From contig OZ024742.1 of assembly GCA_964016885.1 (NCBI GenBank), positions 273,482,001 to 273,546,000 on the forward strand: 64,000 nucleotides of DNA, in the 5' to 3' direction. The stretch is from Eledone cirrhosa. Its lineage: Eukaryota. The notes under the pieces are model-generated. The model saw nothing but the letters and a program-made list of their open reading frames with translations. It searched no databases and was not told the DNA's origin. Positions 1 to 64,000 of the stretch are shown here, piece by piece. The position numbers were made by a program, and so were the translations under genes. Every line of letters begins with the position of its first letter. Position 1 is the stretch's first letter.

Positions 1-960
1 AGTCTATAGGAGTTGAACCTACATATATTATCACTGGTTTTGACTGTGCATTTTAGACCACATCCTTATCTAAGCACTTATTTTTTAAAGGACAGTTTGA
101 TTTAATTCTACAATTACATTTAGCGGAGTTGATGTTATTCGGAACAGTATTATTATGTTGGATATTGCTAGAGATATTACTGCTATTTGGGTTATGGTTT
201 AGATTTCTATTATTCATTCTATTTATATATTGTGCTAGGTTCGTAGTAGTAGAGTAATATAGTTTTATTGTATGTCTGTTAAAGAATGGGTGATATCTAT
301 GGGCTTTGGGAAAACATTTATCTAGAGCTTTAAATAATAGTTAAGCTAAAGTTATTTTAACGCTTAATGAAAATGGAGGTGAATACCAAATTATATTTCT
401 AGTTCTATTTCTTCTGTTAATTTTAGAGTTTACGTTAGGTTTTATTATAATTATAATTAATAGTAGGGTTATTTCCCTTATTACTGTTGTCGATGTGTTT
501 AATCTTATTTATATAGCCTGCTCTAGTTAAAGCTTCATTATAATATTCTGTCTAATCATCAAAAATGTTTTTATTAGCGGAGATTCGACAAAAATACGTT
601 GTTGTATAGAATTTACAAAAGTGTTCTTAATAGATCTAGGATGATTAGAGTTGAAGCTTACATAGTTTAAATTCTCATTAATTTTATGGAATGGATAGTA
701 GAGTCCTGTGTTAAGGTTTAACGTTTCGTCTAAAAAGTTATCAATTTTATAGTTATTCTCTATTTCTAACTTTAGATTGTAGCTATTGAAAAATTGTATT
801 ATTGATTTTCTTTTTCTATTAATTTCACAATTACTATTATTGTCAATTAAAAGCAGCATATTATCACGATATGAACCACAGGTCATCTCCGGTATTTTTC
901 TATGTAGTGTATTATTAATAAATAGTCCCACAAGATCCGTTATTTGCGCCGAGTCATGGG
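1..960 (-). mobile_element. Penelope-like element fragment (RT C-terminus, linker, start of GIY-YIG), Hydra-clade-like, decayed
   Basis: ORF 527..931 has GSYRDN (degenerate YRDD) and FLDETLNLNTG..PFHK..YVSFNSNHP. Minus-strand translation of ~70-120 gives CNCRIKSNCPLKNKCL, and YVGST lies near position 1-30. Confidence 0.85.
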
Positions 961-965
961 GTCAT

Positions 966-967
<2 letters not shown>

Positions 968-1022
<55 letters not shown>
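968..1022. repeat. (TA)n microsatellite
   Basis: Direct reading; forms the left flank of the 1021-2109 element. Confidence 0.98.
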
Positions 1023-1026
<4 letters not shown>

Positions 1027-1095
1027 TATGAAGAGAGAAGAAACATTTAGATATAATTAGTAATAAAATGTATCATACCTAAACTGCTCCTAAAT

Positions 1096-1185
1096 TCCTC
1101 GACTACGTAGTTTCGTGGCATAAACAAAAACAATATATCATAAAGATATAGAGTCCCTGCGAGGTCTGCCGACTTATCAAGAGGA
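1096..1185 (-). ncRNA. Type I hammerhead ribozyme, U3:A8 core variant with long stem II insertion
   Basis: Minus strand: TCCTC-TTGATAA-GT(C)GGCA...TGCCAC-GAAA-CTACGTAG-TC-GAGGA. Stem I is 5 bp, stem III is palindromic, triplet is GUC. Confidence 0.85.
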
Positions 1186-1690
1186 TACCTCATTTTACTA
1201 GCCTCAAGAACGCGTCTACACGACGTGAGAAAGAATCCCAAAAGGCGGAGGGGGAGATAGTCACGCGATATAACGGTCGAGAAACAGAGCTAAGCCTCTT
1301 ATAACCACGAAGAAAATACCACGGAGGCGGAGGGGGTATTCATATCGAGGCCGCAGAAGAGGTGGTGAAGAAGGCTAGAAGTATGAGTAATGGAAGCTTT
1401 CCAGTTGTCCCCACACTTCAAAGATTGCTCGACCAGAGGGAGTTATTAACAATATATTTAGAAACACACAGATACATGCGGACACACACATATATACATG
1501 AATGCATCCGCACCCAACTGTGAGTTAAGGGTGCCAACTTCACCGATGTTGCTCAATGAATGACCGGGACAGACCAATTCAGTTGAACCAGACTGAACCA
1601 GTATCAGAGTTAAAAATACATTATGAAGAGAGAAGAAACATTTAGATATAATTAGTAATAAAATGTATCATACCTAAACTGCTCCTAAAT

Positions 1691-1780
1691 TCCTCGACTA
1701 CGTAGTTTCGTGGCATAAACAAAAACAATATATCATAAAGATATAGAGTCCCTGCGAGGTCTGCCGACTTATCAAGAGGA
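1691..1780 (-). ncRNA. Type I hammerhead ribozyme, second identical copy (U3:A8)
   Basis: Same motif as 1096-1185, shifted by 595 nt. Confidence 0.85.
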
Positions 1781-2107
1781 TACCTCATTTTACTAGTCTC
1801 AAGAACGCGTCTACACGACGTGAGAAAGAATCCCAAAAGGCGGAGGGGGAGATAGTCACGCGATATAATGGTCGAGAAACAGAGCTACGCCTCTTATAAC
1901 CACGAAGAAAATACCACGGAGGCGGAGGGGGTGTTCATATCGAGGCCGCAGAAGAGGTGGTGAAGAAGGCTAGAAGTATGAGTAATGGAAGCTTTCCAGT
2001 TGTCCCCACACTTCAAAGATTGCTCGACCAGAGGGAGTTATTAACAATATATTTAGAAACACACAAATACATGCGGACACACACATATATACATGAATGC
2101 ATCCGCA

Positions 2108-2109
<2 letters not shown>

Positions 2110-2148
<39 letters not shown>

Positions 2149-2174
2149 CACAATATGTTGAAGAGCTAGTACAC

Positions 2175-2220
<46 letters not shown>
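2110..2220. repeat. (TA)n and (GA)n microsatellites
   Basis: Direct reading: (TA)n about 2110-2143, (GA)n about 2177-2220. Confidence 0.95.
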
Positions 2221-2223
<3 letters not shown>

Positions 2224-2274
2224 CGCCATCAATAAAACAGGGAAAACCACCTGTGTATGGAATCTATAACTATG

Positions 2275-3133
2275 AATCAGATAAGAAAGCAAGTATCTGG
2301 GGTCTAGCACATCTGCTATAACAAGCGGAATCGGCAAGTTCTATCATAGAATGGGGGGGGGTACTGAGGCTACAGAGGACAGAAGGGCTGCCTCGGGATG
2401 GGCGAGAAGGTGAAAAGAACGACGACAAAGAAGGAGATCTGGGGTGGAAGGACTAAGAAGGGATGGGGAGAAGAAAGAAATATAGAGGAAACGATAAAAA
2501 ATATATGAGACATCTTACGTCTACCTTTGTAAGCAGGGGTTACCCATTAAAAAGTCGGCAAGTGGGGTGTTTCAGCCCTAGTCTACCCCCCCCCCCCCAC
2601 GGGTCATTATGTGGTTTGAGGGCGAAATAAGTCCTACGCAGTCTGTGTTTGTCTGTAGTTACCATTTCGTCTTTCTTGTTTAGAAGTTGGTCCGTCGAAA
2701 ACACCATTTGTAATGTTACCTCCGAGCTTAAGTTACACGGGGGGGCGTCCTCCCGTGTAAGAGTTGGCTCTGGACAGTAAGCTCCAAGTGAGATTATAGG
2801 TTATATTGTTATCTTTGAGGTCCCAGATGTGGCCCGAAAGTGTAGTGGCGTGACGCCGGGCCGGGTTTCGGAAAGTATGTCTGTGTTGGTATAGCCGGGT
2901 CTTGAAGTCACAAGCGGTTAATCCTATATAAGCTTTGTTGGAGGTGACCGTCCGCACGTTGCACTGGTAGATCATATTTAGATCACTGCATCTGTTGTCG
3001 ATGGGGAAAATGGATCCATTAGGACTGTTACACCTCCTGGTGGGCTCTCCACTGCTATCTAGGTTATTTCTTCCATAGGCGTTCAGTTTTTTGTTGTTAG
3101 AGGAGACGATGTTTTGTGCAAAATTAGGTGTGT
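2275..3133 (-). mobile_element. Penelope-like element 3' fragment (GIY-YIG plus 3' UTR), inverted partner of 3685-4548
   Basis: ORF 2733..2975 reads IYQC..KAYIGLTACDFKTRLYQHRHTF..TTLSGHIWDLKD; reverse-complement match to 3685-4548. Confidence 0.9.
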
Positions 3134-3154
3134 TGTACCCTTTAAGGGTACAAC

Positions 3155-4548
3155 CCCAGTAGTACAGACCGGGTCCGGAAACAATTAATCAGCTTCTTCT
3201 GTGACTGGGGATTTAAAATAACCCTACAAACGTCCCTAACCCGAATAAACTTCCTGGACGTTACCCTTGACCTAGATAATGATCTGTACTACACATACAG
3301 AAAACCAAACGACAACCTGCACTACATCCACCACCGGTCAAACCATCCTAGAAACATCAACAATAACCTGGTTCAAAACATCTCCCTCCGCATATCTCGT
3401 TTGTCCGCTTATGAGCAGATATTCAAGGAACATGTTATTACAACTAGGCCCTCAAGCGGATTGGCTTCCGGGAGGAAATATCCTACTGTCCAGCTCCCAC
3501 TAGCGGAAACAGCAGGCGACACCGCCGCTCACACAACGTAACATGTTTCAATCCTCCCCACAACGCCGAGGTGACAACACATATCGGGAAAAATCTTCTT
3601 TAGGCTCATCGAAAAACACTTCTGACTACAACACCGCTACCACAACATAATTAACAAAAATACTATCAAACTCTCCTACAGCACCACACCTAACTTTGCA
3701 CAAAACATCGTCATCTTCTCCTCTAACAACAAAAAAATCAACCCCTATGGAAGAAATAACCTAGATAGCAGTGGAGAGCCGACCAGGAGGTGTAACTGTC
3801 CTGATAGATCCATATTCCCCCTCGACAACAGATGCAGAGATCGTAATGTGATCTACCAGTGCAACGTGACACGGACACCTCCAACAGAGCTTATATAGGA
3901 TTAACTGCTTGTGACTTCAAGACCCGGCTATACCAACACAGACATACTTTCCGAAACCCGGCCCGGCGTCACGCCACTACACTTTCGGGCCACATCTGGG
4001 ACCTCAAAGATAACAATATAACCTATAATCTCACTTGGAGCTTACTGTCCAGAGCCAACACTTACATGGGAGGACGCGGTCCGTGTAACTTATGCTTGGA
4101 GGAAACATTACAAATGATGTTTTCGACGGACCAACTCCTAAACAAGAAAGACGAACTGGTAACTGCATGCAAACACAGACTGCGTAGGACTTATTTCGCC
4201 CTCAAACCCCGTAATGACCCCGGGAGGGGAGGGTAGACTAGGGCTGAAACACCCCAATTGCCGACTTTGTAATGGGTAACCCCTGCTTACAAAGGTAGAC
4301 GTAAGATGTCTCATATATATTTTATCGTTTCCTCTATATTTCTTTCTTCCCCCATCCCTTCTTAGTCCTTCCACCCCAGATCCCCTTCTTTGTCGTCGTT
4401 CTTTTCACCTTCTCGCCCACCCCGAGGCAGCCCTTCGGTCCTCTGTAGCCTCAGTACCCCCCCACCCCCATTAATTTGATAGAATTGGGCGATTTCGCTT
4501 TTTATAGCAGATGTGCTAGACCCCAGATACTTGCTTTCTTATCTGATT
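3155..4548 (+). mobile_element. Penelope-like element, 5'-truncated, Hydra-clade-like (RT thumb, linker, GIY-YIG), frameshifted
   Basis: NFLDVTLDL near 3247, FNPP near 3545, KLSYSTT near 3668, CNCPDRS near 3790, and ORF 3859..4236 with AYIGLT and CNLCLEE. Confidence 0.9.
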
Positions 4549-4549
4549 G

Positions 4550-5430
4550 CTACCCCATGTCCGTGATTTCCAGATTTCATAGTGATGCTTCAGTTTCTCG
4601 TATATCAGTATTTTTTTTTATCTTGGGAGAGGAGGGGGGGGGATATTCTGAATTAATTGTTCGTATTAAATTTTTCGTATTAGTTTTTCATATATATCGT
4701 ACGAGCATTTATGTAGTTTGTATTAGAATTTATGTATTGTAGCAGTACTCTTATATATCGTATTAGTATTCATTTTCGGGATTCTGATTTAATATTTCGT
4801 ATTAGTTTCGGGTCTCTGCATTATTACTTTTTTTAGTATTTTGGCCCCCTACTTCTGGACCTGTCATTGTAAGATAGATTTGGCCGATTACTACTAACTC
4901 ATTAAATTATTTCACTACAATCTCGTATTTAGTATTCCGTCCCACCTATTAGACTTTTCTATAGTTTAGCAGTACCAGTGAGAGATTTGATGATTGTGGA
5001 ATGGGAATAGTAACCAGAAATTGTGTTTTTTTATATTTTTTTTATTTTTTATATTTTTCTATATATTTACTCCATATAGATGTACTTATTGTTTCGACTT
5101 CCTCCCCACCTCTCTAGTATACTTTTTTCAACCTCTTCCTTAGAATCTGCTGTAGTCGTCACTTTCAACGCTCGACTGGGTTTCCTCCACTCCCTCTCCC
5201 TCTTTCTTCTACTGACAAGTTCAGCTACCCCTACCTTCCACAAAATGCCATGATAGAATCATGTTTCTCAACAACAAGCTTTTGACCATTCCTTGTGACA
5301 ATCACTTTTACCATATATGGAATTGCCCCCTGAGAAGTTCGGCTATTCATTTACCAGGATAAAAATGTTCATTTAGTCCAGAATTAGCTGTCGAAACGGC
5401 TTGAGCTCAGCCGTCAGGGTCCTACTAGTT
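4550..5430 (+). repeat. Non-coding pLTR-like segment ending in a hammerhead; related partial copy at 7060-7222
   Basis: 5296-5432 aligns with 7087-7222; no ORF. Confidence 0.6.
5325..5420 (+). ncRNA. Hammerhead ribozyme, probably inactivated (C3 opposite A8)
   Basis: GCCCC-CTGAGAA-GTTCGGCTA...TAGCTGTC-GAAA-CGGCT-tgagctc-AGCCG-TC-AGGGT; paralogue of 7116-7209. Confidence 0.7.
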
Positions 5431-5474
5431 CCTATCGAGGCCTCTTTGGATTTTAGTCTTGAAATTTATATAAT

Positions 5475-5477
<3 letters not shown>

Positions 5478-5552
<75 letters not shown>
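5478..5552. repeat. (TA)n microsatellite
   Basis: Direct reading. Confidence 0.98.
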
Positions 5553-5557
<5 letters not shown>

Positions 5558-7060
5558 TATTGAAGGTTGCTTGAAGCGATGTGGAACAATAAGTAAATAT
5601 CTTTAAGTCGTTTGGAAGGCTCGACAATGCAAATGGGTAAATCTCCGGGTAACAAGGTCCGGTGGTGCAGAGAGAGATGTAAGTGGGTGTACGTTGAGAT
5701 GCGTGGTGTGTATAAGATGTGTGAGATGTGTAGAATGAAGGGAAGAGTATAAAGGATAAAAATAAAAATAACAACACAAGAGAGAGTTACCTTGGGAGAG
5801 ATTTAATAGTCCCTATATATTTCGGATTCACATCCATCAACTGGGGTTTTTTTCCGGGGTGGGGGAAAAGGTTGTCTGTCGGACAAGTCCGGAACGCGTC
5901 TTTCGCTGTTTGTTGTTTTGAATATCTGAGGTATTCGGCAGAGCGCGCGTGCGCGTGAAATGGGGTTGGTCGTACAGAGGTCAGCGGCCGAATGAGGGAG
6001 TGGGATGGCGCTAGCTGTCAGTCCATTATCTGCCTGTTTGTTAAATGTTACTGTGTGTGTGCGTGTGTTGTTGTCTCGCTTGAGTGTGTGTGTTGTGCGT
6101 GTGTGTTGTTGCCTTGTTCATCTCTATTGGCAGTATAGTATGTTCGTATGGTGGAATGCTGCTGTGTGTGTGTGTGTGTGTGTAGTTGTCTCGTTTGCGT
6201 GTGTTGTGTGTTGTTGCATCGCTTGTTAACTTAAACCAGCCATTTCATTTCGCTTGTCTCTGATCGGTTGTTTATTTGCGATTGCAGTCGTTTGATAAAA
6301 AGCGCTTCCTTGATACGTAACGTGCCGACATTTCTTTCAGTCGCTAGAATTGTGACAATGGGCCTTCCGTCTTTGTTTCCGCATTTGTCTATGTGTTTCC
6401 GGAAAAACGAGGCCCTGGTTTTAGTGTGTTCCTTGATCCGGATGTGCAAAGGTCGAATTGTGCTACATATGTAGTATTGGTTGCACATGTCACATTCTAT
6501 CTTATACACGACGTATGTGCGTAGGCAACAGTTAGCATGGCGTATCGGGCAGTCTCTGAGGGAGCATGCGTCAGTAGATTTTTCGGGTTTCCTGGAGAGG
6601 CATCTTCGCAGGGAGGGGCCCGAGTGGGCCAGGTGGATGTCGAGGCCCTCCCTCCGTATAGCCTTGCGGATAGCGTTGGTGGTTTTCTCGCCCAAGTGTG
6701 GCATTTTAAGGAAGCACTTGCCTTGGGTGCTTCTCTGTCTCTTGCGTCTGGTGTCTCCTATTCTGTCTGTGATCGAGGTAGGGTACCCGTTCGTCTCCAG
6801 CACCTCGAGGAATCGCTTAGTATGAGTGACACCACTCGCGGGATCGCTGCATCTGTTTTTGATTCGCGCGATCTCGTTCGTGATATATCCTCTTTTGGCA
6901 CTGTTAGGGAGGGCGGACTTGTAGTGAACGAATAGGTCCCTGCAGGCTGCCTTTCTGTAGAAGTTGCAGTGGATCCCTCCTTGTTCCGTGATGTTGATTC
7001 GGAAGTCGAGGAGGGCCAGTGACCCGTCTTCGTTGCGGGTGTTAAACACTGAAGTCAATG
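5553..7060 (-). mobile_element. Penelope-like element 3' portion (RT thumb plus GIY-YIG, with 3' UTR/pLTR); family distinct from the Hydra-like copies
   Basis: ORF 6231..7058: LLDFRI..FYRK..HYKSALP..NGYP..CSLRDCPI..VVYKIECDMCNQYYICSTIRPLHIRIKEH..EALFIK..INNRSE. Confidence 0.88.
5811..5846 (-). ncRNA. Degenerate minimal hammerhead in the PLE 3' region
   Basis: CCC-CAGTTGA-T-GGAT-gtga-ATCC-GAAA-TATA-TA-GGG; the core deviates at positions 4 and 6. Confidence 0.55.
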
Positions 7061-7115
7061 TTCTCGTCCGAATTACTACTACCTTTTGACAATCACTTTG
7101 ACCATATATGGAATT

Positions 7116-7209
7116 ACCCCTTGAGAAGCTCGGCTATTTAAATACCAGGATTAATTTTCATTTAGTCCAGAATTAGCCGTCGAAACGGCTTGAGCTCAGC
7201 CGTCGGGGT
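7116..7209 (+). ncRNA. Type I hammerhead ribozyme, U3:A8 variant, full 5-bp stem III, long stem II
   Basis: ACCCC-TTGAGAA-G(CT)CGGCTA...TAGCCG(T)C-GAAA-CGGCT-tgagctc-AGCCG-TC-GGGGT; GUC triplet. Confidence 0.85.
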
Positions 7210-7219
7210 CTTACTGGTT

Positions 7220-7267
<48 letters not shown>

Positions 7268-7375
7268 TATATATATAAGTATATATATATATGCGTATAT
7301 ATATATATACATATATATAACCAAAAGTTAAACAAGTTTCATAGATTAATCAATTTATATATTTGTAATTTATAT

Positions 7376-7438
7376 ATTTTATCTGATGAGGACATACTGA
7401 GAAACAGCACAGTACCTCCGAAATATATATAATAAAAT
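7376..7438 (+). ncRNA. Minimal type I hammerhead, canonical core, isolated between (TA)n tracts
   Basis: ATTTTAT-CTGATGA-GGA..TACTG..CAGTA..TCC-GAAA-TATATA-TA-ATAAAAT. Stem I is 7 bp, stem III is palindromic, triplet is AUA. Confidence 0.8.
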
Positions 7439-7483
7439 ACATTTGATTAAATGAATGTCTATATTTATTAATATTTTTAATTA

Positions 7484-7837
<354 letters not shown>

Positions 7838-8759
7838 CATTTCAGGTTATCAATAATGTAGTGATAATATATCGTTACGTTAGAGATGAACAGCGTACGT
7901 GCAGGTTTGCTCAACGAGTATAAATTATATTCCGGAGAAAATGTAGAAAGGATGAATATAAAATGAAAGTTCTTTTTTTTTAAAGGAATTTATTAGGTAT
8001 TGACATATGTTTCCGTAACAGACGGAATACCTATGTATCGCTGCTTGCGTAATCATATAATGTTAGCAAGTATTCGATAGCAAATGTATAATCAGTTGTC
8101 ACTTCTTCAGAGATTTTGGATAAATTGGATAAAATCAGAAAAATTGAAGTATTTATATTAGTAATAGAGGAAGAAAAAGAGAGGAGAGTATATGACAGAT
8201 GGTAAATCAATTTACTGCTAAACAAGTATATAATGGGTTTCTAATGAGAATACCATGAGTAAATGGTTCATTTTGTCTAAATAAGAATTTTTGGGAATGC
8301 CAATTTTAATCTCTACTTGACCAATTGGACAGTGGACAGGGCTGGTCATTTGGTGTAGTAGTATTAATTATAAAGTGTCAATTGGGGATGGGGGAGATTT
8401 CGATTGCTACTGAATAACATCAATGCTAGTAGCCAGCTGGTATATGCATTAGGGAATTGAATCAAGAAATCAGAAATCTCATTTTATCTATAGCAGTTTA
8501 TATTAAAAGGTAAATAATAGAAGAGTTGATAGAATTAAGACTAATAAAGAATGTTAATATCTATTTTGACAATCAAACGGAGATAGAGACAGGCGTTCAA
8601 TCCTGGTAGTATTTATAATATGAAAATGTAGATTTTAAGCGATGGTTACAGTATAACGATCGCTCTATTCTGTTATTTAATAAAATGTTTTTGGATTTCA
8701 TAATACAAAATAATTCTACATTACATAATTTACAAAATTCCTGTGCATGGGAATAGGGG

Positions 8760-9000
8760 GGGGGCAGCCGCTATTATATCCCATTTTAGGTGAAATTGTT
8801 AGTTATTTTCACGCAGCTGCCAAGCCTTGTCTGCGAGTGTTGTTACATAACGCTGGTTTTCGTGTTCTATCACCCTTGAGACCGCTACTCGTACTGGTTT
8901 TCCTCCCATGGCCTGGCGTACGCGTCCTTTTCGCTAATATGGTGTTATCGGGTTCAATGGGTTTAGTGGTGTCTACTGTGCATGGGAAGATAACAAACAC
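8760..9000 (-). mobile_element. Penelope-like linker fragment
   Basis: ORF 8809..9000 ends CNNTRRQGLAAA, resembling SVQNKGMEAARNNTSNCNC of the 13828-15828 element. Confidence 0.45.
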
Positions 9001-9009
9001 ATAGCGCCC

Positions 9010-9860
9010 AAATGAAAAGCAACAATGCAGGAACCACTAGGAACCCAACAACTCCCCAACAGATCACAGCACGCTCAACCCATCCACATAGGTATAGACG
9101 TAGAAAAATCACATGGTACAACCCACCCTACTCAGCGGCCCTAAAGAACAGCATGAACGGGGCATTCTTTAGAGCACTAGATAAATGCTTCGCGAGGGAC
9201 CATAGATACCACAAGATCTTCAACAGCCACACTGTGAAGCTCTCGTATTCTACCACGCGCAACGTAGCTCAGCACATAGCTAGCATCAATAGGGCTAGAC
9301 TTAGAACCTACACACAACCAGAAGCTGGCAATATAAGCCCCCAGCAGAGCCATGTGGAGGGAGGGAAGAGTGGTCCCTGTACCCACCCTGCGAACCCAAA
9401 CAGACCTAGGAACCCCCCCCCCCGCACCGGGCCCAGGAGAAGTCCACCATATAATATTCAACGGGAACCCTATATTAAGCACTCGGGTGTCGGCCACCTC
9501 CGCGCAACTGCAGAACCCCCACATTATTCCCCCTTAGTAATGAATGTGTGTGTGTGTGTCACAGCTCCCCCCTTTTCAGGTTTAGCTGGCCTCCTCCAAG
9601 GTATATCTCGTTGGAGGTCTCTTGGGTAATTTAATGATAGGGACCCCAGTCCTATCATCCCATTTCTACAGTAATGAATACCTAAGTAAGGACTTAATAT
9701 ACGGATGTACAGTAAAAAACCCAACTCTGAGTACATTTTCATAGGAGCCAAATCAAGGAGCTTCAAAGACCGATGGTATAACCATCGCCATTCCTTTACT
9801 AGGAGGAAAAAAAGGAAAAGTACGGCTCATTCCGAATTGATCTGGAAGGTCAAGATGGAC
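9010..9860 (+). mobile_element. Penelope-like element fragment (post-RT linker and GIY-YIG remnant)
   Basis: RRRKITWYNPPYS..FFRALDKCF..HRYHKIFNSHTVKLSYSTT in ORF 9012..9629; FIGAKSRSFKDRWYNHRHSF..ELIWK at ~9738-9850. Confidence 0.82.
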
Positions 9861-10202
9861 ATAGCAGCAGCACACTAAAGCTTACCTGCCAGCTGACCCC
9901 CTAACACCACTACCACTACCAACACAATGGAGGAGGTCAGCTGTACTTAAACAAAACCAACTACAACTGATTTTCTTGCTTCAGAACATTTTCTATGGAC
10001 TGTTGACAGAGGAATGTTCTCACAACTGACCAATGGGATGCGAGCGTATCTTATGACGCCGAAATTCTTTTGTTCTAACTCATATAATTCCAGTTCCTCA
10101 AGCAAATATTAACACAACCAGGAGCTGGACATATCGATGAATTGACGGAGTAAAACACAATTCAACAAAATGTGTACCTATCTTTCCCACACCAATTCGG
10201 AA

Positions 10203-10253
10203 TGCATGAAGAGGTCACAGCCAATGATGGCTGTCACAGAAAAATATATAGCA
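10203..10253 (+). ncRNA. Degenerate hammerhead (position 3 = A)
   Basis: TGC-ATGAAGA-G-GT(C)ACAGCCA-atga-TGGCTGT(C)AC-A-GAAA-AATATA-TA-GCA. Confidence 0.55.
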
Positions 10254-10424
10254 GTATATCGAAAATTTATAATAAACGAAGCCAGATTTTATATATTTGA
10301 CTTAATTATTTTACATTACACCGGAGTAAACAAACCAGCCTGCCTACTTCATCGAGTGCTCCAATCTGCATACTGAGGTGTCGGTAAGCAACTTACATAT
10401 AGTCAAAATTCATATATGTATATA

Positions 10425-12870
10425 TATTTATAAAATAACAGATTAAAGTTTAAGCAAAGAATCGCTAAGTATTTCGAAGTTGATATCATCCTCAATGCCC
10501 GAAAGTCGGTGATTAATTTCGACGACTCTATTTGGATAAAAAAATCCAATAGCACCCCAATCGACGTGAGCATTGGCGCTAGTGATTCTGCGGAGGTTAC
10601 TTATCTTATCGGCCTTTTCGTTCTTTTCTCTATCAAGGACGAATTTCCCAACGCGGGCGGTGGTTTGTACCGTGACGATGGTCTTTTGACCATGACTAAG
10701 TGCGGACCTCGTGCTTGCGACAGGTTCAGAAAAGAACTCACAGCCTTCTTTAAAGGCTTCAACCTCTCTATACAGGTTGAGGCCAATCTCTCGGTCGTTT
10801 ATTACCTTGACGTTACCCTCAATTTATTGAATGGGTTGTAATACCCGTATAGAAAGCCGAATGATACGCTTAATTACATAAGAAAGCATTCCAACCATCC
10901 TGCCAGCATAACCAAGAACCTGGTAAGAAACGTTTCGTTGAGGCTTTCCCGTCTTTCCACCAACGAGCGTATTTTCAACGACCATTCCACTATTACTATG
11001 AAGCCCTTGCTCGAAGTGGATTTGTCGATAAGGTAGCATATACAGAGTACGAAAATAGACCTAGAAGAAATAGATCCCGTCGCATTTGTTGGTATAACCC
11101 ACCATATAACATGCAGGTGGCCACACCATTAGCTAAGATCTTTCTTTCCCTTATTACGAAGTATTTTCACCCTACACATAAATATAGTAAAATGTTTATA
11201 GAAATACTATTAAAATTTCTTACTCTACGACTCCTAACCTTGCACACAACATCACAGCTTCAAATTTAGCTAAACTACCTAGGCGTAGGAACACGTGCAA
11301 CCCGGTAGTTAGTACTAACTGTAATTGTAGGAATCGGGTTGATTGCCCCCTATCCGGGAAATGCCTCTCTAGTAATATTGTCTACAAATGTAAGGTTGTA
11401 ACATCCACGTCCAGTAGGGCCTACATAGGGTTAACCGCCAATAGATTCAAGCAGCGTCTTTACACGCATCCCCATTCTTTTCGTTACCCTCTAAGAAGGA
11501 ATATGACGTCACTTTCAGCTTATATCTGGAGTCTAAAAGACAACCACACCCAATATAAGTTACACTGGGAGATCCTAGCTAGGACTAGATCGTATAACGG
11601 AAATAAAAGACCTTGTGACCTCTGCGCCGCTGAGGCCCTGGAAATACTATACGCCACAGACCACATCTTAAACAAAAAATCTGAGGCAATTTCGGCTTGT
11701 AAACATAATTTGAAAAAAGCTTTCCTGTATTACAGCCCCACGTTATACCCTAATGGATAGTACCATCTATACGTGGATATTTTACGTCTTGATGAGGGAG
11801 CTATGTATATGTTTTGTTTATACCCTTACTTATTTGCATAGGTAAGTATATTTACCCGTATGTTTCGTGAAGGTACTTATACCTTCTCGTATGTATATTT
11901 GATTGTTTATGTTATGGCGTATAAACTCTTTTTATTTTTTTTTTTATTCTGGTACTTATGGTTTGACTATGTGTATACGGGAGTTTTGCGTCTGTGGGTG
12001 TATGAAGGTTCGTACGTATGTAGGGTGTGTGTATATGTCTACTTCATGTTTTGGTTGACTTTCGTCTCCGAACATTCGTGTATTTACATGTAGGTATGTG
12101 TGTGCGCTTGTTATTTACGTATTTATTTATTTATATACGTTTATATAATTATATATTTATTTATTTGTATACACGCATACACACACACACATATTTATAT
12201 GTGTGTGGTTTTGTATACATATGGTAAGTGTCTTGCGTATGCTTGTGTATGTACGTTTTTGTTTGCGTGTATGTATTTATTTATTTCTATTACTTCTGTA
12301 TTGTATTTATTTACTTTGTTCATAACTCTGTAGCGGAGATTCATTCGGTCTCCTAGTTAGAATTTTAGTCTACGACTTCTGCTATACCATTTACGTGGTT
12401 TTCTCTTTGCGTGCTATTGTTCTTCACGTTCCACATATGACGTATTATCTTCATTTTTTTCGTTCATTGCCAAAGAACGTCTCTATGAACCACCTAAGAG
12501 AACATTAGTCTACGGCCTCATTATACCATAAACGTGGTTCTGTCTTTGCGCGTAATTGTTTTTCACCGCTCCTATTAATGACGTATCTTACTCGTTTTTT
12601 CCCGTTCTCTGCCAGCGAACGTTACCACGAACCAAAGTATCGTCTTCCTGTCTTCCTCCGGTCGCAACGATTTTTGAAATATCCACTTCTGCGTTTAGAG
12701 ATTCACGTTGTTAGTTTCAGAAGATCCCGTTAAGGGTGAAAGCAGCGATTCTTCGCTTAAACTTTAATCTGTTATTTTATAAATATTTGCTCTACGGTTC
12801 CTATATATTTGATATATATTTATCCTTATCGAGCCCTCTTTGGATTTTAGTCTTGAAATTTATTATTATT
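10425..12870 (+). mobile_element. Penelope-like element, Hydra-clade-like, 5'-truncated, with an inverted pLTR piece at its 5' junction
   Basis: GASDSAEV..GGLYRDDGL..YLDVTLNL (10509..10841), WYNPPY, CNCRNRVDCPLSGKC, AYIGLT, CDLCAAE; 10425-10466 is the reverse complement of 12744-12785. Confidence 0.92.
12713..12763 (+). ncRNA. Hammerhead-fold motif with CAGAAGA (U4-to-A) core in the pLTR
   Basis: AGTTT-CAGAAGA-T-CCC-gttaa-GGG-T-GAAA-GC..GC-TT-AAACT; paralogues at 18131-18180 (-) and 21960-22012 (+). Confidence 0.7.
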
Positions 12871-12871
12871 A

Positions 12872-12903
<32 letters not shown>

Positions 12904-13346
12904 TATATATCCACTCCCGCTGCTGGTCACTTTCTCTCGGCTGGCCCCTTCCTCACACTTTCACTCACTACCCCTCTGCTTCTTCCCCTCCCTCACTTCC
13001 TCCCGTCTGACCTGCTTGAATTTCTTTACTCTCTCAATCTTTTCGCGGCTCGGACGTATCTATTTTCTCCTCGTCAATTTGATTTGTCGGACTTAAGCCC
13101 ACAGGATTCATCAACTTGTCTCTATTTTCCTCTCTTTACGTTGCATACTACGATGTGTTTGTTTCCTTCCCTCTGTTTTCCCCCTGTCCCGATAACTTAA
13201 TTGAGTTATCGCGCGCACTGATTTTAGGTATCTATTCTTTAATGCGTCGAAATACCAACGATAATCAACAGACTACTGCTGAGGACATTTATCTCTTGGT
13301 CTATTTTTATTTATATGTTCGCAACAACGCAGCAATCCATTCTTCA

Positions 13347-13348
<2 letters not shown>

Positions 13349-13418
<70 letters not shown>

Positions 13419-13437
13419 ATAGTACAACGTATCTATA

Positions 13438-13480
<43 letters not shown>

Positions 13481-13481
13481 A

Positions 13482-13533
<52 letters not shown>

Positions 13534-13540
13534 CATATAT
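13349..13540. repeat. (TA)n and (TCTA)n microsatellites
   Basis: Direct reading. Confidence 0.95.
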
Positions 13541-13628
13541 CTGTGGTGTGTGTGTGGGTGTGTATAAAGAACAAAGAGGGTGTGGTAAGATACCAGAGAG
13601 CTCAATACTTAGTGTAGTAGAGTGGGTA

Positions 13629-13771
13629 ATAGGGAAAGAGTCAAGACCCCACGGACGAGCTCCGGCCTTTTCGACAGCCAAATCCGAACTAAGCGACCTA
13701 ATGCTGGTGAGTTAGTCCGGATCTAGCTGTCTAAACGGCTGGATCTCAGTTGCCGGGCTCCTGATTCTTTT

Positions 13772-13776
<5 letters not shown>
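13629..13776. repeat. Imperfect ~148-bp palindrome built from the 3' half of the 5325/7116 hammerhead family
   Basis: Right arm TTAGTCCGGATCTAGCTGTCTAAACGGCTGGATCTCAGTTG resembles 7162-7202; left arm 13629-13696 is its reverse complement. Confidence 0.7.
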
Positions 13777-13827
<51 letters not shown>

Positions 13828-16375
13828 ATGAACCTTAACACATACAATAATTTCATTCAGCGTGAACTACACAAAAAATACAAAAAAAAAAATGAATCCA
13901 CACTCACCAGCATTAATAGGGAGAGTCTTAGATTAGTAAATAAACTCGGAATATCCGATAGAACCGAGCCTCTAACCCCTTGGAACACCACATTTAATCT
14001 TAAGGGTCACAAAAATAATTTTGAAGCAAATCCTATTATCAGATTAATATGCCCATCTAAGTCGGATATAGGTAAAATTAGCAAGAATATTCTAGATAGG
14101 CTAATCGCACAAATAAAGGGAAAACTAGAAATCAGTTTATGGGGTAACACTAACGAAGCGATTGTATGGTTCTGTAAAATAGGAAATAGAGAAGCATGTA
14201 ACTTCATACAATTCGATATAAATGATTACTACGCATCCATATTCCCAGCCACTCTAGATAAAGCCCAAAATAACTCCGCTCTTATCCCTGATGAAATTGA
14301 AATAATTCTAGCTGCTAGAAGGACTATCATAACATTTGAAAATAGGTATTGGGTAAGAAAAGATAGGGTAAACAGCTTCGATATCACAATGGGGTCGAAC
14401 GATTCAGCGCAAATCACTGACGTCGTGGGATTATTTATATCACACAACCTACATAAAGAATTCAGCAACCTCCAAGGAGGGATTTATAGAGATGACACAC
14501 TCCTTATAGCTAGGAACTTAAATAACCAGAGCATAGAAAGATTAAGAAAAAGCATTAGAACATTCTTCAAAAAACTAGGCCTAAGTATTACCTACGAACT
14601 GAATCATAAAAAGGCAAACTTTCTAGATGTGACTCTAAATCTAAATACGGGATTAATAGAACCCTTCCACAAAAATAATGAAAATCTGGCCTACATTAGT
14701 TATAACTCAAACCACCCCCAGTCCATAATCAGATCCATAGCACGTAGTATATCCCTTAGAATATCCCGCTTATCCTCAAACCTAGGAATGTTTAATGAGC
14801 ATGCTAACTATTATAACGCGACATTACATAGGGCCGGACACAAAGAAAAGCTACAGTTTATAACGGATAAAGACAACTCAAACAAACCCACTAACACTGA
14901 CACCAACCGCTCACATAAAAATAGAGGTAACCGGACTAGACATAGAGGTAGACAAATAGCACCTAGAGTAGCTGGTCCAAACACGAATAATGTAAACCCT
15001 AGAAGAATTAGAGAAAGAAAATACCTGTGGTTTAATCCAATCTTCAACACCTCTGTAAAAACTAGACTGCCTTCTACGTTTTTAAACTAATAGATAAGCA
15101 CTACCCTATATCACATAGATATCATAAAATCCTCAATAGAAAAAATTTTAAAACTCTCATACTCTACGGCTGCAAATATAGAATCCCACATACACAAGAT
15201 CAACCACAGAAATACCTCTATGGAAACCACCTCACCTCTGCGCATCATAGCTCCAAATTCTAAACATAAACACATCACCGTATCACAACCGCGAACGCAT
15301 ACGAGCGCGCCGCAGCAAAACCTCAACGAGCATGAATCACAACCCACTTATAGGAGTGTACAAAACAAAGGTATGGAAGCTGCACGGAACAACACCTCAA
15401 ACTGCAATTGTCACCTACCAGATAGGTGCCCATTGGCGAAAAGGTGCCTTGATTCGAGCCTAGTGTACATGTGTACGGTGAACTCGGGCAACTCCACTTG
15501 GCATTACATTGGATCCACCGCGGGTACATTTAAAAAAAGATGGTATGTGCACAGACATTCGATGAAGAACCGTGCACTAATAGGTTCTACAACCCTCGCC
15601 AAAAAAATCTGGAAATTTAAGGACAAAAACATGAACTACAATATCAACTGGTCGACGTTGTCGGCCGCAAGAGTATACAGTACCGGTATGTCCTATTGTA
15701 GACTCTGCGACCTTGAATTATTGTATATCCTTAGGAACGATAAAAGGCTACTTCACAACAAAATAGAAAGGTCAATTTTCTGTAGACAGAGGATCGCTAC
15801 TAAATTCACAAAATTTAAGCCACCATGATTCGAACCAACATAACTTAGCATTCAACATATGAAATCCGCACTCTCACACAGACCACCACAGACCTATAAT
15901 ATTCTTTAAACAGCTTCTAGCCTCCTTAATTCTATACCACAGTAATGTCTGCAAATATCTTATCAACACATAAATATATCTCTTCTCGGCTGCTGTCAAC
16001 ACCACCTCCTCACTCTTGAGTTTCAACAGATGAACTTAATTCTAAGTACATTATTTGACTACTACCACAGTCCTTGAAATATCACCTTCCTCCTGTTGTT
16101 ATAATGAACACCCCAATGTATCCGTAATAGTATTCATCAAGTTCTCTCTATATATACCTTGCTTCCTTAACCTTTGTATTACCTTATTGCCTATTTCTTG
16201 ATTTATTATTACTCCAAGTGTAAACTACATAGAAATCACCGCGTACTCGCAGCATCACCATGGAAACGTCTTGTTGAGTCAAACTTAGCCAAGAGTTAAT
16301 ACTATACACTACTCGGAGTACCATAACTGGACTACATCTAAGTGGACTACCTATAACAATAATTTGTTATACCGT
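13828..16375 (+). mobile_element. Penelope-like element, Hydra-clade-like; long RT plus GIY-YIG ORF with one frameshift near 15087, 5' end lost in (TA)n
   Basis: ORF 13828..15090: RLICPSKSDIGKISK, FIQFDINDYY, MGSNDSAQ, GGIYRDD, FLDVTLNL, SNHP, WFNP. ORF 15220..15828: CNCHLPDRCPL, LVYMC, HYIGST, CRLCDLE. Confidence 0.95.
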
Positions 16376-16628
16376 ATATATATATATATATATTGAAAGA
16401 ATGAGGAGTAACATGGTTGGCTATACAATAAGGGGCTTTATCTCATGTACTGTCAATTGTTTCATTGATCAGGTGAGTCTAGAGGTCGCTAATCGTTTGA
16501 AGTTGCGTCACTCGCTGCATAACTATGTAAGCAACTTGTTGAGTCGAACAAAGCCGTACGTTAAAACTATCCACGACACAGAGTACTCACAGCCTCTAAC
16601 TGGATTACCTATAACGATAACATGTTAT

Positions 16629-16682
<54 letters not shown>

Positions 16683-16779
16683 CATATATATATATGAATA
16701 TATATATATATAATGTATATATATATATGTTTATTTATTTATATTGTATTCATTTATTCTTGTCTGCGTTTGCGCATGC

Positions 16780-17729
16780 GCAGAGAAATATAAGACCCTC
16801 ATAGAGACAATCATGACAGGGTTCTTCCCATTGTACAGGAGTAAATCATAAAATACCATAGATAGGACTAAACATAAGATAGGGAAAGCCACCTCATTGT
16901 ACGACAAACTAAGATACCAGACTGTCATGTTCGTGGGTGCAACCTCTGGACTTGAAATAGCTAACCAATTTAGAAAGACACCCAATAGAGATCCATTTCA
17001 AGATTAAAATGGTAGAAAATCCAGGAACTACCATCAAATCCCTGATCAGCAAATCTTACCCTTTTAAGAAAATCCACTGCACTGATAAAAAATGCCTTAT
17101 ATGTAAAATAAATCTACAAATAAATTGTAAACCTACAAATGTATTCTACAAATGTATTCTATACAGAGCGTGCTTGCAGAAACATGACAACGACATACAT
17201 AGGAGGGACAGCTTGGTGCATGGGGAAGAGCTAGACCAAAAGTAAGTTGAACTAAAAGGACCAAAAGACTCAAAACTAAATGGGCACGCTAGACTAAGAC
17301 ATGATCGTAATATAGACAGCATAGAATTTAAAATACAATCTAAACATAGAAATAACTTCAGAGGTAGGCAAATCAGAGATCCAACGGAAAGAGAACTGAG
17401 AAAACTAAAGTTGAAGAGAAGAGATGATTGATATAACAACAACGACAACCATACATAAACACAGTATTGTGATATAAGATAAATATAAATAAAAATACAC
17501 AAGTACAATAACAACAGCCACACATAAACACAAACTGGTAAATTATTAAACATGCGCACACAGATTCAAACATGAATACACACCAAACAGAAAACACACA
17601 CAGAAACGCATGCGTTAACAGAGACAAAATTAAATTAAAAAATAGAATAAACATTACAAAACAATGGGCGGAAAGATGATAGTACCACTGATGATGTCAC
17701 ATGTGTGTGATGAAAGAACATTGATAGAC

Positions 17730-17825
<96 letters not shown>

Positions 17826-18054
17826 TATCTATATTTTTTAACTATTGGTCAATCATTGATGATCATTGATTCCCATCTAAATTAACAATAGGGATATAGA
17901 ATATACGGAAGCTAAAACCAATCAAAACCAAAGAGTGAGTGTGTGTTATTATATATTTCTGTCAATATTATAACAATATAAACCTCCCCAAATATAACAA
18001 TAAATGTTTCAACACACAATTTCATGTCTAAAAGCATGCCAAAAATATTCATCA

Positions 18055-18055
<1 letters not shown>
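16780..18055 (+). mobile_element. Penelope-like element 3' fragment (Nematis-like zinc linker), same family as 26470-27455
   Basis: YQTVMFVGAT..KIKMVENPGTTIKSLISKSYPF..CTDKKCLIC..NCKPTNV; hammerhead remnant at 17683-17726; tail 17980-18050 resembles 43030-43100. Confidence 0.78.
17683..17726 (+). ncRNA. Degenerate minimal hammerhead
   Basis: TACCA-CTGATGA-T-GTCAC-atgtgt-GTGAT-GAAA-GAAC-AT-TGATA; U16.1 is lost; paralogue of 27240-27284. Confidence 0.55.
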
Positions 18056-18107
<52 letters not shown>

Positions 18108-18110
<3 letters not shown>

Positions 18111-20240
18111 TTATTAAAATAACAGATTAAAGTTTAAGCAAAAATCGCTGCTTTAACCGTTAACGGGATCTTCTGAAACTGAAAAAATCAATCAGGGAAC
18201 GCAGCAGTGAATATTTCGAAAAACGTTGTAACTGAGGGAAAACAGGAAGACGATACTTATATTTAGTGGAGACGTTCCCTGGCAAGGAACAAAAAAAAAA
18301 GCGAAAAAAGCAAAAAAAAATACGTCAATATGTGGAGCGTGAGAATAATTACACGCAAAGACAAAACCACGTATATGGTATAAATGAAGTCGTACACTAA
18401 AATTCTATTTCGGAAACCGAATGATTCTCGGCTTCCGAGTTAAGATTAATGTAAATAAATTACAGAGGTTATTGAAATCAACAATATTAAAATACATGCA
18501 CGCATCCAAATACGTACATACCCATGCATAAGTCCATATTCAAGCGCATGCACAAAAACACTTGTACACATACAAAAAACCGCGCACACCTGTACCAGCA
18601 CACATATGATCGTATACACCAAATTTACATAAATATATAAAACAAATAAATATTCGTGCGTGTATGTGTGCGTGCATACATATAATTATATAAACGTATA
18701 TAAATATATTCACATAGATACGTATATAACGCGAGCACACACATACCTACAAGTAAATACACATATGTACGCTAAACGTACGTGAACCCAAAACACAAAG
18801 TACATATATACACACCCTACAAACGTGAAAACCCGCACACACACACAAACGCAAAATACACGTATACACAGAACCATATATACACGTAACAATATATATA
18901 ATATAATATATACACCAATAACAAATACAAGCAAATATAAGTACGAGAAAGTATACGTACCTTCACAAAACATACAACTAGTATATACTTACCTATACAA
19001 ATAAGTAATGGTATAAACATAAAATATACTTAACTACCACATCAAGACGTAAATTATCCGCATATTGTTCGTACTATCCGTTAGTGTATAATGTGGGGCT
19101 TTAATACAGGAAAGTGTTATGCAATTCATGTTTACAAGCTGAAATTGCCTGATATTTTTTGTTTAAGATATGGTCATTGGCGTAGAGTATTTCCAGGGCT
19201 TCAGCGGCACAGAGATCACATGGTCTTTTATTTCCATTATACGATCTAGCTTCAGCTAGGATCTCCCAGTGTAGCCTATATTGGTTGTGGTTGTCTTTTA
19301 GACTCCAGCTGTAAGCTGAAAATGACGTCATATTCCTTCTTAAAGGGTTAAGATCTTAGCTAATGGTGTGGCCACCTCTATATTATATGGTGGATTATAC
19401 CATATAATGCGCCGGGATATATTTTCCTTAGGTCTATGCTCATACTCGGTATATGCTACCTTATCGACAAACACACTCCGAGCAAGAGCTTCATTCTGAA
19501 ATGTGGAATGGTCGGTGAAAATATGCTCGTTTGTAGAACGACGGGAAAGCCTTAAAGAGAAGTTTCTTACCAGGTTCTTGGTTATGATGGGAGGTTGGTT
19601 GGAATGCTTACTTATGTAAATAGGCGTATCATTCGGCTTTCTATACGGGTATTGCAAGCGATTCGACAAATTGAGGGTAACGTCGAGGTAATTAATGACC
19701 GAGAGGTTGGCCTCAACCTGTATGGAGAGGTTGAAGCCTTTAAAGAAGGCTGTGAGTTCTTTTCTGAACCTGTCGCAAGCGCGTGGGCCGCACATAGTCA
19801 TGGTTAAAAGACCATCATAACGGTACAAACTACCGCCCACATTGGGGAAGGTCTTCCTTGATAGAGAAAAGGAGGAAAAGGCCGATAAGATAAGTAACCT
19901 CTGCAGAATCGCTGGCGCCCATACTGACATCGAATGGGGTACTAATAGATTTTTTAATCCAAATAGAGTCGTCGAAATTAATCACCGATTTACGTGCATT
20001 GAGGATGACATCAAATCGAAATCCTTAACCACCGTGAGCGTTTAAGGGAAATTGATAGCTCTAAGAAGAAATGGTAAAGTGATGGAGGAGTAGTAATTAT
20101 TGATGTCGAATTGGATAAAACGGCAATGTTCCTTGTTGTATATGCCGTTAAACCAATCAAACACCGCGAAAGAATTTTTCCACAGTGCAAGAGGGGCCAA
20201 GCTTCTAATTTCAGGTATAATTCTATCTAAAATCCTTTGA
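18108..20240 (-). mobile_element. Penelope-like element, same family as 10425-12870, with an internal deletion near 19350
   Basis: ORFs 19340..19930 (LYRYDGLL, YLDVTLNL, WYNPPY) and 19101..19331 (CDLCAAE); RFIQFDINNYYS at ~20085-20125; hammerhead remnant at 18131-18180. Confidence 0.92.
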
Positions 20241-22120
20241 GCATAGACCTAGGAAAAATAGATCCCGACGCATGATATGGTATAACCCACCATATAATAT
20301 GGAGGTGGCCGCACTATAACCTAATATCTTTCTCTCGCTTATTAAGAAGCATCCCCCCCCCCCCAGCAAATAAATATAATAACATTTTTAATAGATATGC
20401 CATTAAAATGTCTTACTCTACGACTCCTAACATTGCACATAACAACACTGCTTCAAATTTAGCTAAATTACCTAGCCATAGGAAAACGTGCAACCCTGTA
20501 GATAGTACTAATTGTAATTATAGGAATCGGGTAGACTGCCCCTATCAGGGAAATGCCTCTCCAGTAACATTGTCTACGCATATAAGGTTGAAAGACCCAC
20601 GTCCCGTAGGGCCTACATAGAGTTAACTGCCAATAGATTCAAGCAGCCTCTTTACATGCATACCCATTCTTTTCTTAACCCTTTAAGAAGGAATATGACG
20701 TCACTTTCAGGTTATATCTGGAGTCTAAAAGACAACCACACCCAATATAGGTTACACTAGGGGATCCTAGCTAAGCTAGATCGTATATTCGAAATATAAG
20801 ACCAAGCGACCTCTGCGCCGCTGTAGCCCTGGAAATACTCTACGCTAATGACCACATTTTAAACAAAAAATCTCAGGCAGTTTAGGCTTGTATTACAGCC
20901 CAACATTATACCCTAACGGATACTGCGAACAAAACGCTGATTATTTAAGTCTTGATGTGGTACCTAAGTATATTTCAGGGTTATACCATTACTTATGTGT
21001 ATAGGTATGTATATATTACCTGTATGTTTTTTGAAGGTACCTATACTTTCTCGTACGTATATTTGCTTCTATTTGTTATAGGTGTATATATTATATTATA
21101 TTATATATACTGGTACATGTGTATACTAGTATTTTGCTTTTGTATGTGTATACAGGTTTGCACGTATGTAGGGTGTGTATATGTGTTATGGGTTGACGTA
21201 CGTTTAGCGAACATATGTGTATTTACCTGTAGGTAAGTGTGTGCGCGCGTTATATACGTATTTACGTGCGTATATTTATCTACGTTTATATAATTATATG
21301 TATACACGCACACATACACACGCATATATATATATTTATTTTAAATATATTTTATGTGTATTCGGTGTATACGTTAATATGTGTGCTGTTACAGGTGTTG
21401 CGCGTGTTTTTGTATGTGTGCACGTGTTTTTGTGTACGGGCTTCTATATGCATACCCATGGCGGGTGTTTTCGCGTATGCATGTGTATGTACGTATTTGG
21501 ATGCGTGTAAGTATATATTTAATTATTGTTGATTTCAATAACCTCTGTAGTTTATTTACATTATTCTTAACTCTGAAGCCGAGAATCATTCGGTTTTCGA
21601 AATAGAATTTTAGTCTACGACTTTATTTCTACCATAAACGTGGTTTTGTCTTTGTGTGTAATTGTTCTCAGCCTTCCACATAATGACGTATTATCTTTGC
21701 TTTTTTCCGTTCATTGTCTGAGAACGTCTCCACGAACCATCTAAATAAAATATTAGTCTAGGACTTCATTTATACCATAAACGTGGTTTTGTCTTTGCGT
21801 GTCATTGTTCTTAACGCTCCAAATAATGACGTATTATCTTCGTTTTTTTTCGTTCATTGCCAGGGAACGTCCCCACAAACCAAAGTATCGTCTTCATGTT
21901 TTCCTTCGGTTGCGACGTTTTTCGAAATATTTACTTCTGCGTTCACAGGTTGATTTTTTCAGTTTCAAAAGATCCCGTTAAGGGTGAAAGCACTGATTAT
22001 TTGCTTAAACTGTAATCTGTTATTTTAATAAATATTTGATCTAGGCTTCTTATATATTTGATATATAATTATCCATATCGAGCCCTGTTTGTATTTAAGT
22101 CTTCAAATATATTATAATTA
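20241..22120 (+). mobile_element. Penelope-like element 3' half, head-to-head with 18108-20240
   Basis: WYNPPY, SYSTTPN and GIY-YIG remnants; 3' UTR aligns with 11760-12870; hammerhead remnant at 21960-22012. Confidence 0.92.
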
Positions 22121-22140
22121 CTATATATATATATATATAT

Positions 22141-23072
22141 ATAGTAGAATAATCGAGTATCGAAAAATCGGCGCACGAGTTCACGATAAACAAAATTCGA
22201 AATGAGCGGCAGAGGGCTCAATAATTCAGATAAATCAGAGCTATAACTATCGTTAAAATACCGTCACACATAGAACAAGTCTATAATCAACCATACGACC
22301 GAAAAATTGCGATCTGGAAGATTCGGGACACTCAGATAAAAAAATCAATAAATCAATAAATCAAATGAATGTAAAAAGCATACCCGGACCCGCTAGAAAG
22401 ATGGTAAATCTAGCTTCTTGGGTTTCTGTAAATCCTTAAACTGCCCTCTATCAGCTCACATAAAAATATATAAGACTTCTAGATGCCAGCGGACGGGAAT
22501 TTACTTCCTCAACGAGCCTTTGTCCGAACGAATGAAAGGCATAACCCAGGCTAAATACGCACATGGAATTCAGCAAGGGAGATAACCTCTATATCCGCAA
22601 AAAATATTCAGGAAAATGTGGAAATACACATATCGAATAAGAGTGCTCAATAGACATGTTAAAATAAACAGGAGCTATTCATCATTTAATAGAATCGACA
22701 AAAAATGAACAATAAAATTAACTGGTCAATAGCTAGGTCTAGAGCTAAATATAGTTGAATAATCGAGTATCGAAAAATCGGCGCACGAGTTCACGATAAA
22801 CAAAATTCGAAATGAGCGGCAGAGGGCTCAATAATTCAGATAAATCAGAGCTATAACTATCGTTAAAATACCGTCACACATAGAACAAGTCTATAATCAA
22901 CCATACGACCGAAAAATTGCGATCTGGAAGATTCGGGACACTCAGATAAAGAATCAATAAATCAATAAATCAAATGAATGTAAAAAGCATACCCGGACCC
23001 GCTAGAAAGATGGTAAATCTAGCTTCTTGGGTTTCTGTAAATCCTTAAACTGCCCTCTATCAGCTCACATAA
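22141..23072 (-). mobile_element. Non-coding retrozyme-like partial tandem (repeats 22141-22463 and 22751-23072; 610-bp period)
   Basis: Near-identical direct repeats, (TA)n flanks, large hammerhead at 22382-22517, no ORF. Confidence 0.72.
22382..22517 (-). ncRNA. Large type I hammerhead with UUGAGGA (U3:G8) core
   Basis: GCTCG-TTGAGGA-A-GTAAAT(T)CC...GGATTTAC-A-GAAA-CCC..GCTAGA..TCTAGC-GGG-TC-CGGGT. Confidence 0.65.
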
Positions 23073-23189
23073 TATATATATAGTACTTTTATATATATAC
23101 TTTTTCCTATTTCCCACACTACTACCCTAAGTATTGACCACTGTGGTGCGTTATGGTCCATCTGGTTCCTTACCACAATTCCTTTGTTT

Positions 23190-23267
<78 letters not shown>

Positions 23268-23292
23268 CATTATATATACACACTTATATATA

Positions 23293-25216
23293 TATATTAA
23301 TAAGAGGAATTCCAGCTTTGTCTGATTTACTCGTTTTATTTACAATCCTTTAAAATTTATAATGGTATTATAATGAAATAGTATGATAGAATATTAAATG
23401 TTAAGTGTTAATTGAACAGGTACTTTCATGCTTTCGCAATCTTAAGGTTCATAATGTGTGGTGACAGTCAAGTTTGCAATTTTCAACTGTAATGAGATGG
23501 GTAAATTTTGTACCTTATATACAGTGAAAAGTGGCTCCAGAATGCTAAATCTTGCAAACTGTATTTCGACCAATCGGTGTGTAGTTTCACTGAATTACTA
23601 AAGCTGATTGGTTTAAGCGTCACTGTTGGTTGAGCATGTCTAACGACCACTAATTGATCCTATCCAAAGCATCAAGTGTTTTGCTATTTTTAGAAGTGAT
23701 GAAAATAGCATTTTCTAGTAATCATCACCAACATCACTTTTATTATTATTATTATTGTTGTTTTTGTTTTTGTTAGTAGTCGTAGTCGACATGGTCGTAG
23801 TCATAGTCATAGTAGAAGTAATACCCCTAAGCATTATTATTGTTCATTTAGCTTGGCTTTGAATTTATCAATAAAATTCTTTTCTTTGATTTTTCTCTTG
23901 ATTTCATTTGGGCTGTGTAATTTGTAGAATGGGAATATTATAAATATTCCCTGACCCCATGTTGTTAGGTGGTTACTTAGAGGTATCTGACGGACATTTG
24001 GGTCTTTGATTTGCTGGCGCTGTACCGTGCACGTTCTGATAGTGCATTTTCAGTTTGTCGACATATAGTTCTTCACAATTCAGGCATTTAATGCAATAAA
24101 TTAGATTTCTGCTTTTGCGGTTCTTATTTGCATTCGGGAATATTTTTTCCAGTTTTTGTGTTCATATATTTACCGGTGTGTATGGATTGACATGTGCCAC
24201 ATCGCCTATCATTGCATTTAGATACAGTGAATGATTGGTCTTTGTTGTTAAGGTCAAACTTTGTTTTTGTTAGTAATTGCAATGATAGTCGATGCGGCAC
24301 ATGTCAATCCATACACGCCGGTCAATATATGAGAACCAACACTGGAAAAATATTCCCAAATGCAAATATGAACTGCAAAAGCAGAAATCTAATTTACTGC
24401 ATTAAATGCCCGAATTGTGAAGAACTATATGTCGGTCAAACTGGAAATGCACTATCAGAACGTGCACGGGTACACCGTCAGAAAATCAGAGACCCAAATG
24501 TCCGTCAAATACCCCTAAGTAACCACCTAGCAACATGTGGTCAGGGAATATTTATAATATTCCCATTCTACAAATTACACAGCCCAAGTGAAATCAAGAG
24601 AAAATAAAAGAAAATAATATTATTTATGAATTCAAACCCAAGCTAAATGAACAATAATAATGCTTAGGGGTCTTACTTCTACTATGACTATGACTATGAC
24701 TACGACCATGTCGACTACGACCACTAACAACAACAACAATAATAATAATAATAATAATAATAGAAGTGATGTTGATGGTGATGATTACTAGAAAATGCTA
24801 TTTTCATCATTTCTAAAAATAGCAAAACAATTGATGCTTTAGATAGGATCAATTAGTGGTCGTTAGACACGCTCAACCAACCGTGACGCCTAAACCAATC
24901 AGCTTTAGTAATTCAGTGAAACTACACACCGATTGGTCGAAATACAGTTTGCAAGATTTAGCATTCTGGAGCCACTTTTCATCACTGTATATAAGGTACA
25001 AAATTTACCCATCACATTACAGTTGAAAATTGCAAACTTGACTGTCACCACACATTATGAACCTGAAGATTGCGAAAGCATGAAATAACTTGTTCAATTA
25101 ACACTTAACATTTAATATTCTATCATACTATTTCATTATAATACCATTATAAATTTTAAAGGATCGTAAATAAAACGAGTAAATCAGACAAAGTTGGAAT
25201 TCCTCTTATTAATATA
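23293..25216. mobile_element. ~1.9-kb head-to-head palindrome of a Neptune-like PLE 3' end (arms 23293-24216 and 24278-25216)
   Basis: ORF 24194..24607: CNDSRCGTC..NMNCKSRNLIYCIKCPNCEELYVGQTG..ERARVHRQ. The arms are reverse complements; the spacer continues the minus-strand ORF (LLTKTKF). Confidence 0.93.
25058..25096 (+). ncRNA. Minimal hammerhead in the pLTR (mirror copy at 23413-23451 on minus)
   Basis: TGAAC-CTGAAGA-T-TGC-gaaa-GCA-T-GAAA-TAAC-TT-GTTCA; the mirror copy keeps palindromic GTAC in stem III but has a damaged core. Confidence 0.75.
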
Positions 25217-25252
25217 ATCTTCTATACACAATCATACACACCCGTGTATATT

Positions 25253-25354
<102 letters not shown>

Positions 25355-26485
25355 CAGAGCAAAAGTGATTTTAACGTCATCCAACTAGAGCTCATGAGTG
25401 ATATATACCGTGGCTGCCTTCAACGTGCGGCTTTGGTTGACTCAGTTATGTTGTTCGGTGGGCCGATTTCGGGCAGTTCTGAGGTAGTAGTTCCTGGATA
25501 TTAATAACAAATAAATGATGATTAACACGGATAAGCGATACGATACGGATTTATTCCAAGCATTATCATGTTTCATTGCCTAGTGTGTAAACGTTTGCAT
25601 CTTAAAATAGCTATATAAAAATGTTATTGTGAAATTCAGTTTTCAATACTGTTTATACCAGGTAAATTATCAAAAACTGATTTTGGAGTCAGTGATACGA
25701 TGGTTTATACAAAGTCATATAAATATCAACATGGAAAACAACATAAATAAACTGAGAGATGTACATGTCTGATGGGCAATAAAAGATAAAATAATATGAT
25801 AATAAAAGTGAAGAATGTTGTATACCAAAGGTTCTCAACAGGGAGCATATGCCGTAGGAGGAAGGCGTTTCGTAGCTCCAGGGGAGCGTTACGCAGTAAG
25901 GCGGCGTTAGGGGGCGTTTGAACTTTGGGGGCGATAGAAGCCCCTTTAGTTTGGTAAGTTTTGTAAGTCATAATTGTACGTCTCTTAGACAGCTAGAGTG
26001 AATGGTTTTGAATGAATAAAACGAAGAAAATAAATAAAATAAGCTTGTCAAAACATTCCCTAGGCAGATAAATGAAAATGAAAAGAAATCAAAAGGAATT
26101 AAAATAAGGACTTCAAAAGAAATGACAACAAAAAGAAGCAATGGTGGTGAACATTCACGCACATACATACATACATACATACACACACACACATATATAT
26201 ATACAGACACAGACCGGCGTTAGTGTTTGATGACGTTGAGAACCCGGTCAGCTTTCAGCCAGAGGTGTGGTATCTAATCTCCATAGGTAATAAAATCTGG
26301 CGACAAAATGTTTCTACTTACCAAAATAGAACACATAGATCATATCAACATCCTTACACACTTAAATATAAATGCATGTATATATGCAAATGTATAAATG
26401 CATAGCTATATACATACGTAAATGCATGTACGTATATATGTATGCATGTAGATTTATATATATATATATTTCGTTTCTGAATTTG

Positions 26486-26545
26486 TTATTAGCAAGACAC
26501 TTATTAGCAAGACACTTATTAGCAAGACACTTATTAGCAAGACAT
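26486..26545 (+). repeat. 4x 15-bp tandem repeat TTATTAGCAAGACAC
   Basis: Direct reading; the last unit ends ..GACAT and runs into the PLE ORF. Confidence 0.97.
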
Positions 26546-27239
26546 ACCCGTTCCAAAGACCCTCATGTATAGATAAGAAATGCATAACCTGTAAAATAAG
26601 CCCCCATATTAACTGTAAAACTAGAAATGTAGTATATAGCATAAGATGTACTGAAGGACAATGTAGAAACAAAAATGTAGTGTACATAGGTGAGACAGCT
26701 CGTAGTATAGGGGAACGAATAAATGAACACTGGCGAGACCTCCAAGATAGTAAAGAATCATCTGTGCTCTACCAACATACTAAGATAGAACACAGGTGTA
26801 AATTAGAGAGCATAGAAATAAAAATAGAATCCACACACAAGAAAGACGCAATGTTTAGGCAAATTACAGAGGCAGTAAGCATAAAAGAATTAAAACCAAA
26901 ATTAAATAGAAAATATGAGTGGAACAGCAACATCACAACTTACAATTAAGGACAAAATGAAAACACACACACACATAGAACAAACAACTTACAATTGAAA
27001 ACACACACAAGACAAAATGAAAACACACACACACATAGAACAAACAACCAACCAACAATAAATAAATAAATAAACAAACAAATAGAAAAATATAAATAGA
27101 AAAATAGAAAAATGAACACAAACACACACACAGACACCCGGATGTGGCGCATGCGCAAACTGAGCACGCAACCCACACACAAACAAAATGGCGTAGGATA
27201 GAAGAAAGGAAAGGCACAGAAACGAAGAAAGAAATCCCC

Positions 27240-27284
27240 AGTCACTGAAGAGGTCACAGAGTGTGTGACGAAAGAACTATGACT
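27240..27284 (+). ncRNA. Minimal type I hammerhead, canonical core
   Basis: AGTCA-CTGAAGA-G-GTCAC-agagtgt-GTGAC-GAAA-GAAC-TA-TGACT; CUA triplet. Confidence 0.8.
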
Positions 27285-27447
27285 ATATATATATAAACAA
27301 CTATCTGGTTGTGGAACCAACCAACCAACCAACCAGAAATTTATAAATTTATAAATTTGTAAACTTATAAATATTTAATAAATTAAATTGAAGTGAAAGC
27401 AACTGGTGCGTGTGTTTCTTATTGGCAATATGACCCTCCCAAAGTAT

Positions 27448-27513
<66 letters not shown>

Positions 27514-27553
27514 ATCTACATAGTTTCATTCTGTTTCATGCTTTAGAAATCAT

Positions 27554-27598
27554 CAGGACTCCTGATGATTTCTAAAGAAGGAAACAGTTCTAGTCCTG
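27554..27598 (+). ncRNA. Minimal hammerhead overlapping its own inverted copy (palindrome 27531-27587)
   Basis: CAGGACT(C)-CTGATGA-TTTC-taaa-GAAG-GAAA-CAGT-TC-(T)AGTCCTG; 27531-27557 on minus reads CCTGATGATTTCTAAAGCATGAAACAG. Confidence 0.68.
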
Positions 27599-27667
27599 TA
27601 GAATCTCATCTATATTAAAACTATATATATATATATATATAAATCCTCATACATACATACATATGTG

Positions 27668-27729
<62 letters not shown>

Positions 27730-28059
27730 TAAAGTGGTCCTCATCAGTGATCTTCCAACCATCACGGGTATTTCTTCGATTTAAAGACCAAATATATATA
27801 TACATACATACATTCATATATATATATATATTTATATATATATATATATAAGTATGTATACGTACATACATATATGTATACAGACGTACAGTAGTATGTA
27901 TATATATATATACATACACGCACACATATATATATGGACGTATGGATTTACCGAACATTTATTATAATGCTCGGTGTATTTGTAAACAAACATCCCGAAG
28001 TAATCCATACAGTGTCTAGCAACCATCGTTGCTCATTTGTTGAACACTGACAAAGGAAA

Positions 28060-28098
28060 GCTGTACTAGTTTCAAGCTTATTAGCTATCGTCAGCAAC
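28060..28098 (-). ncRNA. Minimal type I hammerhead, canonical core, orphan
   Basis: GTTG-CTGACGA-T-AGCT-aata-AGCT-T-GAAA-CTAG-TA-CAGC; palindromic stem III, GUA triplet. Confidence 0.8.
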
Positions 28099-28840
28099 GT
28101 ATACCTACCTGCCAGATGATTGAACGTATGAAAGTATATACTTTCTTTATGCATATTAACGGCTGAGCAGCCTAATTTGCATATCGAGTGACTTAATTGG
28201 CCGGGTGCACCGAAAACGATAAATGGAAAAAATGAAACGAAATTTATTAATGCTTTTCAAAAATAATTTTGAGATAGAGCGCTAGTGTTGTTTGCTCTCA
28301 TCCCTCTATATATAGTGGTAGAACACTGGAAGGTAACATTCGTAGTAGTAGAGCACTAATCAACCACAGGAGGTCAAATCCTATGTGGGTATGGCGGAGG
28401 GCCGATTTAAGGAACGCTTCCTGAACCACCAGTCGACCTTTAGGTGCACAGACAGACGTTCATCCACGAAACACGTGAGCTCAAGGACTCAAGTATAGAC
28501 TACTCCATCCAATGGAAAGCCATCACTAAGTCCAAGCCATACGCAAGGGGAAATCCGTCGTGTGGAGTATGTATTGATGAACGAATATATATTCTAAAGA
28601 GATTATGCAATAGTGATTGCCTCAACACGAGAAATGAATTCTTCACACGTTGGCCACACGTTTCGAAACACTTCTTACATAACTACAAAGTTCCGGATTG
28701 AATCACAATAACATCCTAATTTTCTTATCAACTAGAAACTTTTCGGATTTTCGCAGTTATCTCCCTTACACCTCTCGCATGCTTTTTAGTATTGCTTGTG
28801 TGAAGTGACGGTTTGTCCTTCCTGTTCCGTATAACCATGT

Positions 28841-28890
28841 CCATTACGAGCTGAGGATCCGCTAAGGTGAAACAATTGTTCTCGGTATGG
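28841..28890 (+). ncRNA. Minimal hammerhead in the upstream pLTR (damaged copy at 31360-31409)
   Basis: CCAT-TA-CGAG-CTGAGGA-T-CC-gctaa-GG-T-GAAA-CAATTG-TT-CTCG-GT-ATGG; palindromic CAATTG; GUU triplet. Confidence 0.78.
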
Positions 28891-29138
28891 TGAACTAACT
28901 GTTGTGTAACCACTTCTACTTAACACGTCCCATGGACTGAGTGCTCTACCACTACGGATATTACCTTTCAGTGTTCTACCACTATATACGTCTCCAGCAA
29001 CGGTCAGCAGATTCTCTTCACTGCGTAGAAGTTTGGCTTTTAGCAAATTCTTCACCACGTGCGAGTTTGGCTTACTACCGTGAGAACGCTCTCTATATCC
29101 TCGTGTCCTACACAATTTTGTGTCTCATCAACGTGAGT

Positions 29139-31196
29139 ATGGATTTATACGAACTGTATTACTCTCTGAAGAACATTCCCACTCCCTCCAACAATGTTTA
29201 CCAAAAGCTTCTTCTACAAAAAGCAGATGTCGTCAGACGCTTAAAATGGCGAGCACTAGCTTTTGACGGCAAAATTGCAGGCACCAATAACAACTTCAAC
29301 CTGAAATCGAGAGCCTACCCTCCTGAGGTAACTGAACTTGCTCCTTTCGAGGCGGACCTTCTGGACTTAGTCGCTAACATTTCTTTTCGCAAACACCCTA
29401 ACACCTTTCAAACTAATCTTAGAAATGATATTAAGAATTTAGGTCTTCTAATAACACTTTCGTTCTTTCCGCCAAACTAATAATATTAACGAAGTCGACA
29501 ACACCACTTTCCGTCACCTGCCCCATAACGCTATTACTTCCAAATATAAGAAAGCTAACCCTATGTCCTACCGCGACATTGATACAGAAGCCAAATTATT
29601 TGCCACCGCCCTTAAGGTAGATAAGAAGCTACAATCTCTAGCTAAGCGGGAGGCATTCCTCACACTGAAAGATCACAAGGTAGACATTAATTCTAACCCC
29701 ACATGTAGACTTATAAACCCGGCACGCACATATATGGGACTAGACAGTAAGGCCATACTTAGAAACATAGTAAAGACCATTAGGACCAAGTCCAACCTGT
29801 CCCACTGGGAGAACAGCGACTCCGTAATTAAGTGGTTCAACTCCTTCAAATCCAAAAAAGCGAAGTTCACACTGTTCGACATTGTTTATTTTTACCCGTC
29901 GATCTCAGAGACCCTGTTAAACAAAGCGTTGGACTTCGCTACCACTTACACTACGATCGATTATTTACACAGGGAAATAATCGCTCACTGCCGGAAAACC
30001 CTCCTCTTCAACGACGGAGTAGCCTGGGCAAAGAATTCAACAACTTCAGACCTATTCGATGTCTCCATAGCATCGTTGGACAGTTCTGACGTGTGAGACT
30101 TAGGTGGCCTATTTATTTTAGATATATTACGTGCTAGATTCCCGGACTTCCACACGGGAATATACCGCGACGACGGACTGAACTTATCAAGCTTTATGGC
30201 TCGATAAGTTCAGTGGTCACGACCTCGAACGGTTTAAAAAAGACTTAGCTTCTACCTTCAATGAGTTAGGATTTAGGATAATAGTAGCTACAAACCTCTC
30301 TAGCGTAGATTTCTTAGACATTAATTTAGACCTTCGCACACACACCTACAGACCCTTCCATAAGCTAACCGAAAAACTCCATTACATTCACAAGGACTCA
30401 TGCCAACCTCCCACTGTTTTTAGAAACCTCGTAAATAATATCAGTACTAGAATCTCAAACCTCTCCTCTAATAAGGCTATCTTTGATAGGGTGGCACCCT
30501 ACTATAACACGGCGTTAGCTAACTGCGGCTTCTCGCAACCTATCATTTACTCTCCCACTATCAACAACAGCAACAAGAAAATAAAGCGTAACAATAGACC
30601 AACTATTTGGTTCTCTCCTCCCTTCTCACTCAACGTTAAAACCAATGTAGGCAAACAATTTCTAGCCCTCTTAGATAGACACTTTCCCATAGGTCATAAA
30701 TACCGCTCCATCTTTAGCCGACACAAAGTAAGACTAGGATACTCCTGCGCTAAAAAATGAAGGCCCAAATCACCAAGAGCCCTAAGAGCAACACCTCACC
30801 AGGGTGCTCTTGCCGTAAGCCCGAAGCTTGTCCCCTTCAACAGCAATGCAACACACCCGCTGTTATTTATAAAGCTGTGGTCACTTCCAACAGACCAAAT
30901 CAACCACAGGAGGTCAAATCCATTAGTCTACCTTTAGGTACCCGGCCACGAAACTCGCGAGCCACGTATGGACCCCCAAGAACTCACATATAGAGCACTC
31001 CATCCAATGGAATGCCATCACTAAGTCCAAGCCATTCGCAAGGGGAAATCCGTCGTGTGGACTATGTATTGATGAACGAATAAATATTCTAAAGAGATTA
31101 TGCAATATTGATTGCCTAAACACGAGAAATGAATTCTTCACACGTTGTCCACACGTCTCGAAACACCTCTTACATAACTACAAAGCTCCAGATTGA
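29139..31196 (+). pseudogene. PLE RT-GIY-YIG polyprotein, disrupted by stops, frameshifts and a deletion removing the YVG motif
   Basis: MDLYELYYSLKNIP..RRLKWRA; TLKDHK..CRLINPA; FDIVYFYPSI; GIYRDDGL near 30157; WFSPPFS; CSCRKPEACPL; CGLCIDE. Confidence 0.9.
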
Positions 31197-31436
31197 ATCA
31201 CAATAACATCCTAATTTTCTTATCAACTAGAAACTTTTCGGACGTTCGCAGTTGTCTCCCATACACCTCTCGCACGCTCTTTAGTATTGCCTGTGTGGAG
31301 TGACGGTTTCTGCGCATGCGCGTTCGTAGGGTTGTCCTTCCTGTTACGTATAACCATGTCCATTACGAGCTGAGGATCCGCTAAGGTGAAACAATTGATT
31401 TCGGTATGGTGAACTAACTATTGTGTAACCACTTCT

Positions 31437-31437
31437 T

Positions 31438-31533
<96 letters not shown>

Positions 31534-31584
31534 TGTGTGTGTGTATAATATATATACTACATACACACACATAAACACACACAC

Positions 31585-31655
<71 letters not shown>
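31437..31655. repeat. Compound (CT)n(TA)n(TG)n microsatellite
   Basis: Direct reading. Confidence 0.96.
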
Positions 31656-31656
<1 letters not shown>

Positions 31657-31657
31657 G

Positions 31658-31862
31658 CAGTGTGACAAGAAGCTTGCTTGCCAACAACATATTTTCGGGT
31701 TCAGTCCCACTGCACGGGCCGACCAAAGCCCTGTGAGTGGATTTGATAGAACGAAACTAATAGAAGTCCTTCGTATATATGTATATATGTCTGGTTGTGT
31801 CTTTGCGTTTGTGCTTGCCCTCCCACCATTACTTGTTGGTTTGTTGACGTCCCCATAACTTA
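31658..31862 (+). mobile_element. Decayed tRNA-derived SINE resembling an abundant Octopus SINE
   Basis: B-box-like GGGTTCAGTCCC followed by GGGCCGACCAAAGCCCTGTGAGTGGATTTG; recognised from memory of octopus repeats, not from a search. Confidence 0.7.
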
Positions 31863-31953
31863 CCAAGTTGATGCTCCAACATGGGCGTAGTCCAGAGACA
31901 GAAAACAAGTAAAATATAAGTATGTGTGTGTGTATGTGTGTGTGTGCATAGAA

Positions 31954-32346
31954 GAGGGGTCTCAAACTCAAGGACACAAAAGGGCCATTACGTCCTGGAG
32001 GAGAGGCACAGTGGGCCAAACGTTGTGGTGGATGAAGATTTTCACCAGTTATAATCATTTCTACTATAGGAACAAGGCATGAAATTTGGGGTTTAGAGTT
32101 CAGTCGATTGCATCGATCCTAGTACACAACTGGTACTTAATTCATCGACCCCAAAAGGATGAAAGGCAAAGTTGAGATGGGCGGAATTTGAACTCAGAAC
32201 GTAAATACGGAAGAAGTACCGCCAGATGTGCTAACGATTCCACCAGCTCACCGCCTTATTTTCACCAGTTATAATGTAATATGAAATATTGGTTCTACCA
32301 CGGGCCACAGAAAAGTAGTTTGCGGGCCGCATGTTTGAGCCCCCTG
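31954..32346. mobile_element. hAT (Charlie-type) MITE interrupted by a SINE
   Basis: Terminal inverted repeats GAGGGGTCTCAAAC (31954) and GTTTGAGCCCCCTG (32346), with subterminal GGGCC motifs. Confidence 0.68.
32056..32257 (-). mobile_element. tRNA-derived SINE (Octopus-type) with an 18-bp target site duplication
   Basis: Minus strand starts AAGGCGGTGAGCTGGTGGAATCGTTAGCAC and has B box GAGTTCAAATTCC; TSD ATTTTCACCAGTTATAAT at 32038-32055 and 32258-32275. Confidence 0.9.
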
Positions 32347-32431
32347 TTGGAGATAGATAGATAGATAGATGTGTACCAAACACACACACATTTCTTACTC
32401 TATCTCTGCCTCCTTCTTTCTCTCTTCATTT

Positions 32432-32477
<46 letters not shown>

Positions 32478-32666
32478 ATGTGTGTGTGTCTGTGTGTGTG
32501 TGCGTGTCTGTGTGGTGTGTGTGTGTATGTGTGTGTGTGTGTGTGTGGCGTTTTTGAAAACAGCTGTGGCATTTGACCTGGCAATAAAAAAGCTGTAGAC
32601 AAAATTCTTTCTGACCCAAACCAAGGCACACACACACACACACGCGCGCAAGTTTGTGTGAGTGTA

Positions 32667-32706
<40 letters not shown>

Positions 32707-32769
32707 CGCGCGTCTATGGGCGTGTGTGTGTGTCTGTATATATATCTATGTATATATATATATAAGGGA

Positions 32770-34465
32770 TAAACATACTACTTTCTCACTGTCACCAAGC
32801 TTCTCAATTCTTTCGTTGCTAAGTATTTTATTATGCTACGAGGTATTTTGCAAGGTACTATTTTTCCCCTGAGTTTGTGATTTCACAGAAAGGTAAAATA
32901 TTCTTTTTATTTTACATCTTTTGTATTTTGACTTTACAGTTTGAATTGTACAATTGTTTATCCAATCAAAATATTACAACAGCTCATAGTGAAATATAGA
33001 ATTTAAAAAAAAAGCTTTTTCGACTGAAATCATGTCTTTGAGAACATTCACGTCTATTTTTCAAAAATATATAATTTGAAATAGTTTGCTTTTGTTTTGG
33101 ACTGAAACTAGTTTTGTATTTAATTCGTACGGGTATCGTTTAAAGACCTTTTTAAAGATTCTAACGTAACTTGATTTGGCCCATTACGTGCACTGCGGCA
33201 TTCATATTTCTCAACTTATTATAGCTAAGTCCGTACAACAAGCTTCACTTATCAAAAATGTTCTAGATACGTTAATGATTTGCGGAAAATATCTAGTACA
33301 TCAAGGAAATTTAAGCATGCGTATTTATCACAACATGATGACGAAAATGAAGTATCGTCACCACGCTCCTTAAAATCCGTGTGCCCTACTCGATGGCTAA
33401 CACGACTTTCTGCAGTCAAAGCCCTTCTTGACAATTATTCAGATGTCCCTATTTCTTTACAAGAAGCAACGAATGATTTTCGCACCAACATCCAGAGCTA
33501 ATGTTATTCTTACGTGTCACTCTCAGGCCAATGTGTTCTTGGATTGCACGTTGTAGTTTCATTACTTCAATTCCTTGAATTATTGAACAAATCTTTTCAA
33601 AGTACCACCTTCTATCTAGGTAGCATATTGTATAATGTCAAACCGGTGCAGGCGGAGCTAAAAAATCTACGCAGTGAAGAATAATTTCAGGAGCTGTTCT
33701 ATACAGTAGAAAAAATGATTTATCAACTCGATATTTCTGCTTTGGAGCTACCTAGGCAACGAAAAGCTCCTAAAAGATACCAGGAAGGAAATGCGTTAAA
33801 ATATCAACACTGCACTGCTTTGGATCATTACAGAGTGCAGTATTTGCAGGTAGTGGATACTGCAATATCAAATTTGAAAGATTATTATTTTCCACAGGAT
33901 TTAGCAGATTATGAAAAACTGAGCAATATTTTAGTCAATCGAAATTTTGTGCTGAGGTGATCATGAATTTCCTTTAAGGAACGAAATACTTTTTATAGAA
34001 ATCATCATAATGGATCATCTCTCGAGGATCACCGTAAAATATTCGGTGAAATGCAACCAGAAGTCCGTCGCATATTTCTAAATGTTGAGTGATTGCTCAG
34101 GCTACTTTTAATGTTTCCAACAAGTTCTTGTTAATCTGAAAGATCTTTTAGCGCTCTGCAGAGATTTAAAACTTGGTTGCGATCGACCATAACTCAGCAA
34201 AGGTTGAATCGTATTCTAATATGCCACGTTCATAGAGATGTTTTGAAAATGATTAGTTGTGAAGAAGTTGCTAAATTATGTATTGACAGCAATGATGCGA
34301 GATATGATACATTTGGAAAGTTCTAAAAGACAATAGATTTACTTTATATGATTTTTATTCAAACTTATGTGATAGGATTCAGGAAAGACACCATAAGTAA
34401 TACTAAAATACTCCAACAAATGTTGATTTGTCCCCCTCACATTTTTAAGGCAAACGAGGCCCCTG
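32770..34465 (+). mobile_element. Decayed hAT transposon (ZMYM1/Tip100-like transposase), right end retained
   Basis: YVHCGIH, LKSVCPTRW, LPRQRKAPKRY, SERSFSALQRFKTWLRSTITQQRL (hAT dimerisation motif); terminus ..GAGGCCCCTG at 34465. Left boundary approximate. Confidence 0.85.
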
Positions 34466-37400
34466 GAAAAGAGCAACATTATTCATGAATTGCATTTACT
34501 GACCCGTTCATCACCATGTTCGGCTTGACCTCGATACTTCAGCTCATTCTAACTAACATTCGGTTTGCTTGACCCCATCTTCTCTTCATTGCATTTCCAC
34601 ATCATTTATTCTATAACTAGGTTGTTGCTATTCCTATATAAACTGACTGTTTATACTACGATCAAGTCTTGTTGTAACCTTGGGCTTAAGGAAGTGCTTT
34701 TGTAGTCTTCAACAGTTATCCATTATAATTGCAACACCGTTACAAGAATATCACAGTGATGTATTAAGGTAAGGGCGATAATTTGAGTAACTCTGACTAA
34801 TAAGTAATGTCTTAACTTAGTATTATCGCGTCTTATCACTACGTGCTTAATTGATGAATTCCATTTCAAAATAGCACATTACTAGTCATTCTTGCATTAA
34901 GTTCTATTGAACTCGTTGGCTCATTGATCCTTTATTGAGTCTGCCACCTTAATTCCCTCAAGCTAAGTTATTACTATTCCTACATGAAAGACTGGTTAAT
35001 CTTCATATATAACTTGTCTCGACTTGGTTAGTATTTGTGTTTTCATTGTAGTTGTGTTTATTACAAAGCGTTATTCCAGAACATTAGTTGAAACTTTTTC
35101 ATACTGGAACAGGACTCATTATAGTAAGTTTCTTATACATCATTTTATAGGCTTATATAGGCAAATCTTTGCGTAATTTTACTAAAGACATTCGATAAAC
35201 AGAAAATGGCCTCAGCAATGAAGAAAAAAATGCAGGTAGTACAGCGTTGATTACTTACGGTTATGATTCATCCCATCGCCGTCGAACCACCTGTCACCCA
35301 TGTTTTTAATTTGCAAGGAGTCCTTTTCGAATGAGGCGATGAAGCCATCGCGTTTGAGTAGACACCTGGAGGTGAGACACCCCGATAAGAGATATAAAGA
35401 TTTAACATACTTTCAGTCTCTCAGGGACTAATTTCAGGAAACAACACTAATTTCGTCTGCCTTTTCAAAAGTTGACGCTTCAAATGTTGATGGACTTCTC
35501 GCATCTTACAATATTACCAACATAATCGCAAAGTGTGGCAAGCCCCATTCCTTGGTAGCACCTGTCATCTCAGAAGTTCTTTCAACAGTACTACATCACA
35601 AACCGTTAAAGACCTTGAAACGTATTCCATTGAGTAACGACTCAATAAGGAGAGGCATCGACGAAATGGCGGAAAATGTTGAATAAAAGTTATGCAACAT
35701 CTTGAAATCGACACAATTTTCTTTGCAAATTGATGAAAGCACACTTTCCGGGAATCAGTCCTTACTACTGGGGTACGTGTGATTTTTCCACCAAAACGAA
35801 ATGCACGAGGCGCTTCTCTTCACTCTGAATCTAGCCAAAGATACTAAATCTTTGAATCTGTCAAGGGATATCTCGAAAAAAAAGAGATACCTCTTAACAA
35901 TATTGTATCATGTGCTACGGACGGCGCAAGAGCAATGGTCGGCCAACATAAGGGTTTCGTCTCTCTTCTGAAGAGGGAAATTCCATCTGCATTTGCTGTT
36001 CACTGTGTCATTCATCGACAACACTTAGCTGAGAAGAAACTCAGCGAGCCGCTGAGCAAGTCTCTGCAGGTAGCCATTGATGTCAACAATTATATCAAAC
36101 GCCATGCCCTCAATGAACGAATTTTCCGGCAACTGTGCGATGATAATGACGAAGAATTCGTCGAATTGCTCCTTCATACTGAAGTGAGGTGGCTTTCAAA
36201 GGGCAAGTGCCTTACTCGCTTCTTTGAACTGTTCAACTCTATCATTGAAATTCTTCAAGGAAGCAACACAGAGCTGTATAAAAAACCCTCGATGTGAGGC
36301 AAGACTATGCCTACCTCGACGACATCTTCGACAAATGCAATAGCCTCATTATGGCTTTGCAGGGGGAGAAGATCACCTTGTTTAAAGCAATGAATGCTGT
36401 GAAAATATTCCTGGCCAAATTGAAAGTCATCGAAAGGAATCTTTTTCGACGGGAATTCTATAATTTTCCTAGTGTCACCAATGTTCAAAACATTGTGAGC
36501 GATGACCAACTCCAAAGTTATACTGCGCACCTCCGTGCACTACAAGACAACATGAGAGAACGGTTTGTCGACTTTTGCAGATGAACATCCCAATGTGGAG
36601 AGCAGATCCCTTCATAGCTAACGTCGACGATTTGGACGTTAAATTTCAGGGTAATTATTTGAACTTCAGACAGATGACATTAGCAAAATTAAATTTTCCA
36701 AAATAGGTGAACCCCTTTTTTGGATGCAAGAGGAAATTCAGCGTCGATTTTCACTCCTACATGCAGAGGATAAGAAATTTGCTTTGCCTTTTCCTAGCTC
36801 ATACTTAGTCGAGAGGGGGTTTGGCGCTGTTTCAAGACTGCATAGTAAGGCTCGCAACCGCTACAGTGGATATCTCCGGCTACATCTTACGAAAATCCAG
36901 CCTGACGTCAAAGAGTTAGCTAAACTCCATGAAGCTCAAGGGTCCCATTGAAACGAGGTCAAAGTAAGTCGATTTTTTATTTGTAGTTGCAGTCTGGCTG
37001 GACTGGAAACCATCTACAATTCACTTACTAATTTGTTGTATATATTTTACCGTTTACTAATGAATATACCCTCTTACGTGGTCATGAAAGCTCTCTTCCG
37101 TACTCTCTAAGCTTACAAAACGGAGGTGACATCAAGTTAGATATCAACATTTATTCTGTCCGTTTCATTAAAAGGAAAATTGGAAAGCTTTGAAATAATA
37201 CAATTGCCACTTTCTTCCAGATAAGAGCACACTTTGGATAGACAGAGTTGCTCTTGTATAAATCTTCAAAATAGCTGGTATCGTCTAGTGGGAATACAAA
37301 TTGAACTGGTCCGTATTCATAAAAAGAAACATTTATGTTCCTTTTTTTGAAATGTATATACTTCATTTCAAGGAATGTAATTATACTTTCAACTGCCTGC

Positions 37401-37564
37401 AATGGTATCTTTGAAATATCGTTAATCATTTTTTTAGTAATGTACTGATATCAAAATCAGTAATAGATTGAAAAATGCAAAGATAGGGTGGGGAGGGGGG
37501 GGCGTGTTTCGTGATTTCGAGGGGCAAAAGGGGGCGTTTGGCCGAAATGGGTTGGGAACCTTTG
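34466..37564 (+). mobile_element. Decayed hAT transposon of the Buster/Charlie (ZBED8/SCAND3-like) type
   Basis: Transposase relics at 35206-36951; right terminus GGTTGGGAACCTTTG is Charlie-like; left TIR not found, so the left boundary is approximate. Confidence 0.8.
35206..36951 (+). pseudogene. Buster/Charlie-type hAT transposase pseudogene
   Basis: YSVDYL..FSNEAMKPSRLSRHLEVRHP (BED finger), IPLSNDSI, FSLQIDEST, TDGARAMVG, VHCVIHRQHL, LLLHTEVRWLSKG, FPSSYLVERGF, QGSH-stop; several stops and frameshifts. Confidence 0.92.
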
Positions 37565-37949
37565 TTGCATACAATGTATGTTATAAAGTTAAACATAAAT
37601 CATACGTTATGTGAGAAGAGAAGAGTAAAGGGATCCCGATTTTATATGTGTCTTTAGATTGTCAGATTCTCTTGCATCTGATTGGTTAAGATTTCGTCCT
37701 TTGATGCGGTTAGCTTGGTTAAAGCAGTGGGGGTGTATTTGGTTTCTGAAGTACTTCGATTTTTCCTGGTTTTATTGGTTTATTGAGATAATGTTTGAAA
37801 GATAAGGTATGATAGATGTGTAACGTCAAATTATCAAAGCACTGATTTTTGAGTCAGCGATACAACGTATTTATACTAAGTCATATACACATTAAGAAGA
37901 AAAACAAAATAAATGAACTTAGGGATTCACATATATGATGGGTAATAAA

Positions 37950-39010
37950 GAATAACCTCCAATGGGGAATTTATATAGGCGATGCGCTTTTACTAGCTAA
38001 AAACATAAATAATCAGAACCTGGAAATGTTACAGAAGAACATTAGGCTTTCTTCAGTAGACTAGGCCTCGAAATTACATTTCAACCTAATTTAAAAAAGT
38101 TAATTTCTTAGATGTAACACTTAACTTACCACAGGATTAATAGAATATTTCCATCAAAATAATTAAGACCCAGTGTACATCAACTATCAATCTAAACATC
38201 CACGTTCCGTAATCAAATCAGTAGAACGTTGTATATCACTTAGAATATCCTGCCTATCATCTGTACTATTACACATCCAGACTATTACAACATCCAGACT
38301 ATTACAACACCGCATTACGCAAGGCGGGTCACAAAGAGGTGCTCGAATACATCTATGATAGTGACCATAACAAACATACACCTTGTGACAATTATAAATA
38401 ACAGACATAGGACTAGACGTCGGAATAAACAACATAAACAGGGAGTAGCCGAACAAAATAAGAACATAGGAACTTCTAAAACTATTTTGATATCTAGGAA
38501 AACCAATATTTAGGGTGTAATCCAGTTTTCAATTATGAGAGCAATACCAATCTACCCTTTATTTTCTTTAACCTAATAGATTAACACTTCCGAAAGCGGC
38601 ATACATACCACAAAAGTTCCACAAGGAAAACTATGAAACTATCATACTCTAACGCAGCAAATATAGAAACATACATAAAATAACTCAACTCAAGATTAAT
38701 CTCTAAAAATATTGGTTGACATACCACGAGCACAACAAATAATATCAAACACAACACTGTAACTATATCCCAACCAGGGGTGGACACTATATAACTTACA
38801 AACACAACGTATGCAGTCTAACACTCCAGCCTGATTCAAGCCATACATCGGGCTGTAAAGGAGGGCCACTACACAGGAAGGCCACTAAATTTAATTGCCA
38901 CCTACCAGGTGAATTCCCGCTACAGGAAAAATGCATTGAATCCAATTTAGTCTATCTATATACCACAAGATCGGGTGACCAAGAATAGTTCTACAGAGGT
39001 TCTACGGCAA
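37950..39010 (+). mobile_element. Heavily decayed Penelope-like fragment related to 13828-15828
   Basis: GIYIGDALL, NFLDVTLNL, YINYQSKHPRSVIKS, KLSYSNAANIE and FNCHLPGEFPLQEKC remnants. Confidence 0.8.
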
Positions 39011-40749
39011 TTTGATAAGATATTTGAACTCTACAAAGTTGTGCTAACCTTATTAGAGGAGCAATGGCTGTCTCAATTTGTCCGAGAGGCTCGTTCCGAA
39101 AAAATGTATAATTAATCAATATTTTAAAGACCTACAATTTCAAAACTATCAAAGGTATTGACCTAATACTTGATATTTTTCCATCATATAAATACAGGAG
39201 TTAGTATGAATTTTTTCAGGGGTATCTCAGGGGTGACCTGGGACCCTCTGGGTGATTTGAGATGGAGTGCCCCTCCTTCAAGATTTCATATCTATACATT
39301 CAACATTATTAATATATTTCAACAATAATGATTATGATGCAAAAAATGTCATGTTATGAGGAATAGAAAATATATGTGAGGAAGATCAAGAATCCTCTTT
39401 GAGCCGGCGGGCCAGTTGAAAGTGTTTGAATATTTAACGACTAATATATAATATTTGGGGAACTGCGGGACTGTGTGAGGGATTTTTCGTCTGAACATGT
39501 TATTAAAATAAGTTGGATTACTTTGAATAAATCATGAATAAATATTATGTAATTTTTCAATTAAATTTCGTAGCTCTTTATTAAGCATAAATATTCTTAT
39601 AAATACTGTATTGAGTATTTTAATACTCACTTCTTTTAAAATTTTCAAATGTCAATACTTCCGGTTAGTGATCGCTATATCAAAACTTATAACCGTACAC
39701 TATATCGCATCGCTTATATATGATTATATATACACAATCACTTATTTCCATCGTTATATAACATTTACATTTCCGTCGCGATTCTCATTTCCGTTTTCGT
39801 AACATTCCGTCATAATGCAGTTTATATATAATAACGTCTTTTTTAGATGTATCATAGATTACTTTACTTATTACAGAAGAGAGTGTAATACAGTCTCCTT
39901 TCAATTTCTGTGCACATTGTCAAATACGCTGGAAGGTTGTTTTTTCTGTTAGTTTTTATACTGGTTTAGATAACGTTTTCCAACAGGCACAATCAAGGTG
40001 TTTTAGGGGAGCATTTATTACATTAATTCGCCAACTGTATTTTAAGGTTCTTTTTTTTTTCAATCCCGTAAATATAGACAGCTAAGTTTTTCTTGGTGTA
40101 ATTTGAACTTAGAACGTGAAGGCATGTTTTTGTTTTCGACGTGTAAACCATTTTGCATATACAACGCTTTACAATTGATATTGATAAATCTGAATACGAT
40201 AAGTATATCTTCAGCGGCAACATCTATGAAAATGAATAAAAATATATTTGTTATGGATTAGATATATCATACTTTCCGTGATCAGTAAAATAGCATTTTA
40301 TACTCCCTCGAGTATTGATTAAAGTATTGAAATAAATGATGTCGATCGAATCACTGTTTGCAAGCTCTTTTATTAAGCAATTGGATAGTACAACTCGCAC
40401 CAATTAGATATAGTTTTCTAGGTATTACTGAATATATTCATAATTCCCGTCTTTAAAATTTACTGTCTAATTATTATCTTATATCGACATTTACAATTCA
40501 TTTTCTGTTTTACGCATTGCACGTTTTGTCAAATACCACTTAGTCCAAATTTAGCGCTCATCATTTCAGGATAGGTAAAACATATACCAACTCAGGGTGC
40601 TATTTGGCAGAATATTTGAGAGCAGTAGAATTATATCATGTATCTGTTTCACCTTGAAGCGTTCTAAGTGTAGGTGTCACCTCCAGACAGAGACCGACAA
40701 ATTCTCCAAATAATTCAGCTGCCAGCACTACAAATGATAAGACATAATT

Positions 40750-40915
40750 ATTTCTATAACTAGCAAAATCACAGATTGTTGGGATAGCGTGAAAGTCAAT
40801 TCTTTCGCTGCCAATATTTAACTAGTGCTTTATTTCATCAAGTTTGGATGGAGGAAATCAAACATCACAATGGTGAGATTTGATATCAGAGCATATAAAT
40901 GTGTATGTAAATACA
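40750..40915 (-). mobile_element. Very old SINE copy related to 32056-32257
   Basis: AACTAGTGCTTTATTTCATC..GATTTGATATCAGAGC aligns loosely with AACTGGTACTTAATTCATC..AATTTGAACTCAGAAC. Confidence 0.5.
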
Positions 40916-41010
40916 GCGTACTATTTTACCTGGCAACTGTTATGATAGCACCAATCCATGGGACTTACCGTTAACAAATTAAAGGAAGTCGTATGTAAGT
41001 TTTGTGTACT

Positions 41011-41167
<157 letters not shown>

Positions 41168-41168
<1 letters not shown>

Positions 41169-41214
41169 AAGACTATTTGAGTTTATAACTCTCTCTATAT
41201 AATATATATATATA

Positions 41215-41246
<32 letters not shown>

Positions 41247-41965
41247 ATATAGAGAGAGTTATAAACTCAAATAGTCTTTTACAATTAAATAGCTCAAAGA
41301 AAGGAATATTTCTGAGCTGTGTAATACAAATGAATATATGATAGAGATAAACACTGATACAAGTATAAATGTGTTTGCATTGCAAATGACCAAGTCAGCT
41401 AGATTGAAAAATACTAATTAAAATAATACGGTTTGCCTGTCTCGATTTAAAATAATAAATCACTAAAAACAAACCTATATTGGCAATAGCCGTGATACCT
41501 GGACGAATTTAAAATTTAAAATTTAAAATTTGTTTCGCAACAATTAAGTGAAAGTTCCCATTCCTGTGCTCTTCTGCAGGTATCCAGAAATTGGTAAGTT
41601 TCACTTCAAAATATTTAAGAAGACTGAGAGAAATGTGTTGTTGAAAGCACATGTGTCACAGCGCCTAGCACGTCCCATACTCGTGCCGCTAAAAATAGCA
41701 GCCGGTTTTATGGGACTAAAAATTAGCTCAACTCATGGAGCCGATAATATTATATATAGAGTTATAAACTCAAATAGTCTTTTAAAATTAAATAGCTCAA
41801 AGAAAGGAATATTTCTGAGCCGTGTAATACAAATGAATATATGATAAGGATAAACACTGATACAAGTATACATGTGTTCGCATTTCAATCTAGCTAACTT
41901 GGTCATTTGAGATGCGAACACATGTATACTTGTATCAGTGTTTATCCCTATCATATATTCATTTG

Positions 41966-41968
<3 letters not shown>
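41168..41968 (-). mobile_element. Non-coding retrozyme-like partial tandem (503-bp period) with inverted end pieces
   Basis: 41258-41382 is repeated at 41761-41885; 41885-41968 is the reverse complement of ~41326-41408; 41168-41200 is the reverse complement of ~41248-41280; hammerhead at 41494-41584. Confidence 0.7.
41494..41584 (-). ncRNA. Type I hammerhead fold with CAGAAGA (U4-to-A) core and 8-bp stem I
   Basis: GATACCTG-CAGAAGA-GCACA...TG(T)TGC-GAAA-CAAATTT..AAATTCG-TC-CAGGTATC; GUC triplet. Confidence 0.78.
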
Positions 41969-42030
<62 letters not shown>

Positions 42031-42032
<2 letters not shown>

Positions 42033-42921
42033 TATTACGTAAGTTGGATGGATGATTTTGGTTTCATAGAAACCTATCGGACGTATTGCAAAGTATCGTT
42101 CGATATGTCCAGGTCAGTTGTCTAACCTGATTAGTTTTTTAATTGCTTTTGGTATAGTGTGGCTAGGTCAAGCTGTCTAAACGTATGTTATTACTCTAAG
42201 GCCTACCTTATTGAGTGCTTTGATGCTCATTCCCAATTGTAGATCGTTAGCTAAGCCACAGCCAAAGCTTCGATTTTACTAAGCTTCCACTTGTATTATT
42301 ATCTCCTAGTCTTAATGATTAACTAATTAATTTAATTAGACAATTCCAGTGATTGGTTAATTATTAAGGTTTGTTTAATAACGTCTAGACGAGAGCTTTC
42401 CTTTCGGAATGTAGAACGAAATTGATTTCCCTTGTTCACACTTTGAATTTACGCACCAAAAACCGGTGGTTACTTCTCTTGTTGCAAATAACACGTGACA
42501 GTGAAACACTGAGAGCTGCCAACGTTAGCAGTTCGACGTTACATTCCACACAGGCATGAGGTATAGAACGAAATTTCCTGTTGATGACGTGAATCCACTA
42601 TTCGATCATGGAACACCACAGGCTTACATATTACGTAAGTTGGATGGATGATTTTGGATTTCATAGAAACCTTTCGGACGTATTGCAAAATATCGGTCGA
42701 TATGTCCAGGTCAGTTGTCTAACCTGATTAGTTTTTTCGTTGTTTTTGGTATCGTATGGCGAGGTCTACGTGCCGCAATTTTCAATTTGACAAGCTGTCT
42801 AAACGTAAAACGTATGTTATTACTCTAACGCCTACGTTATAGAGTGTTTTGCGGCTAATTCCTAATTGTAGGTCGTTAGCTTGGCCACAGCCAAAGCTTC
42901 GATTTTACTAAGCTTCCACTT

Positions 42922-42923
<2 letters not shown>
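42031..42923 (+). mobile_element. Non-coding retrozyme-like partial tandem (repeats 42031-42294 and 42627-42923; 596-bp start-to-start)
   Basis: Direct repeats with indels, (TA)n on both sides, large hammerhead at 42577-42710. Confidence 0.72.
42577..42710 (+). ncRNA. Large type I hammerhead with UUGAUGA (U3:G8) core and long stems II and III
   Basis: CCTG-TTGATGA-C-GTGAATCCA...TGGA(T)TTCAT-A-GAAA-C..TCGGACG-TATT-gcaa-AATA-TCGGTCGATATG-TC-CAGG; the upstream repeat has better-paired TATCGGACG/CGTTCGATA. Confidence 0.72.
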
Positions 42924-42975
<52 letters not shown>

Positions 42976-42980
42976 ATAAT

Positions 42981-43103
42981 AAATTGAAGTGAAGGCAACT
43001 GGTGCATGTGTTTCTTATTGGCAACGTGACCCTCCCAAAGTATAACAATATCGGTTTCAACACACGGTTTCAGATAAAGAATCTTGCTAAACAAATTCAG
43101 AAA

Positions 43104-43106
<3 letters not shown>
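42981..43106 (+). repeat. Solo tail fragment of the 26470-27455 PLE family between (TA)n tracts
   Basis: 42981-43050 matches 27385-27453; 43083-43106 is the reverse complement of ~26471-26497. Confidence 0.7.
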
Positions 43107-43153
<47 letters not shown>

Positions 43154-43159
<6 letters not shown>

Positions 43160-44240
43160 AATTAGTATATCTACCAACATATATATACAGATGCATACCT
43201 ATGCTAGCAAATATATAGGTTTTGTCTTAGTAACTTTGTGGTTCAATGCAAGGGGATGCAGAACAATTATATGAACGACGTAAAATAATAAAGTTATAAA
43301 AATTAACTTACTTACTAAAATTTCACTCCAACTAATTAGTTTCTGAAAGGGAATAAACATGGTACCGAATGGAACAACATGGAGAAAAATCCTTTCAGGG
43401 AGATCTATTCTCAGCTAAGTTCCCAGGCAATGCGTGGACACAGGGAACTTATACAAAATAATTCAGTGGATGGAAAAAAAGCAAGCGAGGACTAAATTCC
43501 AGGACATTGAAAAAATCACTGCCTACTTGGTCGGTGGCAAATTCAAAAGAATCAATCACGGGACATCGAGGTCAATCAGTGAGGAGTGGGGTGCTAATAA
43601 GACAGTAGCCTGACTATTACTATGAACCATAGTAGTAGTATTGGCAAATTTTTGCTCAACAAAATAATTTGGAGATAATTATAAAGAATTAGTATATCTA
43701 CCAACATATATATACAGATGCATACCTACGCTAGCAAATATATAGGTTTTGTCTTAGTAACTTTGTGGTTCAATGCAAGGGGATGCAGAACAATTAAATG
43801 AAAGACGTAAAATAAGAAAATTATAAAAATTAACTTACTTACTAAAATTTCACTCCAACTAATTAGTTTCTGAAAGGGAATAAACATGGTTTCCGAATGG
43901 AACAACATGGAGAAAAATCGTTTCGTCATCAGGGAGGTCTATTCTCAGCTAAGTTCCCAGGCAATGCGTGGATACAGGGAACTTATACAAAAATAATTCA
44001 GTGGATGGAACAAAGCAAGCGAGGACTAAATTCCAGGACATTGAAAAAATCACTGCCTACTTGGTTGGTGGCAAATTCAAAAGAATCAATCACGTGACAT
44101 TGAGGTGAATCAGTGAGGAGTGGGGTGCTAATAAGACAGTAGCCTGACTATTACTATGAACCATAGTAGTAATTTTGGCAAATTTTTGCTCAACAAAATA
44201 ATTTGGAGATAATTATAATGAATTAGTATATCTACCAACA
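43154..44240 (-). mobile_element. Non-coding retrozyme-like tandem, ~2.05 monomers (starts at 43154, 43681, 44215; 527/534 bp)
   Basis: Direct tandem repeat; intact hammerhead at 43853-43936 and core-deleted copy at 43326-43402. Confidence 0.78.
43853..43936 (-). ncRNA. Type I hammerhead, canonical core, extended stem II
   Basis: CTCC-CTGATGA-C-GAAA(CG)...CCTTTC-A-GAAA-CTAATTAG-TT-GGAG; palindromic stem III; GUU triplet. Confidence 0.8.
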
Positions 44241-47200
44241 GATTGGCCAGAGAGGAAAGTGTCCGTCTTCAACCCCTTCAAGCTTGTCTACCACAATCTT
44301 TTTCGCCATGGCCACCAGGCAGATGGACACTGTGTGCCCTTCCTCCTCAATGAAGCAAGATGGCGGGCTATCTGCACAATGGACTCAGTCGATAACCGGA
44401 TCCGTCCTAAACGCGACAGCTCCGCATTTCAGCAATCCTCAGGCACTGAACGAGTGCGTGCAGAACGGTTTCCTCACCCTGCGCGCATTTCGGACAGGCT
44501 CGGCTGACAGCACCTCCATGCCTGTAGAGCTTATCCCAAACCAGCAACGCCAGGCCAGGGATTTGTGGAAGTTGTCCATAGGCCCCGGGCTGAAAGTTCA
44601 CTTGGAGAGAGCGAACAGCTGATCGTCTTTGACGCCCAGTGTCTCCCCGAGAACATCGTCGCTCTTCCTCTCCACTAGCCCTCTATAGAATGCCGAGGTG
44701 GATGTTCCACCGATACTCTTGCCCAGCTGGTAGAGGGCGGTGAGCGCTTGGAGAAATTCCAGCTACCAAGTGCTATACCTCGGTCTTTTCCTGATCCAGA
44801 ACAGCAGCTCCGTCAAGGAGAGGAGCTGGGGAAAGGCATGTCTGGCAAACGACGACCACACCTGTTCACAATCAAGGATGCACCAGAGATGTCGCAACCT
44901 CAGCGCATGCTTGTACATCATCATCCACGGCATGCCCAGTCCTCCACGCAACGGTTGCTGACAGCAGATGGATCGTCTGATCATGTGAGCACGTCCCTTC
45001 CACAAAAAGCGGAAGAGAAGGTGCTCCATTTTGGTCAGAGTTGGGCGGGTGCAATCTACGAGGCTCAGGCGGTAACACATGACTCATTCGCCACCCCCGC
45101 CCGACCTTTCAGAGACAGCCTCCTCTCGGCTCATTTCTGGGTAAAAGAAACAACCCTGCTCGTCACCTCCCTCCAGTTTTCCTCCATCTGGAGGTCTGGA
45201 TCGAACAAGACCCCGAGCAATCTAACCGGTCCTTCCGTCAAGGGCATCATAACGCTGTCAGACGGCAGGGACTTGCCTCTCCAGGTGCCGAGTTGCAAGC
45301 CCATCAACTCTACCTAGTTTAACCTTGCTCCTGTCACCGCTTCGTATTCCCTGAGTGCAGTGCCGAGCATCTGGACGAGTTTGGTATTTGACACCACCAC
45401 GGTGAAATCGTCGACGTAAGCCGACACGTATCTTTCGCACCCACATTCGTTAGGGACACCCTCATGCTCTTCAATGTGTGCAGTAATTGCTCCAGGGGCA
45501 GTACGTACAAGAGGGACGAGAGGGGACAAATCTGGCAGACCGAGGGCATGATGCTGAAAGGCTGCGAAGGTGACCATTCACCCTTAAAATCGAAGAGATG
45601 TTGCTCTGCATCGCAGTAAACAAGCCCCTGAAAATGGGCCCCAAACCCTCCCCCTCGAGGACCGACACCAGGTACCGATGTTCTACCCTATCAAATGCCT
45701 TAATTTGATCTAATTTGAACAGGGGCCCACCCATCACAGGTTCCTTAACCACCCTCTCTATGATGTATCGGATGAGGTGGAGGTTGTTGTGGATGGATCT
45801 GTCTGGAATGGCGCATGTCTGCGCCTCTCCTACCAGATTACCAACGACAAGCGCGAACCTCGTGGCTAACACCTTCGCCAAAATCTTGAAATCCTAGTTT
45901 AACAGGGTTATGGACCTGAAATTGTCAATAACGACTCCCTTGTTCGGGTCTTTTCTCAACAGCACCACCTATCCCCGGCTAACAGAACTGGGATTGCTCC
46001 TGTTCTGCTGCCATTTGCAGTAGACATCTGCCAAGAGGTCGCCGAACAAGTTTGGCATCTACACATAAAGCTCGTAGGGCAAACCATCCAAAGCTGGCGA
46101 TTTACCCCTCGTGTAGTCAGACATCGCTTCCCGTATTTCACCTGTTGTTATCGGTTTTTCGAAATATTGCACTGCAGTCGTCGAGAGCTGCCGCAGCGCC
46201 TTGGCGTATGCACTGAAATTCATACTCCGATCTGGCCCGCCGCCGCTTCCAATTATTTGGCAAAGTGCTGCTGAAAGGCCTCACATATCTGCTCGGGTTC
46301 GAGTAACATGTGCCCGTTTTAGTCAGGCAAGGATTGAATTGTGGCTTTGTTGCCACGTCACGCTTCCACCATCCGGGCCCATTGGACAGATTTTGACCTC
46401 TCTTGTCTCAGAGCACGCGCTCTAACACTGACAACGCAGCCTTCGTACTTTGCATTGAAGGATTGATCGTGTGCCAATCTTGCCGCAAACGCGATGCCTG
46501 TCCTAAACGCTTCTTCTAGCTTTCTAACTAGCTCTCCTTCTCTATTTTCCTCTATATTTACTCCTTTCCTAAACCTTATTAATTCTACTCCAATTTCCCT
46601 TTTCAGGTTAAACCACCGCCTGTTGTTGCCGATCCCACCCGTCAATGCACGCTTACTATTTCGCTTATCCGGTCTCTGTAAGCTTTGCGAGCCGGGTACG
46701 ACGCGTTCAGCTTCCAGTAACCGGGTCCTTGCCTATGAATTATATCTAATTCAACTTCACAGATCACAAACTGGTGGTCCGAGTAGCCGACTACTATAAA
46801 TTGGGGACAACCTACGCTAGCCTTAACTGTTTCCCCACACAATACCCTATCTAGATACAATCTGGATGACTCGATGTGCTATGCCCATGTCCACATTGGC
46901 ACATTCGCATAATCCAGTCGATACCTGTCAGACTGTTCAACACGTCTGAGCAGGTTGTTGAGGCTTTTACATCCTCCTCCCTTATTTACTAACCCCACAT
47001 AATCCCAGCGAGCATCTAAGATACCGTTGCAGTCACCCACTAACAGTAAAGAGCGGGACGTTCCAAGAAAGGTCTCTAGGTGTCGGAAGAAATCTGGCCG
47101 TCCTGCCCCTGTTGGGGTGTAGACGGCTACTGACCTGAAAGCATTGCGTTCACTGCCTGTCACGTCCAGTACACCCGACTTACCTTCTGGGTCCAGGAAC

Positions 47201-48376
47201 ATGGCCCGTATGGTGAGATCCAAACCTCTCCGAAAAAGCACAGCAACTCCGCCCCCGCTCTCGAACGGCTGGGAGATGTGCATACATCGTAGCCGCCGAG
47301 GATAGGTACGAAGTCTCGTGTTTCAGAATTTGTTTAGTGATCTTAGATCGTTAAGCAGGTGGCCCTGCTTCCAAGATGACCATAAGCAACGTAAATTTAT
47401 ACTGCCTATTCTAAGTAAGGCCATGTTCGGTGAGGAATAGAGTAAGGGAGAAATGATCACCTACCCTGATCGTGTGGAGAAGGACAGTTGAACCTTCCCT
47501 TTCGCTGGTCATAGGAGTTTCAAAGATTATGTCGTTGTATATCCTTTTGGTAAATGACCCTCTGAAGTTGGGGAATTTTTCTTTTAAATGTTTCTAAAGT
47601 TCTATTTTAATTTCAATAATGCTTATATTTTTCGGGACAGTTCTTGGTGTTGGTGTGGTGTAGTAATTTTTGTCCGTAATGTCTGTGTGCTGCTTTATAT
47701 GTTCTAAGAGTTCTTTATTTACCCAGTTTATGGCTGTGTAATGTTTTTGCGGTGGTTTGGTTTGGTTGCTGTTTTCGTTGATACTGTTGCTATTGTTACT
47801 GTTATTGTGGCTCTTGTCATTAATGTTGTTTTTGTTGATACTCTTCCTACTATTATTGTTCTTGTGGCTGTTGTTATTGTCATTGTTATTTTCGTTCTCG
47901 ACCTGAGCGCTGTTACTTTTGTTGTTGCTGTTGTTATTGATGGTGTTGTTGTTGGTGTTATTGTTGGTGTTAGAAATATTTGGTAATTTTAAATCTGTAA
48001 CAATATCATTAAAAATGATATTGTTCCTCTTTTCTTTCGTAATATTTTCTTTTATATTTACCTTCGCTAGAACGCTGCCTTGTTGATATGTTGACAAAGT
48101 CTCCCTCTTTCGGTGTTGTCTGACAGCGCTCTCTCTCTCTCCCTTTCTTGTGTTATCCATGTTAAAAGAATTGTTTTTTTCTAAATAATATTTTTACATA
48201 ATACGACATCCCGTAAAGGGGTGCCGTATTATTTACGAGTGAACCCCTGTATGAGGTGGGTCACTTCTTCTAAACTTTTATCAAGTTTAAAACTTTAATA
48301 AAAGGTTAAGAACGGTTGAAAACGAGGTAAACTGTTGAAAAAAACTGGAGCCGATGAGAAGCGTAGCTTCACCTAC
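44241..48376 (-). mobile_element. L1/Tx1-type LINE copy A: 5' UTR, internally deleted ORF1, fragmented ORF2 (APE-RT), 3' end missing
   Basis: ORF2 ATG at 47424; GGGVAVLF, LLVGDCN, WKLNAS, AKVLATR, KAFDRVEH, SAYVDD, CPKCAQGEETVLHALVQC. Confidence 0.93.

Positions 48377-48409
<33 letters not shown>
48377..48409. repeat. (AAT)11 tract at the junction of LINE copies B and A
   Basis: Direct reading; follows AATAAA on the minus strand. Confidence 0.97.
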
Positions 48410-48411
<2 letters not shown>

Positions 48412-51400
48412 TTTCTTTATTAACCATGAGGGTTTACACAAAGTAAGACATTAAGGACAATACAGGACTGTAAAAATGGGCATTTCTCCGTGAAAAAAAG
48501 AAAAAAACAGAGGATGTAACACAAAAACAAACAATGAAGACTTCCGAGGGCCATCGTGGAGAAAGCCCATTAAAAAGCCACGGTGACCCTGACCACCAGG
48601 GAAGTGCCCTCTCCCAGTTTTCCACATTCAATTTACAGGCACATAGGCAGAGTTGGTCCATTCACTCGGGCCATTCTTGCTTCTCTCACCCATCTCTCAA
48701 CAAAATACTGGGAAGAGAGCACCTCCTTCGCTTCCCTGATTTTTCTTTTCAAATGAAATTTGAAAAGGTTAATCAGAGCATCCCTCTCGGTTTTCACTTG
48801 ACCCAGGACTGCAGCTCTGTCTAGGAGACGAGCTGGGGAAAGACGCGTCTAGCAAACGGTGACCAAAATTGCTCATCGTCGAGGAAGAGGTGGAGATGGC
48901 GTATCCTGAGCGCGTGTTTGCGTATCATCAGCAACGGCATGCCTAGCCCTCCACGTAGCGGGTGTTGACAGCAGATGGACCGCCTGACCATCGGAGCGCG
49001 TCCCTTCCACAAAAAGCGAAAGAGAAAACGCTCCAGCGCAGTCAGGCGAGGCCTAGGGCGAGGCACGACGGTCAGGCGGTAGTAGATGACGGATGTGATG
49101 TACGCATTCACCACCTCCGCTCGACCTTTCAGGGATAGCTTCGTCACTGCCCATTTCTGGGTGAGAGAAGCCACCCTGCTCGTCACCCAGTTGTTTTGTC
49201 TGGAGGTCCGTATCGAACCAGAGCCCTAGCAATGTAACCGGTCCGTCCGTCCACGCCCGACGACGCTGTTGGACGGCATGGTCCTGTCTCTCTATGTGCC
49301 GAGCTGCAGGCCCACTGACTTTTCCTGGTTGATAATTGCTCCTGTCACCAATGGCTCGAGATTCAATACGTACAACATGGACGAGATGCGACATATTTGG
49401 TGGACCGAGCGCATGATGTTGATTGGTTTCGAAAGGAGACCGTTCATTATCACCACAAAGCAGATGTCTCTGTCCATGGCACAAATCCATTCTCTGAAGA
49501 CGGGCCCAAAGCGAGCCGTCTTCCGGACTGCCGCCTGATAACGATGGTCGACCATATCGAAAGCTTTCGACTGATCTAAACTGACGAAGGACCCTCCCGT
49601 GCCATTATTACCTAGATACCCTCTCCACGATGTATGGCATGAGGTGGGGGTTGTCGTGGATGGATCTGTCTGGAATGGCGCATGTCTGGGCCTCCCCCAC
49701 CAGACCATCACCGACAAGCGCCAACCTCTTTGCTAGCACCTTGGACAAATCTTGAACACTCTGTTTAGCAAGTTATGGGCCTGAAATTATCTATGTTATC
49801 CCCCTTGTTCGGATCCTTTCTCAGCTGCGCCACCGCTCCTCGGCTCACAGAGCTGGGAATTCTCCCATTCTGTTGCCAGTTGCAGTAGACGTCCGCCAAG
49901 AGGCCTTCAAACAAGTATGGCATGTGTTCGTAAAGTTAGTAGGGCAGTCCATACACACCAGGCGATTTAACCCTTGTGCAACCAATCATTGCCTCGCGTA
50001 CTTCAGAGGCTCTTCTCGGCTTTTCGCAACACTCCGCCTCAGTGGCCGAGAGCAGCGGCAGTCCGTCGAGATAGGCACTAAAGTCCATCCCTCGATTCGG
50101 CCCGAACAGCTGAGCGAAGTGTCGCTGAAAAGCTTCGCACATTTTCCCGGGATCGAGTAGCATGCTCCCGTGGTGGTTCACCAAAGACCGCATCGAGACT
50201 TTGTTGCCACGACGCGCCTCTGCAACTCGAGCTTTCGTCCCCTCATGACTGAGAGTACGCACCCTAGCTCTGACAAAGCACCCTTCGTTCTTTGCATTGA
50301 AGCATTGGTCAATTGCCAATTTCGCCGTATGTCAAGGACCAAATTCGCCGGAAGTACGTCGGACGCGATGCCTTTACAAAGAGCCTCGTCTAATTTTCTA
50401 ACTAGTTCTCCCTCTGCTCTATTTTTCTCTATTCGTAAAGCCTTACTAAACCTAATTGACTCTATTCTAATCGCTCTTTTTCAGAGTACACCACTATTTG
50501 CAGTTGACAATGGCCCCCGTCAATGCTCGCTTAACTAGTGCGCTAATCCGGTCTCTGTAAGCCTTGCGCGCTGTTAATTACGCGTTTAGCTTACAGTAGC
50601 CGGGTCCCTGTCTATGAAGCCTATCTAAGTCAACCTCACAGGTCACGAATTTGTGGTCCGTGTAGTCGACTATTATAAAATATGGACAGCCTATGCTAGA
50701 CCTATCTATTTCCCTATAAAATACCCTATCTTGATATGATCTGGATGACCCGATGCGGTTTGTCCATGTCCACATTGGCACATTCGGGAAATCCAGATGG
50801 TCCCTGTCAGACAGTTGAAACCGTCTGAGCAGGTTTGCGAGGGATTACACCCTCCTCCCCAATCAGCTAATCCCACACAGTCCCAGTTCTAAGATCACGT
50901 TCCAGTCGCCCACTAACACTAAAGAGCGGGACGTTCCAAGAAAGGTCTTCAGACGGCGGGAGAAATAAGGCCGCCCTGATCCTGTCGAGGCATAGACGGT
51001 CACTAGCCTGAAAGCGTGCCCGTCTCCGCAGATCACGTACAGCACCACCAACTTACCTTCTTGGTCCAGGAAGATGGCCCGTATGGCGAGATCCTAGCCT
51101 CTCCTAAAAAGCACAGCAACCCCCCCCCCCCCCCCCGCGATCCTGGACGGCTGGGAGATGCGTACACATCGTAGCCGCCGAAGATTGGTGCGAAGGCTCG
51201 TGCTTCGGAGATTCTGGTCTCGCTGAATGACACCACATCTATGTTTAGTGACCTGAGGTCGTTGAGCAGGTGGCCCTGCTTCCATGACGACCCCAGGCCA
51301 CCCGCATTTATTCTGCCTATTCTGTGTGAGGTCATGTTGAAAAGGAGTGGAAAAAGATGTGAAAGACCACTTACCTCCCTTCTCGTGGAGGAAGGATGGT

Positions 51401-51850
51401 TTTTCCGTCCTTCTCACTGCTTGTGGCTTCCTCCAGAAGGATGTCTTTATAAATTCTCATGGAGATTGTTTGTCGGAAGTCTCCGATGTCCTTGGGGAAT
51501 TTTAATTTTAGTGTCGTGTACGTTTCCAGTGTGATGCGACTGATTGGTATTTGTGGAGTTGGTGTGAATTTTTGGAGTGTTGTGTAATCTTTTTCTGTGA
51601 TGCTGGTGTTGTGTTGGATGTACTGTAATAATTGGTTGTTAAAATGTAATGCTGTGTATTGTGTGTCATTTTTGTTGCTTTGTTTTATTTGCGTTTGTTG
51701 TGGGTGTGTTTCTGTTTCGCTTGTGGGTGATTTTTGTGGTGTTGGCAATGCTTGTGTTGGTGTTAATGATGATGATGATGATGTTGGTGTTTGTGGTGAT
51801 GGGACTGGTGATGGTGGTGTGGGTGGTGGCATAGCAGTCTTTTTGTTTGT
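48410..51850 (-). mobile_element. L1/Tx1-type LINE copy B: ORF1 C-terminus, fragmented ORF2, 3' UTR
   Basis: ORF2 start at 51335 (MTSHRIGRINAGGL..SETR), LVGDWN, KSPGVYGLPY, LDQSKAFD, LSLKGRAEV; internal deletions. Confidence 0.92.
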
Positions 51851-52131
51851 GCCTGTAAATTGAAGGTGGGAAACTGGGAGAGGGCACTTGCGCTGGTGGT
51901 CATGTTCACCGTGGCTTTTTTAATGGGCTTTCTCCACGAATGTCCCTCGGAAGCCTCACCCCTATAGGGAATTTTTCACTGTTTCTTTTTTGTTACATCC
52001 TCTATTTTTGTCTTGTTTTTACACGCAGAAATACCTATTTGTACCGTCCTGTATTGTCCTGTAATGTCCTTATTGTCTTGCATTGTGTAAACCATTGTGG
52101 TTAATACAAAAGCATTATTATTATTATTATT
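51848..52131 (+). mobile_element. Isolated Tx1-type LINE 3' UTR plus (ATT)6
   Basis: TGTGCCTGTAAATTGAA..CTGGGAGAGGGCAC.. is the reverse complement of ~48410-48643. Confidence 0.85.
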
Positions 52132-55100
52132 AAATGTCATGGTTGACGGAGGCTCGGCTCTGTAAGGTATTGTAAATTTTAACTGTTATAAAATTGTAAA
52201 TTGTTTAAAACTTGAACCAAATTGTAGATAAAGAAACACTCCTCCCCGTGAGAGGGGTCTTTCTGTCCGTTATTTGGCCCTTCGGGGTTAAATAACCAGT
52301 TATTGGGGATATGTGCCCAATATTCATTTTAAACCGTAAAAGAACATGGCTACAAAAAATAATTTTCACAAGTCACTCCCACTCCTTCTGTCTTCTTCTT
52401 CCCCAATCGTCATTACGTCAGAGAAAAGGTTGTTCTCTCCCTCCTTTCTCTACATGTGGTGTCGCTTCTGTCGCCTCTTTCGCAAGCGACGCCATTAAAG
52501 AAAAAGAAAAATGTAGTTCTCGTAGTGTTCTTCATTCAAGAGAACGCGCGTACCGTGGAGCATTTCTTCACGACGACGACAACAACGAAAGATGTGTGCG
52601 GTAAATACGGAAAGCCATTTCATTTGTATGACGTCATGAAGAATAGCAGCAGCCGTAATAACAGCAGCAGCAGCAACAGTGGCGAGGAAAATACTAGTAG
52701 CAGTCGCAAAAACATCAGCAGCAGCATAAACAACAACAGCAGCAGCAACAACAGCAATAACATCAGCAACAGCAGCAACAGCAACAGCAACAACAACAAC
52801 AACAACAACAACAGCAACAGCGGCGGCGGCGCTCGTAGTACCCACAGCAAAAGCAAAAGTAACAGCAGCTCTGACATCAACAACAAGAAAGAAAAAACAA
52901 TCTCGTTTGCAGGTATGACAGAGAACCTGGAAATCATCCTTATAACAAATGAGGAATTACAGGAAGCAAGTAAGATGGTGACGAAGACCGGACACCGAGC
53001 AATCTGCAACGCAGCCGAAGAATTTTTCGAAACGCGACAGCACTGTACGCTCACGTACCGTACAGTAAGCACAAACTCGCGTAGGGTTTAAAGAGCCACA
53101 GAGCCTCAAATAAAAAAAAAGCCTTAGGGTCTGTGTGGCAGCGGAAAACGCATATCACCCGAGGCAAGAAATATGCCACCGTGGACGTGCTTTTTGCCAC
53201 ACCCCAGGGGGCAAAGGCTCAATCATTAGTGACCCTAAGGAGCGAGCAAATGGTGATGGTGGCCTCCTACTGCAGGCCAAAAATTGTGAGGGTCAAACTG
53301 ACCCAAGTCCCCGTCGGGATGGTCCCTTATTGGCTAGCCGCGTCTGTCCTCGTCGGAATCGAGGACAAAACAACAGTACTGCAAGTACAGAAAAAAGTAC
53401 GCGAAGATTGGATCGGCACCTCCATTGAGATGTTAATTCAAACCAACCAGGAGTGCATCGAATCTATCCCGGATGTGACAGACTTCGATAACGGCACTCA
53501 ACTTCCCACAAGTGTTGAGGGCAAACGCCCGAAATGGTTTCGCTGTGGGTCGAAGACTCACCTCGAGCCTTCTGCAATGAGAAGACCCTGAAAAAGGAGA
53601 AAAGCCCCCTCCTACCGAAATCGGCTCCACTGCTACCAGCAACAGGACAGGCGGCAAGCAGGAAGGATAGGTCCGTGACACCCATACCCACGCCACGGAA
53701 ATCAAGAACAGCACGACGACAGAATACCAGCACCAATCAAAGCACCAACGAACATAAGACTGGTAAGAATATCACAGTAACAATACAAAACCATTAAAAT
53801 GAAATTCCCCAACGCAGTTGGTCATTTTAGAGACCTAGGAGGGACACTCAGCCGGAGAGTATACTCGGATATACTCACAGAAGAGCCGACGACCAGCCGA
53901 AGGGACGATTCAACGGTCCTTTCACCAGACGATCATGGTAAGTGATCCTTTCTCACTTTCCCCGTTCCTCACGCAACATGGCCGTATTCAGGATCGGAAG
54001 TGTAAACATGCGTGGCTTGAACTCGGTTTGGAAGCAGGGTTACATGCTTAACGACCTCAGGTCACTAAACATAGATGTGGTGGCCATCAGCGAAACCAGA
54101 ATCTCCGAAACGCAAGCTTTCGCACCGATCTTCGACGGTTATGAGGTGTACGCATCTCCCAGTCGTCCGGGAGCGGGGGGCGGAGTGTCTGTGTTGTTTC
54201 GGAAAGGCTTGGGTCTCGCCATACGGACCATACTTACCCAGAAGCTAAGTCGGTAGTGCTGGACGTAAGCGGCAGCGAAGGCAACGCTTTCAGGCTAGTA
54301 GCCGTCTATGCCCCGAGAGGGACAGGACGGCCAGATTTCTTCAGACGTCTAGAGACTTTCTGGGAACGTCCCGCACTTTAGTGTTAGTGGGCGACTGGAA
54401 CGGTATCTCGGATGCACGCTGCGATTGTGTGGGGCTAGTGGATAGGGAAGCCTCACAAACCTGCTCAGACATGTTGAACTGTGACAGGTATCGACTGGAT
54501 CACCCGAATGTGCCAATGTGGACATGGACAAACAGCAACGATTCATCCAGATCGTATCTCGATAGGGTATTCTGCAGAGAACTAGATAAGGCTAGTATAA
54601 GTTGTCCACAATTTAAAATAGTTGACTACACAGACTGCACATTTGTGATCTGTGAAATCGACATAGCCAGACTTCATAGACAAGGAGCCGGTTACTGGAA
54701 GCTGAACGCGTCTTTCCCGGATCGCAAAGCCTACAGAGACCGGATAGGCGTATTAGTTAAGCGGGCGTTGACGGGAGCGGTCGTCAACAACAGGTGGTGA
54801 TTCGCCCTGAAAATGGCAATTAAAGTAGTGCCGATTAGGTTTAGCAAAGGACTAGTAATAGAGGAAAATAGAGTAGAGGGACAGCTTGTCAGAAAGCTAG
54901 AAGAGGCGTTTAGGACAGGCACTGCAACCGACGTGCTTGCTACGAGATTGGCACTTGACCAATTCTTCAACGCAAAACACGAAGGCTGCGTTGTCAGAGC
55001 TAGAGCGCGTGATCTGAAACGCGAGGGGACAAAAGCCGTCCAACGGGCCCGGGTGGCAGAGACGTGACGTGGCAACAAAGCCACAATTCGGTCTTTATCT

Positions 55101-57380
55101 GACCAAAACGAGCGCTTGTTGCTCGAACCCCAGCAGATGTGCGAAGCTATTCAGCAGCACTTTGCTGAACTGTTCGGGAGCAGCGGCGGGCCGGATCTGG
55201 ATATGGATTTCAGTGCATACCTCGACGGACTGCCTCAGTTCTCGAAAACCGCAGCACAGTGTTGCGAAAAGCCAATAACAGCCGGTGAAGTACAGGAAGC
55301 GATGGCTAACTGGACGCGGGGTAAATCGCCGGGAATACGAGCTTTATGCATTTATGCCAGACTTGTTCGGTGACCTCTTGGCAGAGGTCTAGTGCAACTG
55401 GCAGCAGAACAGGAGCATTCCCAGCTTTGTGAGCTGGGGAGGGGTGGCGCTTCTGAGAAATGACCCGAAGAAGGATGTTATCGATAACTTCAGGCCCATA
55501 ACCCTGCAATTGCAGAGTTCAAGATTTTGTCCAAGGTATTAGCAACGAGGTTGGCGCTTGTCGTTAAAAGGGTCTGGTGGGAGAGGCGCAGACATGCGCC
55601 ATTCCGCTCAGATCCATACACGACAACCTCCACGTCATGCAATACATGATAGAGAGGTTGGTTAAGGAACCTGGCACGGGTGGAGCCCTGATCAACATGG
55701 ATCAATCCAAAGCATTCGATAGGGTCGACCATCGGAACCTGGCGGCGGTCCTCGAGGCAGCCGGTTTCGGGACCGTTTTCAGGGGTTGCATCGCTCCGAT
55801 GTACAGTGATATCTGCTCAGTTGTCAGGGTAAATGGTCACTTGTCGCAGCCGTTAAGCATCATGCGCTCAGTCCGCCAGTGTTGTCTCCTCTCGTCCCTC
55901 TTCTTCGTATTGTCTCTCGAGCCGTTACTGTACAAACTGGGGGCGATGAGGGGCGTCCCACGCGAACTAGGATGCGGGAAATCCGATTCAGCTTACGCCG
56001 ACGACATCACCGTGGTTGTGTCGATTACCAGACACGTCCAGATGCTCGGCACCGCTCTCAAGGAATACGAAGCGGTGACAGGAGCAAAGATAAACCAGGA
56101 AAAGTCGGTGGGCTTGCAGCTCGGCACCTGGAGAGGCAAGTCCATGCCGTCCGACAGCGTCGTGGGGCGTTGGACGGACGGACCGGTTCAATTGCTCGGG
56201 GTTTGGTTCGGACCGGACCTGCAGATGGAGAAAAACTGGAACGAGGTGACGAGCAAGGTGGCCTTCCTCACCCAGAAATGGGCCGAGAGGAAGCTCTCCC
56301 TGGAAGGCCGGGCGAAGGTGGCGAATGCGTACATCGCATCCGTCATCTGTTACCGCCTCACCGTCGTCCCTTGCCCCGGCCCAACTCTCACCAAAATGGA
56401 GCGCTTCCTCTTCCGCTTTTTGTGGAAGGGACGCGCTCCCATTGTCAGACGATTCATCTGCTCTCAACACCCGTTGCGTGGAGGACTGGGCATGACATGG
56501 CTGATGATGCGCAAACATGCGCTGAGGGTGCGACATCTCTGGTGTTTCCTTGAGGGTGAACAGGTCTGGTCGCCGTTCACCAGGCACGTTTTCCCACAGC
56601 TCGTCTCCTTGGCGGAGCTGCAGTCCTGGGTCAGAAAAAGACCGAGGGTTTACGCTTGGAAACTGGAATGTCTCCAGCGCTCACTGCCCTCTTCCAGCTG
56701 GGCACCATATCGGTGGAACATCCACCACGGCGTCTCTATAGAGGACTAGTGGAGGAAGAGCGACGACGTTCTCGGAGAGATCCTGGGCGTCGAAGAAGAT
56801 CAGCTGTTTGCTCTCTTCCGGAGAACTTTCAGCCCAGGGCCTATAGATATCTTCCAAAAATCCCTGGCCTGGCAGTGTTACCGGGAGCTCTACAGGCACG
56901 AAAGTGCCGTCAGCCGAGCATGTCGGAGATGCGCGCAGACCGATGAAACCGTCGTTCACGCACTCGTTTAGAGCTATGTCGAACAGTTGCTGGCGCGTGT
57001 AGGACTGATCCAGTTATCGACTGAGGCCATTGTGCAGATGGTCACGCCGTCTTCCTTCGAGGAGGAAGGGCAGGCGGTTTTCATGTGCCTGGTGGCCACC
57101 GCGAAAGAGATTGTGTGGTGGATAAGGTTGAAAGGGTTAAAGACTGTCACTTTCCTCCTCGGTGAATCCCTAATTAACTTTTTCAAGTTTCACTTGAAGA
57201 AGAAAATCAGATGGACAGGCAAGTGCTACCTTCTAGAAAGTTTGTTGAAAGGTGGGTGAATGTAGATAGAATGGTCCGAGTGAACGGGACCGCTCTGAAT
57301 ATATGTCTGTAGTTTGAGAAATGGAAATATTGAGAGAGGGCGTTTGCCCTGGTGGTCAGGCTGGCCGTGGTCTTTTGTGT
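52132..57380 (+). mobile_element. L1/Tx1-type LINE copy C: 5' UTR, ORF1, ORF2 (53978-57312, many disruptions), truncated 3' UTR
   Basis: ORF1 VEGKRPKWFRCGSKTHL; ORF2 MAVFRIGSVNMRGL..ISETR, LVGDWN, WKLNAS, DQSKAFDRVDH, SAYADD. Confidence 0.94.
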
Positions 57381-58922
57381 AGATTTCGCCACGTGTAATC
57401 CTCGGAAAAAAGGGATTTTCTTCTTTTTGGGGTTCTTTTTTTTCTATTTTTTCCTGATACAGTTTCCCACTGAAAACAACTGAAACAACACCTCTGATAC
57501 TGTTGTTGCTACAGTTGTTTGTTGCCATTTCTGCTGTTGGTTTTGATGGTTGAGTCCCTGGGGTGGGTAGGAGAGGTGGCCTCAACTTTTTAGCCTGAGA
57601 GCAGAAAGCCTTTATGTGGGTTCCTTCGCCACAAACGACATACCTAAGCCTTCTACCCTCAACGATTACACTGAAGTGGCTGCAGTCATTGAGGTCTATC
57701 ACCTCTGGAATTTCCTCAATGTTTTTATGGTCCACTTGGATCAGGAGCTCCATCCCAGATCCAGACTAGTTCTCCTCCTTTACATTTGTTACCTCAATTA
57801 TGTTCGTTTTGGCCTCGATGTCGGCGAGGACGGCAGCCATTAGCCAGGGAATTTCGATGGCCGGCGGAACGTGGATCACCCTGATCTTCACGAGTCTCTG
57901 ACCACAAAAGCCTGGGACGAGTGTGAAGTCGTCACTTCTTAATGGGACCATAGAGTGCTCTCTGGCTTCCTGTGGGTTTCCAAAGAACACGTCCACGGTT
58001 ACATATTTCTGCCCACGTCTGATGTGGGTTTTGTTTCGCCCACACATGATCCAAAGTTTTTCGTATCAGGGACTCGGATGCCCGTTCCACTCGGCGTGAC
58101 TTTGTGTTTATCGTACGATATGACACGGTGCTTAGGCGCCGATGCTCCATTTTATTAGACGGGATGGGGTGAGGCTGATCCTGTACCCATCTTTTTTACC
58201 ATTGGCTTGGCTTCATTCAATTCATCCTGGCTTACCTGGATTGTTTCGCTTTTCTTGGCTGCTTTTGCAAAAGACACGTTTTGTTTTGCGCTGGTGTTGA
58301 TGTTGTTGTTGTTATTCTGATTGGTGTTATTGCTGTTGTTGTTATTGTTATTTTTGTTATTGTTATTTTTAGTTTCAGTTGTGGTGGTGGTGGTGGTGGT
58401 GGCGTCAGTGGTGTTCGGCGTGGACGAGTCGATTCTGGGTGAATCCATTTCTATGTCACGCGATAATAATTTATTTTTTGTTTCTATTGTCGCTGTGGTG
58501 GTTGTTATTTTGACATTGTGGTGGTGGGGGTGGCGGCTTTAATACCTGCAGTTATTGGTAATGGCGGGAAATCCATGTGTTTATGCGGCAAATCTAAATA
58601 ATTGAGACTGCTGTTAATTATATTTTCAGTGTTGGCAACGGTGGCAAGGTTTACAATGGTGGTGGTTGTGGAGGATGTTAGTCTGTTAAAAACAGATTCG
58701 TCGTCCATGTTTTTTTTTCAAAGAAACATTTTGTTTGATAGATAAAAAGTTTAAATTTTGGACTCAAGGCCCCAATATTATTGAGTATCCTTTGAAGAAA
58801 GCAATATATGTGAACTAAAAAAACTCAACAATAAAAATTTTCCATAACTAGTAATTGGAAACAACTAAAAACAACAAACATTTGTGGAGCTCACGATAAT
58901 AAAATTTCCTACGTAGGTCGCC
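57381..58922 (-). mobile_element. L1/Tx1-type LINE copy D: 5' UTR and N-terminal/central ORF1 only
   Basis: ORFs 58505..58708, 58155..58448, 57766..58047 and 57226..57753 are homologous to copy C ORF1 (KYVTVDV, VEGRR..VCGEGTHIKAFC). Confidence 0.88.

Positions 58923-58982
<60 letters not shown>
58923..58982. repeat. (AAT)20 tract at the junction of LINE copies E and D
   Basis: Direct reading; follows AATAAA on the minus strand. Confidence 0.97.
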
Positions 58983-58984
<2 letters not shown>

Positions 58985-59260
58985 TTTCATTTATTAGCCA
59001 CAAGGGCCGACATGTAGGGGACAATACAAAGACAGGGACAGTGGGGGTTTACAATAAGGTCGAGTAAAAGTGGACAATGGCAAGACTAATTTAACAATGA
59101 AAATATAAAGATGTAAAATAAACTATGCATAAATATAACAAAATAAATTCCCTGATAGGGGGTGGACGACCCTGGGGTGATTCGGGTACCCCACCAATCC
59201 TGAACCACCCTGCGCTTCAAGGGCACCCAGGAGAGCACCCCTCTCCTCAAGTTAGCCAGC

Positions 59261-62200
59261 CTATAGGCGCATGGTCAGAGTAGGCCCATTCACACGAGCC
59301 TTTCTCGCCACATTCACCCACCTTTTAGCAAATGTACTGGGGGGCAGCACTTCTCGCTCCACCCTCACCCTCCTTTCCAGGTGAAACTTGAAGAAGTTGA
59401 TGAGGGATTGGCCGAAGGGAAAAGTGTCTGTCTTTAGTCCTTTCAACCTGGTCCACCATATAATCTCTTTCGCAACTGCCACCAGACAGAGGAAAATGTC
59501 CTGCTCTTCCTGACCTAAGGAAGGTGGCGGCTCGATCTTCACTATGAACTCGGCCGATAGCCGGATTCGTTCCACACGCGAGAGTAGCTGTTCGACATAA
59601 CTCCACAAGTCAGTAATGCACGGACATTGGAAAAGTGCGTGCAGAACGGTTTCGTCGTTCTGTGCGCATCTTGGGCATCCGTCTGACAGCACTTCCGTGC
59701 CGGTAGAGTATATCCCGAACCGGCAGTGCCCCCCGGTAGCACTGCCAAGCGAGGGATTTCTGGAAATTGTCCATCGTCCCCGGCTCAAAAGTCCTCCGGT
59801 ACAGACTGGTCACTTCGACTTCGTCGAGGCCCAAAGCTTCTCCGAGTGCATCATCGCACTTGCCCACCACTAATCCTCTATAGAACTCGAGAGTAGAAGT
59901 ACCACTGATCGCATTGCCAGCTTGGTAGAGTGCAGTGAGTGCCTGGCAACATTCCAGGTGCCAGTCACCCAGTCTCGGTCTCTTCTTGACCCAGGACTGC
60001 AGCTCAGTCAAAGAAATGAGCTGCGGAAAGGCCCGTCTGATAAACGGCGACCACACCTGTTCACCATTGAGGCAGAATATCTGGAGATGTCGCAGCCTCA
60101 ACGCATGTCTGCGCATCATTAGCCATGGCATGCCCAGCCTTCCGCGTAGAGGGTGCTGGCAGCAGATGGACCGCCTCACCAACGGAACTTGTCCCCTCCA
60201 CAAGAATTTGAAGAGGAGCCGTACCAACTTGACGAGGCGCGGACGGGGGCAAGGCACGACGGTTAGGCGGTAGTAGATGACGGACGCGATGTACGCATAC
60301 GCCACCTCCGCGCGACCTTTCAGTGATAGCTTCCTCCCAGCCCATTTTTGGGTGAGACTGGCTACTCTGCTCGTTACCTCGTCCCAATTCTTTTCCACCT
60401 GGAGGTCTGGGCCGAACCAAACCCCAAGAAACTTTACTGGTCCGTCCGTCCAGCGCCCCACGACGCTGTTGGACGGCATGGGCTTGCCTCTCCAGGTTCC
60501 GAGCTGCAAACCCATCGACTTTTCCGGGTTAAGTTTGGCTCCTGTCAACCTTTCATATTCCTTCAATAAGGTGCCGACCACCTCGATTTCTGAGGTGTTC
60601 GACACCATCACGGTGATGTCGTCCGCATAAGCCGACACCGCCTTTCCACGTCCCGGTTCGAGCGGGATGCCCTGCAACAGCTCCAGCTTCCGCAGTAAAG
60701 GCTCGAGAGTCAATACGTACAGAAGGGAAGAGAGAGGGCCCCTTGACGGACCGATCGGGAGAGCCGAAATGGTTCCGAGAGGTGGCCATTAACTTTGACC
60801 ACCGAGCGTGTGCCGCTGTGCATTGCAACGATCCAGCTTCTAAAGACAGGGCCGAAGCCAGCTTCTTTGAGGACAAACTCCAGATACCGATGGTCGACCC
60901 TATCGAATGCTTTCGATTGATCTAAATTGATCAGTTCCCCACCGAAGCCAGGTTTACACCCTACGCTCTCTATGATGTATCGCATGAGGTGGAGATTGTC
61001 GTGTATCGACCTGGCTGGGATTGCGCAAGTTTGTGCCTCCCCAACCAAATCCTCGACGACAAGCGCCAATCTCTTTGCTAACACCTTGGCCAAATTCTTA
61101 AACTCTGTGTTGAGCAGAGTTATGGGCCTGAAATTGTCTAATGAATCCCTCTTGTTCTCGTTTTTCCTTATCAGCGTCACCACTCCCCTGCTCACAGAAC
61201 TGGGAATACTCACATTCTGCTGCCAGTTACAGTAGAGTCCTTGGAGGAGTTCGGAGAACAAGTCTGGCATATTTACGTAAAGCTCGTAGGGCAGGCCATC
61301 CAAACCGGGTGACTTGCGCCTCATGTAGCCGACAAGGGCGTCCTGAATTTCGGCTGAAGTAATCGGCCTTTCGCAGCGCTCAGCGTCGACCGTCGAGATG
61401 CGCGGCAAGCCGTCAAGGTAGGGACTGAAATCCGCTACTCTCTCTGACTCGCCACTCTCCCCGAACAACCGAGCAAAGTGCTGGCGAAAGGCCTCACACA
61501 TCCGCTTGGAATCGCTTATCTCGTGTCCATCTCGGTCCGCCAAAGACCGAATTGTGGTTTTATTACCACGCTGCGCCTCCGCCACGCGGGCCCATCGAAC
61601 AGCTTTAGTTCCCTCGTTTCTCAGCGCACGCGCCTTAGCTCTGACAATGCAACCTTCGTGTTTGGCATTGAAGAAATGGTCTAATGCCATTCTCGCCGCT
61701 TGCACGTCAGTTGCGATGCCACTACAAATAGCCTCGTCTAACTTATCTAACAGCTCCCCCTCCTTTCTATTTTTCTCTAACGCTAGTTCTTTGCTGAACT
61801 CTATCGAAGTTACTCTAATCTCTCTTTTGAGAGCCCCCCACCATCTGTTGTTGATGATCCCCCCTGTCAACTTTTGCTTAACTAACTTGTTGACTCGGTC
61901 CCTGTAAGCCTTACGTGCCGAAAATGACATGTTCAGCTTCCAGTAGCCCGCGCCTAACCTACGCGTTTTATTTAGGTCGACCGTACAGATCACACATTTG
62001 TGATCTGAATAGGCGACCGTTTTAAAAAGTGGACAGCCCACACTATTTCTATCTATTTTCCTAATGAAGATTATGTCTATATACGATCTAGATGACCCCA
62101 TTCGGTTGGTCCATGTCCATACTGGTACATTGGGGAAATATAGTCGATACCTGTCAGACAGTTGGAACTGGCTGAGTAGGTGCTTGAGGCTTTTGCACCC

Positions 62201-62686
62201 CCCCCCCCGGCTCCTATCGGCTACTCCCACACAATCCCAGCGTGCGTCTAATATGCCATTCCAGTCCCCCGCTAACAGTAAAGGGCGAGACGTACCCAGA
62301 AAGGTCTCCAGGCGCCTAAAGATGTCAGGTCGTCCGGCCCCTGCAGGGGCGTAGACGGCCAGCAGTCTAAAGGCACCACCTTCGCTACTGCTCACATCCA
62401 AGACCACCAACTTACCGTCCGGGTCCCGGAAGATCGACCTTACCTCGAGATCCAGTCCTTTCCTAAACAGCACTGCCACCCCACAGCCCATTCCCGGCCT
62501 GCTAACAGATGCGAAGATCTGATAGTCGTCGAAAATGGGGGCTAGTGCGCGCGTGTCGGAAATTTTGGTCTCGCTTACGGCAATCACATCCATTTCCAGC
62601 GACCGGAGGTCGTTGAGCAGGCGACCCTGCTTCCAGGGTGACACCAGGCCGCGAACAGTTAAACTTCCTACTCTTAATATGGCCAT
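59261..62686 (-). pseudogene. LINE ORF2 (AP endonuclease, reverse transcriptase, C-terminal Cys/His motif) split by two frameshifts (~60730, ~59700)
   Basis: ORFs 60710..62686 (658 aa: SETK, GDWN, SDH, KSPGLDGLP, FRPITLLN, SVRQG), 59610..60713 (AYADD) and 59261..59788 (CPRCAQNDETVLHALFQC). Confidence 0.95.
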
Positions 62687-62695
62687 ATTGGTAAG

Positions 62696-63998
62696 CTAAG
62701 AGAGAGAGAGAGAAGGTTTACTTACCTCCCGGGTCTTGTGAAGGTTGGGTGGTTCGACCTCCATGGTTGGAGGGGTTTCTTTTGGGAACCCCTTTAAAAG
62801 TCTTGATGTGGGTTTCACATTCGGGTTTCCCACGTCTTGAGGAAAGCTCTCTCGAATTTCTTTGAAGGAATTGAGTGACATTCGGACCAGAAGCAAATCT
62901 TCTGGCACGCAAAATGTGCTCATTTCAAAAATCTACCCCTCTGTTTGAATGTCCTCGCTTCGCGCTAAGAGGGCCATCAGTTTATCGTTGCAATTTTAGT
63001 TATTTGTGTGTTTATTTGTACTTGTGTTTGTTTAGGTTGTTTGCGTTTCGGGGATCGTGGAGGTGGTGTCGATGTTGCTGATGGTGCTGATGTTATTGGG
63101 GAAGTGTTTGCGTTAGTGGTGTCTGTATTTTTTGTTGTGTGTGTTTTTGTGTTTTGTTGGGGCTTTTTTTTTTGTGAGTTTTCTCTGTTTTTTTTGCACT
63201 TTTGGGTTTTCCTTCATCTTCGCTGCTGGAAGACAAAGGGTCTGTGTCGGCGAGTGTCTCTGTGTCTGTGTGTGCGTTTATTTTATTTTTTTTACTATGT
63301 GTATAATTGGGGGGGGGGGGGAGCTTTCCTCGTTTTCTCCTTGGATTGGTTTTGGTGTTGGTGGTGATCCGGCTGCTTTTGATGTTGGTGTCCGTGTTTT
63401 TGTTGATGTTTTTGGTGGTGGTGGTGGTGCAGCTTTCCGTGCTGACACTGGCGCTGGCAACAAAGGGGTCTGCGACTCCTGCATTTTTGCGCTGGGGGCA
63501 GAAGGCTTGAAGATGCGTTGCTTCCCCGCAAACGAAGCAGCGTGGCCTTCTTCCGTCAATAATAAGTTGGATTGTTGTCCCGTCCTGCAGGCGGGCAAAA
63601 TCTGGGATGTTATTCATATCCTCCGGTTTCATTTGGAGAAGAATCTCCAAATCCATTCCGGACCAGTCCTCTCTCTCTGTCCTTTTGATGTCCAGGAGGG
63701 TGGTGTCTGTTCCCTCCTCGATTACGCATCCCAGCAGCCACCATATGTTCATTCCTTGTGGGATGCTGGGAATGCGTACCTTCACTGTCCTTTTACCCAT
63801 ATAGGACGGATGCATGATAATGCGTTCCGTTCTGCAGGGGGTCACCGAGTGCTTAATAGCGAGGGCCTCGGTCTTGATCAGTACCGAGATGGTACCTAAC
63901 TGTTTGCCTCTTGCTTTGTACTCTATGTTACTTCCGATGTACTCCAAAGCAGCCTCTACCTCTGCTTGGCTCGCAAATTCCACTTTCCGTGTCTGCAC
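62696..63998 (-). pseudogene. LINE ORF1 (gag-like, CCHC zinc knuckle), partial and disrupted
   Basis: ORF 63093..63998 has IDGRRPRCFVCGEATHLQAFC; C-terminal remnant at 62696..62923 abuts the ORF2 ATG. Confidence 0.88.
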
Positions 63999-64000
63999 CG

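Follow-up and report, generated by a model that had tools for sequence, protein, structure and literature searches.

For the non-LTR retrozymes of metazoans, mobilization by Penelope-like elements from circular RNA has been proposed (PMC7229834), and a descent of retrozymes from the terminal repeats of Penelope-like elements has been argued in a study that also reports in vitro cleavage of one out of nine retrozyme dimers (Li, Clavereau, Pollet 2026, bioRxiv 10.64898/2026.07.22.740005). Penelope-like elements of Schistosoma carry hammerhead ribozymes in which U3-A8 is a known covariant of C3-G8, and hammerheads with a palindromic stem III are described by the same source as weak and dimer-dependent (PMC4209133). 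Among Penelope-like elements, the Hydra clade is marked by RWK, DKT, CxCx5C and CxxC/CxH motifs without CCHH and almost always inserts in (TA)n, and non-autonomous Chlamys elements with head-to-tail insertions are mentioned in the paper that describes it (PMC8557442). For Poseidon of Anolis (PAc), in vitro work has shown that reverse transcription can start internally at two sites and on either strand, with both target strands nicked and extended and the protein predicted to be dimeric (Frangieh et al. 2024, PMC11167929). Questions named in these papers include what machinery mobilizes the retrozymes of animals, whether their template is a circular RNA, and how the inverted repeats and one-sided tails of Penelope elements originate.

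Here we describe a retrozyme family that bears on these questions, starting from one copy at 1021-2109 of a 64,000-nt stretch of Eledone cirrhosa DNA (GCA_964016885.1, contig OZ024742.1, positions 273,482,001 to 273,546,000, forward strand), hereafter the window, which lies on contig 3 of a 3.0-Gb genome.

Structure of the 1021-2109 locus

A preliminary description had read this locus as a young LTR-like element in which two 494-bp repeats with about five differences flank a 101-bp spacer. The repeat geometry was borne out, with 1021-1514 and 1616-2109 forming direct repeats of 494 bp at an offset of 595 with exactly five mismatches (1202/1797, 1274/1869, 1293/1888, 1338/1933 and 1471/2066), separated by the 101 bp of 1515-1615. 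The comparison to LTRs had to be given up: the locus is 1.83 laps of a tandem non-LTR (animal) retrozyme rather than an LTR pair, in the lap order unit 182-595, 1-595, 1-80 (numbered from the cut site), and the ‘spacer’ is the portion of the unit that this tandem covers once, other copies differing in length and phase. Identical hammerheads on the minus strand, with cuts at 1696/1695 and 1101/1100 that bound a 595-nt unit at 1101-1695, had also been claimed, and a type I descriptor recovered the same sites. Coordinates are collected in Table 1; site A, the 3′ end of this copy, also occurs internally at 1616. Both flanks are (TA)n, so that a 4-bp target-site duplication is unreadable at 1021-2109.

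Table 1. Features of the retrozyme insertion and its flanks, in window coordinates
Feature	Position	Strand	Remark
Retrozyme insertion, single arm, 5′-truncated	1021..2109	-	1.83 head-to-tail laps of the 595-nt unit
One full unit between both predicted cut sites	1101..1695	-	GC 42%, strongly self-paired in prediction
‘Spacer’, unit 81-181, within the A-to-B stretch	1515..1615	-	Single cover in this copy
Hammerhead 1, type I	1691..1780	-	Core UUGAUAA 1775-1769, GAAA 1709-1706, predicted cut 1696/1695
Hammerhead 2, type I	1096..1185	-	Same as hammerhead 1; predicted cut 1101/1100
Site A (unit +80), where this copy ends 3′, plus the invariant run directly before it	1021..1046	-	
Site B (unit +244 to 252), second fixed 3′ end of the family	1444..1452, also 2039-2047	-	Internal here
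Short motif immediately past site B	1425..1442, also 2020-2037	-	Common with autonomous Hydra-clade leaders
(TA)n target, 3′ side of element	969..1020	.	
(TA)n target, 5′ side of element	2110..2144	.	

The longest stop-free frame of the 595-nt unit is about 80 codons, and the monomer is predicted to be more self-paired than its shuffles both as a circle (z -6.0, 40 shuffles) and as a linear RNA (z -5.5, 0/100 shuffles). The youth first ascribed to the element holds, as the copy falls in a young subfamily with a mean divergence of 0.48% over 54 insertions, mostly of set 1 (2/60 in set 2; both sets are defined below). The five repeat differences are changes of a single lap, three of which are absent from all others of the 122 insertions. 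An RNA-seq search for permuted repeat alleles would be uninformative at this locus because no repeat-2 differing position lies within 1101-1695. Nor can reads across a circle junction discriminate, since that junction equals the genomic tandem junction letter for letter and is present at many other loci. In two sequencing runs (X5 and X6) the unit assembled into one contig each of 620-621 nt (the unit plus 30 letters), a closed loop in the assembly graph that fits a circle and a tandem equally.

Copies of the retrozyme family and class assignment

Elsewhere in the genome, an exact 28-letter pattern that ends at unit +80 and continues into TA repeats occurs 2,458 times (control, 0), and one form of the site B end gave 768 exact genomic junctions (control, 0). 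The number of laps in other copies ranges from 0.1 to 5; their 5′ ends vary, and their 3′ ends lie at two fixed sites. Two samples were read. Set 1 comprises 62 distinct insertions selected as perfect matches to three window segments, after removal of loci fetched twice and of a second copy in L013, and is biased toward the window's young subfamily. Set 2 comprises 60 loci on contig 1, the first among 100 listed of the 2,458 A-end matches; from it we excluded an additional copy in L132 as well as nearby parts of unrelated insertions in L127, L159 and L161, and having an exact A end is its sole bias.

The family shows the features of non-LTR retrozymes, namely head-to-tail units at a spacing of 595 nt, a type I hammerhead in each lap, and a non-coding monomer of 42% GC that is highly self-paired in prediction. 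Features of LTR retrozymes were not found: the hammerhead is of type I and not of type III, 5′ ends are spread over the whole unit, and inspection of 1515-1615 by eye, in either orientation, revealed no primer-binding site or polypurine tract. We regard it as nearly certain that the 595-nt family is a retrozyme, and as highly likely that it is mobilized by Penelope-type machinery. The stretch at 1515-1615 was at one point considered as the end of an endonuclease gene; this was dropped, as 59/60 of the sampled loci have no adjoining Penelope-like ORF.

A sister retrozyme family (L127:3616-3980, L185-L213; 2002 candidates) is older, has a unit of about 580 nt, and its copies are approximately 88-99% alike to one member. 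It is identical to the present unit at 441/595 positions, keeps the ribozyme core and both ends, and has a longer stem I. Its two-arm loci, classified by eye, were A+B in 18/22 cases, B+B in two and other in two.

Two readings would give the locus a different structure altogether. It could be a miniature LTR element, either a TRIM or a plant-type LTR retrozyme, made of two LTRs and a 101-bp internal domain; near-identical direct repeats with hammerheads do flank a short unique piece at 1021-2109, but other copies vary freely in length and phase and include 5′-truncated and inverted ones, the hammerhead is of type I, insertion is into (TA)n, and no TG...CA ends, primer-binding site or purine tract were seen at the locus. 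We hold this to be very improbable. An assembly error as the source of the duplication, to which the microsatellite on both sides and the lack of a spanning contig among those listed would lend themselves, is more improbable still, given that the repeats differ at five positions (three of them found in no other of 122 insertions) and that 27/60 sampled copies likewise cross at least two cut sites.

Two fixed 3′ ends and inverted insertions

All 92 of the visible 3′ ends in set 1 fall at unit 69-81 (site A, with 50 exactly at unit 80) or at unit 244-262 (site B), and all abut (TA)n. In set 2, 36/60 insertions are inverted A+B pairs, 22 have a single arm, and two combine A with another end. Over both sets, 67/70 two-arm insertions are A+B, three are other combinations, and neither A+A nor B+B was found; the 3′ ends point outward in all 70. 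At the joint, the arms overlap by 2-12 letters in 38/63 simple cases. Arm lengths grade smoothly from 69 to 2928 nt, and 5′ ends are spread across the unit with no enrichment at the cut site (3/191 within 2 nt, p=0.22). Sites A and B each lie a few bases 3′ of a long hairpin in the predicted fold and are separated by 165-172 nt; two of the three longest invariant runs of the unit end at A and just before B, respectively. One insertion between two (TA)n runs (L175:312-391) consists of exactly unit 1-80, reaching from the predicted cut site to site A, and is what would be expected as a product of cut RNA.

Hammerhead ribozyme

In the descriptor scan, the hammerhead consists of a 5-bp stem I, a UUGAUAA core, a 59-nt stem II region, GAAA, a 3-bp stem III and GUC. 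The core is the U3-A8 covariant rather than CUGANGA, and the palindromic stem III sits in a 10-nt palindrome. Both hammerheads at the locus are the same from stem I to stem I on the minus strand. Rfam gave no match at gathering level at the locus and no hammerhead family among 33 matches to E 10, which we take as a blind spot of the models for the U3-A8 hammerhead variant. The motif is not a chance occurrence, because every one of the 41 genomic places listed for the junction piece 1515-1640 (40 scored of 944 candidates) matches it at 100% identity; many of these places are spaced 595 nt apart.

The preliminary description had called both hammerheads intact, which holds for their sequence and less well for their predicted fold. 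Taken by itself, a 111-nt ribozyme piece is no more stable in prediction than its shuffled versions (z -0.83), the active fold of the isolated hammerhead is predicted to lie 1.4 kcal/mol above the best fold, and in the full 1089-nt RNA stems I and III have pairing probabilities of at most 0.01, so that the hammerhead fold is not dominant in context. Two palindromes are predicted to pair at -13.5 kcal/mol. This modelling suggests that cutting would be weak and dimer-dependent. A read-through transcript had been expected to release the 595-nt unit; the monomer of that size stands as the biological unit, but its efficient release is less than certain, given a ribozyme predicted to depend on dimers.

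The core is constant in approximately 125-130 laps of the family. Counting as inherited those variant positions at which the variant is the majority in at least two insertions, none of the 44 hammerhead core and stem positions carries one, compared with 96/595 positions overall (Fisher p=3e-4). At the level of inherited sequence, this invariance shows constraint in the lineages that spread, as distinct from cleavage itself.

Probable circular and multimeric templates

Among the A arms of set 2, 57/60 cross the cut site, 27/60 cross at least two cut sites and 5/60 at least three. The cut linear monomer is thus not the usual template, because 57/60 A arms run past the site at which it would end, and the copied RNA must contain that site intact. 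Laps within an arm agree at 3023/3048 polymorphic comparisons, where 2427 would be expected from random members, and paired arms agree at 1189/1196 comparisons, where 957 would be expected; each insertion therefore has one source. Divergence is 0.47% between laps and 1.5% between arrays, and 51 arrays of at least 1.5 laps resolve into 27 array-wide haplotypes. Among 83 arms with repeated cover, 21 arm-level private alleles, in 15 insertions, are present in every lap. One insertion (L151) carries three private alleles in all of its 7-8 laps, in both arms. Deletions at the cut junction were absent from about 260 laps, and no junction insertions were seen in the 26 insertions for which they were tabulated. 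Array-wide private alleles of this kind favour repeated copying of what would be a circle.

A different pattern is found in L090 (2405-6659), a 7-lap inverted insertion with five lap-specific alleles in register in both arms, four of which are private to it; L014 and L172 show in-register lap-specific alleles in both arms on a smaller scale. Judged by their allele patterns, these three would require either a template that was uncut or multimeric or a subsequent conversion from arm to arm. Altogether, 3/30 informative two-arm insertions (L090, L014 and L172) share lap-specific alleles and 26/30 share none. A further point against repeated copying of a circle is that 123 private alleles are found in some laps only. 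Adjacent laps share alleles in L090, L014, L170, L008 and L022, as local DNA duplication would give. A monomeric circle is unlikely to be the only route, because lap-specific alleles are shared in register in L090, L014 and L172. We consider it probable that the circle is a major template, and circle and multimer routes probably both operate. The earlier view that the ends of the unit are suited to circularization fits with this, circularization being a likely route.

A Hydra-clade Penelope-like element as candidate helper

Using an ORF of the window as query, we found a family with an intact ORF of 793 aa, six full-length copies of which are 99.4-99.6% identical to L104. The ORF has RWK, DKT, CxCx5C and CxxC/CxH motifs and lacks CCHH, and by these motifs the family is placed in the Hydra clade; an initial Neptune-like assignment was replaced in accordance with the motif list of PMC8557442. 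A Pfam search of the protein returned no family, and an Atlas search returned unnamed clusters, of which some include members annotated with HTH_animal, GIY-YIG or RVT_1. In L104, a type I hammerhead with a long stem II is predicted at 740-860, 280 nt before the start codon.

The ends of this family are arranged as in the retrozyme. Of the 31 copies inspected, the end lies against (TA)n at +64 in 13 and at +237 in 16, counted from their own predicted cut; the remaining two run on into the ORF, and all eight opposed pairs join +64 with +237. The Hydra clade is likely to provide the helper because a young, intact Hydra element has this same end layout. The motif immediately past site B scored 38 against the Hydra leader, compared with a maximum of 21 in 826 other windows of comparison, the window in question having been chosen after the match was seen; it is located shortly before the start codon and is exact in 16/20 related Hydra ORF starts (by eye). 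The unit aligns to the whole L104 leader with a score of 46, marginally above the best shuffle (44), and similarity between the unit and L104 near site A is not significant (6/411 windows were equally good). Neither 30 loci of the L104 family nor 20 more distant ORF starts yielded a closer autonomous parent that extends its identity along the unit. On the sequence features listed here, a Hydra-clade element is probably the helper of the retrozyme.

Several further observations concern Penelope-like and other retroelements. Hammerheads of autonomous Hydra families (L104, L274-L293) have long stem II inserts, with cores of CCGAAGA in L104 and CUGAUGA or CUGAGGA in its relatives, and microsatellites occur within the 3′ regions of these families. 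In two places (L117:1-149, and L276 on the downstream side of its ORF) a retrozyme has gone into (TA)n where a Hydra copy ends or close by, and candidate helper and passenger therefore share target runs. The window itself holds a broken copy of the 793-aa Hydra family at 13765-15828 (approximately 81% DNA identity) and, at 28482-31436 (+), a decayed Hydra-like Penelope element whose terminal repeats are 2495 nt apart (by eye), with compact type I hammerheads near 28850-28890 and 31368-31410 that have a CUGAGGA core and a palindromic stem III. Penelope-like fragments of at least two types are found at 2733-4077, 6231-7210, 8994-11760, 19340-19981 and 26452-26949, several as inverted pairs beside (TA)n, and palindromes resembling hammerhead stem III occur near 5400 and 7177-7210. 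At 44700-62700, a non-LTR retrotransposon that has an endonuclease-reverse transcriptase frame is present in four GC-rich copies, which are 68-86% similar and lie in both orientations.

Two alternatives accept the retrozyme and part from our reading over its template or its helper. With the same element and helper, there may be no circle at all: templates would be uncut read-through RNAs, and arrays would regrow and homogenize by local DNA duplication or unequal exchange. The register of lap-specific alleles between arms in L090, L014 and L172 and the sharing between neighbouring laps in L090, L014, L170, L008 and L022 would follow naturally from this, as would the weakness of the predicted ribozyme fold; uncut RNA was dominant in vitro for Poseidon of Anolis, whose ribozyme mutants inserted normally (PMC11167929), and local amplification has been proposed by Li et al. 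2026 (bioRxiv 10.64898/2026.07.22.740005). However, 26/30 informative insertions are without lap-specific sharing and there are 27 array-wide haplotypes among the 51 long arrays. Daughters would moreover never be longer than their parents, yet only 5/60 A arms cross at least three cut sites. Arm lengths are smooth from 69 to 2928 nt, near-identical arrays already have three laps (L016), and the ribozyme core is under constraint. We therefore judge a route wholly without circles unlikely. Somewhat less likely again is a helper from a (TA)n-targeting Penelope-like element of another clade, for example Naiad or a CCHH-type element, in place of Hydra. No close parent turned up among the families examined, Naiads prefer (TA)n too (PMC8557442), and at L180:1409-1819 the 5′ end of a retrozyme arm abuts a same-strand coding fragment of another Penelope-like type. 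Against this, the Hydra family matches the retrozyme in end positions and spacing, in its long-stem-II hammerhead, in its similar age and in the motif past B. The L180:1409-1819 junction itself may be the result of a template switch or of a target deletion.

Proposed mechanism and significance

Taken as a whole, our preferred explanation, which we consider probable, is that of a non-LTR retrozyme that travels as a passenger of Hydra-clade Penelope-like elements and is often copied from a circular monomer. Arrays of at least two laps would be transcribed, and their hammerheads would cut, probably weakly and as a dimer formed via the palindromic stem III; some monomers would be ligated to circles and uncut multimers would persist. 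The helper protein would then nick (TA)n and initiate reverse transcription internally on the RNA, one target strand priming at A and its partner at B; copying would extend back through the hammerhead site, whether sealed or uncut, over varying distances. A single primer would give a 5′-truncated tandem, as at 1021-2109, and two primers would give an inverted pair joined at the 5′ ends.

A more specific form of this proposal, to which we give slightly less than an even chance, is that the family records Penelope integration itself: a dimeric Hydra protein would act on one RNA, usually a circle, with A and B each priming one nicked strand, and the hammerhead would be kept because circles are the main template. 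If this is true, the tandems arise as copying rolls round the circle, and the inverted repeats and one-sided ‘tail’ result from starts made in pairs.

As an object, the family is an ordinary animal retrozyme, and its value lies in being a clean system for mechanistic questions. Very young copies number in the thousands in this one genome, which also has an intact candidate protein, and the RNA is short, with two exactly placed start sites. Direct predictions for an in vitro assay like that of the Anolis element follow from the A+B rule, from ribozyme constraint and from both types of allele pattern, and the insertions likely record the workings of the little-understood Penelope-like machinery.

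Comparison with known systems

In the literature searched, mostly non-subscription and with supplements aside, we found no retrozyme end map, counted A+B rule, Hydra-dependent retrozyme or allele evidence on the template; nor was paired A/B priming of one retrozyme RNA found there for retrozymes or for the Hydra clade. As in the non-LTR retrozymes described in PMC7229834 and bioRxiv 10.64898/2026.07.22.740005, the units are tandem and non-coding, with one type I hammerhead each, a GC content below 45%, a self-paired monomer and no LTR features. The 595-nt unit is larger than the 170-400 nt given in PMC7229834 but within the 51-972 range of bioRxiv 10.64898/2026.07.22.740005. Set against the non-LTR retrozymes that these sources describe, the ribozyme here belongs to the Penelope type, with U3-A8 and a long stem II, and is missed by Rfam; copies of the family are scattered as short arrays in (TA)n, have two fixed ends and are frequently inverted. 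Plant LTR retrozymes (PMC4918200) likewise have two hammerheads about 600 nt apart and a predicted circularizable monomer. As PMC7229834 and bioRxiv 10.64898/2026.07.22.740005 describe them, their ribozymes are of type III and they possess true LTRs with a primer-binding site and a purine tract, which were not found here, and they make 4-bp target duplications, which the (TA)n flanks would mask at 1021-2109.

With the Hydra-clade elements of Craig et al. 2021 (PMC8557442), the family has in common the (TA)n target, the hammerhead, 5′ truncation and partial tandems, as well as the inverted 5′-truncated partner and a ‘tail’ at one end only. Unlike those elements it has no ORF, and its A-to-B stretch measures 165-172 nt as opposed to the 30-40-bp tail reported in that paper; with the autonomous Hydra families found here, it has only the short motif in common. 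Like PAc, it has two internal sites, here putative starts, downstream of the hammerhead cut and an AT-rich target (PMC11167929). In PAc, the start sites are adjacent, lie at an AC-rich stem loop and show no strand difference in vitro (PMC11167929), whereas the two sites of the retrozyme are approximately 170 nt apart, AU-rich and each 3′ of a predicted long hairpin, with one site at each end in 67/70 inverted insertions.

Follow-up and report, generated by a model that had tools for sequence, protein, structure and literature searches.

The array at positions 43154–44240 of the 64-kb stretch of DNA analysed here (the window) raises the question of how a non-coding unit of about 530 nt came to be copied slightly more than twice in tandem, and whether such copying calls for a circular RNA template. 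We consider it probable (roughly 0.7) that the array is a decayed, dead copy of a non-LTR retrozyme, that is, of a Penelope-like derivative that lacks autonomy and was placed in (TA)n by an enzyme of the Penelope type. Protein-free mobile elements with self-cutting RNA are already known in many animal genomes, among which the array is an ordinary example and not a new system. Non-LTR retrozymes have been described as type I hammerhead repeats of 150–450 bp that are arranged in tandem and expressed as circles (PMC7229834), and as units of 51–972 bp derived from Penelope pseudo-LTRs (preprint bioRxiv 10.64898/2026.07.22.740005); here and below, statements credited to the literature reflect excerpts of the papers cited.

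Layout of the array and its junctions

The array and its immediate neighbours comprise the following features:

43106–43156, no strand: (AT)n run, (AT)25, merging with the left end of the array, the sense 3′ end of the element
43154–43680, minus strand: unit 1, 527 nt, 35% GC
43166–43215, minus strand: 22-bp hairpin of unit 1 (16 + 6 bp, −22.3 kcal/mol), which stops 12 nt short of the sense 3′ end
43326–43402, minus strand: broken hammerhead motif of unit 1, which lacks 6 nt following CUGA but retains an intact stem I, stem III and cut triplet
43681–44214, minus strand: unit 2, 534 nt, 35% GC
43693–43742, minus strand: 22-bp hairpin of unit 2, with one difference from that of unit 1 (A-U to G-U)
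43853–43936, minus strand: putative type I hammerhead of unit 2 (CUGAUGA 43932–43926; GAAA 43870–43867; palindromic stem III 43867–43858)
44215–44240, minus strand: partial third unit of 26 nt, identical to the first 26 nt of the unit at 25 of 26 positions (1 mismatch)
44241–47510, minus strand: LINE A, a neighbour outside the element, of the endonuclease/RT type, ending inside its C-terminal coding region

Units 1 and 2 are 96% alike, with 16 substitutions and four indel events over 535 alignment columns, and have diverged by ~1.5% each. The alignment bears out the initial annotation, which had described two full monomers plus 26 bp of a third. The partial third unit starts within the 3′ arm of the 22-bp hairpin, and the total copying length is 2.05 units. 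The head-to-tail arrangement of few-hundred-bp units is that of a retrozyme; no third copy of the unit was found within the 64-kb window.

At the sense 3′ end, unit 1 and the (AT)n run overlap by TATA, and this run is likely to have been the insertion target, a (TA)n setting that is seen at this single array end. The other end is open to several readings: the partial unit may mark a truncation point or a Penelope-type tail, and 44240 may be the point of a later deletion. A target duplication of 5–14 nt was not found at the array, where one flank is a microsatellite and the other is possibly deleted. The left flank (42934–43155) is pieced together from short segments found again in the window beside (TA)n runs, at 27339–27455, at 17983–18106 and, reversed, at 26433–26497.

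The junction at 44240/44241 lies within the C-terminal coding part of LINE A, sister copies of which extend at least 140 nt beyond the break, and here too the initial annotation, in which the array abuts the broken 3′ end of this LINE, holds. Such a contact could arise if a reverse transcriptase copied a retrozyme, jumped onto LINE A RNA and inserted both in one event. A chimera of this kind would fit the shared minus-strand orientation, the join without microhomology and the failure to find the missing 3′ part of LINE A to the left of the array, but the two partners are unequally decayed. About 4–5% of substitutions create stop codons; at that rate, the 12 in-frame stops of LINE A, which come with 7 frame changes in 3.2 kb, correspond roughly to ~8% decay, compared with ~1.5% for each unit. 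LINE A has decayed several times further than the units and is therefore probably older than the array. Moreover, none of the 24 aligned pieces listed (9369 further) bridges 44240/44241. We regard a chimeric origin as highly improbable and LINE A as probably a bystander whose link to the array is incidental. Four related endonuclease/RT LINE copies, which are 70–78% alike, differ in age and are found in both orientations, occupy 44241–62800, and a weak match to a methyl-CpG-binding domain (53085–53588) is situated directly upstream of one of them.

Hammerhead motifs and fold of the unit

Each unit carries, on the minus strand, a candidate type I hammerhead motif with a palindromic stem III. 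The palindrome ACTAATTAGT is located at 43858–43867 in unit 2 and 43331–43340 in unit 1; on the minus strand of unit 2, stem III reads ACUAAUUAGU, followed by GUU and then GGAG. Stem I of unit 2 consists of 4 bp (43936–43933 with 43856–43853; CUCC ... GGAG on the minus strand), a 55-nt spacer with a mismatched stem II and a long loop separates CUGAUGA from GAAA, and the predicted cut falls after GUU, between 43857 and 43856. The equivalent predicted site in unit 1, at a distance of 176 nt from the array end, is between 43330 and 43329. A type I descriptor, composed after the motif had been seen, found 3 matches among 20,000 dinucleotide shuffles of unit 2, or 1 among 20,000 when a palindromic stem III was required; as a sequence pattern, the motif exceeds chance. 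Rfam yielded no hammerhead match at E values up to 5 across the window and up to 10 across the array.

Neither ribozyme at the array is canonical. The hammerhead of unit 2, which had been called intact, does possess both CUGAUGA and GAAA, but that description is not clearly borne out: its stem II is mismatched (C.A, G-C, three A-U and C.C, leaving 4 pairs between mismatches), and an Rfam match is lacking. These pairs have a probability of ~0.03 in the local ensemble, and forcing the ribozyme fold on unit 2 costs ~3 kcal/mol. A C follows A9 and is itself followed by a G-C pair, but an A intervenes between this pair and GAAA. In unit 1, core letters 7–9 and three stem II letters have been lost; the core is damaged, as previously described, but the loss amounts to three of the seven core letters, with CUGA retained, and not to most of the core. 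Given these 6 missing nucleotides and the pairing of the remainder into a hairpin (p ~0.99), the unit 1 ribozyme is, from its sequence, very likely dead, and the folding models make that of unit 2 doubtful.

The palindromic stem III had also been proposed to suit dimeric cleavage, a mode reviewed in PMC6765202, and the calculated energies are in keeping with this proposal: stem III is predicted at −9.0 kcal/mol as a 10-bp duplex versus +1.5 kcal/mol as a monomer hairpin. In a fold of the whole array, the two palindromes pair at a probability of 0.19, and stem I has a probability of 0.0 in both units. Minimal Penelope hammerheads show low dimer activity in the part of PMC4209133 cited here, and the corresponding part of preprint 10.64898/2026.07.22.740005 gives cleavage in 1 of 9 dimers assayed, at most 7 units in 75% of families, and a definition of 'active' as two consecutive units with complete hammerheads. 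No such pair is present at 43154–44240, where unit 1 is without core letters 7–9 and stem II of unit 2 is weak, a deficit that concerns the activity of this copy and not the retrozyme family. Hammerhead-like motifs occur elsewhere in the window at 7383, 25063 and 28851 (plus strand) and at 27556 and 28094 (minus strand); the one at 7383 sits between two (TA)n runs and combines a stem I of 8 bp with a stem III that is palindromic.

The cut-to-cut monomer (43856–43330, 527 nt) is more stably folded than every one of 100 shuffles (z −5.9) and, as a circle, reaches a z of −6.5, with none of 60 shuffles as stable; 18 microsatellite-free window tiles, each with 6 shuffles, provide a background of −4.1 to +0.7. 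A GC content of 0.35 (<50%) together with a strongly self-paired predicted monomer (z about −5 to −6.5) is a retrozyme trait that is displayed here by either strand: the plus strand of the monomer folds equally well (z −6.2), and folding therefore does not reveal which strand is functional.

Two frames of the unit appeared protein-like by eye. This candidate coding relic was rejected on the absence of Pfam, protein and representative matches: GIY-YIG or RT relics were found in none of 12 frame readings against Pfam, none of 93 and none of 131 candidates scored in comparisons made with longer proteins only, and the most sensitive search, with one plus frame as the query, brought no match among 1.84 billion representatives. 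Solved structures afforded a single match, at an E value of 1.7. As far as these searches reach, the unit is non-coding, and it may harbour a very old or very remote relic.

Several other repeats share the window. The tandem at 1021–2109 (1.83 units, period 595, 99% identical) has (AT)n on both sides and folds as a circle with z −6.0 on the minus strand and −0.5 on the plus strand (10 shuffles each). The CTGANGA core was not found in this tandem, which is possibly a young related element with another ribozyme or none. Direct repeats with periods near 600 nt are located at 22136–23094 (97% over 350 nt) and 42031–42927 (82% over 300 nt), and nested inverted repeats at 41168–41968, with arms of 56, 62 and 86 nt, are MITE-like or fold-back in appearance.

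A multi-copy family and its possible sources

Eleven public sequencing runs matched, eight of them with part of unit 2; none is on record as RNA, which has no bearing on expression. Sequences of four of the eleven, X1, X4, X6 and X9, were aligned to 43681–44900 at 80% likeness; the small shares in X5, X7 and X8 carry no weight here. In X1, from organism A, which may or may not be the species of the window (share of words 0.44), 7166 contigs aligned over the unit and LINE A together, and the mean summed contig depth, which is no copy number, was 2.1e5 for the unit versus 1.3e5 for LINE A; the eight X1 pieces listed had depths of 4.9–13.2. The mean depth of the unit was 85 in X4 (organism B) and 26 in X6 (organism C), both far below LINE A, and divergence could explain part of these low values. 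The resulting unit-to-LINE A ratios are 1.7 in X1, 0.025 in X4 and 0.002 in X6. Scans with sequence patterns returned no matches in metagenomes and none in viral contigs. A match to one contig, L001, was discarded as a chance 20-mer with no further likeness; frames at 1–2527 of that unrelated contig appear to belong to a gene whose TAA and TAG codons would encode residues. The read ends of X9 were likewise rejected as biological ends, since AATT sites account for 6 of the 7 listed, as in a restriction library.

The unit is thus a highly repeated, variable multi-copy family, with dispersed and clustered copies looking alike in contigs. The head-to-tail join is contained in at least one contig each of X1 and X4, from two organisms (among 15 of 68 joints listed), and in X1 the depth is 7.2e4 past the join versus 8.8e4 before it, by rough estimate. 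The initial annotation had read the array as a Penelope-type hammerhead repeat family and had named a unique local tandem duplication as the finding that would overturn it; the family reading is supported, and the multiple copies and the join in other runs dispose of a unique duplication.

A local origin can also be framed for this locus alone. A single retroposed monomer might have been duplicated by unequal crossing-over or slippage, or spread as a satellite, with no multi-round reverse transcription at the locus. Units 1 and 2 share a G at 44036 and at 43936, where 67% and 82% of X1 depth, respectively, is A, and are therefore close kin. Among 40 of 359 differences listed, at least six other variant positions are common to both units, and at least five near-fixed X1 differences from unit 2 match the letters of unit 1 and are therefore private to unit 2. 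Further tandems of ~600-nt period exist in the window, and the preprint (10.64898/2026.07.22.740005), in the part cited, proposes local amplification into tandems. However, a single reverse transcription event would account for the shared letters equally well, two organisms contain the same join, and depth is polar along the unit, whereas an array would give flat depth; on these grounds, we judge duplication at the locus or satellite spread to be distinctly unlikely. The polarity consists of a depth over the sense 3′ third (43681–43885) that is 3.8, 2.2 and 5.0 times higher in the three contig runs, as expected for 5′-truncated retrotransposition, although conservation or sharing with other families could also produce it. 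Depth falls over loop II in all three contig runs, and an X1 variant, observed at a loose end, keeps CUGAUGA and the following C, the one at the base of stem II.

Alternatively, the unit could be the pseudo-LTR of an autonomous Penelope-like element, in which case the array would be a partial tandem cut short, with its coding body either left uncopied or lost by deletion at 44240. In its short helix I, long helix II region, palindromic stem III and additional nucleotide following A9, the motif is similar to the minimal Penelope hammerheads of PMC4209133 as excerpted; insertion at (TA)n and a short extension are likewise known from Penelope elements, and the higher depth of the sense 3′ third may derive from full elements. 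This origin is nevertheless unlikely, given that unit joins unit directly at the array, in X1 and in X4, that all 12 frame readings against Pfam and the protein searches are devoid of a GIY-YIG or RT relic, and that the share of X1 records continuing into unlike sequence is 0, in contigs that are short. An ORF with a telomerase-like RT and a GIY-YIG endonuclease between pseudo-LTRs, the mark of an autonomous Penelope-like element, is absent at the array, and no Penelope ORF adjoins it, the neighbour being an endonuclease/RT LINE.

A GIY-YIG frame does occur in the window at 26452–26946 (Pfam E 1e-4), followed by ~300 nt of non-coding sequence, a hammerhead-like motif at 27245 (plus strand) and TA repeats. 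The region 26452–27300 is likely the 3′ end of a Penelope-like element, and this element is plausibly of the helper type for the retrozyme; it has no sequence likeness to the unit. Longer relatives of the frame numbered 0 of 28, and the 64-kb window contains no autonomous partner resembling the unit.

A copying model and its relation to known systems

The retrozyme reading draws on a motif beyond chance, multiple copies, a recurrent join, depth polarity, the (AT)n end, folding, the lack of protein matches and the GIY-YIG frame in the window. Against it stand the lack of a complete ribozyme pair, the weak stem II of unit 2 with C.A at its base, the failure to find a target duplication, the lack of a similar autonomous partner in the window, the strand neutrality of folding and a depth bias open to other causes. 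From its sequence, the array has the structural marks of a non-LTR retrozyme; self-cleavage and circular RNA are predicted by analogy.

The cycle that we propose would open with minus-strand transcription of a donor array; as in known retrozymes, paired hammerheads may cut the transcript into monomers of 527–534 nt that could then be circularised. A Penelope-type RT/GIY-YIG protein would nick (TA)n DNA, and reverse transcription, presumably by this enzyme, would start beside the 22-bp hairpin, at the position 176 nt downstream of the cut site where the array ends. Copying would have run for 2.05 units on a circle or a linear multimer, two templates that are not separable at 43154–44240. Both units would then have decayed apart by ~1.5% each, leaving the two ribozymes damaged as they are now, and the LINE A join would date either from an insertion that deleted target sequence or from a subsequent deletion.

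The initial annotation favoured a circle or repeated template jumps as the easiest explanation for more than two rounds, a preference that is not established, since a linear multimer with an internal RT start gives the same shape. In the part of PMC11167929 cited, a Penelope enzyme initiates reverse transcription inside linear multimer RNA, and ribozyme cleavage is unnecessary in vitro. Because an internal start with 5′ truncation of a linear multimer, a fixed tail or a later deletion would each produce the observed shape, the 2.05 units do not point specifically to a circle, which may have served as template but need not have. Junction reads cannot separate a circle from a tandem transcript either, because the join exists in genomic DNA.

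As for how animal retrozymes are copied, the cited papers, in the parts used, propose Penelope enzymes and circular templates as a hypothesis. A single decayed locus cannot settle the mechanism, and the shape of this one has already been described for Penelope-like elements and retrozymes. However, in a very abundant family whose 3′ end is defined and has a hairpin and a short overhang, copy ends by themselves could show whether there is an internal start of the type described for the Anolis Poseidon element PAc. A more far-reaching version, which we hold to be rather unlikely, posits a ~530-nt retrozyme family at LINE-like abundance in one lineage, with an atypical hammerhead (long variable loop II, C.A closing pair) and a 26-nt overhang that represents two fixed RT start sites at the 22-bp hairpin. 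If true, a non-coding retrozyme would be linked directly to the 'tail' mechanism of Penelope elements, and the locus would represent a naturally half-inactivated dimer, with unit 2 able to cut only the unit 1 site.

Comparison with known systems was made by concept and not by sequence, and the sequence family may already be catalogued, for instance in the supplements of the preprint. The locus shares with metazoan non-LTR retrozymes a non-coding unit repeated in tandem, a single type I hammerhead per unit, a GC content below 50%, multiple copies, a self-paired predicted circle and a short array. The unit of 527–534 nt exceeds the 150–450 bp range of PMC7229834 and falls within the 51–972 bp of the preprint, as far as the excerpts state. 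The array differs from retrozymes in falling outside the 'active' definition, in its long loop II and in that no target duplication was found. Relative to the published hammerhead consensus, unit 2 has C.A at the base of stem II, with C also in the X1 variant.

Penelope pseudo-LTRs, as portrayed in portions of PMC4209133 and PMC8557442, resemble the array in the 4-bp helix I, the dimer-suited palindromic stem III, the nucleotide after A9, the (TA)n target and the short extension. In contrast to them, the array has no RT/GIY-YIG ORF attached. Its extension is 26 bp at one locus, whereas Penelope-like insertions carry a 30–40 bp extension at either end, at a position fixed within each family, and have (TA)n targets (PMC8557442, in part), and it has an extra A between a possible G-C pair and GAAA where the Penelope minimal hammerhead has G10.1-C11.1. 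PAc, according to the cited part of PMC11167929, is autonomous, and its start sites are situated 111–118 nt into the ORF (with the cut at +26) at an AC-rich stem-loop, whereas the array ends 176 nt past the predicted cut, beside an AU/GU-rich hairpin. Both nonetheless have an insertion end downstream of the hammerhead cut, at a stem-loop, in an AT-rich target.
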